Source of the DNA: Candidatus Woesearchaeota archaeon | Lineage (GTDB): Archaea > Nanobdellota > Nanobdellia > SCGC-AAA011-G17 > GW2011-AR18 | Length of the DNA stretch: 64,000 bases | Direction: 5' to 3' | Assembly (NCBI GenBank): GCA_964430545.1 | Contig: CAYSFG010000024.1 | Span: 24,534-88,533 of the forward strand | Shown here: positions 1-64,000 of the stretch, piece by piece | How positions within the stretch are numbered: the stretch's first letter is position 1 | How the letters are laid out: each line of letters opens with the position of its first letter | Made by a program: the position numbers and the translations under genes | Notes under the pieces: generated by a model | Seen by the model: the letters and a program-made list of their open reading frames with translations, nothing else | Told to the model about the DNA's origin: nothing | Databases searched by the model: none

Positions 1-870
1 TTGTTTATAAATATCTTTTATTTCTAAATCCTTTTCCTGCCCTGGGTATATTCCAACTCCTTCTACTATATCTCCTGTTACAAACAAATATCTAACTTTT
101 TTAGCAACTTCTCTTTGTTGTTCAGTACCATAATCTCCATTCAACCAGCTTAACATTTTATTAAAATCATTTGATATAAAATTCTTTATTCCGAAATGTA
201 TATCACTTATAAATACAGCATAAACTTCATCAGGTGATTTTTTTAATTCATGGTTTATAGGTATGTCTGGAAAAACAATTGAATTTACAAAAACAATCTT
301 ATCTCCCATTACACCTATTATTCCTATAACTTCATCTTTTAAAATATCTTTAGCAGAATCAAATAATTCTCCTTTGTTTTTTAAAACTAAAACATTTATC
401 ATTCCAGTTGGATCTTCTAATTTAAATATAATATTCCCATTTTTTGTTTCAGATTTTTCTAAAACCATACCTATTATACTAATACTCTCACCTTGATTTT
501 TTCTTTCCAATCTACTTATAGAAATACTATCTTGTAAAGATTGTCTATTAACTAAGATATCTCTCAATTTATCATATCTTTTTCTAAAATAATTTAAAAA
601 TGAACTTACTTCTTTTTTTTTTAAATTATCTACATAAGAAAATAAAACATTAACCCTTGCTTCACATTGTTCAATTTTTGGTTTTGCTAATACTATTGTT
701 TTTTTAAGAAAATTATTTGCGGGAATTTCTTGTTTAATTTTTTCTTTCACATTATTAAATTTTTCTAATGCAGTTTTATAATCTATTTCATCTGGTAATT
801 CTTCTAAAAAATCTGGACTTATTAATATTCCATTGTCTAAAAATGTTCTTAATACTTCTGTTTTGGTCAT
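1..870 (-). CDS. polB: DNA polymerase D small subunit DP1 (5' part, runs off the window; absent from ORF track)
   Basis: Manual translation from ATG at 870: MTKTEVLRTFLDNGILISPDF...FISDIHFG...YLFVTGDIVEGVGIYPGQ phosphoesterase motifs; frame stays open through an A10 run; directly downstream of cdc6. Confidence 0.93.
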   Translation of the reverse strand, partial: MTKTEVLRTFLDNGILISPDFLEELPDEIDYKTALEKFNNVKEKIKQEIPANNFLKKTIVLAKPKIEQCEARVNVLFSYVDNLKKKEVSSFLNYFRKRYDKLRDILVNRQSLQDSISISRLERKNQGESISIIGMVLEKSETKNGNIIFKLEDPTGMINVLVLKNKGELFDSAKDILKDEVIGIIGVMGDKIVFVNSIVFPDIPINHELKKSPDEVYAVFISDIHFGIKNFISNDFNKMLSWLNGDYGTEQQREVAKKVRYLFVTGDIVEGVGIYPGQEKDLEIKDIYKQ

Positions 871-882
871 TTTTTAATTTAA

Positions 883-2091
883 TCATAGATTTAAACTTTC
901 TTTTAATACTTGTTTTATAGTTAAAACATTTGTTTGTGGTATAGTTACTTTAATTTCCTTAGTTCTTCCATATCTTCCTTTGGATACTACCTTTGCATTT
1001 ATTATTCCTAACATATCTAATTCTACAATTATATCAGATATTCTTCTTTGAGTTAAATGTTTTAAACTTATTGATTTACAAAATTCTTTATAAACTTCAT
1101 ATACGTCTCCTGTAAATATTGGTTCATCTATTTTTTCTGATATGGTTAATATTGCTAATAATGCAAGTTGTGATTGTTTTGGTTGTGTTTTTGTTACTTC
1201 TAATATTTTATCTTTCTCAATTTTATCTTCAGCTTCATCTATATGTTCTAATTTTATTTCTATTTCTCCTTTTCTTTCTGCTAATTCACCTGCAACCCTT
1301 AATAATTCCAATGCTCTTCTTGCATCTCCATGTTCTCTCGCAGCATAAGCAGCACATTTTTCTATTACCCCTTCTTTTATTGTATTCTCTTTAAATGCAA
1401 TATTTGATCTTTGTCTTAATATATCTTGTATTTGTATTGCATTATATGGTGAAAAAACTAGTTCTTCTTCACTTAACGAACTTTTTACTCTAGGATCTAC
1501 ACCATCCATAAAAGATAAATCATTAGATATTCCAATTAATGATAATTCTACATTTTTTAGTTCTGAATTTATTCTTGTTAGATTATATAAAATTTCATCA
1601 CCTGCTTTTTTTACTAATTGATCAATTTCATCTAATATTAATATTACTAATTTTTTTTCTTCATCTATATGTTTTAAAAATATTTTATAAACTTCATCTG
1701 TTGGAAGACCAGTAGCAGGTATTTCCAAATCAAATTCTTTTGCTAATTGAACTATTAGTCTATATTCAGTATCTGCTACTCTTTTTAATTTACAATTAAT
1801 ATAAGCTATTTTTATAGGTAAATTTTTTTCCTTTGCAATTTTTATTATTTGTGAAGTTACATATTTTGTTACAACTGTTTTTCCTGTTCCAGTTATTCCA
1901 TATAAAAATAAATTTGATGGTTTTTCTAATCTTAACATAGGTGCTAAAATTCCAGCTATATAATTTATTTGTTCTTCCCTATGTATTATACTGCTAGGAG
2001 TATAATTTGATTGTAAAACTTTTTTATTTAAAAATAATGGTTCTTTGTTTAAATATCCTTGAAAAAATTCTGTTAATGAATCACCTTTCAT
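883..2091 (-). CDS. cdc6: Orc1/Cdc6 replication initiator
   Basis: Walker A GITGTGKT, Walker B ILDEID, GDARRAL sensor, C-terminal wHTH; GGGGTGA SD upstream. Confidence 0.97.
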   Translation of the reverse strand: MKGDSLTEFFQGYLNKEPLFLNKKVLQSNYTPSSIIHREEQINYIAGILAPMLRLEKPSNLFLYGITGTGKTVVTKYVTSQIIKIAKEKNLPIKIAYINCKLKRVADTEYRLIVQLAKEFDLEIPATGLPTDEVYKIFLKHIDEEKKLVILILDEIDQLVKKAGDEILYNLTRINSELKNVELSLIGISNDLSFMDGVDPRVKSSLSEEELVFSPYNAIQIQDILRQRSNIAFKENTIKEGVIEKCAAYAAREHGDARRALELLRVAGELAERKGEIEIKLEHIDEAEDKIEKDKILEVTKTQPKQSQLALLAILTISEKIDEPIFTGDVYEVYKEFCKSISLKHLTQRRISDIIVELDMLGIINAKVVSKGRYGRTKEIKVTIPQTNVLTIKQVLKESLNL

Positions 2092-2165
2092 TATATCACC
2101 CCTATATTATTATAAATAAAAATTAATTCATTTATAAGGATTATCATACTTGAAAATACACACTT

Positions 2166-2455
2166 ACACCATCATTTCTAGTGGAATTAAAAAGTAGTAA
2201 ATCTTTCCATTTTTTTGTAATTTATTACAACTTTTTTAATATTTCTTTTTACAAAAACAATATTTATATAACAATTATGATATAATATATATAATATAAT
2301 ATAGAAAAATTTATAAATAAAATATATAAAAAAGCAATTTTTAATAAAAATATAAATAAATACAATTTTAATATAGTTTTAGTCATTAATAAAAAAATTT
2401 CTATTAATATCTTCCATACGAAACTATAGGGGGTAGGTGCAGTGGAAACAATGGT
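2166..2455. promoter_or_regulatory. Probable replication origin oriC: ORB-like boxes around an AT-rich tract
   Basis: TTCCACTAGAAATGATGGTGT (minus, 2166-2186), TTCCATACGAAACTATAGGGGGT (plus, 2412-2434) and TGCAGTGGAAACAATGGT (2438-2455), flanking an almost pure A/T tract (about 2200-2410) upstream of cdc6. Confidence 0.75.
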
Positions 2456-2822
2456 TAAAAGTTTTAATTATTTTTTGTTTCTATTTTAATTAGTTTTATA
2501 AAAATTAGAGATATAGTACTTGATTTTAGAGGTTTAAAAGATTTATTGTTTGTTCTATTTTTAATGATTACTATTATTATCTAACATAAATTTACAGAAA
2601 ACTATTTTATTAATGATAAAGTGTTTTTTTTTAATAACAAAAGTGTCAAGGAATTTTAATCAGAAAATAAAATTGAAAAATTAAAAAGCAAAATAGGGTT
2701 ATTTTGTAAGAAAAAGTAAGCGTTTATTTCATTTGATTTTTACAGTTCATAAAAAAGTTAATTATAAAACTATTGTACTAAAACAATAATCTTTATAAAT
2801 AACTTATACTCTATTTATAATA

Positions 2823-3083
2823 ATGGATGAAGAAAAAAGATACTCAAAACAAATTGTAGGTAAAAAAGTTGTTTCAAAAACAGGTAAAGTTTTTGGTGAA
2901 GTTAGTAATATGATATTTGAAGTTCGTACAGGCGAAGTCTTACAACTTGTTCTAAGAAATACAACAGGTTATTGTGAAGGTTTAGATTTGGAAAGGACAA
3001 AACAAAATGAAGTTTTATTACCTTATACTGCTGTAGTTGCTTTGGGTGATTTTATTGTTGTAGCAGAAGAAGAAATAATTTAA
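2823..3083 (+). CDS. PRC-barrel domain protein
   Basis: IVGKKVVSKTGKVFGEVSNMIFE...VVALGDFIVV PRC-barrel pattern. Confidence 0.85.
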   Translation: MDEEKRYSKQIVGKKVVSKTGKVFGEVSNMIFEVRTGEVLQLVLRNTTGYCEGLDLERTKQNEVLLPYTAVVALGDFIVVAEEEII

Positions 3084-3194
3084 TTATGAAATTAACTAAA
3101 AGAATTTTTAACATTTCTTATGTAATAATTAAAGAACCAAAACATTCTAAGTTATATTCATAACCTTTTTATACTTTCTTTTATTCTTTATGAT

Positions 3195-5090
3195 ATGGTT
3201 GTTAAAAAATCTAATGAAGTTAAAGAATTAAATTTTAATAATACTTCAGAGATAAAAATTCCCAAAAATCTTTCAGAACAAATATTAGGTCAGGATCATG
3301 CAATAAATATTATTAAGAAAGCTTCTCAACAGCGACGTAATGTGTTATTAATAGGTGAACCTGGTACTGGAAAAAGTTTAATTGCTCAAGCTTTAGCAGA
3401 ATTATTACCCCCAACAAAATTAGTTGATATTTTATGTTTACCCAACGATCAAGATGAAAATAGTCCATTAATTAGGGTAATGCCTAAAGGTAAAGGTAAG
3501 GATCTTGTTACAAAACTTAAAATTCAAAATAATTCTATTTATAAAAACCAAAACATTATTTTTTTTATAGTTTTAATATTAACATTAATAACACCATGGT
3601 GGATTAGGAAACAATATGGTGATATTTTAGCAGCAGCTTCATTAATCGGTTCTATGATTTTTTTAGCTATCTTTGTAATTTTTATTAACTTAAATAGAAG
3701 AGTAAGTGTTAATAAAATAAAAATTCCTAAATTATTAGTAGATAATTCAGAACAAAAACTATCTCCATTTATTGATGCAACTGGTGCGCATACAGGTTCA
3801 CTGCTTGGTGATGTACTTCACGATCCACTCCAATCAGGAGGTCTAGGCACTCCAGCACATGAGCGTATAGTTTCAGGAATGTTGCACAAAGCTAATGGTG
3901 GTGTTTTATTTATAGACGAAGTTAGTTTATTAGATTACCATTCTCAACAAGAATTATTATCTGCCTTACAAGAAAAAAAATATAAAATTACAGGACAGTC
4001 AGAACGTTCTTCTGGTGCTATGGTTGCTACTGAACCAGTTCCTTGTGATTTTATTTTAGTTGCTGCTGGTAATCTTGAATCAATTGAAAAAATGCATCCA
4101 GCATTAAGATCTCGTGTTCGTGGTTATGGTTATGAAGTTTATATGAACGAAACTATGGATGATAATATTGAAAATAGAAATAAGCTAGCTCAATTTGTGG
4201 CACAAGAAGTTAATAAAGATAAAAAAATTCCTCATTTTACAAAAACTGCTGTTGATGAAATAATTAAAGAATCTCGTCGTATGGCTGGAATTGCAGGTAA
4301 GTTAACAGTAAGATTACGTGAGCTTGGTGGGCTTATTAGGGCTGCAGGCGATCTTGCTAGAGAAGATAATATTAAGATTGTTACTGAAGTTTATGTTAAA
4401 AAGGCTAAGTTATATGCTAGACCTCTTGAACAACAAATTGCTGATAAATATATTGAAAATAAGAAAAAGTATGAAGTTATTTTAACAGAAGGCAATAAAA
4501 TTGGTCGTGTAAATGGGTTAGCAGTTATTGGTTCAGGCGCCGCATTATCTGGACTTGTTCTTCCTATTGAATCTGAAGTTGTTCCGGGTGGCAACAAGGT
4601 AGAATTTGTAGCTACAGGAAAATTAGGAGAAATTGCTAAAGAGGCTGTTAAAAATGTTTCTGCTATAATTTTATCTATTTTTAAAGAGGACATAAAAAAG
4701 AAATATGATATTTATATACAATTCTTACAAACTTCTTCAAGTGGTGTTGAAGGAGATTCTGCATCTATTGCCGTTGCTACAGCAATTGTTTCTGCATTAA
4801 AAAAGGTTCCTATAAGACAAGATACTGCGATGACTGGTTCATTGTCTATTAGAGGAGATGTTCTTCCTATTGGGGGTATAACTGCTAAAGTAGAAGCAGC
4901 AATTTCAACAGGATTAAAACAAGTAATTATTCCTAGGTCTAACAAAGATGATTTAGTATTATCATCTGAACAACAAAAAAAAATTAAGATTATACCCGTA
5001 TCAAATATTATAGAGGTATTAGAACAGGCTATGTTGTGGGATGGTAAAGATGAGATATTAAAGAAAATTAAAAATTATAACCAAGAATAA
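3195..5090 (+). CDS. lonB: Archaeal membrane-anchored Lon protease LonB
   Basis: GEPGTGKS Walker A, two TM segments inserted in the ATPase domain, GDSAS catalytic Ser, PIGGITAK catalytic Lys. Confidence 0.96.
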
Positions 5091-5120
5091 TATAAACTTT
5101 AAAACAATTTTATATTCCTA

Positions 5121-5413
5121 ATGAAAAATAAAATTCTAGAACAAAAAAACAATTAATCACAGAAAAAAAAGAGGAGGACAAAATATTAGTTTATTATAAA
5201 ACAACATATCAAAATAGAAAATTAAAATCTGATAATTTCCAGCCAAAGAAAGTACTAGTACCAAAAATAATAAATCTCTCTAAAGAAATAGTCAAAATGA
5301 TAGGGTTATATCAGGGTGATGGGCAAAAATCAACAAAATCAAAAACTTATCAAGCAACAAGATTTACAAATTCAGAACCAGAATTAATAAGAAGGTTTTT
5401 AAGATTTTCATGA
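5121..5413 (+). pseudogene. Truncated, frameshifted LAGLIDADG-type endonuclease remnant
   Basis: Open frame 5132-5413 reads ...EIVKMIGLYQGDGQKSTK...RFTNSEPELIRRFLRFS*; ATG at 5121 joins it only through a -1 shift at A AAA AAC. Confidence 0.6.
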
Positions 5414-5471
5414 TATATATACATATTTTAGGAAATATTTTAAATTATATATTTTTATCAATTCTAGAACT

Positions 5472-5660
5472 TTAAAATTTTTCTAAAATTCCTAATCTCA
5501 ATTGTAATATAAAAACACTAAGTAAAGCATAAACTGCGATAATATAATTAATATTTTGTTTTAAAACTACAGTCATAATAAGGATTGGAAAAACGATAGA
5601 AAAAATAATTGATAAATATATCAACTGTTTTAGTCCTATTTTTATTTTTTCATTATCCAT
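5472..5660 (-). CDS. Small two-TM membrane protein
   Basis: ORF track; two hydrophobic segments. Confidence 0.55.
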   Translation of the reverse strand: MDNEKIKIGLKQLIYLSIIFSIVFPILIMTVVLKQNINYIIAVYALLSVFILQLRLGILEKF

Positions 5661-5720
5661 AAATTTATTAATAAGAACCAGTATATATCTTTAGAAGTAT
5701 ATTTTAAACAACACACTTTA

Positions 5721-6305
5721 TCATTCTATTTTTTCTTTTATATCCAACAATTTTTGTACTATTACATAAAATCTTTCAGCATTTATTTGTAATCCCAATT
5801 GTTTCATTTTTTTCATTAATTCCATTCCTTCTTCCCTTCCATTTATTTTTTGAAACTTAAACAATTCTTCTAGATATAAACTACAAATATATCCTCTTTT
5901 TTCATTTATTTTTGCTATAGCCTCATTTCCTTTAGAATGAACCATCAGTCTATTTAAATCAATTATTAAATCCCCACTAAGATAAACATTATCATTTTTC
6001 TTAAAATTAGAGTTTAATAATTCATATTCTATAAATTTTTTATAAATATCCTGAACAGCATTAGTTTCAACAAATTCTTCAAAATTTTCTCCCAAAAATT
6101 CTTCAAATGTATTAGTATATTCAGGTTTATAACGATAAACTCTTCCAACTTGTTTTATATATTTATGTTCTGGCCATTTGTTCATTCCTTTTCGTTTAGC
6201 TCTTTTTCTCCATTTAGAATTAACTAAGTATCCATATTCATACTCTTTTCCACTCTTTTTTTTTACTTTTCTCAACCTTAAAAACATGCTTTTAAAGTTG
6301 TACAC
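5721..6305 (-). CDS. Hypothetical basic protein with IS1634-like N-terminal beta motif
   Basis: MFLRLRKVKKKSGKEYEYGYLVNSKWR...YIKQVGRV; no DDE core visible; start may be ATG 6287. Confidence 0.65.
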   Translation of the reverse strand: MYNFKSMFLRLRKVKKKSGKEYEYGYLVNSKWRKRAKRKGMNKWPEHKYIKQVGRVYRYKPEYTNTFEEFLGENFEEFVETNAVQDIYKKFIEYELLNSNFKKNDNVYLSGDLIIDLNRLMVHSKGNEAIAKINEKRGYICSLYLEELFKFQKINGREEGMELMKKMKQLGLQINAERFYVIVQKLLDIKEKIE

Positions 6306-6557
6306 TATATAATATAAAAATCTGTCGTGTTCATTATATTGTAATTACACATTATAATAAAGAAATAACCTCTGGCACATTATTATTAAGGAAGGTACGA
6401 AAACAAAGTTTCTGTCAACACCCTATTATTTTTTTAAGTCTTTTTTGTATTATAAAATCTCATTATAATTAGTTTTCCGTTTTTTGTATTATAAAACCAT
6501 TTTTAATGTAAATTCATTTTTTCAATAAACTTTATTACTAACCTATATTCTATATCA

Positions 6558-8201
6558 TTGATGAACTTCAAACAAAATTTAACAGATATTATATCAAAAC
6601 AACTTAATCAATCAATCACGTTAGAAATCCCACCAGCAATAGAATTGGGCAATCTTGCTTTACATTGTTATAAATTGAAAATTCCTCCAGATCAAATGCA
6701 AAAGAAATTAATTTTACCAAAATATATAGAAAAAACAGAAATTAAAGGACCTTATTTAAATTTTTTTATAAATAAATCTTATTTTACAAAATCAGTAATA
6801 GAATCTATTCTAAAATTAAAAGATAAGTACGGCTCAAACAATTTAGGTAAAAATAAAAAAGCCTTAGTTGAGCATACATCTATTAATCCTAATGCTTCTC
6901 CTCATGTAGGTCGTGCTAGAAACGCAATTATTGGTGATTTTATAGTAAGATTATTGAAATTTGAAAATTATAAAGTAGAAACCCATTATTATGTTAATGA
7001 TATAGGTAAACAGATAGCAATGTTGGTCTTAGCCTGTAATAAAAAAAAGCCATCTTTCAATTCATTGCTTCAATTATATATAGATTTTAATAAAAAATTA
7101 GAAAATAATCAAGAATTAGAAAAAGAAGTTTTTAATTTACTAAATAAATTAGAATCAGGTAATAAAAATATTATAAAACAGTTTCACGATGTAGTTAACA
7201 TTTGTATTAAGGGGCAATCTAAAATTTTATCTGATCTAGATATTAAATATAATTTTTTTGATTTTGAGTCTAAGTTTTTATTTGATGGTTCAACAAATAG
7301 AATTTTAAAACAATTAGAAAATAAAGGAAGGTTATTCAAAGATAAAGATGGAAGAACAGCAATTAATTTAGAAGGGTTTAATTTACCTATGGAAAATCCT
7401 TATTTACCATTAACAAGGGCAGACGGTACAAGTTTATATTTAATTAGAGATATTGCATATACTATTTTTAAAGATAATAAGGCTAAAGATAAGAATATTG
7501 TCGTGCTTGGTGAAGATCAAAAGTTATACTACTTACAATTAAAAGCTATCCTTTCATTATTAAATTATAAAGCTCCAGAAGTCGTTCATTATTCTTTTAT
7601 TTTATTATCTTCAGGCAAAATGTCTACAAGAAGAGGTGAAGTCGTTTTATTAGAAGATTTTATGAAAGAGGCTTTTTTCAAAGCCCAAGAAGAGATTATT
7701 AAAAGACACGGAAAAATTAAAAATATTAATAGATTATCCAAACAAATTGCTTATGGTGCCGTTAAGTTCGCTATACTTAAGGTTTCTCCAGACAGGAATA
7801 TAATTTTTGATTTGGAAAAAGCGTTAAGTTTCGAAGGTGATTCAGCACCATATATTCAATATGCCTATGCTAGAGCAAATTCTATATTAAAAAAAGTAAA
7901 ATCTAAAAAATTAAAGTTAGATTTTAATTTACTTAATTCAAAAGAAGAACTTTTATTATTGTCAAAACTAGCAGAATTCCCAGAGATAATAAACACATCT
8001 ATAAAAAATTTACAACCCCATATACTTACTTTTTATTGTTTAGATATTGCTAAATTATTTAATGAGTTTTATCATTCTTGTTCAGTATTATCTTCTAAAA
8101 ATAGTATTAAACAAATAAGATTAAAACTAGTTGAATCAACTCAAATAATATTAAAAACTTCTTTAAATTTATTAGGAATTGATGCTCCAGAGAATATGTA
8201 A
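6558..8201 (+). CDS. argS: Arginyl-tRNA synthetase
   Basis: EHTSINPNASPHVGRARN (HIGH-like), KMSTRRG, YIQYAYARANSIL, DALR anticodon domain. Confidence 0.96.
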   Translation: MMNFKQNLTDIISKQLNQSITLEIPPAIELGNLALHCYKLKIPPDQMQKKLILPKYIEKTEIKGPYLNFFINKSYFTKSVIESILKLKDKYGSNNLGKNKKALVEHTSINPNASPHVGRARNAIIGDFIVRLLKFENYKVETHYYVNDIGKQIAMLVLACNKKKPSFNSLLQLYIDFNKKLENNQELEKEVFNLLNKLESGNKNIIKQFHDVVNICIKGQSKILSDLDIKYNFFDFESKFLFDGSTNRILKQLENKGRLFKDKDGRTAINLEGFNLPMENPYLPLTRADGTSLYLIRDIAYTIFKDNKAKDKNIVVLGEDQKLYYLQLKAILSLLNYKAPEVVHYSFILLSSGKMSTRRGEVVLLEDFMKEAFFKAQEEIIKRHGKIKNINRLSKQIAYGAVKFAILKVSPDRNIIFDLEKALSFEGDSAPYIQYAYARANSILKKVKSKKLKLDFNLLNSKEELLLLSKLAEFPEIINTSIKNLQPHILTFYCLDIAKLFNEFYHSCSVLSSKNSIKQIRLKLVESTQIILKTSLNLLGIDAPENM

Positions 8202-8246
8202 TTTAAATACAATAAACTTTATATACTTTAGATTTTGCTAAAGTTT

Positions 8247-8657
8247 ATGCCAGTAATAGGATTTAATTTCACAAAATTACATATAGCCAAGAAGGAAGAG
8301 TTTAGACCGGGATTTGAATTTTCTAGTAATGTAACAATTACAAAAGTAGAAGAAAAAGAATATAATCTTTCTAAAGATGAAACTTTAGCTCTATTTGAAT
8401 TTGAGTTTAATATAGGGTATGATAAAGCTGGTTCTATAAATATAGATGGCAAAGTGACTTATTTAGGATCAAAAAAAGAAGTTAAAGAAGTAGTTGAAGG
8501 TTGGAAAAAAGATAAGACCATGGATTCAATTATCTTAAAGATTGTTCTTAACACAATTTTGTATAAATCTAATGTGAGGGCTCTTGAGATGTCCGAGCTT
8601 GTAGGCCTTCCAGCACCATTTAATCTACCATTTATTAGAGATGAAGAAAAGAAATAA
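8247..8657 (+). CDS. Conserved archaeal SecB-like fold protein
   Basis: MPVIGFNFTKLHIAK...INIDGKVTY...GLPAPFNLP pattern; ATG 8247 preferred over TTG 8235. Confidence 0.6.
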   Translation: MPVIGFNFTKLHIAKKEEFRPGFEFSSNVTITKVEEKEYNLSKDETLALFEFEFNIGYDKAGSINIDGKVTYLGSKKEVKEVVEGWKKDKTMDSIILKIVLNTILYKSNVRALEMSELVGLPAPFNLPFIRDEEKK

Positions 8658-8729
8658 TTAAACTTCTATTTTTAAATAGGTATTCTACAATCCAATAATA
8701 CTTTTTAAGTTAATTAAACAAATAAAGTC

Positions 8730-9503
8730 ATGACAAATCAAAAATTAATAAAAGAAGCATTTCTAAGGGTAAAAAAAGATATCTTAATATTAGAAAAAGA
8801 GAATTTAACACTTAAAAACCAAATTTCTAGCCAAAATGAATCCTTTTTTAAGATTAAGGGGGTTTTAAGTGAGATTTTAAATGCCCTAAAAGAGTTAAAA
8901 GAAGCTAAAAAGGAAGTTTCCAGTGGAAATGATGGGGTTAATCAATCAATCAATCATTTAATCAATCAATCAATCAATCAATCAAACACTAATCAATCAT
9001 TTAATCAATCAAATGAACCCTTAGGTGAGTTAGAATCACCTATAACCCCAATTAAACATGATTTTAAGCTTGATAATCAAAAAATATTTAATACAGTTTC
9101 TAATCAATCAATCAATCAATCAATCACTAATCAATCATTTAATCAATCAATCAATCACTCAGATCCTAATTTTCAAGCTCTAAGAACAAATTTAGAAGGA
9201 GTTTTTAGACTTTTATCTAAACAAGAACTAAAACTTTTTCTTACAATATACCAATTAGAAGATGAGGGAAAAGAACCATTTTATACTGCAATATCCTCGA
9301 AGATGGGGCTTTCTGAGCATTGTATTAGGAGTCATTTGTTCTCACTTTTCAAAAAAAATGCCCCATTATATAAAAAGCGCCTTAACAATAAAAGGAATAT
9401 TATCCACATAAAACCAGATTTTAAGGCTTTAAACTTAAAACAAAAACTTATTGGAATTTATTATGATTCAGATCCACATCAAACCACACTTTTTGACATT
9501 TAA
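8730..9503 (+). CDS. Coiled-coil / NQSI-repeat / C-terminal winged-HTH protein containing an internal ORB box
   Basis: N-terminal heptads, two NQSI tracts, LSKQELKLFLTIYQL...YTAISSKMGLSEHCIRSHLFSL HTH. Confidence 0.8.
   Translation: MTNQKLIKEAFLRVKKDILILEKENLTLKNQISSQNESFFKIKGVLSEILNALKELKEAKKEVSSGNDGVNQSINHLINQSINQSNTNQSFNQSNEPLGELESPITPIKHDFKLDNQKIFNTVSNQSINQSITNQSFNQSINHSDPNFQALRTNLEGVFRLLSKQELKLFLTIYQLEDEGKEPFYTAISSKMGLSEHCIRSHLFSLFKKNAPLYKKRLNNKRNIIHIKPDFKALNLKQKLIGIYYDSDPHQTTLFDI
8918..8938 (+). promoter_or_regulatory. ORB-like box inside a coding sequence
   Basis: TTCCAGTGGAAATGATGGGGT; 18/21 identical to the cdc6-proximal box and close to the archaeal ORB consensus. Confidence 0.7.
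8940..9014 (+). repeat. AATC tetranucleotide array 1
   Basis: (AATC)4 ATTT (AATC)6 AAAC ACT (AATC)2 ATTT (AATC)2 AAAT. Confidence 0.95.
9102..9156 (+). repeat. AATC tetranucleotide array 2
   Basis: (AATC)6 ACT (AATC)2 ATTT (AATC)4. Confidence 0.95.
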
Positions 9504-9835
9504 AAACCTTATTTTATCTTCATTTTTTCAATTTTAATCGTTGTAAACAAATTTTTTAGTATAATTTCAATAATTTCCTTTTAATCAATAAATTTTATTC
9601 TCACTTATGAGATTTTTCAATTTTTTTTTAACTTCTTTATAATTATTTTCTATAATTTTATTGTTTTTTGTGCTATATTAAAATTTAAATATCACTTTTT
9701 TATATCTCACTTTTATAAAATTAATATATCTTTAGTATTATTTTTTTAAATTTTATACTTTTTTCAACAAATACCAAATTTTTACGTTTTTTTATTAAAA
9801 CATTCAATTTTTTTTGTCTAAATTAAATAAAAACC

Positions 9836-9993
9836 GTTCACCTACTGTTCACCGAACCGTTCGGTGACGTCACCTACGTTTACCGAACCGTCCGATAACT
9901 ATCAATAAAATAGGTTATAACATGGTATAAACATAAATTATTTTTCCAATAAAAAAGGATTGTTCGGTAAGTTCACCGAACGGTTCGGTGAAC
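9836..9993. repeat. Phased palindromic GTTCACCGAAC-type array (candidate protein-binding sites)
   Basis: Six half-sites at 9836-9899 forming two roughly 32-bp units, plus three at 9961-9993 including perfect GTTCACCGAAC-G-GTTCGGTGAAC. Confidence 0.9.
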
Positions 9994-10041
9994 AATAAAA
10001 ATTAGTAAACTATAAGAATAAGTATTAATACAAAATAATTA

Positions 10042-10653
10042 ATGGGTGTATTCAGTTTTTTATTTAAAAAAAAGAGTGACGAAGAGCACATAGTAAGAAT
10101 TAATAATAGTTTAAAAGGTTCTTTCTCAAATATTAAAACAGATATGCTACATTTACATAAAACTATTTCTAATCATACAATTCACACTTCAAAAAAATTT
10201 CAGGAAATAGAAGAAAGTATCAAGCGTATGGAGTTAGTTTTAGCTACATTAAATTATCAATCTAAAAAACCATTTAAAGAACCATTAACTATTACACCTA
10301 TTAAAATAGAAGAAGAAATTGAAGAATCAGATCATAATGATATTTTAACAGTACTTAATGGTATACCTCACGCAGAACTTAAGTTATTTAAAACAATTTA
10401 CGATCTTCAACTAAACCTAAATACTAAACATATTTCTTACAAATCATTAGCAAGTTATTTATATCCTGGAAAAGATTATAATTCTATAAGATCCACAATT
10501 ACCCAATTTGTTTTAAGATTACATACTGAAGGGCTTATTGAAAAACAAAGGATAGGTAAGGAGACTTATGTTTGTACAAGTAATCACGGTAATAAAATAT
10601 TAAAAGATGTGAGAATTAAAAGAATAATAAAAGATATAACACTCAAAGATTAA
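10042..10653 (+). CDS. Coiled-coil / C-terminal winged-HTH protein
   Basis: IPHAELKLFKTIYDL...SYKSLASYLYPGKDYNSIRSTITQFVLRLHTEGLIEKQRIGKETYV; shares ELKLFxTIYxL with the 8730 protein. Confidence 0.8.
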   Translation: MGVFSFLFKKKSDEEHIVRINNSLKGSFSNIKTDMLHLHKTISNHTIHTSKKFQEIEESIKRMELVLATLNYQSKKPFKEPLTITPIKIEEEIEESDHNDILTVLNGIPHAELKLFKTIYDLQLNLNTKHISYKSLASYLYPGKDYNSIRSTITQFVLRLHTEGLIEKQRIGKETYVCTSNHGNKILKDVRIKRIIKDITLKD

Positions 10654-11227
10654 ATCTTTTATTTACAATTTCCCAATCTATATTTTCAAAAAAGATTTTA
10701 ATATAATCCGTTTTATTAGTTCCATAATCAAGCATAAAAGCATGTTCAAATACATCCATCACCAATAAAGGAATTCCTCCTGCTAAATGCCCTCCATCAT
10801 GTTCATTTATCCACACATTACATAATCTTTTTGATTCTTGATCTAAATATAATATAACCCACCCTATTCCCCTAATAGTGCCAGTTCCTTTAAAATCTTT
10901 TTCCCAATTTTCATAATTTTCAAAATCTTCCTCTATTTTTTTAAATATTTTTGTATTTTGATCTAACTTTTTCCCTTTTTTTGTTAAATTTTCAAAATAA
11001 TATTCATGTAATCTCATTCCATTAAATTCCCAACCAAATCTTCTTTTAAGTTCTGCAAATTCTGGTGTTGCTATTTTTCCTTCTTTTGTCATATTTTGTA
11101 AGATGTTTAATAATTTATTTATATTTGTTACATATCCATTGTATAATGCAAAATGTAGTTTTAATAGATTATCACTTAATCCATTTATTCCTAATAGATT
11201 TGAAAAATCTTTTGTTTTATATTCCAT
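10643..11227 (-). CDS. sod: Fe/Mn superoxide dismutase family protein
   Basis: LHFALYNGYV, FNGMRLHEYYF, DVFEHAF motifs. Confidence 0.92.
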   Translation of the reverse strand: MEYKTKDFSNLLGINGLSDNLLKLHFALYNGYVTNINKLLNILQNMTKEGKIATPEFAELKRRFGWEFNGMRLHEYYFENLTKKGKKLDQNTKIFKKIEEDFENYENWEKDFKGTGTIRGIGWVILYLDQESKRLCNVWINEHDGGHLAGGIPLLVMDVFEHAFMLDYGTNKTDYIKIFFENIDWEIVNKRFNL

Positions 11228-11323
11228 ATTAATATCACAACTTTGATTAGTTATAATTATTTATATCTGTTTCTATATAGTTTATATGATTAAACTATTT
11301 AATCATTAATTATAAATTTATTA

Positions 11324-11388
11324 CTTATCGTCGATAAGATAAATCATCGTCGGTAAATAGAAAACTATATAAATAAGCTCGTCGATAA
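11324..11388. promoter_or_regulatory. Operator-like TCGTCGRTAA repeats around a TATA box
   Basis: Copies at 11328, 11347 and 11379; palindrome CTTATCG-T-CGATAAG at 11324-11338; TATATAAA at 11366-11373. Confidence 0.65.
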
Positions 11389-11433
11389 GATAAAATATTA
11401 TATTAATTAATTAAAAAAAGGAGGTGAAAATAA

Positions 11434-11556
11434 ATGGGGAAAATAATAGTAAAAAATGCAATTCAACGTAAGAAAGGATTCTTATATTATGTTGATGGCC
11501 AGGGAAATGTCTGCGAAGCAGCTATGGCACGTGGGGGTAAAAAGAAGAGAAGATAA
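11434..11556 (+). CDS. 40-aa basic protein, single-module Cc1-like chromatin protein (below ORF-track cutoff)
   Basis: MGKIIVKNAIQRKKGFLYYVDGQGNVCEAAMARGGKKKRR; strong SD GGAGGTGA at 11420; R-x-x-G-aromatic-L-Y-Y-x-D/G motif typical of Cc1. Confidence 0.75.
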   Translation: MGKIIVKNAIQRKKGFLYYVDGQGNVCEAAMARGGKKKRR

Positions 11557-11802
11557 TTATATTTTAACTTCTTAGTTTTTTTCTTTATTTTTTCTTTTTA
11601 ATTTAATTAAACTAGTTAATAAAAAACAGGATATTATTTTCACATTCATTTTAGTTATCAAAAAGTTAATATTAGCTTAGCTAAAATTTTAGATAATACA
11701 AATAAGTAAATAATCTAAAATTAGCAAGAAATCATGTATTAAATAATTTTAATATTTAATTTAATAACCTTTTAAGAAGTTTATAATAGAAGGTAGATAC
11801 TT

Positions 11803-11940
11803 ATTACTCCAGAAAAATATAAAATTTCAGTAGATTCAATAGAAGATTCAATATTTTTAAAAAAGGGTACAGAAAGACAATAAGACTTACAAGATATAAA
11901 AATACTTAAAAAAATAAAGGAACACAAATATAAAAAATAA
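11803..11940 (+). pseudogene. Nucleotidyltransferase-like C-terminal remnant
   Basis: SIEDSIFLKKGTERQ*DLQDIKILKK with an in-frame TAA where the K of an RxKD-like motif is expected. Confidence 0.4.
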
Positions 11941-12332
11941 TTGTTTTTTAGAGATAGATAATATTTAAGAGATTGTTATAGGTTTGCTCATATGGGTGTT
12001 TTTCTTACGTTTAACAAAAAGGGGGAATTATTAAAATTTTTTCAGATGACATAAAAAACAAATTACAAGGAACAGGTACAATATTTCAGATAAATCATAT
12101 CTACCTAAATCATCAAAATAACTCAAAAGATTATCTTTAAAAATTAAACTATTTCATTAGCCTTTAAACAAATTTTACTATATATATCACTAAAAAGGGT
12201 ATTAATAATGTTATTCTATAATTGTAATGGGGCTTTCTGAAAATATTGTAATATTTTTTGTTTTTTCTTAATTGATTAGTGCATCTTTTTATTTTTTCTT
12301 TAGTTTTTTTTAGTTAAATAAGTAATGTTTTA

Positions 12333-12469
12333 CACTTAGGGATACAATTTATATTGTTAAAACCAAAGTTTAATTAATACTTAAAGATTTTGAGCAAATT
12401 TTATATAAATTTGTGCACTAAGGGAGCCCTAAGTTAATAAAAATAGTAAAATATATAACCCTAAGTGCA
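12333..12469. promoter_or_regulatory. res-like inverted half-sites upstream of the recombinase
   Basis: CACTTAGGG 12333-12341, GCACTAAGGG-AG-CCCTAAGT 12415-12434, CCCTAAGTGCA 12459-12469. Confidence 0.55.
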
Positions 12470-12477
12470 TAAACAAT

Positions 12478-13245
12478 ATGAAAAAGATGGTAAACAAACC
12501 CTTAGCAGCAATTTATATAAGAGTTTCAACTGAAGAACAAGCCTTGCACGGATTTTCTTTGGCTGGACAAGAAGATACACTAAAAAATTATTGTTCTGCT
12601 TTAGGATACGAATTATTAAAAGTTTATAGAGATGAAGGGAAATCTGCAAAAGATATTAAGAATAGGCCTGCAATGAACGAGCTTCTAAAAGATGCAGAGA
12701 GTAAGAAATTCTCAGCAATATTTATTTACAAATTAGATAGGTTTTCAAGAAGCTTAAAAGATTTAATCCTAACTATAGAAAAATTAAAAGAATGGGGAAT
12801 AGATTTTATTTCCTTACAAGATAGAGTAGAAACTGCTTCTGCTTCTGGGAAACTAATGTTTCATATAATCTCTGCTTTTGCAGAATTTGAAAGAAATATT
12901 ATAGGAGAAAGAACAATTTTTGGAATGGAAAGAAAATCAAAAGAGGGCGGAGCAATAACTAAAGCGCCATTTGGTTATAAAATGATAGAAAAAGCATTAA
13001 AAGTGGATCTTGAAAAAGCTATACAACTTAAACAGATATATGAAGATTTTTTGAATATGTCTATAAGCCTAAATAAGTTAGCAATAAAAAACAATTTAAG
13101 TGTTAATGGTCTTAAGAAAATATTAAAAAATAGGGCGTATTTAGGAGAAGTAAAATTTGCAGGAAAGAATACTAAAGGAATACATGAACCGATATTAACT
13201 GAGGAATTATTTGATAAAGTACAAGAAAAGATGAGAAATTTTTGA
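12478..13245 (+). CDS. Serine recombinase (resolvase catalytic domain plus short recombinase domain)
   Basis: AIYIRVSTEEQ catalytic Ser, DEGKSAK, YKLDRFSRS, EFERNIIGER, APFGY, ILKNRAYLG. Confidence 0.93.
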   Translation: MKKMVNKPLAAIYIRVSTEEQALHGFSLAGQEDTLKNYCSALGYELLKVYRDEGKSAKDIKNRPAMNELLKDAESKKFSAIFIYKLDRFSRSLKDLILTIEKLKEWGIDFISLQDRVETASASGKLMFHIISAFAEFERNIIGERTIFGMERKSKEGGAITKAPFGYKMIEKALKVDLEKAIQLKQIYEDFLNMSISLNKLAIKNNLSVNGLKKILKNRAYLGEVKFAGKNTKGIHEPILTEELFDKVQEKMRNF

Positions 13246-13334
13246 AATGAAACTAAATAATTTAATCTTTTATTAGAATATTGAATCTTACAATTTTCAT
13301 AAAATTTTCTAAAGCTTTTAAACAAATGTATTCA

Positions 13335-13439
13335 ATGACTTATAAATCAAGATCCAAAATTTATAACATTGGAAAAGCAGAATTAATTGAATTATATATT
13401 TATGAGAAAAAAGCAACTAGAAAAATTTCTAAGAATTGA
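13335..13439 (+). pseudogene. Degenerate HTH-like fragment
   Basis: MTYKSRSKIYNIGKAELIELYIYEKKATRKISKN*, followed by interrupted sequence. Confidence 0.3.
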
Positions 13440-13535
13440 AGATTTCCAAGATGGCAATAGATATATTTAATTAAATTTAGATAAAGAAAAGAGTCAGAAG
13501 AATGCATTATAAAATTGAGAAAACAAATCCGAATA

Positions 13536-13604
13536 AATAAAGATTTTATTTTTTGATTAAAAGTTGTACACTATTAAAAATAAAGATTTTATTTTTTGAT
13601 TAAA
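13536..13604 (+). repeat. 26-bp direct repeat, two copies
   Basis: AATAAAGATTTTATTTTTTGATTAAA at 13536 and 13579. Confidence 0.85.
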
Positions 13605-13980
13605 TATTATAATTATATAAACTAATCAAATATTATGATAATAAATTAAAGATTATAATCAAAGAATTATTGCTAAATAAATTAAATTTTAATATCAAAG
13701 ATTAAATTATTTAAGCATTAACTTAATACTAAAATAGCCATAACTTATAACTAAAAACTAAATATTTTAATCCTAAATTACAACCTTAAATATATACTTC
13801 ATAATATATAATAAATAATATCATTAATAAAATACAAAATAGTTAACATACTTAATAAAATAGTAGTTATAAGATATATAATAAAAACTATAATTAAACT
13901 TTTAAAATTGATTTTAAAATTAAAAAGTGAGAGTTAATTTATTAAAAAGCTTTATTAAAAATAAAAATATAATTTTTACT

Positions 13981-14190
13981 ATGAAATTATCAAAAAAAAT
14001 TTTAAGAGATGAAATAAAAAGAATGAATGCTTCTATTTCTCAATTATCTAAAATATCAAAAAGAAAAATTGATTTAAATAAATGTTTAAAATGCAAACAA
14101 GATGCAGGCAAAAATTTTATCTTCTCTTATAAAAAAAATAATGAATTAAAAGGAAAAGTTTGTATTAGTTGTTATAAAAATAATTTATGA
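13981..14190 (+). CDS. Small CxxC...CxxC zinc-finger protein
   Basis: CLKC and CISC; ATG 13981 preferred over GTG 13927. Confidence 0.5.
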   Translation: MKLSKKILRDEIKRMNASISQLSKISKRKIDLNKCLKCKQDAGKNFIFSYKKNNELKGKVCISCYKNNL

Positions 14191-14916
14191 TTCATATTTT
14201 ATATAATAAATTAATATCCCAATAAATGCAACAATAAATGCAATTATTATTTCTAATAATAATCCATATTTTAAAAATAAGAAACTTATTATTACAAAGA
14301 TTAGAGTAAATAACCATAATATTATAGATCCAAAAAATATTTTACTTCCGTCTAAATTAGATAAAGGTAATAAGCTAAACAAAGCCATATAAAAATTTAT
14401 TTTAGTAAAGTTTACAAGATTTATACCTAATGATTTTGATATTAATATAGCTATTACAACTAATAATACATGTGTTATTACCCCACTTAGGACTATTAAT
14501 GCTTCTTCAAAATATTCTAAGAATATTTTTTTGTTTCCTGTTCTTGCAACTAATTTTTCTTTTAGTTCATGTATTCCTATTGCTGTAAAAAAGAATTTTC
14601 CTTTTGATATAAATATAAACAATATAGCCAGTATAATTCCCATAGGGATTCCTTTTTTTATTTTTCCATATCCCCCAAACCATATTCTGTTTATATTCCA
14701 AATTTGGTAAATGCTTTCAACATTTTTGCTTAGTGCAACTAATTTTATTACCCCTTCTCTTATTAGTATTGATATAGCAACTAGAAAAATTATTTTTAAT
14801 AAATTAATTAGCCAGTCTTTTAATATAAATGTTTTTGCTCCGTCATCAAATCCGAACATTAATCCTAATAATATTATAGAAATTCCTAAGTCTCTTATCT
14901 CTTCCAGTTTAAACAT
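14185..14916 (-). CDS. M50/site-2-protease-like membrane protein lacking HExxH
   Basis: Multi-TM; FSLLPLSNLDGSKI matches the NxxPxxxLDG motif, but the HExxH position reads IREGV. Confidence 0.65.
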   Translation of the reverse strand: MFKLEEIRDLGISIILLGLMFGFDDGAKTFILKDWLINLLKIIFLVAISILIREGVIKLVALSKNVESIYQIWNINRIWFGGYGKIKKGIPMGIILAILFIFISKGKFFFTAIGIHELKEKLVARTGNKKIFLEYFEEALIVLSGVITHVLLVVIAILISKSLGINLVNFTKINFYMALFSLLPLSNLDGSKIFFGSIILWLFTLIFVIISFLFLKYGLLLEIIIAFIVAFIGILIYYIKYES

Positions 14917-15035
14917 ATTATTTATATATTATATTTATATTTAATGTTTTCTAAATTATAGACTAGTATAGGATCATTTTAGTTTTAATAATTACGGTTA
15001 ACATTTATAAATAATAAAAAATTTCATTATCTGAT

Positions 15036-15868
15036 ATGAAAACTAAAAATTATTTTCCTAATATAAATCATTTAATAAAGCAAAATAGGAGTTTTGTAGA
15101 CGTAGCTAAAAACAAAATATATTATAAAGAAATTTCTGAAATATATGAATTAGTGTGTTCAAGAAATAAACAAACTAAGGAGGAAGTTATATTCTTAAAA
15201 AAATTTATTGAAAAAAACTGCAAAGGAAAAAAAGTATTAGATCTCGCATGTGGTGTGGGTAGGCATTCACGAGAATTTTCAAAATTCGGGTTTGAAACAT
15301 TTGGTATAGACCAATCCAGAAGTATGCTTAAAATAGCTAAAAAGCTAGACCCAATTACAATTTATAAATACTCAGACATTAGAAATTTTTATCTAAAAAT
15401 TAAAATTGATACAGCTTTCTGTTTATGGACAGCTTATAATTATTTATCAACAAAAGATGATTTTTTAGATTTTATAAGTTGTGTGCATAATTGTTTAAAA
15501 CCAAATGGTTTTTTGATATTAGAATCTAATAATTTTTTTAAAAATCAGATAAATTAAATTTTAGAAGAAGATTACATGAAAATCAAGATTATAAAATTGA
15601 ATTGTTTATTCGAAAAAGTATCGATCTTAAAAATAAAATACAAGATGCAATATATGTTTACTTAATCTTGGATAAGAAAAGCGGGAAAACATATTCTTCA
15701 ATAGACACTGAATTAGTTAAGATATACTCTAAAAACGATATTGAAAGATTAACAAAAGATAAATTTAAAATTTATAAAATATTAGGCGGTTATTCAAATT
15801 TTCCTTACAATAAGAATAATTCTGATAGAATGATATTTATTTTCTGTAAAATAAATAATATTTTATAA
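15036..15868 (+). pseudogene. Class I SAM methyltransferase split by a -1 frameshift
   Basis: VLDLACGVGRH in 15036-15557; the -1 frame is open from the T7A5 run (15533-15544) through ORF 15602-15868. Confidence 0.75.
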
Positions 15869-15902
15869 ATTCATGAATTTGAGTTTTTTATATCACAAAT
15901 TA

Positions 15903-16535
15903 TTATTTATTATAAGTAATGTAATGATTAGTTATTTTGTCTCTAATAAAAGCTAATCCTTTTGTATTATTTATCCATATTGCTATACCGTCAACTTTTT
16001 TTGTGCAACTTGAAGTATTTTGTAATTCAAAATTATTTCTGCTTGTTATCATTACTACATCTTGTGATGTAACTATTAATTCATTTAATTCATTAAATAA
16101 ATGTTTTACTGAAAAGCTTATAATATATTTATTGTTAATTGTTTCTTGTCCATTTTGGTTATATAATACATAATGGCCTGTTGTAGGGCTTTTTTTGAAG
16201 ATATAATTATTTAGGTTTGTATCTTGGAATAAAACAATACTTGATGTTGGAGTCCCTCTTCTATCCCCAAGTGCTAAATTTCTTCCATTTGTTGATTCTA
16301 TTATTACTACACTTTGTATTGTAAAAAGTCTAGCAGTATCATCTCTATTATATAAATCCAAAAAATCAACTCTTACGCTATAATTATCAAATTCTATAAG
16401 ATTTGGATGGCAATATGTAGTCTGTTGTCTTTGCAATGTAAAAAACCCTGTTAAAAAATTTGCCGAAACAATTTGTATTGATAAAAACAAAATTAATAAG
16501 AATGGTATAATAATCTTTGTTTTTAATTTTTTCAT
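15903..16535 (-). CDS. Secreted hypothetical protein
   Basis: N-terminal signal peptide. Confidence 0.65.
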   Translation of the reverse strand: MKKLKTKIIIPFLLILFLSIQIVSANFLTGFFTLQRQQTTYCHPNLIEFDNYSVRVDFLDLYNRDDTARLFTIQSVVIIESTNGRNLALGDRRGTPTSSIVLFQDTNLNNYIFKKSPTTGHYVLYNQNGQETINNKYIISFSVKHLFNELNELIVTSQDVVMITSRNNFELQNTSSCTKKVDGIAIWINNTKGLAFIRDKITNHYITYNK

Positions 16536-16613
16536 AAATATTCTTTTCTTTTGCTATTTATTAAGATTTATATATATATATATATTAGAGAATATACTTA
16601 TAAAAGTGTTTTT

Positions 16614-17285
16614 CTAATTAGATTTTTCTAAATTTTTTATATCATTTATTATTTCTATTTCATGTCCTGCTCCAATAATAGCAATAATGTTATCGTAATT
16701 TTTCATTATTAAGAATAATTTTTTTGCCATGTATTTATTTCTTTCAGTAATCAATACCTTATAGAAATTTGGATATTTTTTTTTTATTTGTTTTAATAAT
16801 TTTATTATTAATTCTTTATCAGGAACTTTATTTAAGTCTATTTGTATTTTATTTTTTATAAAAGGGGATTTTATTATCTCGAATAAAAATGTGAATTTTT
16901 CTTTCCATGTTATTTCTTTTGAAAATCTTTTTAATGTTATTTCAATATTTTGGTCTATCAATGCTACTTTTATTCCTAATTTAACTGCAGTATTATATGC
17001 AGTTATCATTTCTTCTCCAGGTATTACCCCAACATACTTTCCTAATTTATGTTCTGCATAATGCCCTAGTTTACCAAATAAATATCCCTTGATACCAATT
17101 TGTCTTATTGCTTTTATACTTAATTTTCCCTTTTCTTTTGTTAATAATCCCTTTAGTCTTCTTTCGTCAAGTTCTAAAGTTACTATTTTTGGTTTTAATT
17201 TTATTATTATTTCTTCTACTTCTTTTATACTTTCTTTTGAAATATGTGATGTTCCAACCAAAACTAGATTTTTATATGTTTTCAT
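16614..17285 (-). CDS. TraB/PrgY (TIKI) family protein
   Basis: LVGTSHIS, LELDERR, PGEEM, LIDQNIEITL, ITERN, IGAGH motifs. Confidence 0.9.
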   Translation of the reverse strand: MKTYKNLVLVGTSHISKESIKEVEEIIIKLKPKIVTLELDERRLKGLLTKEKGKLSIKAIRQIGIKGYLFGKLGHYAEHKLGKYVGVIPGEEMITAYNTAVKLGIKVALIDQNIEITLKRFSKEITWKEKFTFLFEIIKSPFIKNKIQIDLNKVPDKELIIKLLKQIKKKYPNFYKVLITERNKYMAKKLFLIMKNYDNIIAIIGAGHEIEIINDIKNLEKSN

Positions 17286-17460
17286 TAAAGGAACATTTAC
17301 ATAAATATTAATTAAACTATTGGTTTTATACCAGAAAATATATTTTATGTAATATAAATGAAATAATTATACTTTTATATTAGTTATCCCGCAAAAGAGA
17401 AAACTATATAAACTTAAAAAATGTGAATAGAATATTAACTCGCTTGAAGGTGATTAAAAG

Positions 17461-17739
17461 ATGTTAAAAACAAGAAAAGTAACTGATGTTTTTGGAATGC
17501 CAGTATATACTGATGATGGATATTATTATGGTGATATTGAAGAAACTATAATCCAAAGTAATAGGGTTGTTGGTTGGCGTGTTAAAGCAACTAAACATTC
17601 ACAATTAACAAGAGTCTTAACTGGTGCTAAGGGTGTTACAGTCCCACATAATTTAGTTAAGTCTGTTGGCGATATTATGATAATTTCAAGTTCAGCTCTT
17701 CCTGCAGAAGAAATGGAAACTGCTGAAGAATTAGCTTAA
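17461..17739 (+). CDS. PRC-barrel domain protein
   Basis: VFGMPVYTDDGYYYGDIEE...VKSVGDIMII. Confidence 0.87.
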   Translation: MLKTRKVTDVFGMPVYTDDGYYYGDIEETIIQSNRVVGWRVKATKHSQLTRVLTGAKGVTVPHNLVKSVGDIMIISSSALPAEEMETAEELA

Positions 17740-17810
17740 TTCTATTTTATTTTTTCAATTCATTTTTTTTATTAGAAAGAGTTATATAGTAATTTAATTA
17801 AAATTTACCT

Positions 17811-18076
17811 ATGTCAATTAATAAAATATTAAGCAAAGAAAAATTTCAAATATTAAGAAAAGATTTAGAAGGAAATAATTTTTTCTTTAAAGAAAATAAT
17901 TTAATAGCTAGAATAAAAATAAATGCAATAACAGTTTTTTTATAAAAGAGAGGATATTAGATTATAATTTAGGTATTGGCGCATTAAGCATTCATAATAA
18001 AACAATAGATAATTTACCAGAAGAAGCAAAATTAAAAATAAGATCAGCATTAAGTAAGGTTGGAGTAAGAGAATAA
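17811..18076 (+). pseudogene. Small unannotated gene split at T TTT TTA TAA
   Basis: Frame 0 MSINKILSKEKFQ...ITVFL* (stop 17943-17945); -1 frame continues IKERILDYNLGIGAL...KIRSALSKVGVRE*. Confidence 0.4.
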
Positions 18077-18164
18077 AAATTATAATAAATTTCTTTTAAC
18101 TAAATATAATTTTTTATCACTTAAAAACACAAATCTTATATACTAATTATTATATTTTCTACTT

Positions 18165-18737
18165 ATGGTTTCCCCTTTGCAAAATGCAGTAACTTTCTTT
18201 AAAGAGTTTGGTTTATTTGATGTAGTATTGCCATTCTTATTAGTTTTTACAATAATATTTGCTATTCTTGAAAAAACAAGGATTTTAGGAACAGAAAAAG
18301 ATCCTAAAGACAAAGATATTTCAAGAAAAAATTTAAATGGTGTTGTTTCTTTTGTTATTGCTATGACTGTTGTTGCTACAAATAAAATTGTTATGGCCAT
18401 AAATACAGCCCTTCCAAATGTAGTTTTTTTAGTTATAGTATGTGTCTCATTTTTAATTTTAATCAGTGTATTTTTTGGTACAGGTGAATTAAATTTTAGT
18501 GAGAATGACAAAACTAAAACTTATGCTAAAATTTTTATGATTGTTTTATTAATTTTAATAATTGTTATCTTTTTAAATTCATTAACATTAAATAGTGGTG
18601 AGTCTTGGTTAGAATATGGGGCTAGTTATGCTCTTGACAATATTAGTGGGCCTGTTGTTACTTCATTGATTTTCCTTGTCGTTGCTTTAGGTGCTATATT
18701 TTTTGTTGTAAGTTCAAAAGGGGGTAAAAAAGAATAA
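18165..18737 (+). CDS. Multi-TM membrane protein, paralog 1 of 3
   Basis: GLFDVVLPFLLVFTIIFAILEKTRILG motif. Confidence 0.8.
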   Translation: MVSPLQNAVTFFKEFGLFDVVLPFLLVFTIIFAILEKTRILGTEKDPKDKDISRKNLNGVVSFVIAMTVVATNKIVMAINTALPNVVFLVIVCVSFLILISVFFGTGELNFSENDKTKTYAKIFMIVLLILIIVIFLNSLTLNSGESWLEYGASYALDNISGPVVTSLIFLVVALGAIFFVVSSKGGKKE

Positions 18738-19294
18738 TGGTAGTTGATTTTAATTTTGGTGATACTATTCAGGTTTTAAAAGATGTTGGTGTCTTTGAGT
18801 ATGTTTTGCCTTTCTTACTTATATTTTCTATAATCTTTGCTATTCTTGAAAAAACAAAAATATTAGGGAGTGATAAAACAAATATTAATATTGTAGTTTC
18901 ATCTGTTATTGCTTTATTGGTTTTAGTTCAGCAAGGGATTGTTGCGACAATTAATTTATTTTTACCAAGAGTTTCTTTAGTTATTGTAGTTATACTTATG
19001 GGTTTATTGATAATTGCTATGATTTCAGGTAAAGAATTTACAGGATTAAAAGGCGGAGTATTTTCTATTGCTGTTATTTTAATAATAATTGCAGTTTTGC
19101 TCTCAGTATTTTTACCTGAAGATAGTTCTGGTATTTATATAAGCCCACAAGATAGAAATTTATTAATTAATATTGGTATTCCATTAGCCGTATTTTTGAT
19201 TGCTATAGCTTTAGTTGTTCAGAAACCTAAAAAAGAAGGAGAAGAAGGAGTATTTTCAAAACTTATTAAAGGTATAGAAAGAGGAGCTAAGTAA
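18737..19294 (+). CDS. Multi-TM membrane protein, paralog 2 of 3
   Basis: GVFEYVLPFLLIFSIIFAILEKTKILG motif. Confidence 0.8.
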   Translation: MVVDFNFGDTIQVLKDVGVFEYVLPFLLIFSIIFAILEKTKILGSDKTNINIVVSSVIALLVLVQQGIVATINLFLPRVSLVIVVILMGLLIIAMISGKEFTGLKGGVFSIAVILIIIAVLLSVFLPEDSSGIYISPQDRNLLINIGIPLAVFLIAIALVVQKPKKEGEEGVFSKLIKGIERGAK

Positions 19295-19295
19295 T

Positions 19296-19850
19296 ATGGC
19301 AACAGTGCTTGATGTTGGATTATTATCTTTTTTCATGCCATTTTTTGTATTTTTTTTTGTATTTGTATTAATTTATGCTTTATTATCAAAAACAAATATT
19401 TTTGGTGAGAAACAACAAGTTCTTAATTTTGTAGGAGCAATTTGTGTTGCAGCTATTTCAGTATTTACTGGAACAATTACTGGTGTAGTTGTAAATATCG
19501 TACCTTGGATTACTCTTATAATTATTGTATTATTATTATTATTTGGATTATTTATATTTTTCAGTCCTAAAGCAGAATATGCAGAAATTTGGGATACTAT
19601 TGGGGGTAAAACAGTTATATATGTTTTGATTTTAATAGTTGTTCTTATAGGTTTAGTTAAATCTTTTGAACAAGATATAAGTCCTTATACAGACAAAAAT
19701 GGTATAGTAATAACACCAACTTCTAATGATCAGAATTCAAATGTTAAGGGTGCAGTTATTTCTACTTTGATACATCCTAGAGTGTTGGGTGCTTTGTTTA
19801 TTCTCATTGTTTCAGGTTTATCAATTAAAATTATTTTAGATAAAATTTAA
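19296..19850 (+). CDS. Multi-TM membrane protein, paralog 3 of 3
   Basis: FFMPFFVFFFVFVLIYALLSKTNIFG motif. Confidence 0.8.
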   Translation: MATVLDVGLLSFFMPFFVFFFVFVLIYALLSKTNIFGEKQQVLNFVGAICVAAISVFTGTITGVVVNIVPWITLIIIVLLLLFGLFIFFSPKAEYAEIWDTIGGKTVIYVLILIVVLIGLVKSFEQDISPYTDKNGIVITPTSNDQNSNVKGAVISTLIHPRVLGALFILIVSGLSIKIILDKI

Positions 19851-19885
19851 TTTATTATTTAGGTTTCTTTATAATAATTATAGTT

Positions 19886-20095
19886 TTATTTTTTATAATT
19901 TATTATTCCATAATATAAAATAGCCGCAAAAGGAGTGTAAACTATTAATGGATGGCTAAATTTAATTGATTGGTCATCCATTAAAACATAACTTTCTAAT
20001 ATAATCCCACTTAAACCTGCGACTATAGGTATTACTTTTTGTATTTTATCCAATATTTTTTCTTTTTTATAATGATTATATACTATTTTTTCCAT
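19886..20095 (-). CDS. Small membrane protein
   Basis: ORF track; two hydrophobic segments. Confidence 0.5.
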   Translation of the reverse strand: MEKIVYNHYKKEKILDKIQKVIPIVAGLSGIILESYVLMDDQSIKFSHPLIVYTPFAAILYYGIINYKK

Positions 20096-20117
20096 TATTT
20101 TTAGTGTATAAAATTTT

Positions 20118-20678
20118 TTACTTCTTATATTTTTTCATTTCTTCAGTTATTCTTCCAAGTTCTTTTATATTTGAAGTTAATGGTTCTAATATTTTTTCAA
20201 ATACTTTTTCTAATGCTTTCATTTCTGATGTTATATTTCTTATTCCTTGGTCATAATCTCCCAATTTTCCAGCTATTGCATTTTGTAATCCTTCAAATCT
20301 TTGTTGTGTTCTTATTATTTCTTGTTTAATCCCAATTAAATCATTGTTTACTTTATCTTTCCATACAGCCAGATTTCCTACTCCTTGCGTCATTTCTTCA
20401 AATTTTTCTTTTACTACAGCTTCTACTATAGCTTGTATTCTTTCAGAATCTAATGTTTGTTGGGGATAATTTGTTCCTGCTTCTTGGTAAGCTGGCGCAT
20501 CTTGAGTATAATTCTGATTGTCAACATAATTTGTTTCAGGTAATTCTTCTGCAACTTCAACATTTCCTAAATCTGCTTCTGTAGGTAATTCAGCTCCTTC
20601 CGTAGGTTCTGGAACATCACTTAAAATTCCATCAACACCTGATTTTATATCTTGAAAACTATTTTGATTCTCTGCCAT
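20118..20678 (-). CDS. Acidic N-terminus / coiled-coil protein
   Basis: E/P-rich N-terminus, heptad C-terminus; overlaps the upstream gene. Confidence 0.8.
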   Translation of the reverse strand: MAENQNSFQDIKSGVDGILSDVPEPTEGAELPTEADLGNVEVAEELPETNYVDNQNYTQDAPAYQEAGTNYPQQTLDSERIQAIVEAVVKEKFEEMTQGVGNLAVWKDKVNNDLIGIKQEIIRTQQRFEGLQNAIAGKLGDYDQGIRNITSEMKALEKVFEKILEPLTSNIKELGRITEEMKKYKK

Positions 20679-21045
20679 GTTTTTCTACCTCTTTTATTTC
20701 ATTTTTTATTATATTTTTTACATCTTGTTCTGTTACAAATTTCATAGGATTCCATAAATTAATATACTTTTCTAAAAATTTCATATCTTCTTTTCTTGCG
20801 AATGAGTCTAGTTCTTTTAATAAATGTCTTAATGCTTCTTTTATTCTATAAATATTTACTTTAATTTCTTGTACATCTTCATTTACTAATTTTATTTCTG
20901 TTGTTGTTTTTTTATATTCTTCAATCATATTATTATTTATTAATAGCATTCTATCTCTTAATAAATTATATTTTCCTTCTATTTCTCTTATTCTTGTACT
21001 CATATCAAAATAGAAATTCTGTTCTTGTGACTGTTCTTCTGTCAT
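20659..21045 (-). CDS. Coiled-coil protein
   Basis: Heptads, ARKEDMKFLEKYINLWNP motif; divergent from the pilus ATPase. Confidence 0.8.
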   Translation of the reverse strand: MTEEQSQEQNFYFDMSTRIREIEGKYNLLRDRMLLINNNMIEEYKKTTTEIKLVNEDVQEIKVNIYRIKEALRHLLKELDSFARKEDMKFLEKYINLWNPMKFVTEQDVKNIIKNEIKEVEKHGRESK

Positions 21046-21122
21046 AGTTAATTTATATCTAGTCTACTAAATAAAGCTTTTGAATACTAATCTTTATATA
21101 ATTCTTTATTATAATATTCTTA

Positions 21123-23414
21123 ATGGTGTTATTTAAAAAAGCTAAAAAGCCAGGTGAATATGAAATACAAAAAGAAGGTAGTGATGATGTTCTACATTTA
21201 AATTATGATTCTTATCCTAGAATTCCTTCAATAGAAGAAGATTCTGTTATATTTTCTTTAATCATTGAAAGACTTGCTTTAACTCCTAATGTTAGTCGTA
21301 TTGTTTTTCATCAAAAAAAGAAATATGAATATAGTTATTCTCAGACATTATTATTAGTAGAAATTGCAAGAATTTATAATCATTTTATAAAACAAAAAAG
21401 CATTTTAACTCAGGCAGCTTTAGAAGTTTTTGGACCATTACAAGATTCAATTTACAAAATTAAAAATTTACAAAATTTAATATTAAATTTATTAAAGTCA
21501 GATCCTGTTGGTGCTTTTGTTGAGACTAAAAGATTATTGAGAGAAGAGAGAATAAATATTTCTAAAAATAATTCTGAAGATTATAAAATAAAATTACAAC
21601 CTTACTTATCTGTTCTTACAGAAATTTATTCTTTATTAGAAAACACAAAACTTATACAAAATTCTAAAGATTATATAGATGGTTATATTGTCGGTCAGCG
21701 TGAAGTTTACAAATCTTTATTCAGGCCAACTATAACCCCAGATTTTATGTACACCAGATTATTAGCTACTCCGCCTTTAGATTCAGAAGCTGTGGATTCT
21801 TATTCTTTAGAAAAAAATACCCATGTTCAAATTTTTAATACGAGTGAAACTATCAAACCGCTATATCATTTAATCCCTCCAGAATTTCAGATTTCTGAAG
21901 ATAAATATGAACTTTTAGACCTTGCTAGAAAAGTTCTTTCTGAACATCAGCCTAAAGCTGAAGAATTTATAGATTCTGAAAAAATGCGTGAAACATTTTT
22001 TAACATTGGTAAAGATTTAATTACAGAATTATCTCAACATAAAAATATTTCTTTATCTTATCAAGAAGTCGAAGAACTTGCAAATATTCTTGTTCGTTAT
22101 ACTGTTGGTTTTGGTCTAGTAGAAACTTTATTACAGGATCCAGAAATACAAGATATTAGTATTAATAGTCCTGCTGGTTCTAGCCCTATTTTTATTGTTC
22201 ATGGTAAATATGATGAGTGTGTTTCAAACATAATAACTTCTATTGAAGATGTTGATAGTTGGGCTTCTAAGTTTAGGTTAATTTCTGGAAGACCTTTAGA
22301 TGAAGCCAATCCTGTTTTAGATACTGAACTTTTTATTCCAGGTGCTAGAGCAAGAGTTGCTATTATCCAAAAACCTTTGAGCCCAAATGGTCTTGCTTTT
22401 TCTATTAGAAGACATCGTGATAAACCGTGGACTTTACCTTTATTTATTAAAAATAATATGATGACTGATCTTGCTGCAGGGCTTTTAAGTTTTATTATAG
22501 AGGGAAACAGAACGTTACTTGTGGCTGGTACTCGTGGATCTGGAAAAACTTCAGTTTTGGGTTCAGTTCTCGTAGAAATTATGAGGAAATATAGAATAAT
22601 AACTATTGAAGACACTTTTGAACTTCCAAATGATGAATTAAGAAAATTAGGTTATAACATTCAGGGAATGAAAGTTCGTAGTGCTCTTGCTAAATCTGGT
22701 TCTGAATTAGCTGCTGATGAAGGTATTCGTACAAGTTTACGTATGGGTGATTCATCTTTAATCGTTGGAGAAGTTAGAAGTCTCGAAGCTTTAGCTATTT
22801 TTGAGGCCATGAGAACTGGTGCTTTGGCGAATACCGTTGCTGGTACAATTCATGGCGATTCTCCATACGGTGTTTTTGATAGGATAGTTAATGATCTAAA
22901 AGTTCCCAAAACAAGTTTTAAAGCTGTCGATATTATTATTGTTGCTAATCCTATTCGTTCTGCTGATGGATTGCATAGGGCAAGGAGAATTACACAAATA
23001 ACAGAAGTTCGTAAAGAATGGAATGATGATCCTTTAACTGAAGGGGGTTTTGTTGATTTAATGCGTTATGATAGTAAAACAGATTCCCTAGTCCCAACAG
23101 AAGAATTATTAAATGGAGATTCAGATATAATTAAAAGTATAGCTTCTAATGTAAAAGAGTGGGCTGGTTCTTGGGATTCGATTTGGGAAAATATTTTATT
23201 AAGAGCTAAAATTAAAAAGACTATTGTTGAATATTCTGAAGAATTAAATGATCCAGATTTATTAGAAGCTAAAACAGTTATACAATTAAACGACGAGTTT
23301 CATAGAATTAGTGAACGTGTTAAACAAAAAACTGGGTTTTTAAATAGTAAACAAATTTTTTTTGAATGGGAAGAATATTTCAAAAAATATATTAAATTAA
23401 GTTATAAACAATGA
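21123..23414 (+). CDS. Type II/IV secretion (pilus assembly) ATPase with long N-terminal extension
   Basis: GTRGSGKT Walker A, TIEDTFEL Asp box, IVGEVRS Walker B, GTIHG His box. Confidence 0.93.
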   Translation: MVLFKKAKKPGEYEIQKEGSDDVLHLNYDSYPRIPSIEEDSVIFSLIIERLALTPNVSRIVFHQKKKYEYSYSQTLLLVEIARIYNHFIKQKSILTQAALEVFGPLQDSIYKIKNLQNLILNLLKSDPVGAFVETKRLLREERINISKNNSEDYKIKLQPYLSVLTEIYSLLENTKLIQNSKDYIDGYIVGQREVYKSLFRPTITPDFMYTRLLATPPLDSEAVDSYSLEKNTHVQIFNTSETIKPLYHLIPPEFQISEDKYELLDLARKVLSEHQPKAEEFIDSEKMRETFFNIGKDLITELSQHKNISLSYQEVEELANILVRYTVGFGLVETLLQDPEIQDISINSPAGSSPIFIVHGKYDECVSNIITSIEDVDSWASKFRLISGRPLDEANPVLDTELFIPGARARVAIIQKPLSPNGLAFSIRRHRDKPWTLPLFIKNNMMTDLAAGLLSFIIEGNRTLLVAGTRGSGKTSVLGSVLVEIMRKYRIITIEDTFELPNDELRKLGYNIQGMKVRSALAKSGSELAADEGIRTSLRMGDSSLIVGEVRSLEALAIFEAMRTGALANTVAGTIHGDSPYGVFDRIVNDLKVPKTSFKAVDIIIVANPIRSADGLHRARRITQITEVRKEWNDDPLTEGGFVDLMRYDSKTDSLVPTEELLNGDSDIIKSIASNVKEWAGSWDSIWENILLRAKIKKTIVEYSEELNDPDLLEAKTVIQLNDEFHRISERVKQKTGFLNSKQIFFEWEEYFKKYIKLSYKQ

Positions 23415-23604
23415 ATTATTTTCTAAATCATAATTAATTTTTTCTTCTTAAAAAAACTATATATTATTAATAAATAAAAGTTATAATTTATTAAATATAA
23501 AATAGAAATATTATTCTGTCTGACTAACACTAAACACAATATAAAAATAAAGTTTCAACAATCACTTTTATATATTCTTAATTTCTTTAATATATCAAAA
23601 GAAG

Positions 23605-25776
23605 ATGACAGAAGATAAAAAATTAAAGGATATATTATCAAAATATAGAAATAAGGTAGGTGAGCATATTGATTTAGACTCTGGTGATATTAGTTCTGAG
23701 GATATTAAAAAATTTTCTAGTGAATATATTAAATTTAAAGAAGAAGTTTTATCAGTTAAAAGGTCTAGTTATGAAAAATGGTGTAATGCTACTGAAAAAT
23801 TAATTTCTTTTAAGCCAGATAAGAATAAAGAAAAAATATTACAAGAAAGTATAGATGCTGCGCATATTGATATTACTCCTGCAGGTGCTGCTAGTTTTGC
23901 TGTTTTTATTGGGTTTATTATAATTTTATTTGGTATAATAGTTAGTTTAGTTTCATATTTAGTTTTCAATTCAATTCCTTTTTTTACTATTTCTTTAATT
24001 TTAATTTTTGGTCTAATTGCCGTTTTGAAATTTACAGATATTCCTATTTATATGGCTGCTCGTTGGCGTTTAAAAGCAAGTAATCAAATGGTTATTTGTA
24101 TTTTATATGTTGTTATTTATATGCGTCATACTTCTAATCTAGAACATGCTATTAAATTTGCAGCTGAACATATTGATGCTCCTTTGTCTTTTGATCTTAG
24201 AAAAATATTTTGGGATATAGAAACTGAAAAATTTTCTACAATTAAAGAATCTTTAGATAATTATTTAGAAACTTGGCGTCATCATAATTTAGAATTTGTT
24301 ACTGCTTTTCATCTTATTGAATCTTCTTTGTTTGAACCTACTGAATCTAGAAGAATTGATTTATTAGAAAAAGGTTTGAATGTTATTCTTGATGGTACTT
24401 ATGAAAAAATGCTTCATTATGCCCAGGATCTTAAGGGCCCGATAACTACATTACATATGTTAGGTGTTATTTTACCAATTTTAGGTTTAGTTATATTTCC
24501 TTTAATCGGTTCTTTCCTTAATGGTCTTGTTAAGTGGTATCATCTCGCTCTACTTTATAATATTATACTTCCTATTTTAGTATTTTATTTAGGTATTAAT
24601 ATTTTATCTAAGAGGCCTACAGGTTATGGTGATTCTAAGGTTGCTAAAAATGTTTACAAACAGTCTTTTAATCCATTTTTTATTTGTTTTTTTATTGCTG
24701 TTTTATTTTTAGTAATTGGTTTATTCCCATTATTATTTCAGTTGACTTTACCTGTTGCAAAAGAAAGTCTTGGTTGTGTTTCTGGTGATATTGATATTGG
24801 TAGTTTTGGTTGTTTTTTTGGTTATGTTCCTTTTGGTAAAGAATATTTTGGTCCTTTTGGTATTGGTGCATTATTTTTAGGTTTTTTTATTCCAGCAGGT
24901 CTTGCTATTGCTATGAGTGTTTATTTTAAATTAAAAACTAAAAATTTTATTGACATTAGAAATGATACAAAAAATCTTGAATCTGAATTTGCTTCTGCTC
25001 TTTTTCAATTAGGTAATAGGGTTGGTGATGGTATTCCTACAGAATTAGCTTTTAGCAAGGTTTCTCAAACTTTAGAAGAAACTCCGTCTGGTAATTTTTT
25101 TAGAATTGTTGATACAAATATTAGACAATTAGGCATGGGGCTTAAAGAAGCTATTTTTAATGAAAAAAACGGGGCTATACTTTCTTATCCTTCTTCTTTG
25201 ATTGAAAGTTCTATGGAAGTTCTTTTGGAGAGTTCAAGAAAAGGTCCTTCTATTGTTTCTCAGTCTATGATTAGTATTGCTAATTATGTTGATAAGATTC
25301 ATCAGGTTTCTGAAAGATTAAAAGATTTATTAGCAGAAGTAATTTCTTCTATGAAATCCCAGATTAATTTTTTAACACCTGTAATTGCCGGGATTGTTGT
25401 TGGTATTTCTGTAATGATTGTTAATATTATTGTTGTATTAAACACTAGCATTTCTAAAATTGCTTCTCAAAATTCAGGTGATCTCGGTACTGGGGGTATA
25501 GAAGGATTAAGTGGTTTGTTTAGTATTAATGGAATAATTCCAGGTTATTTTTTTCAATTAGTAGTTGGCCTTTATGTTGTTGAGATTACTTATGTTTTAA
25601 CAGTATTACAAAATGGAATTGAAAATGGTAATGATAAACTTAATGAGCAATATCTTCTTTCTAAAAATATTATGAGGAGTTTTTTATTATATGCTGTAAT
25701 TGCCTTAATAGTCACATTATTATTTACTGGTCTTGCTAGTGTTGTATTGCAAGGTTCTAATATTGGTCTTGCTTAA
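23605..25776 (+). CDS. Type IV pilus/Tad membrane platform protein (FlaJ/TadC-like, double domain)
   Basis: Two T2SSF-like halves with multiple TMs, following the ATPase. Confidence 0.85.
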   Translation: MTEDKKLKDILSKYRNKVGEHIDLDSGDISSEDIKKFSSEYIKFKEEVLSVKRSSYEKWCNATEKLISFKPDKNKEKILQESIDAAHIDITPAGAASFAVFIGFIIILFGIIVSLVSYLVFNSIPFFTISLILIFGLIAVLKFTDIPIYMAARWRLKASNQMVICILYVVIYMRHTSNLEHAIKFAAEHIDAPLSFDLRKIFWDIETEKFSTIKESLDNYLETWRHHNLEFVTAFHLIESSLFEPTESRRIDLLEKGLNVILDGTYEKMLHYAQDLKGPITTLHMLGVILPILGLVIFPLIGSFLNGLVKWYHLALLYNIILPILVFYLGINILSKRPTGYGDSKVAKNVYKQSFNPFFICFFIAVLFLVIGLFPLLFQLTLPVAKESLGCVSGDIDIGSFGCFFGYVPFGKEYFGPFGIGALFLGFFIPAGLAIAMSVYFKLKTKNFIDIRNDTKNLESEFASALFQLGNRVGDGIPTELAFSKVSQTLEETPSGNFFRIVDTNIRQLGMGLKEAIFNEKNGAILSYPSSLIESSMEVLLESSRKGPSIVSQSMISIANYVDKIHQVSERLKDLLAEVISSMKSQINFLTPVIAGIVVGISVMIVNIIVVLNTSISKIASQNSGDLGTGGIEGLSGLFSINGIIPGYFFQLVVGLYVVEITYVLTVLQNGIENGNDKLNEQYLLSKNIMRSFLLYAVIALIVTLLFTGLASVVLQGSNIGLA

Positions 25777-25812
25777 AAACATTTATATATAATATAATAA
25801 ATTATTTCTTAT

Positions 25813-25938
25813 ATGAAAAAGAAAGGGTGGTCAGATTATGCTATGAATGTTATGATTATTATTATTTCTATACTTATTTTTTTAGCAGTTATTTGGTATA
25901 TATTTTTTAAAAAATTAGAGGTGTTTAATTTATTATGA
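25813..25938 (+). CDS. Small pilin-like protein, 41 aa (below ORF-track cutoff)
   Basis: MKKKG/WSDYAMNVMIIIISILIFLAVIWYIFFKKLEVFNLL*; ATGA overlap with the next gene. Confidence 0.75.
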   Translation: MKKKGWSDYAMNVMIIIISILIFLAVIWYIFFKKLEVFNLL

Positions 25939-27176
25939 ATAAAAAAGGTTTGAGAAATGATGTTTTGATTCTTTTAATTCTTTCCCTAGTTATATTAATG
26001 ATTATTGGCAGTTTTGCTTATGCTTTTAATCTGTTTGCTTCTAGAGAATCTAATGTCGAAATTGTCCAGGCTTGGGTTGGTCAAAAAGTAAATTCAAAAT
26101 TAACTCTTGGGGGTAAGTGGCCTCCTGTTAGGGAGTTAGATAAACCTTTAATTATAAAAAATCCTAAAGATTTAAGATATAATGGAAATGAACCTCCTAA
26201 ATTTTACAGAGAAATTGCAGATTCTATGTATGATTGTTGGAGAGCTTTTGATAAAGGTGAAAGTGATTTTATTGGTTCTGTTTCTGGTATTACCGATTAT
26301 GTAAAGAATGTTAAGAAAGAAATTTTTTGTTATCCTTGCAGAGCAATTTCTTTTTCAAATGAAATAAAAAATGATGTGCCTGAAGTTCAAGGTTTTCTTA
26401 GATACTTAAATGAATATAAACCAATTGAAGGTGAAGATAAACTTACTTATTTGCAATACTTAGCTAATGATGATACTTATACTTTAAGTAATGAAGATTT
26501 AGAAAATGATAAATTTGCTACAGACAAAGATCTTTATGTAATGTTATTTGCTGCTTCTGGAAGAGCATGGAATCAGATTGCGTGGGAATTATTAGGTGTT
26601 CAGTCTGGTGAACTTCAGGAAGCTCAAGGTTATTCTCCTAAAAATATTAATGAAGGAAGTGAAGGACAGATTACATCAACAAATACAAATTCTGGAGTAG
26701 GTAATCTTGCAGCTTCAGGTGTTACAGCTGGTGTTACTGCTTCTCGTAAGATTATTGCTAATAAAATAACTTCTAAACTTGCTGAAGAAGGTGTTGTTGG
26801 TTTAAGTGAAACTGCTGTTAATTTTATTCAAGGTGAAGGTCAGGCTGTTGAATTTGGTGCTTCCAGATTAACTGCTAAATCAGTTACAAAAGCCGCAGGC
26901 AGAACAATTGCTAAAGGTTTTGCTAAAACCTTAGGTGCTAAGTTCATACCTTATATAGGGTGGAGTCTTGCTTTGTATGAGTCAGGTACTGGTGTTTATC
27001 GTTTAGTTTTCAATCCTAAACCTTTTGTTGCTACTGTTATGATTGTTGAGCCAAAAGATTTTTTAACTAAATGCAATGGCCCAAATATAGAACAAATTAA
27101 TGAAAATATTCAATCAGATGTTGAAAAATTTAAAGAAGCCCAGAGTGAAACATTCACACCTGGAAGAAAATTTTAA
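25935..27176 (+). CDS. Large class III signal-peptide protein with Gly/Ala-rich amphipathic C-terminal region
   Basis: MNKKG/LRNDVLILLILSLVIL...; C-terminal AGRTIAKGFAKTLGAKFIPYIGWSLALY. Confidence 0.8.
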   Translation: MNKKGLRNDVLILLILSLVILMIIGSFAYAFNLFASRESNVEIVQAWVGQKVNSKLTLGGKWPPVRELDKPLIIKNPKDLRYNGNEPPKFYREIADSMYDCWRAFDKGESDFIGSVSGITDYVKNVKKEIFCYPCRAISFSNEIKNDVPEVQGFLRYLNEYKPIEGEDKLTYLQYLANDDTYTLSNEDLENDKFATDKDLYVMLFAASGRAWNQIAWELLGVQSGELQEAQGYSPKNINEGSEGQITSTNTNSGVGNLAASGVTAGVTASRKIIANKITSKLAEEGVVGLSETAVNFIQGEGQAVEFGASRLTAKSVTKAAGRTIAKGFAKTLGAKFIPYIGWSLALYESGTGVYRLVFNPKPFVATVMIVEPKDFLTKCNGPNIEQINENIQSDVEKFKEAQSETFTPGRKF

Positions 27177-27264
27177 TTATTAATTTTATTATGAATTTAA
27201 CTTTTACATTAATTAATTTTAGTATTGGAAAACTTAATATAATTGATAATTTCTTTTAATAACT

Positions 27265-27423
27265 ATGAAAAATAAAAAAGGAGACTTTACATTTAATATA
27301 GTTATAAAATTAGTATTAGCATTAATATTATTAATTTTTTTATTATTATTTATATTTTCATTAAAAGACAGTTCGACTAATATTTTTAACAAGATTGTTC
27401 AAGCTTTGAGGTTTGGTAATTAA
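27265..27423 (+). CDS. Small pilin-like protein, 52 aa (below ORF-track cutoff)
   Basis: MKNKKG/DFTFNIVIKLVLALILLIFLLLFIFSLKDSSTNIFNKIVQALRFGN*. Confidence 0.8.
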   Translation: MKNKKGDFTFNIVIKLVLALILLIFLLLFIFSLKDSSTNIFNKIVQALRFGN

Positions 27424-27425
27424 AA

Positions 27426-28100
27426 ATGGAAATGAGTTTTAAAGTTATAACATGGGTTGTTTCAATTATTGTTTTTATTATTGTTCTTTATGGTTTTTAT
27501 ACTACAACAGAAAATCCCATTAAGTCATTATTAAGTTTTGGAAATGAGTCAACTTCTAGTGGTGATAGCATACATCAATTAAATGATGTGGATAAGATTT
27601 ATTTTTATTCTAGTTTTGTTTCAGATGTTAAGAGATGTTCTGATTCTAAAGATAATGAATGTTATTGTCCTTTGACTAATACTATTATTCCTAAAACTTA
27701 TTCAATTTTATTAAAGAATGTTGCTGGTCGTGCAGCTTTATTATTATATAAAGATGCTTTAATTTCATCATGCACTATTCAAAATTTAGAACCAGTTTCT
27801 CAGAATAGTTTTCCTTTTAGTTTTTATATAGAAAATATTCGTGGTAAACCTTCATTAGATAATTATGAGGAAAATGGTTATACTTTCAATAAATTAAAAT
27901 TAAATGATTTTACTATTGCTACTGATATTTTATTTCAAAATAATGAAATATGTTCAGCAAAAGATATAAACGGAAGAAATTATATTGATTTTAAGAATGG
28001 AATTTTATATAAATTTAATAATAATATTATTGGAATGACAAGAACCCAGCCTAATCTAAGAAGATGTTCTTTTGATTTAGTTACAGAAACGTCAGAATAA
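27426..28100 (+). CDS. Pilin-like protein with no basic leader peptide
   Basis: MEMSFKVITWVVSIIVFIIVLYGF; in-frame TAA at 27417-27419 excludes an upstream leader; Cys-rich globular domain. Confidence 0.75.
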   Translation: MEMSFKVITWVVSIIVFIIVLYGFYTTTENPIKSLLSFGNESTSSGDSIHQLNDVDKIYFYSSFVSDVKRCSDSKDNECYCPLTNTIIPKTYSILLKNVAGRAALLLYKDALISSCTIQNLEPVSQNSFPFSFYIENIRGKPSLDNYEENGYTFNKLKLNDFTIATDILFQNNEICSAKDINGRNYIDFKNGILYKFNNNIIGMTRTQPNLRRCSFDLVTETSE

Positions 28101-28182
28101 TTTAGTGAAATATTAAATTTTAGAGAGTTACCAAAAGCTTTAAATATAAACTTCATCATAAAATATTATTCAGAGGTGTTTG

Positions 28183-28575
28183 ATGTTTAATAAAAAGGGT
28201 ATGGAATTACCACAAGGTGTTGTTATTGTCGCATTGATTCTAATAGTTTTAGTTATAATTATTTTAGTATTTGTTGTAGGAGGATTTGGTACTGTTGGTC
28301 AAAAATTAAAAGATATATTTTCTAGCCAGACAAGCGGACAAAATATTGATTTAGCAGTTAGGACTTGTCAAAATCTTTGTGATTCAGCTAAAACTGTCAC
28401 ATCTGATCTTCAGCGTACTTCAGGTTATTGCAGACAAACATTTATGATAGATGAAGATAATAATGCTAAAACTGCATTAAAAAAAGCAACATGTAGTGCT
28501 ACTAATTATAATTCTGTACTAGCTGTTAATTCTGAAACATCTATTGGCGTTGAATGTTCTGAAGTCCAATGTTAG
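28183..28575 (+). CDS. Type IV pilin (candidate major pilin)
   Basis: MFNKKG/MELPQGVVIVALILIVLVIIILVFVVGGFG; six Cys. Confidence 0.85.
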   Translation: MFNKKGMELPQGVVIVALILIVLVIIILVFVVGGFGTVGQKLKDIFSSQTSGQNIDLAVRTCQNLCDSAKTVTSDLQRTSGYCRQTFMIDEDNNAKTALKKATCSATNYNSVLAVNSETSIGVECSEVQC

Positions 28576-28580
28576 TAAAA

Positions 28581-28763
28581 ATGAATAAAAAAGCAGTTAA
28601 TCTTTCTTTAGAGACAGTGGTTGTTATGATTATTATTTTAATTGTAGTAGGTTTAATAATTTATTTTGCTATAACTTATCTTCCTAATTTATTTGATTCA
28701 TTCAGACAACAAGGTGTTACTGCAACAAATCTTGTTAAAGATTCAAGTATTCCTAAACCATAA
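28581..28763 (+). CDS. Small type IV pilin
   Basis: MNKKA/VNLSLETVVVMIIILIVVGLIIYF. Confidence 0.85.
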   Translation: MNKKAVNLSLETVVVMIIILIVVGLIIYFAITYLPNLFDSFRQQGVTATNLVKDSSIPKP

Positions 28764-28795
28764 ATAATAAATACTAAAGTCCTTATTTTATTTAT

Positions 28796-30844
28796 ATGTT
28801 TAAAAGAGGTGCATTAAGTACAATTCAGGATTTGTTTATTGGTTTAGTTTTTGCCGCTTTAGTTATCTTTATATTTGTTTTTATATCTAATAATTTTTTA
28901 GAGTTGTTTAATCAGGATAAAGGTTCATGCGATAACAAACTTCAATGGAATGGTGTTAAAGATTTAGTAAAAAATTTAGATAAAGGTGAAGTTAAGTCTA
29001 TGATCTTTATTAATGAAAAATGCAACCTTGTTAGTTTCTCTTTTAGTCTTGGTTTACAAAATCATCCTATACAACCAGATTTTGAAGTTGCTAAAGATCC
29101 GCAATTATGTATGTGTAAAGTTGATGGTGAAAATTGTAAACATTATAAATGTTATAAACTTACTGATGTAACAGCAATAGTTGATGAAAATGATAAACCT
29201 TTTACAACATCTGAACTTCAACCTTATACTTATCTTACATTTACAAAATTAAATAATAAATTAGTAGTCCAAACTATAGGTAATTTTAAATCTCCAGAAC
29301 CTATTACTGGGGCATTAGATGTTAAAGAATTTAATGAAAATAATATTTTAAACAAATTAACAATATTATTCAATACAAGGTCTATTAAATCTTTTATTCC
29401 TATTATTAATATAAAATCAGACTCTTTATTTATTCCAGAAGGTATCCCTAAAGATCATAATCTTCCTTACTTATTTGATATTGATTTAGGTTTACCTTCA
29501 AAAGAAAGTTTAGGCAATTTACAATATCTTTCTAATCACGAGTCTATTGATACTAACTTTGTTGTTCAAGCAGATATAGAATTATCAATTCCAAAAAATA
29601 TTTTAGAAAATATTGATTCAAGTAATATTGCTTTATATTATAAAAATTTTGATTCATGGAAATCTTCCCGTTTATCTTGTGAAACTCTAGAAAATTTTTA
29701 TTTATGTAAATCAAATATTAAAGGATTTTCTAAGGAATTTGCAATTAGTGTTCCTTCTGTTCGTGTTTCTTTTATTTCAAATTCAGAATTAGAAGTCCAA
29801 TTAACTCCATTAATTAATGGTTTATCTTTTAAGTATAATGTTGATCCATTATTAGTTAAAGCTATTATTCAAAAAGAAAGTGCTTGGAATGAAAAAGCAA
29901 TTTCTAAAACTTGTGGTGCTGGTGGTTTGATGCAATTGATGCCCGGTACTGCTCAAGAATTAGGTTTACTAACTTTTGAAAATTCTAATATTATAAAATG
30001 TGATCCTGATTATGCTTCTAGACTTTTTTCATTTGTTAATTCCAACACAGATTCAGCAAAATTAGATAATAGATTTAATTTTGAATTAAATATTGATGCG
30101 GGTATTAGATATATTTCAAAAATAACTAATCAGTTGAAATTAAATAATATTGAACCTTCAGTTGAAAATATTGCTGCTTCTTATAATGCTGGGCCAAATA
30201 GAATAATAAAAGATAGCGGTGTTCCTAATATTCCAGAAACTAAAGATTATGTTGTTGCTGTTATTCAGAATTATAATAAATTAGTTTCATCATCTTATGA
30301 TTTAACTGGTGATAAAGTTTGGCCTATTAATAACCCTATAATAACTTCTTGTTATGGTTCAAGAGTTTCTCCATTAACTGGTGATCTTGATAAGTTAGAT
30401 TGGCATGATGGTATTGATTTTGGTATTCCAATAGGTACTCCAGTTTATAGTGTTGCTGATGGTGTTGTTATTAGTGTTCATAATTGTGATCCTGATTGTA
30501 CTAAGGGTGGTGGTAATAGTTTATTAATTAAACATAATGACGGATTTACTGGTTATCTCCATTTATCTGAAATATTAGTTGAGAATAATGCTAAAGTTAC
30601 AAAAGGTCAAGTTATTGCTAAGAGCGGTAACACTGGCAGATCTACTGGCCCTCATCTTCATTTTAATGTCTATATAAATCCAGATTTTAGTACTGATGTT
30701 GGTAAACCTAATTATGAGAGAGATCCTTTAAATTATCTTCCTAAATTGTCAGAATATAAAGTAAAGGCAGGTGCTAGAAATTGTTTAGAATCTCCATCAT
30801 TTATTGCATTAAAACAACAAGATGTTAATATTGTTATGGTATAA
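28796..30844 (+). CDS. Pilin-like protein fused to SLT lytic transglycosylase and M23 peptidase domains
   Basis: MFKRG/ALST + TM; PGF-pre-PGF-like segment (KGFSKEFAIS); SLT motifs AIIQKES, GLMQLMPGT, AASYNAGP, ETKDYV; M23 motifs HDGID, YLHL, GPHLHF. Confidence 0.9.
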   Translation: MFKRGALSTIQDLFIGLVFAALVIFIFVFISNNFLELFNQDKGSCDNKLQWNGVKDLVKNLDKGEVKSMIFINEKCNLVSFSFSLGLQNHPIQPDFEVAKDPQLCMCKVDGENCKHYKCYKLTDVTAIVDENDKPFTTSELQPYTYLTFTKLNNKLVVQTIGNFKSPEPITGALDVKEFNENNILNKLTILFNTRSIKSFIPIINIKSDSLFIPEGIPKDHNLPYLFDIDLGLPSKESLGNLQYLSNHESIDTNFVVQADIELSIPKNILENIDSSNIALYYKNFDSWKSSRLSCETLENFYLCKSNIKGFSKEFAISVPSVRVSFISNSELEVQLTPLINGLSFKYNVDPLLVKAIIQKESAWNEKAISKTCGAGGLMQLMPGTAQELGLLTFENSNIIKCDPDYASRLFSFVNSNTDSAKLDNRFNFELNIDAGIRYISKITNQLKLNNIEPSVENIAASYNAGPNRIIKDSGVPNIPETKDYVVAVIQNYNKLVSSSYDLTGDKVWPINNPIITSCYGSRVSPLTGDLDKLDWHDGIDFGIPIGTPVYSVADGVVISVHNCDPDCTKGGGNSLLIKHNDGFTGYLHLSEILVENNAKVTKGQVIAKSGNTGRSTGPHLHFNVYINPDFSTDVGKPNYERDPLNYLPKLSEYKVKAGARNCLESPSFIALKQQDVNIVMV

Positions 30845-30847
30845 AAA

Positions 30848-31219
30848 ATGAAAAAAAAAGGTATGTCAACAACAATGACAGCATGGATTATTGATTTAGT
30901 TATACTTTTATTTATTACAGGTTCATTTTTTGGGGTTATTATAAAAATTAAAGATAATACTAATCATGACCTTAAATTATCTTCTTTAGAATATTCTTTT
31001 TCTAGAATTTTTTCTCAAATTCCTTATAAAAATAAAGAATTATATTTTATTTATAATTATAATCCAAATATAACCTTATCTTTTTCAGAACCTTGTATTA
31101 TAAAAGCAAAACTTAAAGATGAAAAGTTATCAAATATAGCACAGTATAATTGTGTTGTTTCTGATAGAATTATTTCAGAACAGTTTTTAGAAAATAAAAT
31201 AGTGATGGTTTCAAAATGA
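30848..31219 (+). CDS. Minor pilin-like protein
   Basis: MKKKG/MSTTMTAWIIDLVILLFITG. Confidence 0.8.
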   Translation: MKKKGMSTTMTAWIIDLVILLFITGSFFGVIIKIKDNTNHDLKLSSLEYSFSRIFSQIPYKNKELYFIYNYNPNITLSFSEPCIIKAKLKDEKLSNIAQYNCVVSDRIISEQFLENKIVMVSK

Positions 31220-31698
31220 ATAAAAAAGCTTCTTTGCCTACTGAGATGTTGAAATGGTTAGGTAATATAACATTAGTTATGGTTGTTGTTATATTTATTT
31301 TTATGGTTGCCGTTTCTTTTTTAAATGAAAAATTTGATACAAGAGATCTTGAAGTTTATACATTGTCAAGATCTTTGCTTTATTCTGAGAATTGTCTTGC
31401 CTTGAGTGATGAGTTTAAAGTTAGTGTCGGGGTTATAGACATTGAAAAGTTGACTCCAGAAAAATTAAGTTCTTGTTATTCTAAAGAAGATTTTGGTTAT
31501 ACTGTTAAATTATCTGATATTGATAATAATGAAATTGCTTTTGTTAATCCAAAGTTTAATATTAATTATAATATTCCAATATGCGCAGGAGTTAAGTTTT
31601 ATAAATGTTCAAATAATAAATATTATGTTTTATATAAAAAAGATAATAAAATTTTACCAGGTATATTAGATTTAGAGGTGATTACTATTGTACAATAA
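31216..31698 (+). CDS. Minor pilin-like protein
   Basis: MNKKA/SLPTEMLKWLGNITLVMVVVIFIFMV. Confidence 0.8.
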   Translation: MNKKASLPTEMLKWLGNITLVMVVVIFIFMVAVSFLNEKFDTRDLEVYTLSRSLLYSENCLALSDEFKVSVGVIDIEKLTPEKLSSCYSKEDFGYTVKLSDIDNNEIAFVNPKFNINYNIPICAGVKFYKCSNNKYYVLYKKDNKILPGILDLEVITIVQ

Positions 31699-32158
31699 AA
31701 AAGGAGATTTTGGTTTTCCATTATACTTTGTTCCTAGTTTAGTTTTATTAATCTTATTTTTATTATTTTTCTCAATTTTATTTTTTGTTTTAGATGTTGC
31801 TAAATCTAAGGATAATGTGGTATCTAATGAACTATTTACAGATTCTTTGACTTTAAGGAATTTATTATTAACAGAAGAGAACAATGAAAACATTGCTGAT
31901 ATAATATCCGATTTACCTGATGATTCTGCTTTGATAAAACTTAAATCAAGAATTCCAAATATTTTAAAAGTTATTCCTAAACCTCATTCTGTTAGTTCAT
32001 GGAATTTTATTATCTCAAATGATCAAGAAATTTTGCATTTAGGTGAAGATTATCCTTTTTCTAAAGTTTATTATAACCAAACTTTATTATTACCAATTAA
32101 ATCAAAAAATTCCGTTGTTGTGTCATTGTACTTAAATTGTGGGGGCTGCAATGAATAA
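31688..32158 (+). CDS. Minor pilin-like protein
   Basis: (M)YNKKG/DFGFPLYFVPSLVLLILFLLFF. Confidence 0.78.
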   Translation: MYNKKGDFGFPLYFVPSLVLLILFLLFFSILFFVLDVAKSKDNVVSNELFTDSLTLRNLLLTEENNENIADIISDLPDDSALIKLKSRIPNILKVIPKPHSVSSWNFIISNDQEILHLGEDYPFSKVYYNQTLLLPIKSKNSVVVSLYLNCGGCNE

Positions 32159-33005
32159 GAAAGCAGTTTTTTTACCTTTATTTGTAATTGTTACATTAGT
32201 TATTTTAGTTCTATTATCCTATACTATTACCAAAGTTAAATTATCAAGACAAGATAAAGTTGGTATAAAAAGTCTTTCTATCATGAAAGCTTATGATGAA
32301 GGTGAAAAAGATTTATTGTATTTAGAACAATCTCTTAAGTTATCTAAAACATTAGTTATGAAAGAACTTTATGATAATGGAGGTTATCTTTCTTCTAATT
32401 CTTGTCAAAAAATTAAAGACAATGGTGATATGTATGTTTTGATAGATGATTCTTGTAATAATTTTGATATTGATAATAATTTTTTAATTGGTCTTAATAA
32501 TGAATTTAGTTCTTATATCGTTAATTTTAGGAGTACTTATGAAGAGTTTAATCCTAAAAATTCTTTTAGTTCTAGTGCTTTTAATTTTCTAGGTTTAGTT
32601 TCTGATACTATTGTTTCTGAAAGAGGCGGTATTTTAAAAACTTATTCTGAGAATTCAGTTAAAAATTCTAAGATTATTGGTTTTGATAAAGATAAGTCTA
32701 TTGTTACATTATCAGATTTAAATTTTAAGATAGAAAATTCTTTGCAGTCTTCTTATATTATTCATCCTAAGATATATTTAGGAACAAATGATTTAATTAA
32801 TTTTAATAAAGTCTATCAGTTTATTGCTTTAAATTGTATTAAGAAAGAACCTAATGAATGTGTTTCTAAATTAAATTCGGAATTTAAAGCTTTAACTTCT
32901 GTAAATAGAAAGATTATAATAGTTAAAATTCCAGTTAATGATCATATTCTAAAGTTTGCAATAGATATTGATTCTAAACTTCCTAATGTTGGGATAAACA
33001 TATAG
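32151..33005 (+). CDS. Minor pilin-like protein
   Basis: MNKKA/VFLPLFVIVTLVILVLLSY; ATG 32151 preferred over GTG 32139. Confidence 0.78.
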   Translation: MNKKAVFLPLFVIVTLVILVLLSYTITKVKLSRQDKVGIKSLSIMKAYDEGEKDLLYLEQSLKLSKTLVMKELYDNGGYLSSNSCQKIKDNGDMYVLIDDSCNNFDIDNNFLIGLNNEFSSYIVNFRSTYEEFNPKNSFSSSAFNFLGLVSDTIVSERGGILKTYSENSVKNSKIIGFDKDKSIVTLSDLNFKIENSLQSSYIIHPKIYLGTNDLINFNKVYQFIALNCIKKEPNECVSKLNSEFKALTSVNRKIIIVKIPVNDHILKFAIDIDSKLPNVGINI

Positions 33006-33154
33006 AAGGCAAGGAACATAGTTTTATATAGTATTTTTTACCTTAAGATTATTTAATAAATGGATTATACAAAATAGATATCAAAAAAAGTATAATAACT
33101 AACTACCTGTAGATGAACCAAAATACTTTTATAATAAACTAAATTTATATTATT

Positions 33155-34102
33155 ATGATTCTCGGCTATGAAACAATATTAAATAAAATTATTGAAGTTA
33201 CACAACTTCCTAAAGTAGATATTGAATCTAAAATTAATCAGAAACTTAAGGATTTACAAGATTTGATTTCTAAAGAAGGCGCAGCCCATATTGTTGCTAA
33301 TGAATTAAAAGTTAAATTATTTGATTTGTCACTGCCTAAAACTTTTAAGATTAAAGAAATTAAAGCTGGTTTAAATGCAATTAATTTAGTTTGTAGAATT
33401 ATTAATATTAATGATGTTAGAACTTTTAAGCGCAATAATCGTGATTCTAGAGTGGGTTCTATGCTAGTGGGTGATGAGACTGGTTCTTTGAAGATTGTTG
33501 TATGGGATGAAAAAATTATTGATTCTTTAAAAGATTTGAAAGAAGGTTCAGTGATTAAAGTTTCAAATGCTTATTCTAAAGAAAATAATAATTATCTGGA
33601 ATTACATCTTGGTAATCGTGCTATTATTGAAAATTCTAATGAAACTATTGGGGAGATTCGTTTAGGTATTATTTCTAAAAGAAAACATATTAAAGATCTT
33701 AAAGAAAATGATTTTGTTGAGGTTTTTGGGACAATTGTACAAATGTTTGATCCTAGATTTTATAATGCTTGTCCTGTTTGTAGTAAAAAAATTTTAATGC
33801 AAGAAGATTCTTTTGTATGCCAAGAGCATGGCAAAGTTCCAGTTAAACAGGTCCCAATTTTAAATATTGTTTTTGACGATGGTACAGGTAATATAAGATC
33901 TGTTTTATTTAGGGAAAATGCTGAAAAAATTATAGGTAAAGATTATTCTAATTTAGATGCTGTAAGAAAAGATGTTTTAGGTAAGCAGTTATTATTAAAG
34001 GGTAAAGTTAATAAAAACGAACTTTATTCTAGAATGGAGTTTATGGTTAATTCTGTTGAACCAGTTAATCCTGAGATTTTAATTAAAGAATTAGAAAACT
34101 AA
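33155..34102 (+). CDS. rpa: Replication protein A (OB folds plus zinc ribbon)
   Basis: GDETGSLKIVVW, NAYSKE, CPVC...CQEH, DDGTGNIR. Confidence 0.88.
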   Translation: MILGYETILNKIIEVTQLPKVDIESKINQKLKDLQDLISKEGAAHIVANELKVKLFDLSLPKTFKIKEIKAGLNAINLVCRIININDVRTFKRNNRDSRVGSMLVGDETGSLKIVVWDEKIIDSLKDLKEGSVIKVSNAYSKENNNYLELHLGNRAIIENSNETIGEIRLGIISKRKHIKDLKENDFVEVFGTIVQMFDPRFYNACPVCSKKILMQEDSFVCQEHGKVPVKQVPILNIVFDDGTGNIRSVLFRENAEKIIGKDYSNLDAVRKDVLGKQLLLKGKVNKNELYSRMEFMVNSVEPVNPEILIKELEN

Positions 34103-34135
34103 ACTTTTATAAATAAGCTTCTATTCTAATATTTT

Positions 34136-34690
34136 ATGAACATAGGATTATGGATTTTAATAAGTATAGTTGTTTTAATAGTTTTATATTTAATATTTAC
34201 TTTTAATAGATTAATTGTTTTAAAAAATAGAATTAATAATGCATGGGCTCAGATTGATGTTCAGCTTAAAAGAAGATTTGATTTAATTCCTAACTTAGTT
34301 GAAACTGTTAAAGGTTACGCTAAACATGAAAAATCTACTTTCACAGAATTAACTAAAGCAAGGGCTATGATGGCTAATGCAACTTCAATGTCTGATAAAT
34401 CTAAAGCAGATAATATGATCACAGGTGCTTTAAAATCTTTATTTGCAGTTACAGAGAATTATCCCGAATTAAAAGCTAATGAAAATTTCATGCAATTACA
34501 AGAAGAATTATCTGGTACTGAAAGCAAGATTGCTTATTCAAGACAATTTTATAATGATTCAGTTTTATCTTTTAATAATTTAATTCATACTTTTCCACCT
34601 AATATTATTGCTAATATGTTTGGTTTTAAAGAAAAAGAATTCTTTGAAACTAAAGGCGTTGAGAGAGAAGCTGTTAAAGTTCAGTTTTAA
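34136..34690 (+). CDS. lemA: LemA family protein
   Basis: [43 protein letters not shown]. Confidence 0.96.
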
Positions 34691-34799
34691 TCTATATTTT
34701 TAATTAACTAAGTATTTATAATTTTTTTTTGTTAGTAGTGTTTTTTAGGAAATAAGTCATTTTAGTAAAGTTTATATTAATTTATTAATTTACATATTC

Positions 34800-35684
34800 A
34801 TGTCAGAAAAAACTAATTTTTACAATGAAATATCTAAGAATAGATTTAAGACAATTTTATTAATATTAATTTTTTCAATTTTAATTCTTTTCTTAGGTTA
34901 TATTTTAGGGATAATGTATACAGGCAATCCATTTATAGGTTTAATCGTAGCAGTTATTATTTCATTAATCTTAATTTCCATAAGTTATTTTTCTGGTGAT
35001 TCTATTGTTTTAAATGTTACAGGTGCTAAAGAAGCAACTAAACCACAATATACTTATTTGATTAATACAATTGAAGGCTTGGCTATTGCTGCAGGTTTGC
35101 CAAAACCTAAAGTGTGGGTTATTAATGATCAAAATCCTAATGCTTTTGCTACTGGCAGAAATCCTGAAAAATCTCATGTTGCTGTTACAACAGGTTTATT
35201 AGATTTAATGAATCGTGAAGAGTTAGAAGGAGTAATTGCTCATGAAATGTCTCATATTAAAAATTTTGATATTAGATATATGATGATTGTTGCTGTAATG
35301 GTAGGAATGGCAGTTATTCTTAGTGATTTTATTGTCAGAAGTTTTTTATGGGGTGGTGATCGTGATCGTAAAATTCATCCTGCTTTTATTGTTTTAGGAA
35401 TTGTATTTGCTATTTTAACTCCTGTGATTGCAGAATTAATTAGATTGGCGATTTCAAGAAAGCGTGAATATTTAGCAGATGCTTCTGGTGCTTTGTTTAC
35501 TAGAAATCCCCAAGGTTTAGCTTCTGCCTTAAAAAAATTAAAAAATTATAATGGCCCAAGTATGAAATCTGCTTCTAAAGCAACTGCTCATTTATTTATT
35601 TCAAATCCTTTTAAAAATGCTTCTCAATTATTTAGTACACATCCGCCATTAAATGAAAGAATTAAGAAATTAGAATCTATGTAA
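34800..35684 (+). CDS. htpX: Zinc metalloprotease HtpX (M48)
   Basis: PNAFATG, AHEMSH, SRKREYLAD, FSTHPP. Confidence 0.95.
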   Translation: MSEKTNFYNEISKNRFKTILLILIFSILILFLGYILGIMYTGNPFIGLIVAVIISLILISISYFSGDSIVLNVTGAKEATKPQYTYLINTIEGLAIAAGLPKPKVWVINDQNPNAFATGRNPEKSHVAVTTGLLDLMNREELEGVIAHEMSHIKNFDIRYMMIVAVMVGMAVILSDFIVRSFLWGGDRDRKIHPAFIVLGIVFAILTPVIAELIRLAISRKREYLADASGALFTRNPQGLASALKKLKNYNGPSMKSASKATAHLFISNPFKNASQLFSTHPPLNERIKKLESM

Positions 35685-35758
35685 TTTTTTTTTTGTTAGA
35701 ATTTCCATGTAATAATTCATAAATATTGTTAGATAAAAGAAAAGTATAAATATCAGTT

Positions 35759-35770
35759 ATACTATAGTAT
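35759..35770. promoter_or_regulatory. Palindromic operator of the TA pair
   Basis: Perfect palindrome ATACTATAGTAT between TATA box and start codon. Confidence 0.55.
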
Positions 35771-35775
35771 TACTT

Positions 35776-36048
35776 ATGGTAAAACAATTATTTAAAAAAA
35801 TGACGATAGGTCCTAAAGGGCAAGTTGTAATTCCAAAAATATTTAGGGATATAGAAAAAATAAGTCCGGGAACTGAGGTTTTATTAGAATTAAGAGAAGA
35901 AGGTATATTAATAAGTAAAAAGGAAGAAATTGATATTATTAAACTAATGAAGAAAATAGCTAAATCCATATCTAAAGATGATCAAATTAATTCAGATAAA
36001 GATTATGAGGAAATGTTGGGGGGGAGATGGAAAAAAAGTATTATATAG
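35776..36048 (+). CDS. AbrB/MazE/SpoVT-type antitoxin
   Basis: IGPKGQVVIPKIFRDIEKISPGTEV. Confidence 0.9.
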   Translation: MVKQLFKKMTIGPKGQVVIPKIFRDIEKISPGTEVLLELREEGILISKKEEIDIIKLMKKIAKSISKDDQINSDKDYEEMLGGRWKKSII

Positions 36049-36440
36049 ACTCTAATGTTTTTATATTTGCTTACTGTTATGATAATAAAGATGGTGATTA
36101 TTGTAGGAATATTATTAAAAAGATAATTAATAATGAAATACAAGCGTTCACTTCTAGTTTAACATTTGATGAATTATTTTACAAAACATTTAAGTTAAAG
36201 GATAGAAAAACAGCCTTATTAGTCGCTGATCTTTTTTTAAATTTAAAAAATATTAATTTTATATCAGTAGATTATAATATAATGTGTTTAACAAATTCTT
36301 TATTAATAAAACACAGTATCGGGCCAAGAGATGCAATACACTTAGCTTGTTGTTTGAATAATAAAATAAATATAATAATTTCAACTGATAAAGATTTTGA
36401 TGAAATAAAAGAGGTAAAAAGAATTAATCCCTTAGTATAA
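36027..36440 (+). CDS. vapC: PIN-domain VapC toxin
   Basis: YIDSNVF, TFDEL, PRDAIHLA, STDKDFD. Confidence 0.9.
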   Translation: MEKKYYIDSNVFIFAYCYDNKDGDYCRNIIKKIINNEIQAFTSSLTFDELFYKTFKLKDRKTALLVADLFLNLKNINFISVDYNIMCLTNSLLIKHSIGPRDAIHLACCLNNKINIIISTDKDFDEIKEVKRINPLV

Positions 36441-36457
36441 TTTTATGGTGATAAAAA

Positions 36458-36931
36458 ATGGTGATGTTTAAAACTCATTTAGCAATTGGCTTTCTTATAG
36501 GACTATTATTATTTAAATTTTTAAAAGTTAATCCTTTATTTTTTATTCCTTTAGTTACTATATTTAGTGCTTTGCCAGATATTGATCATCCTAGAAGTAA
36601 ATATGGTAGAAAATTATGGTTTTTTTCAATTCCAATATCATGGGTATTTAAACATCGTGGTTTTTTTCATTCTGTTTTTCCTGCAGTTATAGGATTTTTT
36701 ATTTTATCATATTTTAAATTTTATCTTATAGCTTGGGCTTTATTAATTGGTTATCTTGCTCATCTTGTTGGTGATGCTTTAACTGTTCAAGGAATTAATT
36801 TTTTGCATCCATTCTCAACTTTTGAAATACACGGTCCTATTCATACAGGAAAATTTTTAGAATCTATTTTATTTTATTTTGTTATTATATTAAATGTTTA
36901 TTATTTATTAAAAATTTTTAATATTTTATAA
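36458..36931 (+). CDS. Membrane-bound metal-dependent hydrolase (YdjM/DUF457-like)
   Basis: KTHLA, LPDIDHP, HRGFFHS, HLVGD. Confidence 0.88.
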   Translation: MVMFKTHLAIGFLIGLLLFKFLKVNPLFFIPLVTIFSALPDIDHPRSKYGRKLWFFSIPISWVFKHRGFFHSVFPAVIGFFILSYFKFYLIAWALLIGYLAHLVGDALTVQGINFLHPFSTFEIHGPIHTGKFLESILFYFVIILNVYYLLKIFNIL

Positions 36932-36990
36932 TAAATTTAAATTTTAGAATGATAAGTTAGGTTTATAAAATTTATTATTATATTATTTTA

Positions 36991-38709
36991 ATGTTAAATA
37001 TAAAAAAGTCTAAATATTTAGGATTATTAGGGGTATTATTTTTAAATTCTTGTGGGCCTGTGCCTGAAATTCCATTAAGGCCACCTAGTCATAGATATAA
37101 TGATGAAGATGCAGGGAATGACCAAGATGGTGGAAATAATGAAGATTTAGAAGGATTAGTTAATGATGCTAGTAATTTTTGTAGTTTAAAAGGAAAGGAA
37201 TTGCAAAAAAAAGATTATGTTAAGGGAAGTAATTTAAATGCTTCATGGATTGATGTTACTGATAGTTTAGGAATTCCAGAAATTTATGGTCTTACAGCTT
37301 CTTGGGGGGATATTAATAATGATGGTTATCCTGATTTATTAATAGGTAGTAATGAAGGATTAAATTTATTTATTAATTGTTTAGATAAATTTTATAATAT
37401 AAATCTAGAATATAGGATTAATGATTTTATGGAATTTTTTGGTTTATTATGGAATATCCAATCAACTTATATAACTGATTTTGATAATGATAATGACAAA
37501 GATATTCTTATTGCAAATGGACAAAATATTACTTTATTATCTTATAAAAATAAATTAAATTTTGAGGGATATAAACTTTTTGAGGATACTGAATTTTTTG
37601 GAAGAACTTTTAGTACTATAAGTGCAGTAGATATTAATGAAGATAACTTATTAGATATATATGCTGCTAGAATGGGATTAAATCAATCAGGTGGTGGTCC
37701 AAGTGATCTTGCTCCAGATCCTAATCCAGATCTAACTAATATAATATTATTAAATAAAGGAAATAATAGTTTTATAGAATATACAAATAACTTAAGAGAA
37801 ATTTTAACCCCGAGCCAGTATCATACTTATTCTTTTCTTTTTATACCAAGAATAATATTTAATAAAAAATCACTATTCCACATAGGAAATGATCAAGGGC
37901 CAGATGTTTTGTTTGAATATGAACAAGAAAATTTTAGAAGATTAATGATTCCTCATTTAGAACCTGAATCAACTATGGGTGAAGATTTTAGATATAGAGA
38001 TAATACAGGTGAAGTTGATATAGTTCTAAGTGATACAGGTAAACATCCTTTATTAAGTGTAGATATGAATAATAATGTAATAGATATATCTTCTACTATA
38101 TCATGGAAAAGGCCTTATGTAAGTTGGGGTATTGTTTTTGGCGATTTTGATAATGACGGAGATGAAGATTTAGTATATGCTAATGGGTCGATTGGTGGCT
38201 CATCGATTAGAGATAATGAACTTTTATATCTTGAAAATGATCAAGAATTACGTCAAGTTGATGAGTTAAATAATTATAATGATAAAGGAGATACTGCAGG
38301 AAGTTTTTTTGACGGAACTATAAAAGGAGATCATTATTCTGTAAGTACAGCTGATTTTGATAGAGATGGTTGTATGGACCTTGCTGTAACATCTTCAATT
38401 ACTTTAAGAAATGATCATGATAGAATAATTGTTTTAAAAAATAAATGTAATTATCCTGGAAATTGGGTTGGTTTAAATTTGCCAGATCACATAGGCAGCA
38501 TGATTGAAGTATCTTCTTGCGGTATAAAAAAATATAGAACAATAAAATCAATATCAGGTGTTGCTTCTAGAAGTGATTATAATTTGCATTTAGGTTTAGG
38601 AAATTGTAATTCAGTAGATAAAATGAAAATTAAATGGAATGATAATACTGAATCAGTTTATGAAGATTTAATAATAAATAAATATAATGATATAAAAAAA
38701 AACAAATAA
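36991..38709 (+). CDS. FG-GAP repeat / ASPIC-UnbV (CRTAC1-like) lipoprotein
   Basis: LNSC lipobox, repeated DINNDGYPDL, DFDNDGDEDL and DFDRDGCMDL motifs, C-terminal LHLGLG...IKWND. Confidence 0.85.
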   Translation: MLNIKKSKYLGLLGVLFLNSCGPVPEIPLRPPSHRYNDEDAGNDQDGGNNEDLEGLVNDASNFCSLKGKELQKKDYVKGSNLNASWIDVTDSLGIPEIYGLTASWGDINNDGYPDLLIGSNEGLNLFINCLDKFYNINLEYRINDFMEFFGLLWNIQSTYITDFDNDNDKDILIANGQNITLLSYKNKLNFEGYKLFEDTEFFGRTFSTISAVDINEDNLLDIYAARMGLNQSGGGPSDLAPDPNPDLTNIILLNKGNNSFIEYTNNLREILTPSQYHTYSFLFIPRIIFNKKSLFHIGNDQGPDVLFEYEQENFRRLMIPHLEPESTMGEDFRYRDNTGEVDIVLSDTGKHPLLSVDMNNNVIDISSTISWKRPYVSWGIVFGDFDNDGDEDLVYANGSIGGSSIRDNELLYLENDQELRQVDELNNYNDKGDTAGSFFDGTIKGDHYSVSTADFDRDGCMDLAVTSSITLRNDHDRIIVLKNKCNYPGNWVGLNLPDHIGSMIEVSSCGIKKYRTIKSISGVASRSDYNLHLGLGNCNSVDKMKIKWNDNTESVYEDLIINKYNDIKKNK

Positions 38710-38811
38710 TTAAAAGTTTGAAGTAAAAAATGAAAAAAAAATATCATAATAAAATTACAAGAATAACATTCAAACCAAAAGATATATAATATATCAAACA
38801 TCTATTTATTT

Positions 38812-41664
38812 ATGAAGAAAATAAATTATTTTTATCTAATTATTATTTTATTAATCTTATTATTTTCTTATGATAGTTTTGCTGGTTTTCAAAATAAGTG
38901 TGGTAGTTCTGGTATTGCTTGTCTTTGTGGTGATCAATTAAATGATAGTAGGACATTGGTTGGCGGTGTTGATAATTTAACAGGATGTAATACCCACACT
39001 ATTCTAAATTTATCTATTAATAATATTTTATTAGATTGTGCTGGGAATATACTTGGAGGAAACTATAGTAGTATTGGTCTTTTTCAAGCAGATAGTGGTA
39101 ATGCAGGCATTAAAATTAATTCTTTAAATAACCAAGGTTATACAAATATTAGTATTAAAAATTGTATTATTGAAGGTGTTGGTGTTGGTGTTAGAATTAT
39201 TGGAAATGGTGATACTGCAAATATTTTAATTCAGAATAATACTTTTAGGAATATAATGAATAGGGTTAGTAATAGTGCTGTTGGTGGGGTAGTTACAAAT
39301 AGTTTTATTAATGTTAGTATTTTAGATAATATTTTTCAAAATATGTCGTGTTCTTCTTGTTCTGGTGCTAGTCAAAGAATAATAAAATTGGTTACGGGTG
39401 CAAGTACGGATAGTATGGTTAATGTTAGTGTTTTTCGTAATAAATTTTTTAATATTTCAACTGATAATAATAAAATTATAGATATCGGTAATGATTTCAG
39501 TGGTAGTGTTAGTTTTAGAGATATATTTATTAATGATAATATTTTTGATCAAATTAATAGTTCTATAGCAATTGGCGTTAATTTAGGTGTAAGTAATATT
39601 ACTATTAAAAATAATACTATTAAAAATTTTATAGTGAGTGATACTGCAATTGGTGTATATGGGATAAGAATAACTAATACTAATTTTATTAATATATCAG
39701 AAAATGTAATAAATAATGGTAATATAAGTGGGGCTATAGATATTAGTCATTCTAATAATATTAGTGTTTTAAATAATACAATTAAAAATTTTATTATTCA
39801 TCCTCTTTCAGCAAATCCCAGTCTTGTAGGAATACAAGTAGAGAACACTACAAATATTAATATTTTAGATAATATAATTAATAATTTTACATGTATGACT
39901 TGTCCTAGTGATTCTGGGGTTTTTGGTATAGGTATTTCATTTGTTTTTAATTCAGTTCTTGAAAGATTAGTTAATATTACTATAGAACGTAATATTATAT
40001 CTAATTTTAGTGGATCATCTTACGGAATTAAATTAGAAACAAACGGTATTGTTGATGGTATTTTTAATAATTTTTTTATAAGAAATAATACATTAATAGG
40101 TTTTTATGGGGGTAGTAATAGTGCAGGAGCAAATGCGATTTCATTTACAAATTTTACTAATATTAGTATAATAAGTAATACTATTAGACATGTAAGTGAT
40201 TATGGTTTTGTTTTAAATAATATTAATAATAAAAATAATCAGAATAATATTATTATATCTAATAATAATTTATTTAATTTATCTTATGGTTTTGTTTTTG
40301 ATTTTTTATATAATAGTGGACAAACTACTGCCCCAGGTACTAATTGGACTTTGAGAGATAATATTATTAGTAATGCTACTGTTGGTATTCAAATGACTAA
40401 TGTCACTCAGTTAATATTAATTAATAATACTATTGCTAATACAACTCTTGCAATTAATGGCAGTGCATTATCTGGTTTTAAGAGTATTTTAATTTATGAA
40501 AACCAGTTTTCTAGTCTTATATGGAATCAATCTAATTTAACTATTTATAATAGTTTAGGTTTTGGTCTTATGAATAGTATTGTTATTGGCAATAATAGTG
40601 CTTTTGTAAATACAACTAATAATCCTCAATTTAATATTGCTACAAATTTTACTTTTTTTCAGCAATCTTTTACTGCTAATAATCTTTATAGTATATTTAA
40701 AGATGGTAGTTTGTGTTCTGGTAGTGTTTGTATTAAACAAGCAAGCAATCCTGTTAGTATAAGTGTTACTGGTTTTAGTAATTATAGTGTTGTTCCAGAT
40801 AACGTTGCTCCTGGTAGTTTTAGTATTAGTTCTTCTAGTGGTTCTAGTTTTACTCATGGTGTTTCTACTATTATTAGTTGTAGTTATAGTGATGATAATC
40901 CGAGCAGTATTTCTATAAGTTCTAGTGATGGGACAAGTATTTGTTCTAGTTCTAGTTCTTGTTCTGGTAGTTATATTCCTTCTGTAGGAAGTAAAACAAT
41001 AACTTGTACAGGCAGAGATGTTGTAGGTAATTCTGCTTCCACATCTTTAACTTTAACTGTTAATCAAGTTAGTTCTTCTCCTGCATCAAGTGCTTCTTCT
41101 GGTTCTTCTACAGCAACTGCAACTACAATTGCAACAACTACTGAATCAACCCCAACAACTGCAACTACAATTGCAACAACTACTGAATCAACCCCGGCAG
41201 CAGAAACTCCAGCTACTGCCCCTACTATTGCTCAACTTACAAAAGCAGAAACAAAAATAGAAGAACAAAAAACAATTTTAAGAGAAGCAGATGCACCTGT
41301 AGTTTCTATTGTTGAAGGTATATCAACAGTTGTTGAAAGTAAATCTGAAACTGTTGCTATTACTGTAAGTCATCCTTCTGCTCCACCTTCAGGTGTTTTA
41401 CAAACTGCTAGTGTTACTGTTTCTAATATTAAAAATGAGAAAGCAAGTCTTGAAGTTAGAGTAGTTTTAGATGAAAAAGGCTTAGAAAGACCTTCTTTAA
41501 ATTCTATTTTTGAAATTAAAGAGCTTAAAAAAATTCCTAGAACAATTAATGTTAGACCTACAGCAAATTTAAGATCATCTGCTTTTGTTGGTTCTTTTCT
41601 TCTTGTTGGTTTGCTTTTGAGTTTATTCGCAGAGTTTAAAACTATTAGAAAAAAGAAAATTTAA
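38812..41664 (+). CDS. Large secreted parallel beta-helix surface protein with S/T-rich stalk and C-terminal TM
   Basis: Signal peptide, many N(I/V)xIxNNx(I/F) repeats, mucin-like linker, terminal TM plus basic tail. Confidence 0.85.
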   Translation: MKKINYFYLIIILLILLFSYDSFAGFQNKCGSSGIACLCGDQLNDSRTLVGGVDNLTGCNTHTILNLSINNILLDCAGNILGGNYSSIGLFQADSGNAGIKINSLNNQGYTNISIKNCIIEGVGVGVRIIGNGDTANILIQNNTFRNIMNRVSNSAVGGVVTNSFINVSILDNIFQNMSCSSCSGASQRIIKLVTGASTDSMVNVSVFRNKFFNISTDNNKIIDIGNDFSGSVSFRDIFINDNIFDQINSSIAIGVNLGVSNITIKNNTIKNFIVSDTAIGVYGIRITNTNFINISENVINNGNISGAIDISHSNNISVLNNTIKNFIIHPLSANPSLVGIQVENTTNINILDNIINNFTCMTCPSDSGVFGIGISFVFNSVLERLVNITIERNIISNFSGSSYGIKLETNGIVDGIFNNFFIRNNTLIGFYGGSNSAGANAISFTNFTNISIISNTIRHVSDYGFVLNNINNKNNQNNIIISNNNLFNLSYGFVFDFLYNSGQTTAPGTNWTLRDNIISNATVGIQMTNVTQLILINNTIANTTLAINGSALSGFKSILIYENQFSSLIWNQSNLTIYNSLGFGLMNSIVIGNNSAFVNTTNNPQFNIATNFTFFQQSFTANNLYSIFKDGSLCSGSVCIKQASNPVSISVTGFSNYSVVPDNVAPGSFSISSSSGSSFTHGVSTIISCSYSDDNPSSISISSSDGTSICSSSSSCSGSYIPSVGSKTITCTGRDVVGNSASTSLTLTVNQVSSSPASSASSGSSTATATTIATTTESTPTTATTIATTTESTPAAETPATAPTIAQLTKAETKIEEQKTILREADAPVVSIVEGISTVVESKSETVAITVSHPSAPPSGVLQTASVTVSNIKNEKASLEVRVVLDEKGLERPSLNSIFEIKELKKIPRTINVRPTANLRSSAFVGSFLLVGLLLSLFAEFKTIRKKKI
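41114..41195 (+). repeat. 42-bp tandem duplication in the stalk
   Basis: Identical 40-mers at 41114 and 41156 encoding TATTIATTTESTP. Confidence 0.95.
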
Positions 41665-41850
41665 ATTTTAGGTTTAGTAAATCATATAAGTTATTTGATT
41701 AAAAGTATTTTAATATTAGTAAACAACAAATAAAAAGAGAACTTTTAAAAACTAAGTTTCTAAGAAATTTGACATCGTAAAATTTAGTTCAAAAAGAAAA
41801 GATTATCAAAAAGTGAATTATGCAACATTTTCAAAATCTAGTTACTTTGT

Positions 41851-42597
41851 TTATTCCACAACTAATAATAATATCATTATTCCTATTCCTAATAAAAATG
41901 ATATTAGTTGTATTATTGATTTTGAAATTTTTAATTCTTTGTGAAGTTCAGGTATTAAATCTGCACCAGCAATATAAATAAATCCACCTGCAGTAAATGG
42001 TAATAAAAATTTACCAATATCAAAATAATTACTTAAAACTAAAGCCATAACAACACCTAAAAATGATGTTAATGCTGTTAAAAAATTTAATAATAATGCT
42101 TTTGATTTTGTAAAACCTCCTTGTATTAATACACTAAAATCTCCTATTTCTTGTGGTATTTCATGTAAAACAACTGCTATTGTTGTCGCTGTCCCAACTG
42201 GTATACTTACTAAATAACTTACACCTATGATTAATCCGTCTATGAAGTTATGTACTGCATCTCCTATTAAATTTAATATTGCAAATGGATGTATATGTTC
42301 TTTACTTTCTGGATTATGACAATGTCTCCAATGTATAAATTTTTCTATTATAAAAAACAAAACTATTCCTGATAATAATGATATTCCTATTTCTATATCA
42401 AAACCATAATCTTTTACTGTTTCGGGTAATAAATGTATAAATGTATCACCAAATAATCCTCCTGCAGCAAAACTTACAAAATAAAGTAAATATTTTCTTA
42501 ATTTTTTCTCATTTAAACTCAATGTAAATATACCAATAAATGAAATTAAACTAACTATCAATACACTTAATAAACTATAGAACCATATATTCAACAT
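41851..42597 (-). CDS. ZIP family metal transporter
   Basis: HNFIDG, HEIPQEIGD, His-rich loop. Confidence 0.93.
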   Translation of the reverse strand: MLNIWFYSLLSVLIVSLISFIGIFTLSLNEKKLRKYLLYFVSFAAGGLFGDTFIHLLPETVKDYGFDIEIGISLLSGIVLFFIIEKFIHWRHCHNPESKEHIHPFAILNLIGDAVHNFIDGLIIGVSYLVSIPVGTATTIAVVLHEIPQEIGDFSVLIQGGFTKSKALLLNFLTALTSFLGVVMALVLSNYFDIGKFLLPFTAGGFIYIAGADLIPELHKELKISKSIIQLISFLLGIGIMILLLVVE

Positions 42598-42706
42598 ATC
42601 ATTTTTATTTTATGATTGTATATAAGTGTTATGTTTAATTATTTTTAATTAAATGAGAGATTCTAAAATAAACAACTTTTATATAATAATTAAATTTTTA
42701 TTATTT

Positions 42707-43468
42707 ATGAAAATAATATCATGGAATATTAATGGTATAAATTCTGTTATAAATAAAGGTTTAATTAAATTTATGGAAGATACAAGTGCTGATATTTATT
42801 GTTTTCAAGAAACAAAGTGTTCTAATGAAAAAATCAAGAATTTTGATAATCATCTAGATAAATATATTAATTATTGGGCTTGTGCCGAGAAGAAAGGTTA
42901 TAGTGGCCTTTTAATATCTACAAAAATTAAACCTTTATCTATATTTTATGGTATTAATAATAAAGATTTTGATAACGAAGGCAGGGTTATTACATTAGAA
43001 TTTAATAGTTTTTATTTAATAAATACTTATTTTCCAAATTCTAATCATGAATTATCAAGGTTAGATTTCAAATTAAAATTTAATAATGAATTTTTAGAAT
43101 ATTGTAATAAATTAAAAGAAAAAAAACCTTTAATTATTTGTGGTGATTTTAATGTTGCACATACAGAAATTGATTTGAAAAATCCAAAAACAAATGTTAA
43201 TAATGCTGGTTTTACTATTCAAGAAAGAGATTGGTTTACTAAATTTTTAGATTCTAATTATATAGATACTTTTAGAATTTTTAATAAAGAATCTGGTAAT
43301 TATACTTGGTGGTCTTATAGATTTAATGCACGTTCTAGAAATATTGGTTGGCGTATTGATTATTTTATTGTAAATAAAGAAATTAAAATTAAAATTATAA
43401 AAAGTTTAATCTTAAAAGATATTTTAGGTTCTGATCATTGTCCTATTTTGTTAGAGGTTAATATTTAA
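42707..43468 (+). CDS. xth: Exodeoxyribonuclease III / AP endonuclease
   Basis: SWNING, CFQETK, YFPN, GDFNVAH, RIDYF, GSDHCP; ATG 42707 preferred. Confidence 0.95.
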   Translation: MKIISWNINGINSVINKGLIKFMEDTSADIYCFQETKCSNEKIKNFDNHLDKYINYWACAEKKGYSGLLISTKIKPLSIFYGINNKDFDNEGRVITLEFNSFYLINTYFPNSNHELSRLDFKLKFNNEFLEYCNKLKEKKPLIICGDFNVAHTEIDLKNPKTNVNNAGFTIQERDWFTKFLDSNYIDTFRIFNKESGNYTWWSYRFNARSRNIGWRIDYFIVNKEIKIKIIKSLILKDILGSDHCPILLEVNI

Positions 43469-43555
43469 TAAGGGGGCACTTTAATTTCTATCAGTAGTTC
43501 ATAAATATTTTTTTCTCAAATTATATTTTATAATATATATTTTATAGTATCAAAT

Positions 43556-43582
43556 GCTCGTGCCAAAAAAGAGCTCGTGCCA
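43556..43582 (+). promoter_or_regulatory. GCTCGTGCCA direct repeats upstream of a TATA box
   Basis: Copies at 43556 and 43573; TTTATAAA at 43598. Confidence 0.5.
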
Positions 43583-43757
43583 CCTGCCCGCCTAAAGTTT
43601 ATAAAGCATTTAATTGATATATATTATACCTCATTGAAAAAGAAGCGAAAGCAAAACGAGGCCTTCCCTTTAGTGTTTATAGAAATTTATGGGAGTGGTT
43701 ATTTTAATTCTTTTTCTTTGAGTTTGAAAAAAATGGGAAACCAACGGAGGAAATAAA

Positions 43758-44030
43758 ATGACAAACAGACCAGTAAAACAATATAGAGCAAAGAATATCT
43801 CAGGTGCTATCTGGGAAAATGAAAGAGAAAAGAATGGGGTAGTTATAGGTTTTAAAACTGTAAGTATAAGACGTTCTTGGTATGACAAGGATAAACAAAT
43901 ATGGAGAGACGAAACAATTAATTTACATAAAACAGACATCTCTAAAATGTTAGTTGTACTAAATAAAATACAAGAAGAATTATTATTAAATCACGAAGAT
44001 AAAGAAGAGGAGGATACTGAAGAAGATTAA
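43758..44030 (+). CDS. PC4-like putative ssDNA-binding protein with acidic tail
   Basis: ISGAIWEN...TVSIRRSWYDKDKQIW...TDISKMLVVL; acidic C-terminus; upstream of radA. Confidence 0.65.
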   Translation: MTNRPVKQYRAKNISGAIWENEREKNGVVIGFKTVSIRRSWYDKDKQIWRDETINLHKTDISKMLVVLNKIQEELLLNHEDKEEEDTEED

Positions 44031-44150
44031 TTTTTTTATTTTTTTAAATCAAGACTTAAAAGATAATACAAATAATTTGGATAATTATACAATAAATTTG
44101 AATGATTTTTCCAAATAAAAAGGTTAAAATTTATAAAGGAGGAAATTAAA

Positions 44151-45170
44151 ATGAATAATAGAAAAATAGAAATACAAGAGCAGGTGCAAGAAGAAAAGAT
44201 GGAAGAAAAATCTACAAAAAGAGTGGTTGTTAATACTGTTGAAGACTTACCTGGTGTAGGTCCTGCTACTGCTGAAAAATTAAAGGAATCAGGATTTGAT
44301 ACTTTACTTACATTAGCTGTAGCATCTCCAGGAGAATTAGTAGAAGCTGGTGGTCTTACTGAAGCTACTGCTAGAAAAGTAATCAAAGCAGCTAGAGATT
44401 CTATGAATATGGGTTTTGAATCTGGTGAAGACTTATTAGAAAAAAGAAAAAATATTTTAAAAGTATCAACGGGTTCAAATGCAATTAATAATATGTTGGG
44501 TGGGGGAATAGAATCTGGAGGCATAACAGAATTTTTTGGGGAATTTGGATCATCAAAGACACAAATTGCTCATCAACTTGCAGTAAATATTCAGTTGCCA
44601 AAAGATCAAGGTGGTGCTAATGGTGTTTGTGTTTACATTGATACTGAAGGAGCATTCAGGCCTGAAAGAATTAAACAAATGGCTGAAGCTAAAGGTCTTG
44701 ATTCTTCTACAGTATTAAGAAATATTAAAATTGCTAGAGCTTTTAACTCAGATCATCAAATATTATTAGCTGAAAAAGTTGAAGACTTAATAAAAAACGA
44801 AGGACTAAATGTTAAATTATTAATTGTTGATTCTTTGATGTCACATCTAAGAGCAGACTTCGTTGGTAGGGGCCAGTTAGCAGATAGACAACAAAAATTA
44901 AACAAACACATGCATACATTATCTAAAATAGCAACGATGTATAATTTAGTTGTTTATGTAACAAATCAGGTTATGTCAAAACCAGATACTTTCTTTGGTG
45001 ATCCTACTGCACCTATTGGGGGCCATATAGTTGCGCACAATAGTCAAACCCGTATATATCTTAGAAAGGGTAAAAAAGGGACTAGAGTTGCTAAGCTTAT
45101 TGATTCACCACATTTGCCGGATGCTGAGGTAATATTTATTGTAGAAGAGTCAGGTATTAAAGACGTTTAA
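44151..45170 (+). CDS. radA: DNA repair and recombination protein RadA
   Basis: N-terminal HhH LPGVGPATAEKL, GEFGSSKT, IDTEGAFRPER, IVDSL, GGHIVAH. Confidence 0.97.
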   Translation: MNNRKIEIQEQVQEEKMEEKSTKRVVVNTVEDLPGVGPATAEKLKESGFDTLLTLAVASPGELVEAGGLTEATARKVIKAARDSMNMGFESGEDLLEKRKNILKVSTGSNAINNMLGGGIESGGITEFFGEFGSSKTQIAHQLAVNIQLPKDQGGANGVCVYIDTEGAFRPERIKQMAEAKGLDSSTVLRNIKIARAFNSDHQILLAEKVEDLIKNEGLNVKLLIVDSLMSHLRADFVGRGQLADRQQKLNKHMHTLSKIATMYNLVVYVTNQVMSKPDTFFGDPTAPIGGHIVAHNSQTRIYLRKGKKGTRVAKLIDSPHLPDAEVIFIVEESGIKDV

Positions 45171-45282
45171 TTTTTATTTTTTCTTTTTATTTAATTGGGT
45201 TATCTAAAAATGATTGAAATTAAACTTATGTATGGAAAAAAAGTTAATTGTTAATGCTACAGACATTAAAAAAATAAAAAAA

Positions 45283-45711
45283 TTATTGTTTCGGTTCACA
45301 ATATCTTGATGCTTCATTTCCACTAGCATCTAAACTTCTAGTACATTTTTGTGTTTCTTCTTCCCACATTTCTGTAGTAATTGTTCCTAGTATTATTTTT
45401 GTACAGCTTTCATCTTCTGATTTCCATGTTTCTGTTTGTTGGTCTATTAACTTTGTGTGGCAAGCTTTACATTCAATTTTTCCATTATCTAATTTTATTT
45501 CTTCCACACCTAATATTTCTGATTTATACCCTCCAACATTAACTGTCGCTTTTTTACACCATGAACTTGCATATTCACTAGTTGTTTCTGTTTCAACTTC
45601 AATTTTTTGGTCTCCAGATCCATATTCTAATTTTGTTTTTTTTGTAGTACTTCCACAAGCAACTAATAAAAATAGAGAAAGTATTAATATTCCTATTATT
45701 ATTTTTTTCAT
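45283..45711 (-). CDS. Small Cys-rich lipoprotein-like protein
   Basis: LVAC lipobox; GGAGGT SD. Confidence 0.7.
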   Translation of the reverse strand: MKKIIIGILILSLFLLVACGSTTKKTKLEYGSGDQKIEVETETTSEYASSWCKKATVNVGGYKSEILGVEEIKLDNGKIECKACHTKLIDQQTETWKSEDESCTKIILGTITTEMWEEETQKCTRSLDASGNEASRYCEPKQ

Positions 45712-45763
45712 TTTTTTCCAACCTCCGTTATTAGATTATAATTATACAGGTATATAAAATTTA

Positions 45764-45822
45764 CTTCTCAGGGTTTGTTCAATCCTTCACACGTTCAGCT
45801 CAGAGTTGTTTCATCATCGAAG
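45764..45822 (-). ncRNA. Box C/D guide sRNA, D guide complementary to the 23S rRNA A-loop
   Basis: CTTCG-ATGATGA(C)-AACAACTCTGAG-CTGA(D')-ACGTGTGA(degenerate C')-AGGATTGAACAAACC-CTGA(D)-GAAG with CTTC/GAAG terminal stem; TATA about 25 nt upstream. Confidence 0.85.
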
Positions 45823-45855
45823 CAATTAAGCAAAATACTAAAACATTATAAATCT

Positions 45856-46404
45856 TTACAATGCTTTTTTAGTTAATCCTATTAAATAGCCAATTCCTCT
45901 TGTTATTAGGTGTATTATAAAATATAATATTAATAATATAAAAAAATCTTTTAGAGAAATTAAATATATTGGCATTATAAAAACTACAGCTCCTACTATC
46001 CAGTCTATTTGGTCGAATGGCATAAAGACGTCTCCAGGTTTTATTCCTGCTTGTCTTTTGAAAAAACTTTTTATTATATCACCAAATAATGCCCCGAATC
46101 CCATTAAAAAACCAACAATTATTGAGTAATTTGTTGAGTAATTTATTAAACTTAATTCTTTAAAATAATTATAATTTTTAAATAAATATTCTTGTATTAA
46201 TACAATTATTATCGCAAATATAATACCAAATATTAATCCTCTAAATGTTTTATGATCTCCAAGTATTCTTTTTTTAAATAATTGTTTTTTAAAATCTAAA
46301 GGATAGTTTAATTTTTTAAAATATTTTCTTATTAGAACAGGCGCCATGTTTGCTAATCCTGCAGGTAATAAAAAATATATTAATTGTAATAAGTAAAATG
46401 ACAT
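45856..46404 (-). CDS. carS: CDP-archaeol synthase (DUF46)
   Basis: ANMAPV, LGDHKTFRG, GDIIKSFFKRQ, PFDQID. Confidence 0.9.
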   Translation of the reverse strand: MSFYLLQLIYFLLPAGLANMAPVLIRKYFKKLNYPLDFKKQLFKKRILGDHKTFRGLIFGIIFAIIIVLIQEYLFKNYNYFKELSLINYSTNYSIIVGFLMGFGALFGDIIKSFFKRQAGIKPGDVFMPFDQIDWIVGAVVFIMPIYLISLKDFFILLILYFIIHLITRGIGYLIGLTKKAL

Positions 46405-46515
46405 AATTATATTATTTTTATTTTGTTTATAAATTTATCTTTATTTTTTCTCAAATATTTATCTTAATTACTCTATCACTAAAATTAATCATCATTTGGA
46501 GAAAATATTAGTATT

Positions 46516-47160
46516 TTATCGTATTTTATAGAATCTTTCTGCAAATTTACATTTTGCACTGAATCCGGTTATTATTGCTCTTAAGATTACAGGTATTATT
46601 AGTAAATAAACAAACAACCACTGGCTTTTGAATTTTTTCATTGCTCTTATTTTTTTTCCAAATGTTTTTGTTATGTCTTCATATACCCTTGGATGCATTT
46701 CTTCTTTTATATTCCATACTTCAAAGGCATAAACACTTATTTTTCTTTCCTTGTCATATTGTTCTATAGCCTTTATTGATATTTTATTTGTTGCTCTATG
46801 ATCTGGATGCGGATCGTGTTTTGAATGAATATAAACTCTATCTGGATTATATCTTTGTAATAATCTTTTAATTGTTTCTAATACTTTTGGATTTTCTATT
46901 TCTTTTTCTAATTGACCATCTTTTAAGCCCATGAATATTACTTCTTTGCTTCCTATATATTCTGCGATAGATATCATTTCTTTTTCTCTTAGTTCAATTA
47001 GAATATTTTTTTTCAGCCATGGTGAGCTTGCCTCTCCCGTGCTCATTATTACACTTATTACTTCATCTCCCCTTTCTGAAAATTTTGATATTGTTCCACC
47101 CATTCCTATTTCAAGATCATCCGAATGTGCGCCTATGCATACTATTCTTAATTTTGGCAT
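46516..47160 (-). CDS. PIG-L/LmbE family deacetylase
   Basis: GAHSDDLE, HPDHR motifs. Confidence 0.92.
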   Translation of the reverse strand: MPKLRIVCIGAHSDDLEIGMGGTISKFSERGDEVISVIMSTGEASSPWLKKNILIELREKEMISIAEYIGSKEVIFMGLKDGQLEKEIENPKVLETIKRLLQRYNPDRVYIHSKHDPHPDHRATNKISIKAIEQYDKERKISVYAFEVWNIKEEMHPRVYEDITKTFGKKIRAMKKFKSQWLFVYLLIIPVILRAIITGFSAKCKFAERFYKIR

Positions 47161-48197
47161 TTTATCATCTCATCTAATAACCTAAAGAGTTTTTTATTTC
47201 CAGGTTCATATTTTTTTGTGCCAAATCTTTCTAAATTTAATAAAAATATTTCTATTGTCCTTGAGTTAGGTTCTTCCATTATCATTCCAAGATTGTTTTC
47301 TTTTACATATTGTGCATTTAATATTTGTTCAAAATGATTTTTTATTGGCATTACTAACAATGGTTTTTTTAGATATGTTGCTTCACTTATCAAAGTAAAC
47401 CCGCCTGTTGTTATTATACCTCTAGAACTTGCAAGATCCTTTAAGAATTCTTTTTCATCAAATTTTTTAAATATTATATTTCCTTCTATTTTGTTATTGT
47501 AATTATAATTATATAATATAAATCTTGCCTTGATATTTTTTAATAATTCTATTAATTTTTCATTCTTTACAATGGAAGGATATACTAGGATATGTCCATC
47601 ATTTTTTATTTTTAGTTTTACAATTTCTTTTCTTAATATGGGATTTACGATATACATATTTTCCTGTCTTAATTTTTGTCCAGGCAACCCAATTATTATT
47701 GCCTTTCCATAATTAAATAATTTAGAAAAAAGATAAGTTTTATAATAATCTAATCTATATTTTTTTTCAAAATTTATTAGGCCATATAGTATGAAATGCT
47801 CATTGTCTATACTTATTAAGTTTAATTTCTTGTCTCTTGCATATAAATTAGTAAATAATTCCCAATCACTTATTATTATATTTGGTTTAAAATCATCTAA
47901 TTTATTTTTTAGTCTTTTTATATTAAGATAGTTCTTTATTGATATTTTTTTCAGGTTTTTTATTATTGTGGTTAGAGTAACTATTTTATTCTCTCTTAAT
48001 CCAAATTCTAGTCCGTCAACTAAGTAGACATTTTTATAGTGTTTTTTGAATTTTTCATAAGAGTTTAGACCTGCAATTATTATTAAATCATTCTTTTTGC
48101 TTAAGTGTTCTATTATAACTTTGCTTCTTATATAATGCCCTGCCCCTACCCCGCATACTCCAAAAACAATTTTGGCCATATTATAATATTCTTTCAA
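47148..48197 (-). CDS. GT-B glycosyltransferase (MJ1255/VC2487-like, GT28-related)
   Basis: GVGAGHYIR, ISDWE, TTGGFTLISEA, EQILNA. Confidence 0.88.
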   Translation of the reverse strand: MKEYYNMAKIVFGVCGVGAGHYIRSKVIIEHLSKKNDLIIIAGLNSYEKFKKHYKNVYLVDGLEFGLRENKIVTLTTIIKNLKKISIKNYLNIKRLKNKLDDFKPNIIISDWELFTNLYARDKKLNLISIDNEHFILYGLINFEKKYRLDYYKTYLFSKLFNYGKAIIIGLPGQKLRQENMYIVNPILRKEIVKLKIKNDGHILVYPSIVKNEKLIELLKNIKARFILYNYNYNNKIEGNIIFKKFDEKEFLKDLASSRGIITTGGFTLISEATYLKKPLLVMPIKNHFEQILNAQYVKENNLGMIMEEPNSRTIEIFLLNLERFGTKKYEPGNKKLFRLLDEMIKCQN

Positions 48198-48230
48198 AAC
48201 CTTTATAAATATTTGTTATACTCACCAGTC

Positions 48231-48404
48231 ATGGTAAATGAATTAACATGCACTTCATGCAACGTTAGAATAACTAATTTAAGTGGTTCTGTAAAATTTA
48301 AATGTCCTAAATGTGGAAATTCAGAAATAGTAAGATGTACTCATTGCAGAAAGATTGTAGCTCCTTATATTTGTCCTTCATGTGAATTTAAAGGACCAAA
48401 TTAA
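48231..48404 (+). CDS. Small zinc-ribbon protein (DUF1610-like)
   Basis: MVNELTCTSC...CPKCG...CTHCR...CPSCEFKGP; ATG 48231; precedes EF-1beta as in many archaea. Confidence 0.88.
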   Translation: MVNELTCTSCNVRITNLSGSVKFKCPKCGNSEIVRCTHCRKIVAPYICPSCEFKGPN

Positions 48405-48458
48405 TTACAATGAAAATTTTAATTTTTTTTATAAGAATATATGGGGGATTTTTTTAGC

Positions 48459-48734
48459 ATGGCAAAGATGTTTGTTACTTACAAGGTTATGCCTGAATCT
48501 CCTGATACCAATTTAAAAGATTTAAGAACTAAAATTCAAGTAATTGTTACTAATTTTGGTGGTGAATTATTGGATAGGGATATTATTGAACCTGTTGCTT
48601 TTGGTTTGATGGCTTTAAAATTAATGATTATTATTGATGAGTCTAAAGGTTCTGAGGATTTAGGGAATGAAATAGGTAATGTTTCTGAAGTTTCTAGTGT
48701 TGATGTTGTTGATATGCGTAGAGCTGTTGGTTAA
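48459..48734 (+). CDS. ef1b: Elongation factor 1-beta
   Basis: KVMPESP, EPVAFGLMALK. Confidence 0.93.
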   Translation: MAKMFVTYKVMPESPDTNLKDLRTKIQVIVTNFGGELLDRDIIEPVAFGLMALKLMIIIDESKGSEDLGNEIGNVSEVSSVDVVDMRRAVG

Positions 48735-48927
48735 ATTTATATTTGTTGTTGCATAATATATAATATTTTTTCATTAATCGATATTTTTGTATTTATTAAA
48801 ATGTTATTTAATATTAAATTTACATTTTCATATTTTTGTTCTTCTAAGTAAATTATTATTATAGTTACTTTATTTTGTTTTTAAAAATAATACAAACTTT
48901 TATTAATTCTTTTAAAAACTTATTTTT

Positions 48928-49527
48928 ATGCCACAATTAACTAAAGAACAATTAGTTGAAATTCAGTCTTATATAGAAACTCTTCCAGAAGAAGAAAGAG
49001 ACTCAAAAATGAAAGAAGTAGTTTCAAAATTAGAAAATGAAAAATCTCAATGTCCATTTTGTTTGATGTCAGAAAATAAAATACAAACTACTAAAGTTTT
49101 TGAGGATTCCTATTTAATGGCTGTTTTAGAAATAAATCCTGCTAATGATGGCCATACTTTATTGTTTACTAAACTTCATAGATTAAGCATTTCAGAATTA
49201 ACAGATCCAGAGATTGAATCATTAACCAAATCACTAAAATTACTTTCAATATCTTTAAAATCTTTCTCAGATAGTTTAAACATTGTTATGTCTGAAGGAG
49301 TTAATTCTGGTAATAGGTTTGGGCATCTTGTTTTTAATTTGATTCCGAGAATAGTTAGTGATTCAATAAATATAGTGTGGAAAGGCAAGCCAAGTAGTGA
49401 AGAATATTTAAAATCAACTAAAGAAAAAATAATAGAAAATTTACCTCAAGAAAAAAAGATCGTCCAGCTACCTATAGAACCTGAAGATTCATTAAAATCT
49501 AGAATGAAAAAGAAAAGGCTTCCTTAA
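48928..49527 (+). CDS. HIT-fold protein with degenerate histidine triad
   Basis: CPFC, INPANDGHTLL, but GHLVFNLIPR instead of HxHxH. Confidence 0.8.
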   Translation: MPQLTKEQLVEIQSYIETLPEEERDSKMKEVVSKLENEKSQCPFCLMSENKIQTTKVFEDSYLMAVLEINPANDGHTLLFTKLHRLSISELTDPEIESLTKSLKLLSISLKSFSDSLNIVMSEGVNSGNRFGHLVFNLIPRIVSDSINIVWKGKPSSEEYLKSTKEKIIENLPQEKKIVQLPIEPEDSLKSRMKKKRLP

Positions 49528-49608
49528 AATATAATCTACAAAAATTAATTATATTAATTTGTTTTTGATTAATATTAAACAAAATTATAACTTAAGAATT
49601 TATATGAT

Positions 49609-50457
49609 TTAAAATATAACATTACCAAATATTATTGTTATTATAAATCCTATCAAGAACCCAGGCACAAAAGCAATTCCTTCTTTTATTATTACATTTC
49701 TTATCTTATATTTTTTTAATATTTTTATATGTTCTGAGTTTATTCCAAATATTTTTTTTGATATTAATATTTTTTTATTAAACATTATATCTTGTGCCAG
49801 CCAATCTCCTTCAGTAAGTTTATTTATATTAACTTTTTTATACATGCAACTATTTTCTACTGTTTTTAGCATATTTAATATTAAAGATAATAAAATTAAT
49901 AACAACCCTAATAAAAATCCAACATATTTAATAAAACCTTCAAATATTATTAAACTTATTATTATTATTAAAATACCTAAAAAAATTCCAATAAATAACA
50001 TTGTATGGTTTTGTTTCTGCCATTCTGTTTTAAATTTTTCATAATTTTTTACAGCTAGAATTATTGCATAAATTATCCCATATATACTTCCAAATAAAAA
50101 TATATTTAATATTAATAATAGTAAGAATGGTAAGTTTATGTTAGGATTAAATATAATTATTTCATAATTTCCAAATAATGCACCCAATCCCATTAATAAT
50201 TTGCAGTCTCCTCCACCCCATTGTTTTGTATAATACATTATATTAGCAAAGATTATTGCTATTATTAGTCCTATTATTCCATAAAATATTATTTGATAAT
50301 CTTTGTAAATTAATGAGTATAATAATCTTATTCCAATTCCAGAAGTTATCAAAGAATATGTTAACCAATTTGGTACTTCTTTTGTTCTTAAATCAATGAT
50401 TGTTGCAAATATTAATGCAATTATAGCTATTATTAATAATAAAATCCAGAGTATCAT
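49609..50457 (-). CDS. A24 prepilin peptidase (PibD/FlaK-like)
   Basis: IDLRTKEVPN and GGGDCKL catalytic Asp motifs, multi-TM, AFVPGF. Confidence 0.9.
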   Translation of the reverse strand: MILWILLLIIAIIALIFATIIDLRTKEVPNWLTYSLITSGIGIRLLYSLIYKDYQIIFYGIIGLIIAIIFANIMYYTKQWGGGDCKLLMGLGALFGNYEIIIFNPNINLPFLLLLILNIFLFGSIYGIIYAIILAVKNYEKFKTEWQKQNHTMLFIGIFLGILIIIISLIIFEGFIKYVGFLLGLLLILLSLILNMLKTVENSCMYKKVNINKLTEGDWLAQDIMFNKKILISKKIFGINSEHIKILKKYKIRNVIIKEGIAFVPGFLIGFIITIIFGNVIF

Positions 50458-50508
50458 ATTATTTTATTTTTAATTATCTTTATAAACCTTTTTTATATTC
50501 ATAAATCT

Positions 50509-51585
50509 ATGATATCTATAATTGGTGGTGGTCCTGCAGGAAGTTATTTAGCTTATTTACTTGCAAAAAAAAATAAAGAAGTTGAAGTTTTTGAAGAACA
50601 TTCTAAGATTGGAGATCCTATTCAATGTTCTGGTGTTATTACTCCAGCTTTAAATGATTTAATTAAAATTAAAAAAGATATTTTAGTTAATAAGATTAAT
50701 AGAATTAAGTTTCATGCTCCAAACGGAAAAACATTTGAAGTTCCTATAAAACCAGATTATGTTTTTGATAGATCTAAATTAGATAAGTACATTGCTTCTT
50801 TAGCAGAAAAAGCAGGTGCTAAGTTTCATTTAAATTCTAGATTTTTAGAATATTCCCATTTTAATAAAGATGAATTAAAATTAAAGTTTGAAAAATTTAC
50901 TAAAAATACTAATTTATTAATTGGTGCTGATGGCCCAAGATCAAAAGTTGCACACTCTGCAAATTTATTTCATAATAGAAAATTTATTATTGGTGTTCAA
51001 GCTAGATCTAAGGTTAAATTAGAATCTAAAGATCTTGTTGAGATTTATTTAGGTTATGGGGAATTTGGCTGGTCGATTCCTGAAGATGAATATCATTCTC
51101 GTATTGGTGTAGTTTCAGAAACAGATCCTACTGCAGATTTTAATTCTTTAATGAAGAGATTAAATGCTAAATTTATTTGTTATCAATCTGGAATGATTCC
51201 GTTATATGATCCTAAAGTTAAGACTCAAACTGATAAAGTTTATCTTATTGGTGATGCAGCTACACATGTTAAGGCAAGTACACATGGATCAATTTTGTAC
51301 AGTCTTATTGTTGGGCAGGAATTATGCAAAGCGATTACTGAAAATAAAGATTATGAATCATTATGGCACAAAAAATTAGGTTTTGAGTTATGGCTTCATT
51401 TAAAAATTAGAAATACTTTAAAGAAATTTTCTCATGAAGATTATAATAAATTAGTTGAATATTTTTCACAAGAAAAGCTGAATAAACATTTATCTTCACA
51501 TGTTAGAGATTTTCCAAGTAAATTTTTATTTAAGATGATTGCTTCTGAGCCAAGATTGGCTAGATTTGCAACAAAATTATTATAG
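50509..51585 (+). CDS. Geranylgeranyl reductase family FAD oxidoreductase
   Basis: IIGGGPAG, IGADG, LIGDAA. Confidence 0.88.
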   Translation: MISIIGGGPAGSYLAYLLAKKNKEVEVFEEHSKIGDPIQCSGVITPALNDLIKIKKDILVNKINRIKFHAPNGKTFEVPIKPDYVFDRSKLDKYIASLAEKAGAKFHLNSRFLEYSHFNKDELKLKFEKFTKNTNLLIGADGPRSKVAHSANLFHNRKFIIGVQARSKVKLESKDLVEIYLGYGEFGWSIPEDEYHSRIGVVSETDPTADFNSLMKRLNAKFICYQSGMIPLYDPKVKTQTDKVYLIGDAATHVKASTHGSILYSLIVGQELCKAITENKDYESLWHKKLGFELWLHLKIRNTLKKFSHEDYNKLVEYFSQEKLNKHLSSHVRDFPSKFLFKMIASEPRLARFATKLL

Positions 51586-51614
51586 GGAATTTTGAATAAT
51601 TATATTTTTAGAAT

Positions 51615-51657
51615 GTTTTGTTTTACAAAACCCCAATAAGAACCATGAGGTTCTTAT
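51615..51657. terminator. Two adjacent inverted repeats after the reductase gene
   Basis: GTTTTGT-TTT-ACAAAAC and ATAAGAACC-ATGA-GGTTCTTAT. Confidence 0.4.
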
Positions 51658-51798
51658 AAACTTCATTTCTATTATTTGTTTTTTTCTAAAATTAAACCCT
51701 TCTAAGCTGAAAATTTATATAGTTTGTTATATACTTAATATAAAATACTTAATAAACTCTACAAAACATTTAAATATTGATTATTATATAATAAATCT

Positions 51799-52989
51799 AT
51801 GATAAAAAATAAAAAAGGTGCAGACGGAGGCTCTGTAGCAGTTATATTAATTATTATTGCTCTATTTATGGTTCTTTATATATTATTTATCCCCCCTGCA
51901 GATAGAGATTTATTATTAAATCAGCCAAATTCAAGTTCTAATATAAATTCAAATGTAGTTAATGGTAAAATTGAATTATTATTTGCATCTCCGGGCAGAT
52001 TAAACCCAAATGAAGAATTTGGTACAATGCATCCTTTACAAGATGTTAATTTATTTGTTAAGACAGAACCTAAATTAGTCAGTCTTTCTCAAAATTTAAA
52101 TGTTGAAAATAGTTTATTTTCTAAGTCTTTTCCTAAAATAAGATTTCAGACAAGTGATTTATCAGAAACTAAAGGCGTTTCATTAAACTTTTTTGTCAGC
52201 AAAACTCAAGGTGAATTAAGGATGAAATTAAACGGTAATACTATTTACACTGAAGAAGTGGAAGGTACTGGTGCAAAAATTATTAACATTGCAGTTCAGG
52301 ATTTAAAAGATAATAATGAACTAGAATTTTCTGTTTCTTCTCCTGGCTTAGCTTTTTGGGCTACAAATAAATATAATCTTAAAGATATTATACTTAAACA
52401 GGAATTTAACAGAATTAATAGTGAAGAAGAAAGAACATTTACCGTTTCAGAACAGGAAAAAAATAGTTTGCAATTTGTAAAAATAAAATATACTCAAGTA
52501 TGTAATCAACCATTACCTAAAGAAACTGCACCATTAACTATTTATATTAATAATAAGAGAGCTTCTTCAGCTTACATAAGATGTGTTACAACATCTCAAA
52601 ACTTTGATATAGATTCTTCTTTAATTGTTGAAGGAACAAATAAAATACAATTTAAATTAGAGGAAGGAGATTTTTTATTATCTGCAATTAGTGTAGAAAC
52701 AAAATCTTCAGATTCAAAATTCTCTACATATCCATTTTCATTGCCTGCTTCAGAATTTAAATTAATATCTTCAGGTCAGAAAACTGTTAATCTAGAATTA
52801 TCAATGCCTACTAAGAGGGGGCTCAAAGCAGCAAGGTTATTAATAAATAATAATGAAGTTTTATTAAATACAGATTCTACTTCTTTTTCAAGAGATATTA
52901 GTAGTCTTCTTGTTGAAGGAACAAATGTTTTACAAATAATTCCAACGTCTTCATTTTCTATTAATAGTCTTAAAGTAGTATTAAGTTAA
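51799..52989 (+). CDS. Class III signal-peptide surface protein
   Basis: MIKNKKG/ADGGSVAVILIIIALFMVLYILF; beta-rich body. Confidence 0.75.
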   Translation: MIKNKKGADGGSVAVILIIIALFMVLYILFIPPADRDLLLNQPNSSSNINSNVVNGKIELLFASPGRLNPNEEFGTMHPLQDVNLFVKTEPKLVSLSQNLNVENSLFSKSFPKIRFQTSDLSETKGVSLNFFVSKTQGELRMKLNGNTIYTEEVEGTGAKIINIAVQDLKDNNELEFSVSSPGLAFWATNKYNLKDIILKQEFNRINSEEERTFTVSEQEKNSLQFVKIKYTQVCNQPLPKETAPLTIYINNKRASSAYIRCVTTSQNFDIDSSLIVEGTNKIQFKLEEGDFLLSAISVETKSSDSKFSTYPFSLPASEFKLISSGQKTVNLELSMPTKRGLKAARLLINNNEVLLNTDSTSFSRDISSLLVEGTNVLQIIPTSSFSINSLKVVLS

Positions 52990-53002
52990 AAGAGGCGATT
53001 AA

Positions 53003-54352
53003 ATGGCTAATGATTTAAATAAAAGTAATCAAAAAACTATTATTCAACAAGGTGCTTCACCATTTGCTTGGATACTATCTAAGATTTTTACATTATTTAA
53101 ATATATTCTTATAATTGTTGTATTCTTTAGTATTATTGGTGCTTTATTTTTTTTAGGAGTTGGGAGTTATAGATCTTATCAATCAGGTCAGGCCGGTTCT
53201 TTAATTACGCATACTTCAGTTGGTCTTTCTGAACCAGCGAAGGAAAGTAAAGGTTTTCTTTATACTATTTCTCCTACACTTTATTCTTTCTGGACAGGAG
53301 ATTACCAAAAACAATTAAGTTTTGATTCTGATGTTGAAGCTAACGCTAATAATAGAAACTTAGGTGTCAAAATCAAAAATCTAGAAGCATTACCCTCTAC
53401 AGTTTATGAACAAGATCCAATAAGATTTACAGGTTCTGTTTCAGCAGCCAGTATTGGTGAAGATATTAAACTTAGCGCAACTTGTCGTTTAGAAGGTTAT
53501 AATCATGATCGCCCTATCCCTGCCAAATTATATGGTTCAACAACTACTAAAAGTAATGAAGCTGTTATTTTCAAGGATGCAAATGAAGAGCTTGTTGCTG
53601 AGTGTTTATTTCCTGATGGTGTTTCTTTGAAAAATAATAAAGTTAATAAAGAATCTAAGGTTGGAAAACTTAGTATTGTTACTGAATATTTTACAGAAGC
53701 TTCTCAGACAGTTTATTTTATGTCACAATCTGAATATCTTACTATAAGAAGTAAAAATCAAGATCCTTTTATTGTTAAAAAAATTAAAAATCCTCAATTA
53801 AGAAGTGATAGGAGAATAGATTCTATTTATACTGCTGGTCCTGCTAAAGTTAAAGTAGGTATAGATCTTCCCCAACCTTTTGTTGATAATAGGCCTTATA
53901 TTTTGAATGTTCAGCTTTCTAATGCTATTGGTGATACTGGCATGATTCAAAGAATAAATGCTATTGTTTTAGAATTGCCTAATGTTCCTGATTTAAGATT
54001 AGTTTTAGAAGGCACTGCTGGTTATTCTTCCTCTACTAGTGTTGATACTTGTGATTTTGAATTTGTTGGGCCTGGAGAAGAAGGTTTTGATATTTATCAA
54101 GTTAAAGAAGAGAAATTAGTTAGTATTAACAAAGATTGTGGTAGCGCTGATTTGAAAAGTTTACATTTTACAGAAAAACAATGTATTGATTTTTTCAGGG
54201 CTAATCCTACTTTTACTTGTGCTTTCAAAGCAGACAGGGTTCCTAAAGAGTTACAATATGATACTATAAGAGTAAGGGCTAAATATTTATATCAAGTTGA
54301 AAGATCAAGTGTGGTAGATGTTATTAAAGCTCTTGATTTTACAAATGTTTAA
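53003..54352 (+). CDS. Membrane-anchored beta-rich surface protein
   Basis: N-terminal TM, paired Cys, Ig-like patterning. Confidence 0.75.
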   Translation: MANDLNKSNQKTIIQQGASPFAWILSKIFTLFKYILIIVVFFSIIGALFFLGVGSYRSYQSGQAGSLITHTSVGLSEPAKESKGFLYTISPTLYSFWTGDYQKQLSFDSDVEANANNRNLGVKIKNLEALPSTVYEQDPIRFTGSVSAASIGEDIKLSATCRLEGYNHDRPIPAKLYGSTTTKSNEAVIFKDANEELVAECLFPDGVSLKNNKVNKESKVGKLSIVTEYFTEASQTVYFMSQSEYLTIRSKNQDPFIVKKIKNPQLRSDRRIDSIYTAGPAKVKVGIDLPQPFVDNRPYILNVQLSNAIGDTGMIQRINAIVLELPNVPDLRLVLEGTAGYSSSTSVDTCDFEFVGPGEEGFDIYQVKEEKLVSINKDCGSADLKSLHFTEKQCIDFFRANPTFTCAFKADRVPKELQYDTIRVRAKYLYQVERSSVVDVIKALDFTNV

Positions 54353-54493
54353 TTAAAGAAAAACCTGTAAAAATATAAATTAAAATTATTTATTATATAA
54401 AATTAAAGTCATAGAAAGAAAAAATATAATTATAAAAATTCTCTAAAATAATTTATAGAAACCTTTTTATAAAACATTTATATTAATAATATT

Positions 54494-55420
54494 ATGAAAA
54501 AGAGTATAATTTTATTATTATTAGTTTCTTTATTTTTAGTTTCATGTACTATTGGTAGTGGTTCTTCAAGTGCTCAAGGTAAGGGTATATCGGCAAGGAT
54601 TTCAACAAGTCCAGAAATTAATGGAAGAACATTAAGTGAATCAGATACTTTTACTGTTAATGTTGAAATTATTAATTATTTTACTTCTAAAAAAGGTATT
54701 AACGGTTATTTATGTTTAAACGACCAATCTGGTTCTACTTATGGTGGTGTTTCAGATAACAATAATTGTGTCCCTTTAAGTTTAGCCCCTGCAGAAAATA
54801 TTAATAATAATATTAATCCTACTGGAGTTTCAATTAATTTTCCTAATGCTGGTGAGTATTCTTATTATAATTTAGGTTCTACTTCTATACCTAATCAGAT
54901 TGTTGCTGATATTTTATATGATACAGAAAGTATTGCAGGTGGTGTTGCTTGTGTTTCTACAAAAAATTCTAATAAATGTCAAGGTTCTCAAACTATTTCC
55001 TTGAATAAACAAGATGCTCCTTTAATTATTAGTCAGATTATTGCCAGCCCAAGTTATAGATCAAATGATGTTGTGTTAAATCTAGAAATTCATATTGTTC
55101 AGAATGATGATGGTGAGATTTTGACCCCGGGAAATTTACTTTCTGCTAATAAGAGAAATTCAGAAGTTAAGATAGATGTTGAAATGGAAAATAAAATTAC
55201 TAAATGTACTGGTTCTGGTTTTAGTGGTAATACGCTAGAATTTTCCCAATTAAAATTATCTAATAATAAAAACGAAAAGATTATTAAGTGCAAGGCAGTT
55301 ATAGATATACCTTCAGATTACAAAAACGTTCCAATTAATGTAATGATGGTTTATGGTTTTAAGAAAAGAATCGAAGGTCCAGTGTTTAGTCTTAAAAAAT
55401 CAGAAGAGGAGTTGATTTAG
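54494..55420 (+). CDS. Lipoprotein-like Ig-fold surface protein
   Basis: LVSC lipobox; paralogous pattern with the next gene (AxxCV/L...C, APxxI/V). Confidence 0.75.
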   Translation: MKKSIILLLLVSLFLVSCTIGSGSSSAQGKGISARISTSPEINGRTLSESDTFTVNVEIINYFTSKKGINGYLCLNDQSGSTYGGVSDNNNCVPLSLAPAENINNNINPTGVSINFPNAGEYSYYNLGSTSIPNQIVADILYDTESIAGGVACVSTKNSNKCQGSQTISLNKQDAPLIISQIIASPSYRSNDVVLNLEIHIVQNDDGEILTPGNLLSANKRNSEVKIDVEMENKITKCTGSGFSGNTLEFSQLKLSNNKNEKIIKCKAVIDIPSDYKNVPINVMMVYGFKKRIEGPVFSLKKSEEELI

Positions 55421-55421
55421 A

Positions 55422-56369
55422 ATGAAAAAAATTGCAATAGTTTTATTAATTTTAATTTTTATTTTAGCGGCTTGTGGTAAAACTTCAGATACAAAAACAA
55501 AAACTGGTTTTATAGGCGGTAAAGAAGGTTTAGCCCCTACATTAACAATAGCTTCATCATCAGCTAAGCCTAATGAAATATTTGATAACAATGTTGAAAA
55601 TTTTCAGATAAATTTAAATCTTAAAAATAAAGGTGAATCATTTGTAAAATCTAGTGATGTAGTTGTTCAGTTAGCAGGTATTGATCTTATTGCTTTTCAG
55701 ATTAAAGAAAAAGACGGTGTTTCTAGAAGTCTAGATCAACTTGATAAATCTAGAATTGAAGCAGGTAAATTATTACCTTCTGCTGAGACAAATATTGTTT
55801 ACAATGCTAATTATAAATATGATGAACCTACAGATAAGACACAGGATTTAGGTGTCAATTTTTGTTATAAATATCAAACAATTTCAACTGCTGATGCTTG
55901 TTTAAGAAAAGAAGTTACCAAACCTACTTCAGAAAGTAAATGTAAGGTTGATGAACAAAAACTTGTTGGTAATTCAGGCGCACCTGTTCAGGTTACTCTA
56001 TTAAATGAAAGACCAAATGGCCAAAATGAAGTTACTTTTACTGTTCAGGTTGAAAATATTGGTAAGGGTAAAGTTTATGATCCTGATTTTTTATCTAAAA
56101 ATAAATGTTCTGAAGATAGAGAATCTGAAAATAAACTTCATATAAGTATAAATTTTCCTGATGGTAATCCTAAAATAAAATGTAATAGGTTTAGTGATAA
56201 TAATGAAGGCACAATTGAATTATTCCAAAATAAAGCTTCATTTTCTTGCACAGCAGAAACTTCTAGTTTGCAAGAAACTACATTTACTAAATCAATTAGG
56301 ATTGTATCAGATTATGTTTATAAAGATAGTATATCTAATAAATTAGTGATAAGAAGCACAACAGCTTAA
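55422..56369 (+). CDS. Lipoprotein-like Ig-fold surface protein
   Basis: LAAC lipobox; FCYKYQT, NSGAPVQVT. Confidence 0.75.
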   Translation: MKKIAIVLLILIFILAACGKTSDTKTKTGFIGGKEGLAPTLTIASSSAKPNEIFDNNVENFQINLNLKNKGESFVKSSDVVVQLAGIDLIAFQIKEKDGVSRSLDQLDKSRIEAGKLLPSAETNIVYNANYKYDEPTDKTQDLGVNFCYKYQTISTADACLRKEVTKPTSESKCKVDEQKLVGNSGAPVQVTLLNERPNGQNEVTFTVQVENIGKGKVYDPDFLSKNKCSEDRESENKLHISINFPDGNPKIKCNRFSDNNEGTIELFQNKASFSCTAETSSLQETTFTKSIRIVSDYVYKDSISNKLVIRSTTA

Positions 56370-56412
56370 TTTTTTTGTAAACATTTATTAACTTCTTTTA
56401 TTCTTTTTATTC

Positions 56413-57645
56413 ATGGAATTTATAAGTGATTTTCATATTCATGGAAGATATGCCCAAGCATGCAGTAAACTAACAACTATTGAAGATTTAGAAAATAATG
56501 CTAGAATTAAAGGTTTACATATTTTAGGAACAGGTGATGCTCAACATCCTTTATGGAATAAAGAAATTAATTCTAAATTAACTGAAGATGAAAATGGAAT
56601 TTTATGGACAAAAAATAAGTTTCCTTTTATTTGGTCTACAGAAATTTCTTTAGCTTATACTCATAATGGTAAGGGCAGAAGAATCCATCATGTTGTTTTA
56701 TTTCCAAATAAAGAGATTGTTGAGCAGTTCATAGCTGCTTTATTAAAAAGGGGGCGTATTGATTATGATGGTCGTCCAATTTTTGGTATGTCTAGTATTG
56801 AATTTATTGATATGTTAAGAGCTATATCAACAGATATTGAAGTTATACCTGCTCATTGCTGGACGTCGTGGATGTCTATCTTTGGTTCTAAATCAGGTTA
56901 TGATTCTATTGAAGAATGTTTTGAAGATCGTTCTAAATATATTCATGCTATTGAAACTGGAATTTCTAGTAATCCTGCAATGAATCGTAGAATTTCTAAA
57001 TTAGATAAATATAATTTAGTTTCATTTTCAGATCCACATTCTAGCCACCCTTCAAGATTAGGAAGAGAAGCTACAATTTTTAATTTAAAAGAGTTATCTT
57101 ATAAAAATATTTTAAATGCTATTAGAACAGGTGATGGATTGAACGGAACTATTGAAACAAATCCAGAATACGGTAAATATCACATCGATGGTCATCGTGC
57201 ATGTAATTTTATTTGTAATTTTAAAGAAACTAAAAAATTAAATGGTATTTGTCCTAAATGTAAAAGCCCTTTGACTATTGGTGTTGAATATAGGGTTGAA
57301 CAATTAGCTGATCGTGATATCCCTAAGAATGTTCCCAATTTTAAAGAGTTTATTCCATTGCATGAATTAATTTCTGCTGTTTATGGTATAGCTTCATTTA
57401 AAACTAAAAAAGTAGAGGAAATTTATAATTTATTGATTAAAAATTTTAAAAATGAATATAATATTTTATTAAATATTTCACAAGAAGAATTATCTAAAAA
57501 TATTCATCCTAGACTTGCAAAAGTAATAATTTTAAATAGGGAAAATAAATTAAAAATTAATCCAGGTTATGATGGGGTTTATGGTAAAATAGTTTTAAAT
57601 AATTTAAAAATTGAAAAGCCACAAAAAAGTTTGGGAGAATTTTAA
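56413..57645 (+). CDS. endoQ: Endonuclease Q family (PHP domain plus Zn finger)
   Basis: DFHIHGRYA, GTGD, PAHCWT, ETGISS, FSDPHS, CPKC, PGYDGVYG. Confidence 0.9.
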   Translation: MEFISDFHIHGRYAQACSKLTTIEDLENNARIKGLHILGTGDAQHPLWNKEINSKLTEDENGILWTKNKFPFIWSTEISLAYTHNGKGRRIHHVVLFPNKEIVEQFIAALLKRGRIDYDGRPIFGMSSIEFIDMLRAISTDIEVIPAHCWTSWMSIFGSKSGYDSIEECFEDRSKYIHAIETGISSNPAMNRRISKLDKYNLVSFSDPHSSHPSRLGREATIFNLKELSYKNILNAIRTGDGLNGTIETNPEYGKYHIDGHRACNFICNFKETKKLNGICPKCKSPLTIGVEYRVEQLADRDIPKNVPNFKEFIPLHELISAVYGIASFKTKKVEEIYNLLIKNFKNEYNILLNISQEELSKNIHPRLAKVIILNRENKLKINPGYDGVYGKIVLNNLKIEKPQKSLGEF

Positions 57646-57788
57646 ATAAAAAGTAATTATTTAATTTTATGAAGCCCGGCGAAGGGATGAATTTTTTTAT
57701 CATTTTTGTTTATCGACTGACAATTTCAGATGCCTGAGTAGATACAATAAAAACAAATATTTATATAGTTATAGTTATAATCATAATT

Positions 57789-57986
57789 ATGGCAACAACA
57801 ATACAAATATCAGATAATACAAAACAAATTTTAGAATCATTAAAAGAGAAAAAAAATATTAAGTCTTATGATCTACTTTTACAAAATATTTTAAAGAAAC
57901 ATACTAAGATGCCAGATTCTATGTTTGGTTCTCTTAAAGGAATGAAATGGAAAAAAGAGGATAGGGCTAATTTAGATGAGCTATGA
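57789..57986 (+). CDS. Putative antitoxin (RHH/VapB-like)
   Basis: MATTIQIS...SYDLLLQ...SMFGSLK; overlaps the PIN toxin. Confidence 0.85.
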   Translation: MATTIQISDNTKQILESLKEKKNIKSYDLLLQNILKKHTKMPDSMFGSLKGMKWKKEDRANLDEL

Positions 57987-58359
57987 ATTTATTTTAGATA
58001 GTTCTGTTTGGATAGAATATTTTATAGGGGATATTAAGATAGAAAAAATAAAAGAAGTAATAGAAGAAGGTAAAATTGCTACTTCAATATTAGCTATAGT
58101 AGAATTAGCAGATAAATTTAATCGTGATGGTAAAGATTTTGAAAGTTATTTAAATTTTATTAAAAGTCATGCAGTTATATTACCAATAACTATCTCAATT
58201 GCATTAGAATCTGCTAAGATTAAAAAGAAATTTCGTGTTAAAAATTCAAAATTTGGTATTGCAGACTCTATTCACCTAGCAACTGCACATTCAGAAAACA
58301 CTAAATTGCTCACTAAAGATTCAGATTTCTCAGATGCTGACAATGCTTATTTGATATAA
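57976..58359 (+). CDS. vapC: PIN-domain VapC toxin
   Basis: LDSSVWIEY, IVEL, IADSIHLATA, TKDSDF. Confidence 0.9.
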   Translation: MSYEFILDSSVWIEYFIGDIKIEKIKEVIEEGKIATSILAIVELADKFNRDGKDFESYLNFIKSHAVILPITISIALESAKIKKKFRVKNSKFGIADSIHLATAHSENTKLLTKDSDFSDADNAYLI

Positions 58360-58771
58360 TGCTTAACAGTTATTAATAAATAAAAAGTTTGGGAGAATTT
58401 TGAAATATCATTTTTTATTTTCATTAATAGATTTGAGAAATAATTTATCTAATAGGTTTTGCCTTTTTCAATAATTCATTAAAAGTTTTTTTGTCAAGTT
58501 TATAATAGTGCTTTATTTTTTGTGGTTAATATAGTCATTTCATCATTTTTTTAATTTTTAACTTCAAGCAATAATTCTTCAGAGTCTATTATAATTGCGC
58601 TTAATAAATTTTTTAAAGGTAAAGAAACTGATGATTTTGTTGAAGGTAAAAAAACGATTATTCTGCTAAAAAAATAATTGAAACCATTTAGTCGCTTTTG
58701 TTCATATGTATGATGTTTGAAGTGTTTATGGTTGGTTTGATTATTTTAAAGAACACAATAATAGGCGGTAT

Positions 58772-59545
58772 TTAGCCTATATAATTTGTAACATCTTTCT
58801 TTGTTGTTTGTTTATCATCTTTCATCAACATCATTTTTTCTATTTTCTCTTTAATTTCTTTTTCTATAAGTTTGACTTCTTTATCAAGTTCTTTCATATT
58901 TAATCCTAATTTATAAACATTATTTAATATTTTTAATAGTTCTCTTGCTTCTTTTATTCCAAAATAAGTAGGATATCCAATTGTTTCTATTAATAGGCAT
59001 ATCGCTTTTATATTTCTCTTTTTTGCTAGCCCTATTAGTAGTCCACTTACTCCTATTACCGGACCAACTATTCCTATTGCTGGTTTTACTCCTTCATTCT
59101 TAAAATTTTTCATTATTGATACATCAGTAAATGTAGAATAAACTTTTGGTTTTTTTGGTAATTCTTCTAATCCTATCCCGCCTAATGTAACTATATTAAC
59201 ACATTTTAATTTTTCTAATAAAATTAATAAATTTTCACAAAAAGTATAACATCCTTCTTCATTTATTGGTTGTACATCTCCTGATAAAAATAAGAAGTCT
59301 ATTTTATTTATTTTTTTGTAATATATTTCCACTTTCGGTAGTTCTGCTACCCCCTTTTCATTTACAAACACACAATTAGGAAAGTTATAAGAATTTATTT
59401 CATATATTTTTTCAGCATCTGTACTTTCTATTATAAAATCTACTGTTATTTTTCCTACATTTCCCATTCCTGGAAGTCCTTCTATTAATACAGGATTTAC
59501 AATTTTTGTATTTTTAACTCTGTTTATTATCCAGTTTCTGTTCAT
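58772..59545 (-). CDS. Proteasome assembly chaperone PAC2 family
   Basis: IEGLPGMGNVGK, GDVQP, TLGG, GVSGLL. Confidence 0.9.
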   Translation of the reverse strand: MNRNWIINRVKNTKIVNPVLIEGLPGMGNVGKITVDFIIESTDAEKIYEINSYNFPNCVFVNEKGVAELPKVEIYYKKINKIDFLFLSGDVQPINEEGCYTFCENLLILLEKLKCVNIVTLGGIGLEELPKKPKVYSTFTDVSIMKNFKNEGVKPAIGIVGPVIGVSGLLIGLAKKRNIKAICLLIETIGYPTYFGIKEARELLKILNNVYKLGLNMKELDKEVKLIEKEIKEKIEKMMLMKDDKQTTKKDVTNYIG

Positions 59546-59614
59546 AATTATTACAAAATCTATTGCCTTATAAATTTTGTTAATTTAAAATATGTTATTA
59601 CAATATTACTTTCT

Positions 59615-59785
59615 TTAATCTTCTATTTTAGAATGTTCTTTTTTATATTTTAACCTATATTCTGCATATTTGTCTTCTAGACTAAACTTAGGAGGTTTCG
59701 TGTTTAATGTTTCTCTCCCACATTTGCATTTTTTTTCCATAGAATAGTTTCCACATTTTCCGCATTTTAAAATTAAATCAACCAT
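59615..59785 (-). CDS. nop10: H/ACA RNP protein Nop10 (below ORF-track cutoff)
   Basis: MVDLILKCGKCGNYSMEKKCKCG...PPKFSLEDKYAEYR; canonical position between aIF2alpha and PAC2. Confidence 0.92.
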   Translation of the reverse strand: MVDLILKCGKCGNYSMEKKCKCGRETLNTKPPKFSLEDKYAEYRLKYKKEHSKIED

Positions 59786-60548
59786 TTTTTATGAATTCTG
59801 CTTCGCAATTATTTTTATTAGCATATTCTAATATCTTTTCTAATTCTTTTAATTTATTTTCTGCATTTTTATAATCAAATGCTTTTGATATTATTTTATA
59901 TTTTGGTGCGCCTAAATAAGAAACTTCTAATCCCTTCCCTTTTATTTTTAATAATATTTCTTTGATTAATTCTATACCATTTCCAAGATAGCTTTTAATT
60001 GTCAATGTTCCACTTATGCTTAATTCTATCGGTTTTATTTTTTCTTGTATAGTTTTTACCAAGGCTTCAGTTAAATTATAATTATTTGTTAGTTTGGTGA
60101 CTGGTGTTTTTCCACTTTCTACTATTGCCTGAAAAAAATTATATAAACTTCCATAGTTTTCTATTGCTTTATTTGCTACTTCAAAATACATTGTTTTTAA
60201 ATCTAATTTTAGTTCTTTACCTATTTGTTCTAGTAATTTTTCAGCTTTTTCTTCTTGTTTGTAGTCATTTAATTTTGTAGCCATCACTCCCATTCCTACC
60301 CTTCTTAGCGATAGGTCTATATTTCCTTGTGAATTTATACTTATTACTTTACAAATTATTCTTTTACCTTCTATTACATAATCTCTTAGATTTCTTATTC
60401 TTCCTGGTGCTATTTCTGATATATGTACCATGCCTTCAACTATTGCATATTCATCCAAACTTACAAAAACTGAATGTGGTAATATTCTTTTTACAGTACA
60501 AATTACAACTTCTCCAATTTCTGGTTTGCCTTTCTTCTTATAGAACAT
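59778..60548 (-). CDS. eif2a: Translation initiation factor 2 alpha
   Basis: S1 domain GMVHISEIAPG, IDLSLRRV, YLGAPKY. Confidence 0.95.
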   Translation of the reverse strand: MFYKKKGKPEIGEVVICTVKRILPHSVFVSLDEYAIVEGMVHISEIAPGRIRNLRDYVIEGKRIICKVISINSQGNIDLSLRRVGMGVMATKLNDYKQEEKAEKLLEQIGKELKLDLKTMYFEVANKAIENYGSLYNFFQAIVESGKTPVTKLTNNYNLTEALVKTIQEKIKPIELSISGTLTIKSYLGNGIELIKEILLKIKGKGLEVSYLGAPKYKIISKAFDYKNAENKLKELEKILEYANKNNCEAEFIKNG

Positions 60549-60688
60549 TGTAACTTTAAGAATTTATTAAGATTTATAAAGTTTACTTACTGCTTTTTAA
60601 TGTTTAGTTGTTAAAGATTGTCAAGTTTAAAAATATTTAAGAATACGTTCATCAAGTATTTATTTTTTCTAAATGATTATACAAACTT

Positions 60689-60874
60689 TTATATTAATTT
60701 TTCTAAAACCTTACCGCGAAATATTGCTCTTCCGCCTGTAGGTTCTGCCATTAATTCTCCACATACTAAACAATTTACTTTACTACTTACTGCATTGAAT
60801 ATGTTCTGCTCATTCTTGCATTTATTACATCTTACTTTTACAAAATTTGTTTTTGTTTCTTTTAGTTTTTTCAT
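60689..60874 (-). CDS. rps27e: Ribosomal protein S27e
   Basis: FVKVRCNKC...CLVCG...PTGGRA. Confidence 0.95.
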   Translation of the reverse strand: MKKLKETKTNFVKVRCNKCKNEQNIFNAVSSKVNCLVCGELMAEPTGGRAIFRGKVLEKLI

Positions 60875-60876
60875 TT

Positions 60877-61191
60877 TTATACAAATTCTACTTTTTTAGC
60901 TCTATATCCTGAGCTTTGTTGTGTTGCTTTTTTACATATATTACAAGTATATCTCAATGTTGTTTTTTTACTTGCTTTTGCCCCAGTTCTCTTGAATTTT
61001 GAGATTGCAGGTTTTGATCCCCATTTACCTTTATTACCAGCTCCTCTTCCTTGCCCTCTTTTTTTAGCTCTTGCGATTGAGCCACGGCTTAGTGATCCTC
61101 TTTTTCCAGCACTTTTATATTGGTCTATTTTCTGATCTGTTGATTTATTACAATGAGGACAATATCTTTTTATGATCTTTGGTAATTTCAT
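60877..61191 (-). CDS. rpl44e: Ribosomal protein L44e
   Basis: MKLPK...YCPHC...KTTLRYTCNICKK. Confidence 0.95.
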   Translation of the reverse strand: MKLPKIIKRYCPHCNKSTDQKIDQYKSAGKRGSLSRGSIARAKKRGQGRGAGNKGKWGSKPAISKFKRTGAKASKKTTLRYTCNICKKATQQSSGYRAKKVEFV

Positions 61192-61326
61192 ATGTGTTAG
61201 ATAATAGAAACTATTTATAAAGCTTTTTACAGTTTTATTTATTGTGTAATTCTCTTAGTGACTTATATTTTATTTTTTTTACATGATTACAAATATTTTA
61301 AAGGTATGCTTATTTAAGGATTAGTT

Positions 61327-61938
61327 CTAAATCTCTTCAGCATTATTTTGTTTTATTAATATTTCTGCTACTTTTAAAGGAAGATTACTTACATCTTCAG
61401 ATTTGAATGGTCCATAAACATTCATGTCTTCTCCTACAAATTTTTGAACTTCGTTTAATATTCTTACCATTTTATTTGCTGTTTTTTCATTTAAGTTTAT
61501 TTTAATTTCTGATTTTATTTCTGGTTTTTTTCCATTTAATACATTTATGAGTATTCCATTCCTTCCTCCTATTAAGTTTTCTGTTATCTGGTTATAGAAT
61601 TTTCTTTCATCTTCTAATAATGATTCTGTATCTGGTAATGTAGTATTTGTTCTTGAGTTAAATAATGCCATTTGCACTATTTTTCCTTCTCTTTTTTCAT
61701 ATAATTCTTTTAATATCATATATGCATTTTCTAACTGTCTTTTTGTTTTTGTTATACTTTGTGATGCAAATATGCTGTCTTTTGCTTCATATCCTTGTAA
61801 TATTGTTTTTTTCTCATTTAGATATCTTGCAGTTTTTTCATAGAAGTCTTTTTCTATTCTTTGTAATTCTTTTTTGTATTTTTCTATTCTTAATATTTCA
61901 TATAAATTATCATATGTTATTAATGAATCATCTGCCAT
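61327..61938 (-). CDS. GINS complex subunit (Gins51-like)
   Basis: Helical A domain (YELREGKI-like), C-terminal B domain YGPFKSEDVSNLP; conserved neighbourhood. Confidence 0.8.
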   Translation of the reverse strand: MADDSLITYDNLYEILRIEKYKKELQRIEKDFYEKTARYLNEKKTILQGYEAKDSIFASQSITKTKRQLENAYMILKELYEKREGKIVQMALFNSRTNTTLPDTESLLEDERKFYNQITENLIGGRNGILINVLNGKKPEIKSEIKINLNEKTANKMVRILNEVQKFVGEDMNVYGPFKSEDVSNLPLKVAEILIKQNNAEEI

Positions 61939-61987
61939 AAAACTATAAGATTTTTACAGGTTTTAAAGATTTATATTCTTAAAAATT

Positions 61988-62215
61988 CTATTTTTTAAAA
62001 TAACTTCTATAAGCTATTGCTAAGCCATAAGTAATAGGTTGGCCGGACTTTTGTGATATTTCTGTATTTTTTATCATTGTATAACTAATACTATCAATTT
62101 TTACTTCAAATCCTTCAATCTCTTTCTTTTCAAAGAATGATCCTACTTCTAATTCTATTAGTTCCTTTATTGTATTTTCAAATAATCTAAGCTCTAATTT
62201 TGGCAGTTTTTTCAT
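61988..62215 (-). CDS. Hypothetical protein
   Basis: ORF track only. Confidence 0.5.
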   Translation of the reverse strand: MKKLPKLELRLFENTIKELIELEVGSFFEKKEIEGFEVKIDSISYTMIKNTEISQKSGQPITYGLAIAYRSYFKK

Positions 62216-62350
62216 ATTATCATTTTATATTATTTTATTTTTAAAGATTATTGTTGTATAAACAAACTATTTAAATATACTATTTTTAAAACATTATCTG
62301 TAATATTGAATATAATTAATTTTATATAAAAGAAACTAACTATTATTACC

Positions 62351-63235
62351 ATGTCAAATATTTTTGAGCAGGCCTTCACAAATAATTTTTATTTAACTAA
62401 AGAATATTTACACTTTTGTTCCAAAACAACTAATATAATTATTAAAGAAAAATATATAGAAAATAATAAAATTATTACTTTAAAAAATAAAAATCCTAGT
62501 ATAAATAATTACCAAGAAGATTTTAGATTATTAATGCAACAAAATAACATATCTTATATTTCCGTGCTACCAGAGATTAATTCTAATTTTAAAAATCCAT
62601 CTTTTATAGAATATTCAATAATACATAAAAAACCTTATGAAGAGATTATAAAAGATTACACCAATTCATTTAAGAACGGGCTTAGAAATGGTAGAAAATA
62701 TATTCACACTATAAGTATTTTACATGAAGTTGATAAAGAGACATTATCAAAAGTTTATAATATTTATAATTTACAAATGAAACGCCATAATTCATTTAGG
62801 TTGCCAAAAACATTTTTTGTAGAGTTTATGAAATGTCCTTCTTCTTTGTTATTTTTAATTAAATATGAAAATGATATAATTGCCTATTCATTTTGTTTTG
62901 AATATAAAGATAATTTATATAGATCAATTGGTGGTGGTAATGAAAAATATTTTAAGTATAGATGTGTCAATAAACTTTATGATGAAACTATTCGTTATGC
63001 TTCTAGGAAAAATTTGAATATTCATTTAGGTATTGGTGAACATAATTCTAATTATAATAATTTTAAAAAAAATGCAGGATCTATATGTTACAAGTGCGAA
63101 CGTTTTCCAAATGATGATAACTTACTTAAATTATCTCTCCCATTTTTAAGATTTAAAGTTACAGGTTTTATTCTTAATTTATTATCAAAGTTAATGCCTA
63201 AAAAGATTACATATTTATTGATGCCTTTTACTTAA
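62351..63235 (+). CDS. GNAT-fold acetyltransferase (FemAB/BioF2-like)
   Basis: FKNGLRNG, IKYENDIIAY, YFKYRCVNKLYDETIRYA, FKKNAG. Confidence 0.7.
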   Translation: MSNIFEQAFTNNFYLTKEYLHFCSKTTNIIIKEKYIENNKIITLKNKNPSINNYQEDFRLLMQQNNISYISVLPEINSNFKNPSFIEYSIIHKKPYEEIIKDYTNSFKNGLRNGRKYIHTISILHEVDKETLSKVYNIYNLQMKRHNSFRLPKTFFVEFMKCPSSLLFLIKYENDIIAYSFCFEYKDNLYRSIGGGNEKYFKYRCVNKLYDETIRYASRKNLNIHLGIGEHNSNYNNFKKNAGSICYKCERFPNDDNLLKLSLPFLRFKVTGFILNLLSKLMPKKITYLLMPFT

Positions 63236-63272
63236 TAGAACTGTTTATATAACCTTTTTATTAATTAATTTT

Positions 63273-64000
63273 ATGATTATTAAGGAAATTCCAGAAGATT
63301 TTGTTGTTAATGAAGAAATAAAGTTAAAAATTGTAGATAGAAAGACTAATTATTCAATATTTAAATTAACAAAGAAAAATTGGGATTCTTTTAAAATAAT
63401 AACAGCTCTAGCTAAATCTTTGAATACTAAATCAAAATTTATAGGTTTTGCAGGCAATAAAGATAAGCAGGCTATAACATCACAATTTATTTCTTTTTTT
63501 AAAATTCCTAAAGAAAGAATAGAAAAAATTAAAATTAATGATGTTAAATTAGAATTCTGCGGGTATTCTGTAGAACGTATTAATTTAGGTGATTTGAAAG
63601 GCAATAACTTTAATATTATTATTAGAGATTTAAATAAAGTTTCAAATCTTCCAAGTAAATTATCATTAGAAAATTATTTTGATGACCAACGTTTTGGTAA
63701 TAAAAATAATACCCATCTAGTTGGGAAAGCAATTATTAAAAAAGATTTTAAGAGAGCTTGTGAATTATTGACTCTTAATGTTGTTAATAATGATTATATT
63801 GGCGCCTTAAGGTATCAGCAAAGAAGATTACTAAGATTTTATTTATCTTCTTATCAATCTTATTTATTTAATATGATTTTATCAAAATATTTAGAAAAAT
63901 CAGAACATTACACTATCGAAACAAATATAGGTAAGTTAAATATTACTAATGCCAAGTTTAAAAATTTTAAGATTCCATTGATAGGTTTTGATGTTAAATT
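63273..64000 (+). CDS. truD: tRNA pseudouridine(13) synthase TruD (runs off the window; absent from ORF track)
   Basis: MIIKEIPEDFVVNE, GFAGNKDKQAITSQ, GDLKGNNFNIIIR, NYFDDQRFG. Confidence 0.93.
   Translation, partial: MIIKEIPEDFVVNEEIKLKIVDRKTNYSIFKLTKKNWDSFKIITALAKSLNTKSKFIGFAGNKDKQAITSQFISFFKIPKERIEKIKINDVKLEFCGYSVERINLGDLKGNNFNIIIRDLNKVSNLPSKLSLENYFDDQRFGNKNNTHLVGKAIIKKDFKRACELLTLNVVNNDYIGALRYQQRRLLRFYLSSYQSYLFNMILSKYLEKSEHYTIETNIGKLNITNAKFKNFKIPLIGFDVK

Follow-up and report, generated by a model that had tools for sequence, protein, structure and literature searches.

An ORB-type box under DNA-level selection in the linker-coding segment of an origin-linked regulator gene of DPANN archaea

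To our knowledge, archaeal Orc1/Cdc6 is commonly viewed as acting at origins and hardly anywhere else, and the control of archaeal initiation is little known, least of all in the DPANN archaea, which are uncultured and have minimal genomes. The origin of phage lambda lies inside the O gene, in the segment for a flexible inter-domain linker. Bacterial DnaA-trios are repeats of the short period 3 that abut the initiator box within the origin, and datA and DARS are clusters of DnaA boxes off the origin that modulate initiator availability. Tetranucleotide repeats are known from the contingency loci of Haemophilus and Neisseria, for example (CAAT)n in lic1A, where they are long, perfect and hypervariable between isolates. 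In Thermococcales, dp1, the gene for the small subunit of PolD, contains ORB-type boxes and is a few kb away from the origin oriC and from orc1/cdc6 (Matsunaga et al. 2007, PMC1904270). Cdc6/Orc1 binds this intragenic ORB cluster in vivo as strongly as oriC, and a lone full ORB was bound with high affinity in vitro (PMC1904270).

We analysed a window of 64,000 nt from a Candidatus Woesearchaeota archaeon (contig CAYSFG010000024.1), in which an intragenic box likewise lies a few kb from the predicted oriC and orc1/cdc6. An open reading frame for a winged helix-turn-helix (wHTH) protein of 257 amino acids (8730 to 9503, plus strand) contains the box TTCCAGTGGAAATGATGGGGT at 8918 to 8938 (plus strand), in frame and read as (V)SSGNDGV. 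It consists of the dyad TTCCAGTGGAA(A), the spacer TGAT and the G-string GGGGT; the dyad core TTCCA-N2-GGAA(A) is present as TTCCAGTGGAAA at 8918 to 8929, and GGGGT follows a few bases 3' of the dyad, at 8934 to 8938. The sole other match to the box in the 64 kb at up to three mismatches is TTCCACTAGAAATGATGGTGT at 2166 to 2186 on the minus strand, identical at 18 of 21 positions and placed some 75 bp before the start codon of the orc1/cdc6 initiator gene (883 to 2091, minus strand; NCBIfam NF001625 with 531 bits, Pfam Cdc6_C and Cdc6_lid). The gene, the box and its cdc6-proximal copy had all been described in the initial annotation of this DNA, and all were borne out; dinucleotide-preserving shuffles gave no match to the box. 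The cdc6-proximal copy lies in an AT-rich intergenic region (2092 to 2822) that we predict to be oriC, together with a weaker inverted mini-ORB, TGCAGTGGAAACAATGG, at about 2437 to 2453 (plus strand). This architecture was repeated in 26 other loci, with minus-strand boxes 14 to 120 bp and plus-strand boxes 246 to 394 bp from the cdc6 start. The in-gene box is found about 6 to 7 kb to one side of oriC (about 6.7 kb from the origin in the window), and its gene, unlike dp1, is separated from cdc6 by oriC.

The in-gene boxes of 60 loci were combined into a matrix, with which 938 kb of DNA from these loci was scanned on both strands. Besides 62 in-gene matches, there were 42 elsewhere, about 37 of which lay 14 to 394 bp upstream of orc1/cdc6 in inverted sets around an AT-rich spacer; indeed, the in-gene motif belongs to the same class as the inverted orc1/cdc6 origin boxes in 27 loci. 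Only matches to a pan-archaeal pattern are independent of the in-gene boxes. This pattern, TTCCANNGGAAATNANGGGGT, was matched exactly at no fewer than 120 loci in 185,579 species genomes; among the matches listed, 76 of 80 titles were archaeal, from many phyla, many were less than 500 bp from orc1/cdc6, and the exact pattern including the G-string adjoined orc1/cdc6 in many archaeal phyla. The first 15 nt of the box are the reverse complement of Pyrococcus ORB1 (PMC1904270), and the dyad TTCCA-NN-GGAAA and the G-string are shared with the canonical oriC1-type ORB of Sulfolobus, Pyrococcus and Aeropyrum (PMC4010727), from which the in-gene box differs in being coding and in lying outside any inverted set around an unwinding region. 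In the window, the in-gene copy matched all 17 bases that the ORB pattern specifies, and the best oriC copy had two mismatches. Over the 27 loci, the in-gene box beat the best oriC copy in 25 (0.41 versus 2.78 mismatches of 17), a comparison that is partly circular because its pattern was derived from in-gene boxes. The best oriC copies had 1 to 6 mismatches of 17, and random 620-nt windows 5 to 8. The oriC copies of these genomes carry the G-string GGTGT(N)GGTGT, and the in-gene copy GGGGT. No co-variation between in-gene and oriC boxes was seen at the two central bases of the dyad, so these bases look unconstrained. As judged by these patterns, the 21-bp in-gene box is an ORB-type motif of the canonical archaeal kind, as had been proposed.

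The AlphaFold model agreed with the annotated coiled coil plus wHTH protein and placed a disordered linker between an N-terminal coiled coil and a C-terminal wHTH domain. The N-terminal long helix (residues 2 to 63 by DSSP; 8733 to 8918, plus strand) was modelled with a pLDDT of 89 to 98 and the wHTH domain (residues 146 to 247; 9165 to 9470, plus strand) with 87 to 97; the linker between them (about residues 64 to 145) had low confidence, with pLDDT below 50 over residues 83 to 140. In the model, residues 146 to 247 form the three-helix bundle and beta wing of a wHTH fold (helices 146 to 161, 164 to 178, 185 to 192 and 196 to 208; strands 213 to 218 and 222 to 227), and the top 50 Foldseek hits were nearly all wHTH regulators of the ArsR/SmtB or MarR families (probability 0.97 to 1.00, E about 1e-3). 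The box and both repeat arrays described below coincide exactly with the linker-coding part of the gene in this model. The 257-aa protein matched no Pfam family above threshold and no NCBIfam family, and a PDB sequence search with it gave weak coiled-coil proteins only and assigned no family; other family members had sub-threshold Pfam matches only (DnaD_N in 14 of 58, also HTH_11, HTH_36 and GerE). Eighty homologues were retrieved, and the family is a large DPANN set (Woesearchaeota, Pacearchaeota and Nanoarchaeota) of 653 clusters at 50% identity (E ≤ 1e-10). The dp1 arrangement, a cluster of ORBs and mini-ORBs in the gene of a polymerase subunit, is conserved within one order; the DPANN box, usually a single full ORB in the gene of a wHTH regulator, is conserved across an entire radiation within DPANN.

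The host gene is single-copy and travels with the origin in a conserved order of cdc6, oriC, g86, lon, argS, g140, the gene itself and g203. In the loci compared, 5.5 to 7.5 kb and four to six genes separate it from orc1/cdc6 (about 6.6 kb in the window). No homologues of the 257-aa protein were found in viral contigs, and a viral or plasmid origin module is therefore unlikely. The downstream neighbour g203 (10042 to 10653, plus strand), which adjoins the gene in 46 of 60 loci, also encodes a coiled coil and a wHTH, without box or arrays. It has ELKLF.TIY.L in common with the 257-aa protein (E = 0.016) and is possibly a distant paralogue. If the gene's own product or g203 were the protein that binds the box, the site could be an operator for autoregulation, or it could act like a centromere, as parS does within spo0J/parB. 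A DNA-binding wHTH protein with a predicted dimerising coiled coil, the dyad symmetry of the box and its nearness to the origin would fit this idea, but the inverted ORB sets at orc1/cdc6 are made up of this very motif, which is pan-archaeal and occurs also in phyla that lack this gene family. Moreover, GC-rich palindromes that vary between lineages and are separate from the box lie between the gene and g203 (at 9847 to 9991 in the window), and these look like the operators of the wHTH proteins. A binder other than Orc1/Cdc6 is thus decidedly unlikely.

The initial annotation had proposed that the box is dual-coded and, if its account of the homologues was right, that selection acts on the DNA rather than on the peptide, which should be visible at synonymous sites. 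Indeed, the codons of the box were frozen: serine was TCC in 54 of 55 homologues (background, 7.7%), and the glycines were GGA in 53 of 56 and GGG in 55 of 55 (background, 15%), whereas at invariant positions of the wHTH domain Leu, Arg, Ser and Pro were encoded by four to six synonymous codons. In 56 distinct in-gene sequences, conservation was about 2 bits in the box, dyad core included, and 0 to 0.4 bit in the flanks, and the family protein has diverged to 30% identity around the conserved box. The box is preceded by a T, in third codon position, regardless of the residue encoded there. Two loci (L025 and L048) retain AAGTTCCACAGGAA..GAAGGGGTC but read it in another frame, as VPQE.KGSS, and further clusters translate the box as VPQEIMG or PVEMKG. 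The frozen synonymous sites, the conserved preceding T and the alternative frame argue for DNA-level selection and dual coding, as proposed, and indicate that purifying selection on the DNA keeps the box across hundreds of DPANN lineages; this evidence from codons and reading frames sets it apart from the dp1 boxes. The requirement to encode G-N-x-G-V might itself help to hold GGGGT. In about 10 to 15% of the family (including L004, L006, L021 and L050) the box is degenerate or absent, and the site is therefore not indispensable.

If instead an S-x-G-N-x-G-V peptide with a low-complexity linker, or an mRNA element, were the conserved entity and the likeness to an ORB a coincidence, one would expect the peptide motif to be widespread, as it is (in 84%, or 117 of the 139 full-length proteins chosen to represent 50%-identity clusters), and the box to lie on the coding strand, as it invariably does in the host gene. 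The synonymous sites, however, are frozen on rare codons, the T before the box is conserved under varying residues, the alternative frame preserves the DNA and not the peptide, and non-coding oriC DNA has the motif in either orientation. An Rfam scan of positions 1 to 16000 found no RNA family, and the sequence downstream of the box is not conserved between lineages, so that no common RNA fold is possible. Conservation of the box at the peptide level was rejected on the codon and reading-frame evidence; the peptide reading is effectively refuted by these sequence comparisons, and we give almost no credence to coincidence.

Two tetranucleotide arrays follow the box. Array 1 (8940 to 9012, plus strand; TRF period 4, 18.5 copies) has the structure (AATC)4 attt (AATC)6 aaacact (AATC)2 attt (AATC)2 and encodes NQSINHLINQSINQSNTNQSFNQS; array 2 (9102 to 9161, plus strand; TRF), after a gap of 89 nt, is (AATC)6 act (AATC)2 attt (AATC)4. 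Parsing confirmed the 14 and 12 AATC units that had been counted before, and the higher-order pattern (AATC)6..act(AATC)2 attt(AATC)n is real in both arrays. The perfect runs are 4, 6, 6 and 4 units long, and the window has no other tetranucleotide tandem arrays of four or more units. The claim that slippage could not produce the higher-order pattern was not supported. Duplication of the whole box and array module explains the pattern best, since many homologues have a second module, IGNEGV plus NQSF, at the position of array 2, and array 2 is most likely such a duplicate that lost its own box in this lineage. A 4-nt periodicity of at least 0.5 was found in the 48 nt after the box for 62 of 77 distinct boxes, but upstream of the box for only 1 of 77 and in wHTH-coding DNA for 2 of 385. 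The unit varies by lineage (AATC, ATTC, AAGC, AAAC, AGAC, GAGC or ACTC) while the period persists, as the initial annotation had thought worth checking. Its statement that DPANN homologues combine S(T/S)GNxGV with other peptides of 4-nt period was correct as well: S[S/T/I]GN.GV is followed by NQSI, YSFIHSF, KQAS, QTNK, RASE, SLTH or RQTD/PTDRQ peptides. Periodicity in the tracts was 0.62, compared to 0.43 for the same peptides back-translated with background codon usage; Ser was encoded by TCA in 72% (background, 28%) and Ile by ATC in 47% (background, 12%). This coupling to 4-nt tracts is a further difference from dp1.

In abutting an initiator-type box directly, the short-period repeats resemble DnaA-trios, and they had been proposed to serve as an unwinding or single-strand binding track of that kind. 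This reading is disfavoured: the repeats have a period of 4, follow GGGGT in no fixed register and do not conserve their unit, and some units (GAGC, ACGC) are 75% G+C. Moreover, no 4-nt tracts were found at the oriC ORBs of the same genomes, and no 4-nt periodicity at about 110 ORB-pattern matches in other archaea, among the matches listed.

Like lic1A, the gene has 4-nt repeats within the reading frame, (AATC)n being equivalent to (CAAT)n, and one unit more or less shifts the downstream frame, as the initial annotation had stated for the wHTH part. The tracts might therefore be a phase-variation switch that turns the wHTH on or off by slipped-strand gain or loss of units, the box being incidental or modulating slippage. 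A period of 4, not 3, that persists in a coding region across lineages would be expected of such a switch, and one natural split allele maps to the array: among about 85 loci, one, L060 (GCA_053532595.1), has ORFs of 94 and 152 aa in place of a single one, owing to a frame change inside the first AATC tract. Alleles in the minority would be masked in such consensus assemblies. Two contigs (L008 and L031) end at the box or array, and some tracts have 7 to 9 perfect units. A candidate frameshift allele, P0068, was rejected as a read-end fragment of P0119. Unlike those of contingency loci, however, the tracts are short and broken by interruptions, and about 84 of 85 loci are in frame; the longest perfect run has a median of 4 units and a maximum of 9 (77 tracts). 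Within 90%-identity clusters, lengths were uniform (196 aa in 7 members, 216 in 13, 199 in 10 and 247 in 4), and the one length difference in the full-length cluster members whose sequences were read was an in-frame 12-nt indel (P0083 versus P0005). Identical proteins recurred on 24 to 34 contigs, and the interruption pattern NQSINHLINQSI is kept in homologues that are about 50% identical. Phase variation also leaves the frozen box unaccounted for. We consider the switch unlikely, and fast phase variation is disfavoured.

The initial annotation had also offered a second origin, and initiation at the in-gene ORB, with the tracts as unwinding element, would be in line with a full and highly canonical ORB, with the precedent of lambda and with the long AT-rich intergenic region 3' of the gene (9504 to 9830). 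Lambda ori is similar in that a replication cis-element lies in the linker-coding segment of a DNA-binding protein, where DNA and coding functions coexist, but it is a complete origin, with iterons and an AT-rich region, bound by the product of its own gene. The DPANN gene, in contrast, would hold one box for a trans-acting cellular initiator, without origin architecture. None of the 60 loci had an inverted partner ORB or an AT-rich region flanked by ORBs at the gene; there is one ORB, or tandem copies in the same orientation, and the only extra copy outside the gene (L011) is downstream on the same strand. The polarity is opposite to that of oriC, where the dyads face the spacer: here, the G-string faces the downstream AT-rich region. 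The tracts are not consistently AT-rich, and no initiator gene is directly adjacent, orc1/cdc6 being 6.6 kb off. GC skew over 16 kb tracks gene orientation, cannot resolve 6 kb and is uninformative at this scale. A second origin, or part of a firing origin, is highly improbable.

The explanation that we prefer, with a probability of roughly two in three, is that the box serves Orc1/Cdc6 as an accessory site and doubles as linker-coding sequence in a regulator gene linked to the origin. The box would be a genuine ORB, recognised by the initiator Orc1/Cdc6 and retained by selection on the DNA within the disordered-linker segment of the coiled-coil/wHTH regulator gene. Since almost any peptide would do as a linker, the site is free to carry both codes, and it would usually be read as S-x-G-N-x-G-V and occasionally in another frame. 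Cdc6/Orc1 was seen to bind at dp1 in vivo; we infer from sequence that Orc1/Cdc6 binds the DPANN box as an accessory, non-origin site. The titration site and the Cdc6-regulated switch offered by the initial annotation are both candidate roles. Occupancy could couple transcription of the regulator to the initiator, as an intragenic roadblock, and binding could extend the initiator-bound domain around oriC, like the dp1 cluster of Thermococcales. The 4-nt tracts would be short, imperfect microsatellites that form the rest of the linker and would go back to a single ancestral tract, whose unit changed by one base at a time, each change being spread by slippage. Whichever of the three frames a 4-nt repeat is read in, the tetrapeptide is the same, so the tract would act as a buffer for the frame of the box relative to the wHTH; that such a tract persists within coding DNA suggests that it may have a further role at the DNA level, as a spacer or a slow on/off switch. 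The accessory-site explanation works without the tracts, which the oriC ORBs lack. Further points count against it. The box resembles datA and DARS in being an initiator-type site away from the origin, but a single site has little titration capacity. In ChIP-chip experiments with P. abyssi, isolated mini-ORBs elsewhere were unbound (PMC1904270); the in-gene copy, however, is a full ORB. A more far-reaching version, which we regard as possible but tentative, is that box and tract form a replication-control element specific to Nanoarchaeota/Woesearchaeota: the box would be the strongest Orc1/Cdc6 site of the genome, its occupancy would gate production of the regulator and vice versa, giving a feedback loop in one dual-coded 21-bp site, and the tract would be a platform for spreading of the Orc1 AAA+ protein or a slow, heritable on/off switch.

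In the literature on DPANN archaea or Woesearchaeota, we found no description of an ORB or tetranucleotide repeat at such a site, and a 2026 preprint on Nanobdellota mentions a core wHTH regulator but not the ORB. The box within the gene, usually accompanied by four-base repeats, suggests a previously undescribed accessory initiator site. It gives a concrete, testable handle on non-origin binding of the initiator and is an unusually clean natural case of overlapping DNA and protein codes. It also gives the unexplained dp1 ORB cluster of Thermococcales a counterpart in a second, distant lineage, and since intragenic ORBs occur in both, the origin regions of archaea may in general contain accessory ORBs within genes.

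The target gene (ORF 8730..9503, +) encodes a 257-aa product and carries at 8918-8938 (+) the origin recognition box (ORB) TTCCAGTGGAAATGATGGGGT, which is translated as SSGNDGV. The only other match with at most three mismatches in the 64-kb window was the copy TTCCACTAGAAATGATGGTGT at 2166-2186 (-), and 100 dinucleotide-preserving shuffles gave no box matches. The orc1/cdc6 initiator gene (883..2091, -; ORC1-type, NCBIfam 531 bits, Pfam Cdc6_C and Cdc6_lid) starts about 75 bp downstream of this copy, which marks one edge of an AT-rich intergenic region of 730 bp with a weaker inverted mini-ORB near 2437 (+); gene, intergenic region, ORB, and mini-ORB form the predicted chromosomal origin (883-2822). 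Array 1 (8940-9012) begins one base past the G-string of the in-gene box and reads (AATC)4 attt (AATC)6 aaacact (AATC)2 attt (AATC)2, with 14 perfect units. After a spacing of 89 nt follows array 2 (9102-9161), which reads (AATC)6 act (AATC)2 attt (AATC)4, with 12 perfect units. No other tetranucleotide array in the window reaches four units, and the description of the box, gene, and arrays in the initial annotation proved accurate in every detail (ORF, box match, and array parsing). An (AATC)3 within argS at 6606-6617 (translated as LNQSIT), the sole further exact AATCAATCAATC in the window, is probably due to chance. The window also contains a perfect 42-nt tandem duplication at 41114-41195 (CAACTGCAACTACAATTGCAACAACTACTGAATCAACCCCAA twice), with an internal 6/12/21-nt sub-periodicity.

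In an AlphaFold model of the protein, built on 58 homologues, residues 2 to 63 form a single long helix (pLDDT 89-98), residues ~64 to 145 are unstructured (pLDDT <50 across 83-140), and residues 146 to 247 form a confident winged helix-turn-helix (wHTH). The disordered linker is exactly what the box and both arrays encode. By Foldseek, the C-terminal domain falls among ArsR/SmtB and MarR regulators; no curated family claimed the protein in Pfam, NCBIfam, and PDB sequence searches, and a minority of homologues gave sub-threshold matches to DnaD_N, HTH_36, and HTH_11. A first search returned 80 homologues, named Woesearchaeota or Nanoarchaeota, and a profile searched against 1.84 billion cluster representatives yielded 653 clusters at E<=1e-10; loci were recovered from 59 species-representative genomes. 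Most loci keep the order orc1/cdc6 (opposite strand), origin, g86, lon, argS, g140, target gene, g203, the initiator gene lies 5.5 to 7.5 kb upstream of the target gene, and no homologue was found on viral contigs. Thus, the target gene is a chromosomal, origin-linked core gene of the DPANN radiation.

Of the flanking genes, g140 (8235-8657; no family match) is present in 52 of 60 loci and g203 (10042-10653; coiled coil plus wHTH) in 46 of 60, forming with the target gene a conserved triad adjoining argS, lon, and the origin; g203 and the target protein have ELKLF.TIY.L in common. The very AT-rich 540-bp spacer between the target gene and g203 (9504-10041) contains three copies of the GC-rich palindrome GTTCACCGAAC-N-GTTCGGTGAAC (9847-9867, 9878-9898, and 9971-9991). 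Perfect 16- to 20-nt palindromes occur at the corresponding position in 28 of 60 loci, their sequence varying by lineage (CGTCGAACGTTCGACG, TTGGACACGTGTCCAA, TCGTAGACGTCTACGA, and TCACTGACGTCAGTGA), and these resemble an operator that co-evolves with one of the two wHTH proteins. At five homologous loci (L010, L011, L024, L036, and L039), the lon homologue matches as two segments, 0.7 to 2.5 kb apart, which suggests an insertion within lon, such as an intein or mobile element. In the window, an ORF for a resolvase-like serine recombinase (12478-13245) is found 3 kb downstream from the target gene, and locus L060 has a tyrosine integrase at the corresponding place (4461-5312); mobile-element traffic beside the conserved origin block is possible.

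A weight matrix made from the in-gene boxes was used to scan both strands of 938 kb from 60 loci, which gave 62 in-gene matches and 42 others. About 37 of these 42 precede the orc1/cdc6 start codon by 14 to 394 bp (minus-strand copies by 14 to 120 bp, plus-strand copies by 246 to 394 bp), the classic layout of an unwinding region flanked by inverted ORBs. In an independent scan of 185,579 species genomes, the exact pattern TTCCANNGGAAATNANGGGGT was found at no fewer than 120 loci. Among the matches listed, 76 of 80 titles were archaeal (Methanomicrobia, Thermoplasmatota, Asgard, Thermoprotei, and Hadesarchaea among them), and many matches were less than 500 bp from orc1/cdc6. Moreover, the first 15 nt of the window box are identical to Pyrococcus ORB1 (sequence as given in PMC1904270) read on the opposite strand. 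Taken together, the inverted sets at orc1/cdc6, the pan-archaeal matches, and the identity to Pyrococcus ORB1 place the in-gene box in the pan-archaeal ORB class. Over the 17 specified bases, mismatches averaged 0.41 in the in-gene copy versus 2.78 in the best origin copy (27 loci with both), the in-gene copy being closer to the pattern in 25 loci and equal in 2, a comparison that is partly circular because the pattern was derived from in-gene boxes and whose only independent anchor is the pan-archaeal matches. The G-strings of origin copies in the clade have drifted to a doubled GGTGT(N)GGTGT, versus GGGGT in the gene.

If selection acts on the DNA of the box, its codons should be fixed beyond what the peptide demands. 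In a codon alignment of 58 genes (protein identity, 30 to 55%), the motif serine was indeed TCC in 54/55 (7.7% of serine codons in the loci), the first glycine GGA in 53/56, and the second glycine GGG in 55/55 (background, 15%), whereas each of the invariant Leu, Arg, Ser, Thr, and Pro residues of the wHTH is encoded by four to six different codons. Just before the motif stands a variable residue (V, I, S, F, G, A, D, or N) whose codon nevertheless ends in T in nearly all genes, and owing to this T the conserved DNA extends to (A/G)(G/T)T TCCA. The variable second motif residue (S, T, or I; AGT, ACN, or ATN) maps to the unconstrained dyad centre. Loci L025 and L048 keep AAGTTCCACAGGAA(A/G)(T/C)GAAGGGGTC but with the frame shifted by one, giving VPQE(M/A)KGSS, and VPQEIMG, VPQEVKG, or PVEMKG stands at the corresponding place in several other protein clusters. 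Information content is near 2 bits over the box versus 0 to 0.4 bit in the preceding 30 nt. The outcome of this synonymous-site check, the key test proposed in the initial annotation, was clear: box codons are frozen, wHTH codons are free, and other frames are used. Selection acts on the nucleotide sequence of the box.

A 4-nt self-match of >=0.5 was found in the next 48 nt of 62 of 77 distinct in-gene boxes (mean, 0.62), in 1/77 upstream stretches, and in 2/385 windows of wHTH-coding DNA. Back-translation of the same peptides with background codon usage gave an expected periodicity of 0.43 versus the observed 0.62, and 70 of 78 tracts exceeded their own expectation; tract serine is TCA in 72% (background, 28%) and tract isoleucine ATC in 47% (background, 12%). 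Therefore, the tract is a DNA repeat. As had been anticipated, the unit changes by lineage (AATC, ATTC, AGAC, AAAC, AAGC, ACTC, ACGC, or GAGC) while the 4-nt period persists. All eight are single-base neighbours of one another, which fits one ancestral tract whose mutated units were spread by slippage. Periods other than 4 nt occur in a few lineages: 15 nt (L038, L042, and L052), 11 nt (L056 and L092), or 12 nt (L068 and L178). Two complete box-plus-tract modules are present in many homologues; in L072 and L148, the gene has a pair of full boxes spaced 43 nt apart, and L024 and L039 (each ~10141-10182) have a tandem duplicate of the box's dyad half, GTTCCACAGGAAATCA-GTTCCACAGGAAATCAAGGGGTC. 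The best explanation for the higher-order pattern common to both arrays is that a whole module was duplicated, and the window's lineage appears to have lost the second box. In L011, a strong same-strand ORB, AGTTCCATAAGAAATCAAGGGGTA (10962-10985), with the highest matrix score of all non-gene matches, follows 146 bp after the gene and may be a relocated copy; the in-gene box there is slightly degenerate (GGAAAAAAT).

Periodicity was seen in 16 of 22 in-homologue matches listed in the pan-archaeal sample, in 2 of ~110 other matches listed (both homopolymer-rich), and in none of the origin ORBs of family-bearing genomes. Hence, the tract is specific to the intragenic copy and is no general ORB companion. 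Since origin ORBs have no tracts and the register past GGGGT is not fixed, the proposed unwinding track resembling DnaA-trios is unlikely. The same holds for an independent second origin at the in-gene box, because the box has no inverted partner in the 60 loci scanned, its G-string points to the nearest AT-rich spacer, the reverse of oriC polarity, and some tracts have GC-rich units.

The tracts are mostly not a fast switch. Perfect runs are short (median of the longest run, 4 units; maximum, 9), member lengths within 90%-identity clusters are uniform (196 aa in 7 members, 216 in 13, 199 in 10, and 247 in 4), and the sole length difference among the full-length members read was an in-frame 12-nt indel between proteins P0083 and P0005. 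Identical proteins occur on 24 to 34 contigs, and the interruption pattern NQSINHLINQSI is common to homologues ~50% identical. In L060, one allele is split into 94-aa and 152-aa ORFs by a frame change inside the first AATC tract, and two contigs end at the box or tract; slippage thus happens, with the ON frame maintained. A 4-nt repeat encodes one tetrapeptide in all three frames, so that the tract relieves the box of any fixed reading frame. Lineages that use the alternative frame still have YSFIHS or NQSI as the tract peptide, and their wHTH returns to the usual frame.

The picture assembled is that of a canonical ORB under DNA-level purifying selection in a permissive linker-coding segment, with a lineage-variable 4-nt tract alongside and a host gene that travels with the origin. 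Binding of the box by the target gene's own wHTH is a possible but less parsimonious reading, given a pan-archaeal motif and separate palindromes between the gene and g203 that look like the regulators' operator. In Pyrococcus, Cdc6 has high affinity for one full ORB in vitro, and an ORB/mini-ORB cluster within dp1, conserved in Thermococcales, shows in vivo binding as strong as that at oriC (PMC1904270). By analogy, we infer that Orc1/Cdc6 binds the in-gene box. Intragenic, origin-proximal ORBs bound by Cdc6 are already known from Thermococcales, but no description of an intragenic ORB with a tetranucleotide tract was found in the literature. New here are conservation at phylum scale, a formal demonstration that the box is dual-coded, an intragenic copy closer to the pan-archaeal pattern than the origin copies (in a partly circular comparison), and the adjoining tract. 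The in-gene box would be an accessory, non-origin Orc1/Cdc6 site that most likely couples expression of the regulator to initiator occupancy, extends the initiator-bound domain around oriC, or both.

Follow-up and report, generated by a model that had tools for sequence, protein, structure and literature searches.

The gap between two related winged-HTH genes, gene1 and gene2, holds an array of tiled short repeats that is a real, conserved cis-element of this Woesearchaeota-like archaeal chromosome. Judging from its anatomy and comparison across loci, the array is likely to be the cognate multi-site docking platform of the gene2 protein, through which gene2 would autoregulate its own promoter. 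It is conserved, changes together with the gene2 protein and always lies near the origin, so that it is very probably the docking site of that protein. The identity of the binding protein, its stoichiometry and the sign of regulation are what we infer in the following. Throughout, "the window" is the whole 64-kb stretch of DNA that was analysed.

Anatomy and conservation of the array

Read directly from the window, the array consists of two blocks of tiled GTTYACC/ACCGAAC units at 9836-9898 and 9962-9993, neither assigned to a strand. The distal block (9836-9898) is made of six tiled 9-12-bp units in mixed orientation (GTTCACC, GTTTACCGAAC and GGTGAC|GTCACC forms), and its letters from 9836 to 9899 are GTTCACC TACT GTTCACCGAAC C GTTCGGTGAC GTCACC TAC GTTTACCGAAC C GTCCGATAAC. 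The promoter-proximal block (9962-9993) opens with GTTCGGTAA and continues with a perfect 23-bp (11-1-11) palindrome, GTTCACCGAAC-G-GTTCGGTGAAC, at 9971-9993. The first-pass annotation had described this palindrome as perfect and as the inverted counterpart of 9847-9868, and the repeat search bears out both points. Its arms were recovered at 9971-9981 and 9983-9993 (repeat I24), and two repeat families agree on the relationship: a direct family, D1 (9847-9867, 9878-9898 and 9971-9991), and an inverted pair, I1 (9843-9874 versus 9966-9997; 32 nt, 88% complementary). The phasing of about one helical turn also holds, with unit starts at 9836, 9847, 9859, 9869, 9878 and 9890 giving spacings of 11, 12, 10, 9 and 12 (mean 10.8). 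So does the description of a CG-rich island in A/T flanks: the distal block is 54% GC, with 9 CpG in 65 nt, and the proximal block 47% GC, against 11-20% GC in the flanks. An earlier end coordinate of 10653 takes in gene2; the array proper stops at 9993.

The count of nine half-sites claimed for the array stands in part. Five are exact GTTYACCKA, out of seven exact matches in the whole window, but the remaining four are degenerate (GTCACC forms, CTTACCGAAC and GTCCGATAA), and nine is reached only when up to two mismatches are allowed, where ~1.5 would be expected from the window-wide density. With at most one mismatch, TTCACCGAAC has five matches in 64 kb, every one of them in the gap (0.72 expected), and none of 100 shuffles reached that number. 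A chance origin of the array is excluded.

All of the ~20 orthologous loci carry the array in the same position. All 20 loci with the motif have one cluster each, and the 64-kb window has no further cluster. The earlier proposal depended on the array being present beside orthologues, and all seven genome loci carry the same distal and promoter blocks equally far from the gene2 ATG, as do all close metagenome loci that reach upstream of gene2. This conservation holds at protein identities of only 50-74%. The distal block aligns without gaps in 16 orthologous loci, save for 1 nt of length variation between the first two units, and has the consensus tGTTCACCtAcGTTtACCGAACnGTTCGGTGACGTcACCtAcGTTTACCGAACAaaCCGAAt. 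In most orthologous loci the proximal block comprises one to three GTTCGGTAA/GTTCACCGAAC units; it is missing from one clade (L007, L013 and L059), which carries an additional distal unit in its place. The superfamily as a whole does not depend on the array, for it is lacking in a VQT-rich sister subfamily whose winged HTH differs and whose gene is convergent with gene1.

The gene2 protein and its fit to the array

Immediately downstream, gene2 (10042-10653, plus strand) encodes the proposed array binder, a 203-aa protein with an aromatic-basic N-terminal tip, MGVFSFLFKKK, a single long helix (residues 13-73) and, beyond a disordered linker, a C-terminal winged HTH that is nearly invariant among 39 homologues. 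The AlphaFold2 model gives this winged HTH a pLDDT above 90 and has one long N-terminal helix. Its fold is ArsR/MarR/CodY-C/TubR-like, with SqrR, HlyU, CodY-C, NolR and MarR as top Foldseek matches (probability 1.0, E 5e-4 to 1e-2). The pairing of a winged HTH with a dimerisation element, as in ArsR/MarR/PadR proteins, is predicted here too, where the long helix would be available for dimerisation. The family comprises 256 clusters at 50% identity, and the tip M-[GV]-[FW]-[FW]-x-F-K-K-K is common to most full-length representatives among ~146 inspected clusters (at most 50% identity). No Pfam model scored above its cut-off (best DUF7343, 14.5 bits against 27.6, and DUF6293_C, 14-24 bits against 27), NCBIfam had no match for the family, and no described family for the gene1 and gene2 proteins was found in Pfam, NCBIfam, PDB sequence searches or the literature.

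The other flanking gene, gene1 (8730-9503, plus strand), encodes a 257-aa paralogue that has SFxKVKxDI and a helix at its N-terminus, low-complexity NQSI sequence, and a winged HTH whose recognition helix is conserved. The kinship and shared layout noted in the first-pass annotation were recovered. ELKLFxTIYxL is present in both proteins, their winged HTHs align over 52 columns (hhalign 96% probability, E 1.6e-9), and both start with SF(S)xVKxDI followed by a long helix, in keeping with a coiled coil plus winged HTH.

The probable gene2 promoter (10004-10018, plus strand) comprises a BRE-like AGTAAAC and the TATA box TATAAGAA, ~28 nt before the ATG, and in 16 loci the spacing between a conserved block AG.AAA.TATAAAA and ATGGG is constant. 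Its assignment as a promoter follows the archaeal consensus, and the transcript is probably leaderless or near-leaderless. In the window the array stops ~10 bp upstream of the BRE/TATA, a distance that ranges from a few nt to ~35 nt in other, distant loci. With the proximal block this close, occupancy must feed back on gene2 transcription, and an autoregulatory operator would be the minimum reading imposed by the anatomy. A site upstream of the BRE/TATA is compatible with activation or repression of gene2.

Distant gene2 homologues (24-33% identity) have arrays with the same grammar, GT-N5-8-AC units and ACGT junctions, and a different sequence. Array units of CGTAACTTACG go with the recognition helix (I/V)RPM(I/L)S, GTCAACTTGAC with SRSAMAQL, GTTCACTTAAC with IKA(L/M)ISNY, GTGACTCACG with VRAMLSRF, and GTTCGGTGAAC-like units with IRST(I/V)(T/S)Q. 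Recognition-helix identity was the best correlate of array k-mer similarity (rho 0.61 across all pairs and 0.27 across distant ones, compared with 0.15 for the N-terminal helix and -0.02 for H1-H2), in a comparison where the pairs are not independent, phylogeny confounds and the correlations among distant pairs are modest. Upstream of gene2 family members, ACGT is 20-fold enriched (13.4 per kb versus 0.66 per kb), and the spacing of ACGT junctions across the family peaks at 11, then at 9-10. That the N-terminal region reads the ACGT-core palindromes in bZIP fashion was rejected, as that region is too little basic and the co-variation sits in the winged-HTH helix. The recognition helix of gene1, SE[HG]CIR[ST][HY], is near-constant across lineages with unrelated arrays, which makes gene1 the less likely binder. 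Of the suggestion that the array is cognate to one or both proteins, the gene2 part is thus favoured, its helix tracking the array, while the gene1 part is not.

The 60-residue N-terminal helix may serve to dimerise the gene2 protein, with each winged HTH reading one 9-12-bp GT-N5-8-AC unit. As the units abut and their ACGT-type junctions lie about one helical turn apart, several dimers would bind adjacently, side by side over the six units of the distal block and the two to three of the proximal block with its 23-bp palindrome. The only detectable site in 64 kb is at the gene's own promoter, so there is no evident regulon, a hint that the complex itself may be the point.

The origin neighbourhood and competing readings

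The canonical oriC is located at 2167-2433, where inverted ORBs (2167-2186, minus strand; 2412-2433, plus strand) enclose a ~200-bp A/T-only unwinding element next to orc1/cdc6 (883-2091, minus strand). No 100-bp or 200-bp segment elsewhere in the window is as unstable. As the first-pass annotation had supposed, the locus is origin-proximal: the gene pair always lies 4-9 kb from orc1/oriC in the lineages examined, even at a gene1 identity of 29-37%. Loci with gene2 identities as low as 25-30% retain the order ArgRS-p140-gene1-gene2, p140 (8247-8657, plus strand) being a conserved upstream neighbour with a SecB-like fold (AlphaFold2 pLDDT 87; top Foldseek matches SecB-like chaperone Rv1957 and SecB). 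A mobile-element or viral origin of the module was rejected, as no relatives were found on viral contigs in IMG/VR and the synteny is chromosomal.

Within gene1 lies a further ORB (8916-8937, plus strand; GTTTCCAGTGGAAATGATGGGG), with dyad core and G-string, that encodes S-S-G-N-D-G. It had been noted before and proves genuine, being one of three composite ORB matches in 64 kb (2167, 2412 and 8918), the other two of which flank the oriC unwinding element. The ORB was found in gene1 of 36 distinct loci with its synonymous positions fixed, and it uses codons that are rare in the genome (TCC, 2.4% of Ser codons; GGG, 9.4% of Gly codons); on sequence grounds, it is under DNA-level selection. It persists in lineages without the array, so ORB and array are separable. 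Where the gene2-like protein is of a different kind, gene1 is kept and the array is absent.

The A/T-rich 3' flank of gene1 also carries TCAYTT(T) motifs (consensus tTAACTCTCAYTTTT) at 9520-9716 on the plus strand, starting at 9520, 9601, 9692 and 9707. In the 600 nt upstream of gene2, CTCAYTT was observed 61 times in forward and never in reverse orientation over 26 loci (4.0 per kb versus 0.33 elsewhere). We rejected CTCAYTTT as a generic terminator in this genome, where only 6 matches occur in 64 kb, below chance expectation. Its candidacy for the 13-mers of an unwinding element belonging to the array was weakened, since an inversion of gene2 leaves the motifs beside the gene1 3' end, and loci with a short gap lack them.

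That the array is itself the origin did not hold up. The features of an Orc1/Cdc6 origin (inverted ORBs, an unstable element and adjacent orc1) are found at 2167-2433 and not at the array, no composite ORB (dyad TTCCAnnnGAAA plus G-string) was found in the gap (9504-10041), and the array was rejected as the replication origin. A second origin or an origin-control site of iteron type, the likeness first proposed, seems improbable to us, although the genuine in-gene ORB, fixed at synonymous sites, and the order of elements (ORB, A/T-rich gap, tiled repeats, palindrome, winged-HTH gene) would suit one. Iteron replicons of the pPS10, pSC101 and R6K type run in that same order, from host-initiator box to winged-helix gene, and the repeats bound by WhiP, a winged-helix initiator encoded beside Sulfolobus oriC3, lie within its own origin-adjacent ORF, which sets a precedent for the ORB in gene1 (PMC3607249). 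However, the complete canonical oriC is just ~7 kb distant, and the ORB in gene1 is single, with its G-string pointing to the gap, opposite to the polarity at the genome's own oriC. Its distance to the array varies from 455 to 990 nt across loci (~900 nt in the window), and it persists where the array is missing. In stability the gap does not fall below ordinary intergenic DNA (instability rank ~10th in the window), and it shrinks to ~110-165 nt in L028-L030 and L066. The array shares the helical register of iterons (~11 bp), but its abutting 9-12-bp units of mixed orientation differ from the longer, ~17-22-bp direct repeats of iterons, and the AlphaFold2 model of gene2 has one winged HTH plus a coiled coil where Rep and WhiP proteins have tandem winged helices. 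We consider it slightly more improbable still that the array is bound by the gene1 protein or an unlinked factor and that gene2 is regulated without autoregulation. It is true that gene1, itself a winged-HTH paralogue, is adjacent in every case, but it is the gene2 helix that changes with the arrays while that of gene1 hardly varies, and lineages that pair gene1 with a different gene2-like protein have no array. Very improbable, finally, is an element acting as RNA or DNA hairpin, in which distal and proximal blocks would pair in the transcript or as a cruciform. The 32-nt complementarity of 9843-9874 with 9966-9997 invites this idea, as does a sub-threshold hairpin-type Rfam match over the region (21.9 bits against a gathering score of 245). 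Yet the complementarity follows from the shared units, the region lies upstream of the promoter block, and a known RNA was rejected, with nothing in Rfam above threshold. A conserved hairpin was rejected because the proximal block is lost in L007, L013 and L059; unit number and orientation vary elsewhere, and no compensatory changes that keep the two blocks paired were seen in the multi-locus alignment.

The remaining reading is compatible with a gene2 docking array and adds a function to it. The complex of gene2 and array would be a centromere-like or tethering particle that marks the origin region, with autoregulation as a by-product; in the tether version, the aromatic-basic tip would couple the particle to the membrane or a partner, as in AspA, TubR and ParR arrays or RacA and Noc tethers. 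We regard this addition as possible but rather unlikely. It draws on the single array per locus with no second site in 64 kb, the constant distance to orc1/oriC and the wide retention of the tip, and an array upstream of the binder's own gene, abutting its promoter, is a feature of centromere-type systems found here too. In TubR-tubC, ParR-parC and omega-heptad systems, small dimeric binders sit on abutting short repeats at their own promoter and form a filament-like complex that combines autoregulation and centromere. These systems are plasmid-borne and, as far as is known, always come with a cognate motor gene (TubZ, ParM or ParA), whereas the gene2 locus is chromosomal and syntenic, and its palindromic GT-N5-8-AC units with ACGT junctions are a grammar of its own. 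No ParA/SegA/ParM/TubZ-type gene was called within 10 kb in six annotated loci (L059, L061, L063, L065, L066 and a 1.07-Mb contig), and no ParA/ParM/TubZ/ParB-adaptor Pfam family was found among the 25 ORFs of the window compared with Pfam, a set that takes in all ORFs of 120 aa or more between 1 and 30,844. Neither gene1 nor gene2 has a ParB-like Pfam match, and the fold is ArsR/MarR-type winged HTH, unlike chromosomal ParB/parS partition, where an HTH of ParB type is joined to a CTPase N-domain and the parS sites are 16-bp palindromes. TubR is among the fold matches of gene2 (Foldseek rank 15, E 4e-3) and AspA shows a weak sequence similarity over ~48 residues spanning the recognition-helix end, wing and C-terminal helix (E 0.02-0.03, not significant), both within generic winged-HTH similarity. 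The centromere-like reading draws on both likenesses, and the docking reading draws on the one to AspA as well as on the winged-HTH type. Contact of the tip with a membrane or partner is conjecture, and origin proximity could be inherited synteny without function. With no motor gene called nearby in the annotated loci, ordinary gap stability and a single winged HTH, we treat a role of the docking array in replication or segregation as conjectural.

Plasmid centromeres with many tiled units upstream of the binder's gene offer a close comparison, among them AspA of the Sulfolobus plasmid pNOB8 and the SegB sites upstream of segAB (PMC5120986). AspA, a dimeric winged-HTH protein, recognises a 23-bp palindrome that immediately precedes its gene, and forms a multi-dimer superstructure on DNA (PMC5120986); gene2 is likewise preceded by a 23-bp perfect palindrome, plus tiled units. 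AspA differs in being ~90 aa long without coiled coil or N-terminal tip, in spreading from one nucleation site where the gene2 array is pre-tiled, and in being co-operonic with ParB and ParA, partners that were not seen near gene2 in the six annotated loci. RacA-ram, Noc and RicO of S. aureus (bioRxiv 10.64898/2026.03.06.710092) combine a site-specific binder with a coiled coil or amphipathic N-terminus, GC-rich palindromic sites and origin-region anchoring. For gene2, known here from sequence, the likeness is one of analogy and not of homology, and RacA and Noc use sites scattered across the origin region or the chromosome, whereas the gene2 array is single and at the gene. The autoregulated repressors of the ArsR/SmtB, MarR and PadR type contain the best structural matches of gene2 (SqrR, HlyU, CodY-C and MarR) and have palindromic GTT...AAC-type sites at their own promoters. 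The SurR motif of Thermococcales, for instance, is GTTn3AAC. Unlike these proteins, gene2 has no evident sensor site, carries the tip and the 60-residue helix in addition, and faces six to nine tiled sites, more than a simple operator needs, where those repressors have one or two.

What the locus may mean in DPANN archaea

To our knowledge, chromosome segregation and replication control in DPANN archaea are essentially uncharted, and DPANN are not yet genetically manipulable. The fixed place of the gene pair by oriC, together with an ORB kept in gene1 against codon usage, suggests a link to the replication cycle. At its widest, the locus could be an unrecognised, DPANN-wide organiser of the origin region beside oriC, with Orc1/Cdc6 on the in-gene ORB, a gene2 polymer on the array and the tip as tether, a scenario we hold to be unlikely. 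If it were true, Orc1/Cdc6 docking in gene1 would couple the module to the replication cycle, and the gene2 polymer on its lineage-specific array would be a centromere-like particle, tethered by the tip to the membrane or a partner and possibly handled by the SecB-like p140. Such a particle would amount to a minimal segregation or origin-anchoring device in cells with no obvious ParA/SegA motor at the locus.

The locus also offers a pair of protein and DNA site with predicted lineage-specific recognition codes, in which about ten array types may be matched to recognition-helix variants. Even under the minimal reading, gene2 would stand for a new and fairly large archaeal DNA-binding family whose binding grammar can be read and for which Pfam and NCBIfam have no model.

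The tiled array in the gap between gene1 and gene2

The window is a chromosome segment (22-29% GC) of a Woesearchaeota-like DPANN archaeon. Two winged helix-turn-helix (HTH) genes, gene1 (8730-9503, 257 aa) and gene2 (10042-10653, 203 aa), are separated in it by a 538-nt gap (9504-10041), and their named homologues are hypothetical proteins of 'Candidatus Woesearchaeota' or 'Nanoarchaeota'. Two CG-rich blocks stand in the gap, surrounded by DNA of 11-20% GC: a distal block at 9836-9898 (54% GC, 9 CpG; GTTCACC-TACT-GTTCACCGAAC-C-GTTCGGTGAC-GTCACC-TAC-GTTTACCGAAC-C-GTCCGATAAC) and a proximal block at 9962-9993 (47% GC; GTTCGGTAA-GTTCACCGAAC-G-GTTCGGTGAAC). A mechanical repeat search identified an 11-1-11 palindrome at 9971-9993, a direct-repeat family with copies at 9847, 9878, and 9971, and an inverted relation of 32 nt between the distal and proximal blocks; together with base composition, it recovered the palindrome, repeat relations, and CG-rich island described in the first-pass annotation. 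Array units are spaced at 11, 12, 10, 9, and 12. With at most one mismatch, TTCACCGAAC was found five times in the 64 kb, compared to 0.72 expected, and all five occurrences lie in the gap. GTTYACCKA is matched exactly at seven places in the window, five of them in the array. The nine half-sites originally counted are reached only when up to two mismatches are allowed.

Seven loci from genomes and about twelve close ones from metagenomes were compared. The 39 close homologues of gene2 have a nearly invariant winged HTH. Every locus reaching upstream of gene2 carries the same distal block and an AG.AAA.TATAAAA block ~25 nt before ATGGG, usually with the proximal block, and has a gene1 orthologue wherever its contig extends far enough. 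In a MAFFT alignment of 16 loci, the distal consensus tGTTCACCtAcGTTtACCGAACnGTTCGGTGACGTcACCtAcGTTTACCGAACAaaCCGAAt showed essentially no internal indels, and each locus compared has one motif cluster. We infer that AG.AAA.TATAAAA is the BRE plus TATA of gene2, in which case its transcript would be leaderless or nearly so. A clade of three loci (L007, L013, and L059) is without the proximal block and has one extra distal unit; the missing block argues against a conserved distal-proximal hairpin. An Rfam search of the array region returned no match above threshold.

The gene2 protein as candidate binder

The AlphaFold2 model of the gene2 protein comprises a short N-terminal helix, a long helix (13-73), a disordered linker, and a confident winged HTH. 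Its best structural matches are ArsR/SmtB (SqrR, HlyU), CodY-C, MarR, and TubR. A profile-to-PDB sequence search gave only weak matches to AspA (E 0.02), which cover the wing, the C-terminal helix, and the last part of the recognition helix. Pfam and NCBIfam scans gave nothing above cut-off. Clustered at 50% identity, the gene2 family falls into 256 groups, almost all of them 160-240 aa long. Family-wide, most full-length members inspected (P0040-P0185; L017-L058) begin with M-[GV]-[FW]-[FW]-x-F-K-K-K, as does the array-less VQT subfamily, making this tip a candidate for membrane or partner binding. The winged HTHs of gene1 and gene2 are related, as previously proposed (hhalign probability 96%, E 1.6e-9), and both proteins have an N-terminal SFxxVKxDI helix. 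No relatives were found in the IMG/VR viral contigs searched.

In distant gene2 homologues (24-33% identity), an array again lies directly 5' of a BRE/TATA-like block, with units that vary by lineage: CGTAACTTACG, GTGACTCACG, GTCAACTTGAC, GTTCACTTAAC, CGCGTAATATACG, GACGTCTACGAC, or GTTCGGTGAAC plus GTCTATAGAC. The grammar they share is GT-N5-8-AC units tiled with ACGT junctions; ACGT is 20-fold enriched upstream, with spacing peaks at 11 and then 9-10. It was observed that the unit type follows the predicted gene2 recognition helix (residues 146-162 in the AlphaFold2 model), whose variants include IRSTITQF, (I/V)RPM(I/L)S, SRSAMAQL, and IKA(L/M)ISNY. Array k-mer similarity correlates more strongly with this helix than with the protein's other regions, which is supporting evidence rather than proof, given that the compared pairs are not independent. 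A sister subfamily with a different winged HTH, convergent with gene1, has no array. The first-pass annotation had named one or both proteins as binder. Here gene2 is favored, since its helix tracks the array, whereas the gene1 helix, SE[HG]CIR[ST][HY], is kept across lineages with unrelated arrays. The simplest reading of these sequence comparisons is that the gene2 protein would bind its own upstream array.

The origin, the in-gene ORB, and neighboring genes

Inverted origin recognition boxes (ORBs) at 2167-2186 (minus strand) and 2412-2433 (plus strand) flank ~200 nt of pure A/T, and no other stretch of the window is less stable. This region, 2167-2433 in the gap upstream of orc1/cdc6 (883-2091, minus strand), is the canonical oriC, and the same ORB type and architecture occur beside orc1 in L059, L061, and L063. 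Membership of the array in this oriC was rejected, given that the ORBs and least stable DNA lie there. The gene order PolD - orc1 / PRC-barrel - LonB - (ArgRS) - p140 - gene1 - gene2 is kept even where gene1 identity is down to 29-37%, so the pair is always 4-9 kb from oriC in the lineages examined, in line with the origin-proximal placing first suggested. The PRC-barrel gene is always first across oriC from orc1 (window 2826-3083; L059:1066-1326, L061:5281-5538); PRC-barrel proteins have been linked to archaeal cell division.

Only three composite ORBs were found in the 64 kb, two flanking the oriC unwinding element and the last inside gene1 at 8916-8937 (GTTTCCAGTGGAAATGATGGGG; full form TTCCAnnGGAAAT-NAN-GGGG). 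In 36 distinct loci (for example L002:3090, L027:2040, and L049:4105 on the minus strand), gene1 carries this in-gene ORB, also in the array-less lineages, with TTCCA, GGAAAT, and GGGG each conserved at 91-100%. Its central variable bases correspond to the variable residue of the encoded S-x-G-N-x-G-[VA], its fixed codons are rare in the genome (TCC 2.4% of Ser, GGG 9.4% of Gly), and the third-codon position before it is T regardless of amino acid. The site noted on first reading is a full element with synonymous sites fixed in 36 loci against codon usage, a mark of selection at the DNA level. At Sulfolobus oriC3, repeats lie within the ORF of WhiP, a partial precedent for a putative Orc1-binding site in the coding sequence of gene1 (PMC3607249).

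Directly after the in-gene ORB, gene1 has two (AATC)n tracts (8940-9012 and 9102-9161; about 18 and 15 copies, perfect runs of ~6) encoding an NQSI low-complexity region, with the identical peptide read from all three frames; slippage in them would shift the frame downstream. In other lineages, this position is taken by TCATTCATTC or CTCACTCAC. The gene1 3' flank (window 9520-9716; 26 related loci) is 12-fold enriched in tTAACTCTCAYTTTT (61 forward, 0 reverse; 1-6 copies, always on the coding strand). In nearly every lineage, this motif comes after the stop codon of gene1, also where gene2 is inverted (L065), and one extra copy inside gene1 at 9341 encodes SLF. A search of the 64-kb window led us to reject it as a general terminator in this genome.

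The conserved upstream neighbor p140 (8247-8657) has no Pfam model and a SecB-like fold (best Foldseek matches, Mycobacterium Rv1957 and SecB). SecB-type chaperones prefer aromatic-plus-basic segments, and p140 might be linked to the aromatic-basic gene2 tip. Every lineage encodes a recombinase 0-5 kb downstream of gene2 (window 12478-13245; L059:13075, L061:10638, L063:14176, L065:12940, L066:12746), of serine type in the window and tyrosine, Xer/MrpR type in other lineages. It is surrounded by variable toxin-antitoxin genes (PIN, MazE, PemK) and is a housekeeping Xer, or else the site is a hot spot for integration. Farther along, 21123-41664 is a long same-strand gene run with strong positive GC skew, mostly without Pfam matches, whose genes include a T2SSE/VirB11-type ATPase, an SLT plus M23 lytic enzyme, an RPA-like OB-fold protein, and an FG-GAP protein. 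This run is possibly a cell-surface, host-interaction, or mobile island.

Possible roles of the array

A replication or segregation module was originally proposed from the array together with the in-gene ORB. A centromere or tether role superimposed on the gene2-array operator would suit a single, origin-proximal site of many tiled units adjoining its binder's own gene, a layout analogous to AspA, TubR, and ParR (PMC5120986), and the conserved gene2 tip. Against it, none of six annotated loci has a motor or adaptor gene nearby; we consider it unlikely. That the array serves replication as an iteron origin is more doubtful still. The element order and the ORB in gene1 fit, yet a complete origin is found 7 kb from the array, the only ORB near the array has the wrong polarity, and ORB and array are separable. 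Moreover, the gap is unexceptional and in some loci very short, the short units do not share one orientation, and gene2 encodes one winged HTH.

A small winged-HTH binder with tiled repeats at its promoter is a known kind of arrangement. In the literature searched, Pfam, NCBIfam, and PDB, the gene2 family, its GT-N5-8-AC/ACGT grammar, and its lineage-specific codes are undescribed, as are its constant place next to a DPANN origin and the ORB that accompanies it inside gene1. In this family, the array is probably the cognate multi-site operator or platform of the gene2 protein.

Follow-up and report, generated by a model that had tools for sequence, protein, structure and literature searches.

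A putative pilin-like carrier of exchangeable murein hydrolase domains in a type IV filament operon of Woesearchaeota

INTRODUCTION

Bacterial SLT and M23 domains that are attached to trans-envelope machines usually open the wall of the producing cell. Among the hydrolases of Gram-positive conjugative type IV secretion systems (T4SS), PrgK of pCF10 combines a transmembrane (TM) segment with LytM/M23, SLT and CHAP domains, and TraG of pIP501 and the VirB1 family belong to the same group. These proteins cut the producer's own wall and are parts of VirB4/VirD4 conjugation systems. Bacterial modular type IV pilins, such as PilB-vWA and PilC-lectin of Streptococcus sanguinis, are known in 264 architectures (Raynaud et al. 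2021, PMC8179133). They carry the IPR012902 N-methylation motif, the modules highlighted are adhesive (vWA, lectins) apart from one peptidase family, and archaea lie outside the coverage of that survey. For archaea, murein transglycosylase proteins of Woesearchaeota and Pacearchaeota have been taken to imply bacterial hosts (PMC8204110, PMC9723730), with GH23 reported in Lake A MAGs and in AR20 (Vigneron et al. 2022, PMC9723730). What these reports describe are either CAZy counts or proteins of very large size, with lengths of up to about 3,000 aa. Secreted archaeal peptidoglycan hydrolases are represented by Woldo and Danwoldo (Halogranum salarium), and in a survey of 3,706 archaeal genomes the Nanoarchaeota were rich in peptidoglycan hydrolases (Strock et al. 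2025, PMC12352652). The enzymes of that study are defined by a catalytic plus a peptidoglycan-binding domain, have Sec or Tat signals and act as diffusible bacteriocin-like toxins. Finally, an effector of the A. baumannii type VI secretion system (T6SS) unites lytic transglycosylase and endopeptidase (PMC11796386).

The gene described here, referred to as the target, lies in a 64,000-nt stretch of DNA from a Candidatus Woesearchaeota archaeon (the window). With the bacterial modular pilins its product shares a class III signal and helix as carrier, a C-terminal functional module, a gene position among minor pilins, the large size and presumed tip location of the subunit, and evolution by swaps of effector modules (PMC8179133). 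It differs from them in being archaeal, in its 320-aa two-subdomain carrier, which has no recognisable pilin head, and in its cargo, which is predicted to degrade murein. Like PrgK, TraG and VirB1, the target has one TM helix at its N-terminus and then domains of the SLT and M23 types, and its gene lies in an operon for an ATPase-driven machine that spans the envelope. Unlike them, it belongs to an operon of the type-IV-filament (TFF) type with a T2SSE ATPase and an A24 peptidase, no T4SS genes are present, its producer probably has no murein, and orthologous operons can do without the hydrolase. The reported transglycosylase proteins (PMC8204110, PMC9723730) come from the same phyla, contain an SLT/GH23 domain and led to a published inference of bacterial-wall interaction; neither a pilus operon nor a class III signal is mentioned in the reports, and the same is true of a common carrier module and of cargo of the M23, amidase or M15 type. 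The enzymes of PMC12352652 and the target are alike in their archaeal origin, in an M23 or other murein-hydrolase domain that is probably directed against bacteria, and in a patchy distribution with shuffling of domains, whereas the target has no known wall-binding domain, carries a class-III-type signal and is encoded within a filament operon. Glycan- and peptide-cutting activities on one polypeptide, delivered by the tip of a nanomachine against a foreign wall, are found in the T6SS effector (PMC11796386) and in phage tail lysins and are proposed here for the target; these systems use contractile or tail delivery and not a type IV filament, and they show no homology to the target outside the catalytic domains. 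We found no published description of a pilus-operon carrier with swappable murein-hydrolase cargo. The initial annotation of this DNA had regarded the fusion of a pilin with both activities as undescribed. As far as we found, this applies to the carrier and its operon context, whereas publications exist on SLT domains in Woesearchaeota and Pacearchaeota, on peptidoglycan hydrolases of archaea and on modular pilins of bacteria.

RESULTS

The target is a real open reading frame at 28796..30844 (+), exactly as first delimited, and encodes 682 aa (75 kDa). Genes for Orc1/Cdc6, LonB, RadA, RPA, GINS51, eIF2-alpha, L44e and CDP-archaeol synthase among the ~60 ORFs of the window show that the surroundings are archaeal. 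The named related loci all belong to Candidatus Woesearchaeota, in agreement with the DPANN origin that had been assumed. A 7.7-kb region with the target was recovered from two separate sequencing runs, with 99.95% identity between the assemblies, and GC3 is ~0.10 in all three target segments and thus uniform along the gene. The target is therefore neither a chimera nor a recent import. Together with a full-length homologue (P0017, see below), these data exclude a mis-assembly within the gene, a possibility that the initial annotation had raised. Neither Rfam families nor tRNA genes were detected in the window. Murein-synthesis (mur) genes were absent from the ~60 ORFs, and no VirB4/VirD4-type conjugation or T4SS domains were detected in the operon or the window. 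Identity as a T4SS-associated hydrolase of the VirB1/PrgK type fails, since there is no VirB4/VirD4-type cluster around the target.

The layout of an SLT and an M23 domain, for which a domain search had been suggested, was confirmed with Pfam. The SLT / GH23 lytic transglycosylase domain (PF01464; aa 341-475, 29816..30220, +) was found with an E-value of 6.4e-20 and 71.3 bits compared to a gathering cutoff of 21.3. Its previously noticed motifs are QKES (359-362), which contains the predicted catalytic E361, GLMQ (377-380) and YNAG (463-466). E361 is nearly invariant in the alignment of homologues, and aa 353-388 align to residues 470-504 of Slt70. For the M23 zinc metallopeptidase domain (PF01551; aa 537-628, 30404..30679, +), the E-value was 4.1e-26 and the score 91.4 bits (gathering cutoff 28.7). 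The full set of zinc ligands that had been proposed for it was recovered in the motifs HDGID (537-541), YLHLS (587-591) and HLHF (620-623), with H537, D541, H589, H620 and H622 as key residues. ShyA (6ue4, 3.6e-21) and zoocin A (1.5e-19) matched the domain in the PDB with their zinc and catalytic motifs lined up, and a phage tail protein with an M23 domain (9m7n, Gp16) was also among the matches. Profiles and motifs (HxxxD, middle His and HxH in the case of M23) assign the target to the SLT / GH23 and Peptidase M23 families. The catalytic residues of both are intact, and murein cleavage is predicted. The C-terminal tail (aa 629-682 plus stop, 30680..30844, +) is conserved with this M23 clade (...KPNYERDPLNYLP...C..SP...), and phmmer matches to P0017, P0022, P0024, P0034, P0035, P0036, P0038, P0042 and P0043 reach about aa 676-680.

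The N-terminus of the target (aa 1-38, 28796..28909, +) carries the class-III-type signal MFKRG/ALST, where the slash marks the predicted cleavage site, and then a single hydrophobic helix at about aa 6-38 (AF2 helix start 6/7, end 38). The class III signal motif and the TM segment that had been noticed initially were both recovered. Archaeal class III signals are recognised by a processing site that lies ahead of the hydrophobic H-domain, with G, A or S in position -1 and a charged residue in position -2 (PMC4371748). The target shows this pattern with Gly at -1, Arg at -2 and an H-domain from aa 10, starting 4 residues after the site, and so do 9-10 of its neighbours and 31/31 family members. 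Experimentally characterised sites for comparison are RA/LS, KG/QV and KA/IS (PMC4371748). The gap between the predicted cleavage site and the H-domain consists of 4 polar or mixed residues in the target and of up to 8 in some relatives. Spacing is tighter in canonical pilins, which is a point against the pilin reading. Searches for pilin families in Pfam and NCBIfam at E<=0.1 gave no match for the target or any gene of the array.

Residues 1-322 form a conserved, previously unannotated N-module with eight cysteines. The whole target contains 14 Cys, of which C45, C76, C105, C107, C114, C119, C295 and C304 are invariant in the family; the Cys-rich domain described initially is thereby borne out. 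Subdomain A (aa 40-165, 28913..29290, +) is an alpha/beta domain with six of the invariant Cys, as delineated by the alignment, a local HMM (‘NA’) that matches 31 proteins, and an AF2 model with a pLDDT of about 85-92. Subdomain B (aa 166-322, 29291..29761, +), delineated by a local HMM (‘NB’) and AF2, is a predicted beta-sandwich with the other two invariant Cys and strands at aa 185-320. It is missing in P0022, P0024, P0038, P0050, P0120 and L005, which have subdomain A. The AF2 model of the N-module (pLDDT 82) consists of a long helix (7-38), a break, a helix (48-63) on a beta-sheet, and globular domains; an earlier AF2 run with homologues of the catalytic domains only had given no usable model for aa 39-328. 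A Foldseek search of the model (pLDDT 82) against the PDB found nothing at E<=0.001 (best E 0.02) and no pilin-like match. Against BFVD there was one marginal match to an unnamed viral protein of 175 aa (E 3e-4, rmsd 9.7), which we judged uninterpretable. Pfam searches with aa 43-179 and aa 180-339 (aa 43-340) returned no family even at E<=10. The assignment of aa ~170-330 as a PGF-pre-PGF-like spacer was therefore rejected; the region is instead modelled by AF2 as a beta-sandwich without a significant PDB match. The eight invariant Cys and the predicted layout of a long helix followed by globular domains fit an extracellular protein.

The N-module family was collected by an exhaustive phmmer search, which found the module in 31 proteins; the cargo-bearing share among these matches is inflated, as the query itself contained SLT and M23. 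Word-indexed homology search was insensitive here. It returned single-domain matches only for the full protein, none for the N-terminal 339 aa, where even the parent protein was missed, and only three for the N-module alignment. Because exhaustive phmmer recovered the family, we ascribe these negatives to the insensitivity of the search. The related loci came from a seven-sequence alignment; an 11-sequence alignment had no usable conserved stretch. One homologue, P0017, has the full-length SLT and M23 architecture (37% identity over aa 3-682 in BLASTP, 40% in phmmer). P0047 and P0060 represent a second family in which SLT and M23 are combined with a class-III-like signal. Fusions of the N-module above Pfam cutoffs carry SLT, SLT+M23, SLT+Amidase_2, Amidase_2, Glucosaminidase+M23, M23 or Peptidase_M15_4, and cargo below the Pfam cutoff was M15 and Phage_lysozyme2. 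Five different murein-specific enzyme families are found on N-module homologues, which strengthens the earlier suggestion that bacterial murein may be the substrate of these enzymes. Pseudomurein was judged unlikely, as the five cargo families are murein-specific and come without a pseudomurein-binding or Pei-type domain. Ten representatives and three loci (L006, L007 and L009) have an N-module without any enzyme, which indicates that the N-module has a conserved role of its own and that the enzymes are add-ons. All related loci with visible flanks, namely L003, L004, L005/L011-13, L006, L007/L008, L009, L010 and L014, share a collinear operon with the window, and the N-module gene keeps its slot throughout.

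The operon encodes a type-IV-filament assembly ATPase of 763 aa (21123..23414, +; PF00437 T2SSE, E 1.4e-18). Its best relatives in the PDB are archaeal GspE (afGspE, 2oap, 3e-31), CpaF (1e-26) and FlaI (4e-19), its Walker A motif GSGKT is at about position 474, and it is 66-78% identical in L003, L006, L007 and L009. By these matches, the locus is assigned a secretion-superfamily assembly ATPase of the archaeal GspE/CpaF/FlaI type. Directly 3′ of the ATPase in all loci, with 57-67% identity, lies the gene of a polytopic membrane protein of 723 aa with about 9 TM segments (23605..25776, +), which is a putative platform protein by position only. This protein matched neither Pfam T2SSF nor any NCBIfam profile, a four-sequence profile of it found nothing in the PDB, hhalign of its N-terminal against its C-terminal half revealed no internal repeat, and no homology to T2SSF/PilC/FlaJ was found. 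The only PMBR match of the Pfam search, a sub-threshold hit of 13 bits, is in this protein. Two small genes (186 and 128 aa; 20118..21045, -) are transcribed divergently beside the ATPase. Pfam gives only weak coiled-coil-type matches for their products, and tblastn located orthologues with 41-67% identity at the equivalent position in L006 and L007. A prepilin (class III signal) peptidase of 282 aa (49609..50457, -) is encoded 19 kb downstream of the target. It matches PF01478 Peptidase_A24 (E 3.6e-15, 56.7 bits compared to a cutoff of 26.5) and retains both catalytic Asp contexts, IIDLR (D22) and GGGDCKL (D84).

Behind the ATPase and the membrane protein follow ~11 pilin-like genes, and the operon comprises 13-14 genes. 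Between 25.8 and 33.0 kb, 9 out of 15 ORFs with an ATG start are class-III-like, compared with 2 out of 105 outside this interval (hypergeometric P = 2e-8), so that small class-III-like genes cluster around the target, whose location in the middle of a pilin array had been noted. Upstream of it lie the genes of a class-III-like mini-protein of 41 aa (25813..25938, +; MKKKG/W...), with 42 aa in L006 and 39 aa in L007 at the same slot; a 413-aa class-III-like protein (25935..27176, +; MNKKG/L...) with a GAGGTG ribosome-binding site upstream and orthologues in L003, L006, L007 and L009; a 52-aa class-III-like mini-protein (27265..27423, +; MKNKKG/D...) with an orthologue in L003; and a 224-aa protein (27426..28100, +) with an N-terminal TM helix, no K-[GA] motif and orthologues in L003, L006, L007 and L009. 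The class-III-like protein of 131 aa that follows (28180..28575, +), a candidate for the major subunit, contains 6 Cys, and its gene has a strong ribosome-binding site with the sequence GAGGTG; orthologues directly precede the N-module gene in L003, L006, L007, L009, L010 and L014. Between it and the target lies the gene of a 64-aa class-III-like mini-protein (28569..28763, +; MNKKA/V...; orthologues in L003, L006, L009, L010 and L014). Downstream of the target, class-III-like proteins of 123 aa (30848..31219, +; MKKKG/M...; orthologues in L003, L004, L006 and L009), 160 aa (31216..31698, +; MNKKA/S...; orthologues in every locus with flank, L005 and L011 among them), 156 aa (31688..32158, +; TTG start, MYNKKG/D..., GAGGTG ribosome-binding site; orthologues in L003, L004, L006 and L009) and ~284 aa (32139..33005, +; likely start ATG 32151, MNKKA/V...; orthologues in L003, L004, L006, L007 and L009) are encoded. 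The GAGGTG ribosome-binding site is present at four neighbours and absent from the target, which is consistent with a low-abundance subunit. Directly after the array, on the same strand, every locus with flank has an RPA-type ssDNA-binding gene; the genes beyond differ.

DISCUSSION

With moderate confidence, we regard the target as a modular, pilin-like subunit of a Woesearchaeota-specific TFF operon, a carrier by which exchangeable murein hydrolases are brought to the walls of bacteria. Residues 1-322 are the carrier, in which two extracellular subdomains rich in disulfides follow the class-III-type signal and the hydrophobic helix; it occupies one fixed slot. The variation of enzymes at this slot points to a contact-dependent attack on, or attachment to, bacteria, as far as can be predicted from the genomes compared. 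The initial description of the protein as pilus-tethered agrees with its signal motif, its operon position and the A24 gene, but no profile or fold match links it to known pilins, and the tethering is putative. After Sec insertion, the target would be cleaved after Gly5 by the A24 peptidase. Its hydrophobic helix would then dock it into the filament as a low-copy subunit, likely at the tip because of its size of 75 kDa. Once the filament, or a tight cell-cell interface made by it, meets a bacterium, the SLT domain would cut glycan strands and the M23 domain peptide cross-links. The sacculus would be opened locally, and the wall-less, biosynthetically poor archaeon could reach the bacterial membrane or contents. 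We put forward more tentatively, and with some doubt, a wider version in which the filament is lineage-specific for Woesearchaeota and its tip subunit serves as a universal adaptor for interchangeable murein effectors (lytic transglycosylase, M23, amidase, glucosaminidase, M15), a polymorphic ‘pilus-tip effector’ system that drills bacterial walls.

It is less probable, although worth serious consideration, that the target is a membrane-anchored ectoenzyme or assembly factor and not a filament subunit. An uncleaved, or cleaved but non-polymerising, signal-anchor would hold the N-module and the hydrolases at the archaeal surface beside the filament base, where they would act only at tight cell-cell contacts. 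Such an anchor would account for the missing likeness to pilins in profile and fold, the polar spacer between the K/R-G/A site and the H-domain, and the large protein, and other archaeal proteins with class III signals, among them bindosome subunits and sugar-binding proteins, are indeed not filament subunits (PMC4371748). On the other hand, the signal motif is common to the neighbouring small pilin-like genes, among which the target has a fixed slot in every locus, an A24 peptidase gene is present, and bacterial modular pilins of similar size are filament subunits (PMC8179133). Lysis might also serve scavenging or DNA uptake and not host attachment, an idea that we consider unlikely, slightly more so than a mere anchor. 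Here, a fratricin-like release of DNA, nucleotides, amino sugars and amino acids would supply an auxotrophic DPANN cell, and the filament would be a competence- or uptake-type machine; the purpose differs from that in our preferred explanation and the architecture is compatible with it. The RPA-type gene after the array in all loci with flank, and the published proposals that Pacearchaeota obtain amino acids from peptidoglycan (PMC11537232) and that Woesearchaeota are ‘vampiristic’ (PMC9723730) speak for such a role. However, RPA is a housekeeping replication protein, and the loci, being fairly closely related, may have inherited this gene order. Profile searches found no DNA-binding or nuclease module in the operon, and anchored enzymes favour contact dependence over diffusible lysis.

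Remodelling of the producer's own wall, in which the hydrolases would make way for the filament as VirB1, PrgK, FlgJ and LytF do in bacteria, is the usual bacterial role of machine-attached SLT and M23 domains and has a parallel in LytF and pilus extrusion (PMC12424861), yet it seems very improbable for the target. Since the carriers in the orthologous operons L006, L007 and L009 are free of hydrolases, the enzymes are dispensable for filament assembly. The window lacks murein-synthesis genes among its ~60 ORFs, we know of no archaeon that makes murein, and swapping among five enzyme families resembles effector diversification and not housekeeping. SLT and M23 domains are typical of bacteria, so that an artefact could be suspected as well, either a contig of chimeric origin or contaminating bacterial DNA that had been joined to a pilin gene from an archaeon. 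The agreement of two sequencing runs, the same architecture in P0017, the GC3 across the gene and the further fusion variants on the same N-module leave hardly any room for such an artefact.

Interpreted as a modular, pilin-like carrier of murein hydrolases, the target addresses the open question of the hosts and lifestyle of most DPANN, and of Woesearchaeota especially. To our knowledge, every DPANN archaeon in culture grows on another archaeon, yet isolated SLT domains have led the authors of several genomic papers to speculate about bacterial partners; this now becomes a concrete, testable apparatus, with a conserved filament operon of 13-14 genes, a defined carrier, and murein enzymes that are swapped on and off between related genomes. 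The ‘modular pilin’ principle known from bacteria would come to include archaea, and enzymes that degrade walls would join adhesion modules as its cargo. As a newly defined protein module with eight invariant Cys, aa 1-322 can serve as a search handle, and whether the cargo is a D,D-endopeptidase, an amidase, an L-Ala-D-Glu or D-Ala-D-Ala peptidase or a glycosidase could give a clue to the chemistry of the partner's wall. The enzymes are also candidates for contact-dependent antibacterials of archaeal origin. If the pilus-tip effector reading is true, the system would be the first molecular machine for episymbiosis or predation of an archaeon on bacteria, and the N-module together with its type of cargo would be a marker that predicts which DPANN lineages target bacteria and which wall chemistry they attack.

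Domain architecture of the 682-aa protein

The ORF listing places the gene at exactly 28796-30844 on the + strand, encoding 682 aa. Pfam scans detected a Transglycosylase SLT domain (aa 341-475; E 6.4e-20, 71.3 bits, cutoff 21.3) and a Peptidase_M23 domain (aa 537-628; E 4.1e-26, 91.4 bits, cutoff 28.7). NCBIfam concurs, with matches to the catalytic parts of MepM, ShyA, DipM, Slt70, MltC and MltF. The motifs named in the initial annotation are all present: QKES (359-362, with E361), GLMQ (377-380) and YNAG (463-466) in SLT, and HDGID (537-541), YLHLS (587-591) and HLHF (620-623) in M23. In phmmer alignments against the PDB, the M23 motifs align residue-for-residue with ShyA and zoocin A, and aa 353-388 align to Slt70 470-504. 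The membrane segment, class III signal and Cys-rich region described earlier were also recovered, as the protein has a single N-terminal hydrophobic helix, 14 cysteines and an N-terminus (R-G|ALST, H-domain from residue 10) that agrees with the class III criteria (PMC4371748), namely G/A/S at -1, a charged residue at -2 and processing before the H-domain. Only the proposed PGF-pre-PGF-like spacer failed, as aa 43-339 drew no Pfam match even with the threshold relaxed to E<=10. Apart from this call, the initial observation is confirmed, and our confidence in the architecture and its operon context is very high.

A conserved N-terminal module carries different murein-acting enzymes

The family of the N-module (aa 1-322) was revealed by an exhaustive phmmer search over 1.84 billion representatives and was missed by word-indexed searches. 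With the first 339 residues as query, a word-indexed search did not return the parent protein itself, and with an N-module profile it returned three family members only, versus about 30 by exhaustive phmmer. Word-indexed negatives cannot be relied on in this family, which is AT-rich and evolves fast. Among the matches listed, P0017 (711 aa) is the only full-length homologue with SLT and M23 (37% identity over aa 3-682 by BLASTP, 40% by phmmer), and about 30 further proteins resemble the target in the N-terminal region only. In this region, local HMMs distinguish a subdomain A (aa 40-165) from a subdomain B (aa 166-322); they classify 31 family members among these matches. Eight cysteines are invariant in the family alignment (C45, C76, C105, C107, C114, C119, C295 and C304), and the first 322 residues are a conserved module. 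A confident AlphaFold2 model from this alignment (mean pLDDT 82.3) predicts a helix (7-38), a short break, a second helix (48-63) packed against a beta-sheet (66-161), and a beta-sandwich (185-320). Foldseek found no significant match in the PDB and one marginal, unnamed match in BFVD. The N-module is undescribed in structure and in sequence.

Cargo was assigned by Pfam scans at curated cutoffs. Ten representatives (318-342 aa) carry the N-module and no enzyme. SLT alone is found in P0018, P0019, P0021, P0052 and the short form P0050, slightly under the cutoff in P0026, and apparently in degenerate form in P0025 (no Pfam match; E-S motif replaced, judged by eye). SLT is combined with M23 in the target and P0017 and with Amidase_2 in P0020; Amidase_2 alone occurs in P0023, P0031 and P0146. 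Subdomain A is joined to M23 in P0022, P0024 and P0038, to Glucosaminidase and M23 in P0034, to M23 and a weak Phage_lysozyme2 match in P0035, and to Peptidase_M15_4 in P0120. P0033 shows a weak Peptidase_M15 match. In total, five unrelated enzyme families are grafted onto one carrier, and every one of them acts on bacterial murein. Cargo-bearing members are over-represented among the 150 matches listed because the query itself contained SLT and M23.

The M23 domains of P0017, P0022, P0024, P0034, P0035 and P0038 have H-L-D (PHLDF) in place of canonical H-x-H as their last zinc-ligand motif; unlike most family relatives, the target keeps PHLHF. PHLDF could be a metal-ligand variant, with Asp replacing His, that is confined to the relatives' M23 clade. 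P0047 (838 aa) and P0060 (843 aa) have SLT and M23, confirmed by Pfam for P0047, behind a different N-terminal region that is unrelated to the N-module and likewise starts with a class-III-like signal (MNRMKG|SAAIMT... and MKRVHKKG|DAGE...). These proteins may represent an independent fusion of murein hydrolases to a pilin-like part, from another lineage.

Fixed position of the gene within a conserved filament operon

In the window, two small divergent genes are followed by an ATPase, a membrane protein, six small or medium genes, the target, four genes and an RPA gene. The ATPase (21123-23414, +) belongs to the T2SSE family (PF00437), with archaeal GspE, CpaF and FlaI as best PDB relatives. 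The polytopic 723-aa membrane protein (23605-25776, +) is 57-67% conserved across loci. Comparisons with Pfam, NCBIfam and the PDB detected no homologue of it, T2SSF-type proteins included, and no internal repeat was detected; should it be the platform protein, it would be unrecognisably divergent or novel. According to tblastn and called-gene tables, this order is shared by the related loci L003 (Woesearchaeota RIFCSPHIGHO2_02_FULL_29_10), L006 (GCA_053531355.1), L007/L008, L009 and L005/L011-13 (Woesearchaeota FULL_28_36 and three metagenome contigs), and, within their reach, by the short contigs L004, L010 and L014. The position amid a pilin-like array, as originally proposed, is a fixed slot, in the window with six genes before and four after. 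This slot holds SLT and M23 in the window (682 aa), SLT in L003 (531 aa), a P0026-type SLT-like protein in L004, subdomain A with an unknown C-terminus in L005/L011 (437 aa) and no enzyme in L006, L007 and L009 (330-342 aa). Since a hydrolase is present in three of seven distinct assessable loci in this cargo-unbiased sample, the carrier is part of the operon's core, with the enzymes as accessories.

The class III pattern was also found in nine ATG-ORFs of the 25.8-33.0 kb array, in a TTG-start gene at 31688 and in 31/31 family members. Of the window's 120 ATG-ORFs with >=40 aa, the pattern occurs in 11, nine of them among the 15 ORFs of the 7.2-kb array (hypergeometric P = 2.4e-8). The gene at 49609-50457 (-) encodes a Peptidase_A24 prepilin peptidase in which the contexts of both catalytic Asp residues are present. 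A GAGGTG ribosome-binding site precedes four array genes but not the target, as would fit a low-copy subunit. Known pilin profiles in Pfam and NCBIfam match none of the array proteins, the model-based fold search is uninformative on this question and the putative platform protein shows no T2SSF homology; for these reasons we call the target pilin-like and place it in no described pilin family.

Assembly integrity and neighbouring genes

The window (GC 22-30%) is archaeal, as it encodes Orc1/Cdc6, archaeal LonB, ArgRS, RadA, RPA, GINS51, eIF2-alpha, L44e, PAC2 and CDP-archaeol synthase. All named related loci are 'Candidatus Woesearchaeota archaeon', with 57-78% identity to the window for the ATPase and membrane protein and 22-47% for pilin-like genes. 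No tRNA gene and no Rfam family at threshold was found anywhere in 1-64000. The same 7.7-kb stretch occurs gap-free at 99.95-99.96% identity in two independent Logan assemblies from separate runs (ERR4904393 and ERR3478687), and GC3 stays within 0.09-0.11 across the segments for N-module, SLT and M23. Because the assemblies agree and GC3 is uniform, the gene is neither a chimera nor a recent import, which settles the earlier concern about a chimeric contig.

An RPA-type ssDNA-binding gene (OB fold and Rep_fac-A_C) lies directly downstream of the array on the same strand in all loci with enough flank (window 33155-34102, +; L003 13852-14805; L005 4694-5656; L006 13264-14211; L009 11262-12206; L011 about 11910-12848). 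This adjacency may reflect either co-transcription, perhaps with a DNA-uptake link, or inherited synteny. Past RPA, gene content varies. In other loci (window 34136-36440 compared with L003, L005 and L006), the gene right after RPA encodes a YdjM membrane hydrolase. In the window, LemA, an M48/HtpX-like peptidase and a VapBC-like pair (35776-36048 and PIN 36027-36440) stand between RPA and YdjM (36458-36931), and another PIN gene is located at 57976-58359. Two large putative surface proteins, one of 572 aa (36991-38709, +; four FG-GAP repeats and ASPIC/UnbV) and one of 950 aa (38812-41664, +; weak right-handed beta-helix match), are candidate adhesins in the vicinity of the filament operon. 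Just downstream of the A24 gene, five unknown genes (51799-57645, +) may form a second surface-structure locus; the first encodes 396 aa with a class-III-like N-terminus (MIKNKKG ADGG...), 54494-55420 has a lipobox-like signal (LVSC) and 55422-56369 a weak CARDB match. A serine recombinase (Resolvase and Recombinase domains; 12478-13245, +) lies among mostly unannotatable ORFs in the stretch from 8.2 to 16.5 kb, which may be an integrated mobile element.

Proposed function

Murein transglycosylase proteins of Woes- and Pacearchaeota, and bacterial hosts as their implication, are already in the literature (Castelle et al., PMC8204110). GH23 genes have been reported in 'vampiristic' Woesearchaeota (Vigneron et al. 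2022, PMC9723730), and modular peptidoglycan hydrolases in about 5% of archaeal genomes, Nanoarchaeota prominently (Strock et al. 2025, PMC12352652), in a survey that took in Sec and Tat signals only. Modular pilins were defined in bacteria (Raynaud et al. 2021) and argued to be tip-exposed (PMC8179133). The diversity of archaeal type IV filaments is the subject of a 2026 preprint (10.64898/2026.04.22.720090), which mentions neither hydrolases nor peptidoglycan. Our search of the pilin, DPANN and peptidoglycan literature turned up no account of murein hydrolases borne by a pilin-like carrier. Since the components are already published, the finding joins known kinds and is not a categorically new system.

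A conserved carrier bears swappable murein-specific cargo with intact active sites, in a fixed slot of an operon with a type-IV-filament ATPase and with an A24 peptidase in the same window. In the main rival reading, which is less probable but still plausible, the N-terminal helix would serve only to hold the enzymes in the archaeal membrane. A purpose in scavenging or DNA uptake would also suit this anatomy, with the RPA gene constantly found beside the array as a weak hint. Remodelling of the organism's own wall is an improbable purpose: the enzymes are absent from orthologous operons, and no murein-synthesis genes were found in the window.

In the mechanism that we propose, the protein would be inserted by Sec and cleaved after G5, and its hydrophobic helix would dock it in the filament as a minor subunit. 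A size of 75 kDa and the analogy with bacterial modular pilins make the tip its probable location. At the contact point, SLT would cut the glycan strands and M23 the peptide bridges of a bacterial sacculus. The initial interpretation is supported in part and considerably sharpened: architecture and operon context stand, and the full picture of a filament-borne murein drill aimed at bacteria we hold to be moderately probable. The sharing of one carrier by five unrelated murein-acting families is the strongest computational argument that murein is the physiological substrate and the N-module a delivery scaffold.

Follow-up and report, generated by a model that had tools for sequence, protein, structure and literature searches.

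A candidate box C/D guide RNA for the 23S rRNA A-loop in a low-GC Woesearchaeota-type genome

Methylation of U2552 guided by small RNAs is already known in archaea, and it has been predicted even for the DPANN archaeon Nanoarchaeum equitans. Dennis et al. (2015, PMC4644070) surveyed seven archaea and predicted sRNA guides for U2552 in five of them. Four sRNAs (NeqsR10, MKAsR17, Sac-sR7 and IHOsR33) are assigned in the supplement of that study to alignment position U2826, which is U2552 in E. coli. The same supplement gives the archaeal form of helix 92, the hairpin that carries the A-loop, as GGGGC-UGUUC-GCCCA in M. maripaludis and GGGGU-UGUUC-GCCCA in M. kandleri, while N. equitans has a variant that is rich in GC (PMC4644070). 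According to the study, the A-loop predictions for Sulfolobus acidocaldarius match positions established by earlier MALDI-MS and primer-extension experiments (PMC4644070).

Within DPANN, the searchable literature describes C/D sRNAs only for the hyperthermophile Nanoarchaeum equitans. Such RNAs are seldom annotated in metagenome-assembled DPANN genomes. Here an element is described from a 64-kb window, the whole stretch of DNA that was analysed, which is almost certainly a functional-looking archaeal box C/D sRNA gene, judged by its sequence features. One of its two guides appears to be directed at the A-loop. Since sRNA-guided methylation of U2552 is known from other archaea, this is a sound but ordinary find, and the mechanism that it would use is not new.

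The window carries a range of archaeal markers (radA, CarS, aS21, EF-1beta, L44e, S27e, eIF2alpha and Nop10), and the named relatives of its CarS protein belong to 'Candidatus Woesearchaeota' or 'Nanoarchaeia'. The same DNA is found in two public metagenome runs (ERR4904393 and ERR3478687) at 12-17x, and their reads show no strain variants at the sRNA locus. The window contains no tRNA genes by ARAGORN and no Rfam family at its gathering score, and no RNA genes were found in the 3-kb Logan contig pieces that extend it.

The element lies between the gene for CDP-archaeol synthase (CarS; 45856-46404, minus strand) and a 142-aa lipoprotein-like ORF (45283-45711, minus strand), with radA slightly beyond. 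It is free of overlapping ORFs of 40 aa or longer. Its GC content is 44%, against 30% for the surrounding 144-nt intergenic gap and about 25% for the window, and few other GC islands lie outside the ORFs.

Other GC-rich intergenic patches occur elsewhere in the window, for instance at 43538-43620, where GCTCGTGCCA is repeated. Another island, at 9843-9997 (up to 58% GC), lies upstream of an ORF at 10042-10653 that has no Pfam match. A 21-nt palindrome, GTTCACCGAACCGTTCGGTGA, occurs there three times, at 9847, 9878 and 9971, and these repeats look like putative sites for a dimeric DNA-binding protein. A very AT-rich non-coding gap of 731 nt (2092-2822) adjoins cdc6/orc1 (883-2091, minus strand). 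It is flanked by 39-nt inverted repeats (2106-2144 and 2786-2824) and contains one GGGGGT...GCAGTGGAAAC motif (2429-2449), which we take to resemble archaeal origin-recognition boxes. This gap may be a replication origin, although only a single box-like copy of this kind was found.

Read on the minus strand from 45825 to 45761, the sRNA element is 5'-UUGCUUC G AUGAUGA AACAACUCUGAG CUGA ACGU GUGAAGG AUUGAACAAACC CUGA GAAGUAA-3'. Its core runs from 45822 to 45764, so that the predicted RNA is 59 to 65 nt long depending on how much of the extended stem is counted (Table 1). Archaeal box C/D sRNAs are recognized by a C box of the form RUGAUGA, a D box CUGA and a short terminal stem, together with internal D' and C' boxes, a short loop and symmetric spacers of about 12 nt. 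All of these are present here, and both spacers are exactly 12 nt. The terminal stem has 7 bp and is recovered both by folding the single sequence and by a consensus fold of two sequences.

Table 1. Predicted features of the sRNA gene and its upstream region (window coordinates).
Feature	Positions	Strand	Basis or remark
Whole predicted box C/D sRNA	45761-45825 (core 45764-45822)	minus	Boxes, spacers, stem and alignment with relative L125
5' strand of terminal stem, UUGCUUC	45825-45819	minus	Paired with 45761-45767 in minimum-free-energy and consensus folds
Unpaired G	45818	minus	Between stem and C box
C box, AUGAUGA	45817-45811	minus	Perfect RUGAUGA; invariant in L125
D' guide, AACAACUCUGAG	45810-45799	minus	Positions 2-12 as in L125; position 1 differs
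D' box, CUGA	45798-45795	minus	Perfect
D'-C' loop, ACGU	45794-45791	minus	4 nt; 3 nt in L125
Degenerate C' box, GUGAAGG	45790-45784	minus	5 of 7 matches to RUGAUGA, 5' UGA kept; invariant in L125
D guide, AUUGAACAAACC	45783-45772	minus	Positions 2-12 as in L125; position 1 is C here, A in L125
D box, CUGA	45771-45768	minus	Perfect
3' strand of terminal stem, GAAGUAA	45767-45761	minus	Followed by a U-rich tract
Promoter-like AAAGA-TTTATAAT (BRE/TATA-like)	45845-45857	minus	TATA start 35 nt upstream of C box

A preliminary description of this DNA had placed C, D', degenerate C' and D boxes and a terminal stem at 45764-45822 and had called the element a box C/D sRNA. All of the parts are there, on the minus strand, and the class is borne out by the architecture, by its uniqueness in the window, by conservation in a relative and by sub-threshold Rfam matches. 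The 15-nt target proposed for the D guide held only in part. Its core, the complement GGUUUGUUCAAU, stands, while the extra CC(U) is complementary to the C' box and was dropped. Because the spacers are symmetric at 12 nt, the D guide is taken to be 12 nt long, with GGUUUGUUCAAU as its complement.

Short motifs of this kind can cluster by chance in AT-rich intergenic DNA, giving an element that is neither transcribed nor functional. RTGATGA and CTGA are indeed common in the window, with 25 and 350 copies, and no RNA-seq run contains the locus. Their arrangement is not common: the strict pattern C-12-D'-x-C'-12-D occurs once in the 64 kb, and not one of 300 first-order Markov shuffles reproduced it. 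A relaxed scan of the window (one C-box mismatch, free spacing, stem of 3 bp or longer) gave no other intergenic candidate.

The Rfam matches can be read on either side of this question. A permissive scan of 201 nt returned 27 sub-threshold matches. Of these, 26 are to C/D families and cover the element on its minus strand; archaeal sR3, sR7, sR2 and snoPyro_CD are among them. The best match, SNORD29 (RF00070), scores 33.4 bits (E=2.9e-5) where the gathering score is 48, so that the sRNA is not a member of that family. For sR3 the score is 18.4 against a gathering score of 41, and the archaeal sR families (RF01133 and others) stay below threshold as well. With every score under its gathering threshold, a point in favour of a chance cluster, the sRNA shows the general form of the class and falls outside every curated Rfam family.

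Conservation was assessed in one close relative, ENA scaffold L125, which shares the gene order and encodes a CarS with 74% identity. A copy of the sRNA, cttcaATGATGAAACAACTCTGAACTGAACTGTGAAGGATTGAACAAACACTGAgaag, lies there at 10668-10725, again between the CarS and lipoprotein genes. The two copies are identical at 55 of 58 positions (95%) with one gap, whereas the flanks match at 23 of 47 positions (49%) upstream and 35 of 52 (67%) downstream. Thus, in the one relative compared, boxes and guides are conserved above background.

The few differences fall at tolerant positions. Of the three substitutions, one affects the unpaired base between stem and C box, and the other two affect position 1 of the D' guide and of the D guide. 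In box C/D sRNAs guide position 1, beside box D or D', need not pair. The single-base deletion falls in the D'-C' loop, and a G.U pair of the terminal stem becomes A-U. Two aligned sequences give no two-sided covariation, so the structure of the sRNA is not statistically proven.

The preliminary description had also given the sRNA its own TATA element, and TTTATAAT was found at 45852-45845. Its counterpart in the relative, AAAGG-TTTAATAG, likewise stands 35 nt upstream of the C box, and the consensus of the two genomes is AAAG(A/G)TTTA(T/A). The intergenic region of the relative is about 113 nt longer, which moves the CarS stop codon that much further off but leaves the TATA spacing unchanged. 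Because the spacing is kept despite the longer gap, the sRNA is probably transcribed from a TATA promoter of its own, with a start predicted near 45822. Together with the shuffles and the pattern of conservation, a promoter-like element at fixed spacing makes a chance cluster very unlikely.

A second alternative is that the functional part is a hairpin on the plus strand, AGGGUU-UGUUC-AAUCCU, which would terminate transcription or bind a protein, with the C/D boxes incidental. Pairing is slightly better on that strand, where a G.U stands in place of the A.C on the minus strand. There is, however, no plus-strand gene end nearby, radA ending about 600 nt upstream with a gene on the opposite strand in between, and no terminator-like site was called. 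The relative loses the outer pair of the hairpin and keeps every box element, and the folding energy of the whole RNA is unremarkable (z = -0.66). This alternative is the least credible of those considered, and the box C/D sRNA remains the preferred reading.

Copies were also sought further afield. In five more distant Woesearchaeota CarS loci (L126, L127 and L138-L140) there is neither a copy of the sRNA nor a GAACA-N4-CTGA guide. A search with the 142-aa lipoprotein-like protein for further syntenic copies returned only the query itself. The best CarS match in JGI data is 52% identical, and the lineage seems to be absent from those data.

The surroundings of radA are a mobile-DNA hotspot in this lineage. 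In L125 a three-gene insertion (11389-13657: a 195-aa ORF, AbiEii and a LAGLIDADG endonuclease) separates the lipoprotein gene from radA, and in L139 (11535-13715) radA contains an intein, which includes a LAGLIDADG domain. The LAGLIDADG protein of L125 has no relatives in the PDB, and no link between it and 23S introns of DPANN archaea was found in the literature. In the window, a serine recombinase/resolvase gene (12478-13245) sits in a region (11228-13980) whose unusually long flanks of 1250 and 735 nt have no called ORFs and which includes a GC-rich patch at 11472-11562; this region may represent a mobile element that has integrated or is decaying. Two toxin-antitoxin-like pairs occur at 35776-36440 and 57789-58359, namely a MazE/AbrB-type antitoxin with a PIN nuclease and a 65-aa ORF with a PIN nuclease.

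Complementarity to the D guide AUUGAACAAACC gives a predicted target of 5'-GGUUUGUUCAAU-3'. Its fifth base upstream of box D, A45776, would pair with the third U of this target, which is the first U of UGUUC. The target can itself fold, with a GGUU/AAUC stem (U-A, U-A, G.U and G-C; 4-5 bp) around a UGUUC loop. Compared with the archaeal helix 92, the stem changes are compensatory: 2551-2557 goes from C-G to U-A, 2550-2558 from G-C to U-A, and 2549-2559 from G-C to G.U. The predicted target thus looks as a helix 92 that has drifted towards AT should look. Among 127,972 window positions, only four 14-mers have UGUUC in this register closed by four pairs (3e-5).

The guide also has the form of known A-loop guides, in which the complement of the pentaloop is followed by exactly 4 nt and then box D or D'. 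Here the register is GAACA-AACC-CUGA; the published ones are GAACA-CCCU-CUGA, GAACA-ACCG-CUGA, GGGCA-GCCA-CUGA and GGGCA-GCCC-CUGA. The target had earlier been read as the hairpin closing the UGUUC A-loop, with the fifth-nucleotide rule falling on the first U. The arithmetic is correct, and both the helix 92 shape and the register of the four published U2552 guides agree with that reading. Given that the element is a C/D sRNA, its D guide quite likely directs 2'-O-methylation of the U2552 equivalent in the A-loop, a target inferred from guide shape and precedent.

A 23S rRNA with the predicted helix was sought in several collections. JGI metagenome contigs were scanned for GGTTTGTTCRRT followed 14-18 nt on by GAGCTGGGTT, that is, for the predicted helix 92 and the universal GAGCUGGGUU anchor. 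No archaeal 23S rRNA with this helix was found in that scan, whose single match (L123) is a eukaryote-like LSU rRNA reading GUUGGUUUGUUCAAUCAUUAAUAGGGAAUGUGAGCUGGGUU. In this real LSU rRNA, of eukaryotic type, GGUUUGUUCAAU does serve as helix 92.

Other scans gave less. Scanning genome contigs with the 14-mer GGTTTGTTCAATCC yielded 120 unrelated, mostly bacterial loci, none of them in rRNA, as is random at that length. A protein search with hypothetical translations of the A-loop region returned 20 candidates, all with an ordinary GC-rich helix 92, and the contigs fetched were bacterial. In viral contigs a general 23S-type pattern led to three non-archaeal loci (L135-L137) and two patterns for the predicted variant to nothing. 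Reads of the runs cover one of these, the bacterial 23S fragment L135 (IMG/VR), at a total 23S depth of about 4,400-10,000x against 12-17x for the archaeon, which is under the 1% reporting floor. The window and the related loci hold no rRNA or tRNA.

The eukaryote-like contig found in the JGI scan (Ga0115012_10298073, 1-1212) is AT-rich. Downstream of an LSU 3' end (Rfam model positions 2923-3401), whose helix 92 is UGGUUUGUUCAAUCA, it carries an internal SSU fragment (1118-1666) in the same orientation. This unusual arrangement points to rRNA genes that are fragmented or rearranged.

The D guide of a genuine C/D sRNA could also be directed at a site outside helix 92, such as a tRNA T-arm or a variable segment of 16S or 23S rRNA. 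Apart from the lack of a JGI archaeal 23S rRNA with the predicted helix, three observations fit such a target: GUUCAAUCC matches the T-loop consensus GUUCRANNC, T-loop-like 9-mers (2.3e-5 in the window) match helix-92-like hairpins in rarity, and E. coli 16S rRNA has GGUUUGUU in a variable helix. On the T-arm option the guide would cover G53-UUCAAUC-C61 with a T-stem GUUUG and would methylate position 52. To our knowledge, that position is not a site of 2'-O-methylation in tRNA, and a T-arm would not account for the pairing of the target's 5' part with its 3' part. Moreover, none of the target's 7-mers occurs elsewhere in seven archaeal 16S and 23S sequences. The helix 92 reading, on the other hand, puts the methyl group at the most conserved ribose methylation of the LSU, in the register of four published guides. 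A target outside helix 92 is accordingly an improbable one, and the A-loop is preferred.

The target of the D' guide is more ambiguous. The guide AACAACUCUGAG, whose position 1 is A in the relative, predicts (C/U)UCAGAGUUGUU, with methylation at the G opposite C45803 in xUCAG*AGUUGUU. The 23S rRNA of M. maripaludis has two copies of the core CAGAGUUGU(U), one corresponding to E. coli 2452-2460 and the other to about 740. The first candidate, GGGGAUAACAGAGUUGUCGCGG at 2452-2460, has G2454 at the fifth position, near the peptidyl-transferase core; at this site guide positions 1 and 2 would be mismatched with A2450 and A2451, which are universally conserved. MKAsR17, whose second target lies at E. 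coli 2459, provides a precedent for it. The second candidate is GCAGAGUUGUUGCC, in variable domain II around E. coli 740, a region dense in predicted methylation sites. Because the conserved A at position 2 of the D' guide should pair, the domain II candidate or a third site is favoured over G2454. Another site in 23S rRNA is the most likely target.

An sRNA of this kind would depend on partner proteins. Neither fibrillarin, Nop5 and L7Ae nor RlmE/FtsJ is found among about 50 scanned ORFs of the 64-kb window by Pfam scan or precomputed Pfam assignments. The preliminary description proposed that this reduced genome keeps RNA-guided methylation at the A-loop site; that it does so instead of using RlmE is a hypothesis. 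One study that includes Woesearchaeota scores the completeness of archaeal genomes by 38 single-copy genes, a set to which fibrillarin (COG1889) and Nop5 (COG1498) belong. The window does encode Nop10, in a 56-aa ORF (59615-59785, minus strand; PF04135, 62.8 bits). At least the sister H/ACA guide-RNA system, which shares L7Ae, should therefore be present.

Nop10 completes a conserved archaeal cluster with L44e (60877-61191), S27e (60689-60874) and eIF2alpha (59778-60548). Part of the H/ACA pseudouridylation RNP is thus present, and a TruD gene begins just beyond 63270.

By analogy with other archaeal C/D sRNAs, the following mechanism may be proposed. The C/D and C'/D' motifs would form a k-turn and a k-loop and be bound by L7Ae, after which Nop5 and fibrillarin would assemble. 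The 12-nt D guide would pair with nascent 23S rRNA at the equivalent of E. coli 2548-2559, that is, with helix 92 before it folds. Fibrillarin would then methylate the 2'-OH opposite the fifth guide base upstream of box D, at the U2552 equivalent. The D' guide would direct a second methylation to the G in UCAG*AGUUGUU, which is most likely the equivalent of G2454 or a site in the domain II hotspot around 740.

Taken as a whole, the reading of this element as a dual-guide box C/D sRNA of a low-GC DPANN (Woesearchaeota/Nanoarchaeia-like) archaeon, serving the A-loop and a second 23S site, is probable. A bolder version is doubtful. In it, one sRNA clamps both strands of the peptidyl-transferase centre (the G2454 region by D', U2552 in helix 92 by D) as part of a minimal retained guide set, acting as a folding chaperone and also as sole source of the methyl group in the A-loop, in a small genome of very low GC without RlmE/FtsJ. 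If that were true, this lineage would offer a natural minimal case for asking which ribose methylations of archaeal rRNA are indispensable.

Even on the plainer reading, a conserved A-loop guide in a mesophile-like Woesearchaeota-type genome of about 25% GC would mean that guided U2552 methylation is kept with a probably tiny sRNA repertoire, to judge from one candidate in 64 kb. The D guide apparently tracks the AT drift of helix 92.

Several known systems lead to the same or a neighbouring modification. RlmE/FtsJ in bacteria and MRM2 in mitochondria yield the same chemical product at the same nucleotide; unlike the sRNA, they are stand-alone enzymes that recognize the assembled subunit and use no guide RNA. 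Yeast snR52 and human SNORD29 are C/D guides for ribose methylation in or beside the A-loop, snR52 presumably guiding Um2921 of 25S rRNA with Spb1 as a back-up. These are eukaryotic snoRNAs, however, which are longer and work with Nop56, Nop58 and Snu13.

The archaeal guides are closer. Sac-sR7 of Sulfolobus acidocaldarius (GUGGGCAGCCA|CUGA; ..GGGCAGCCA|CUGA) directs U2552 methylation by its D guide, as the window sRNA would, and IHOsR33 of Ignicoccus hospitalis (AGUGGGCAGCCC|CUGA; ..GGGCAGCCC|CUGA) has the same spacing to box D or D'. Both come from Crenarchaeota, in which the A-loop is UGCCC and the guide core GGGCA. MKAsR17 of Methanopyrus kandleri carries a U2552 guide (AGCGAACAACCG|CUGA; ..GAACAACCG|CUGA) and a second guide for a site about 95 nt upstream, the E. 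coli 2459 equivalent, and so resembles one candidate pair of the window sRNA, G2454 with U2552. It differs in using D' for U2552, in belonging to a hyperthermophile with about 127 sRNAs, and in a second target that lies 5 nt from the uncertain candidate here.

The nearest counterpart is NeqsR10 of Nanoarchaeum equitans, likewise a dual-guide sRNA of a DPANN archaeon and about 58 nt long. Its U2552 guide (AGUGAACACCCU|CUGA; ..GAACACCCU|CUGA) has the same register of GAACA, 4 nt and CUGA. It is the D' guide that serves U2552 in NeqsR10, the D guide being for the C2606 equivalent, whereas the window sRNA uses its D guide for the A-loop. The stem part of the guide is GUGAACACCCU in NeqsR10 and AUUGAACAAACC here, which fits a GC-rich and an AT-drifted helix 92, respectively, and sequence homology between the two RNAs is confined to the boxes. 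The sRNA described here thus adds a further data point to a known picture and leaves that picture as it was.
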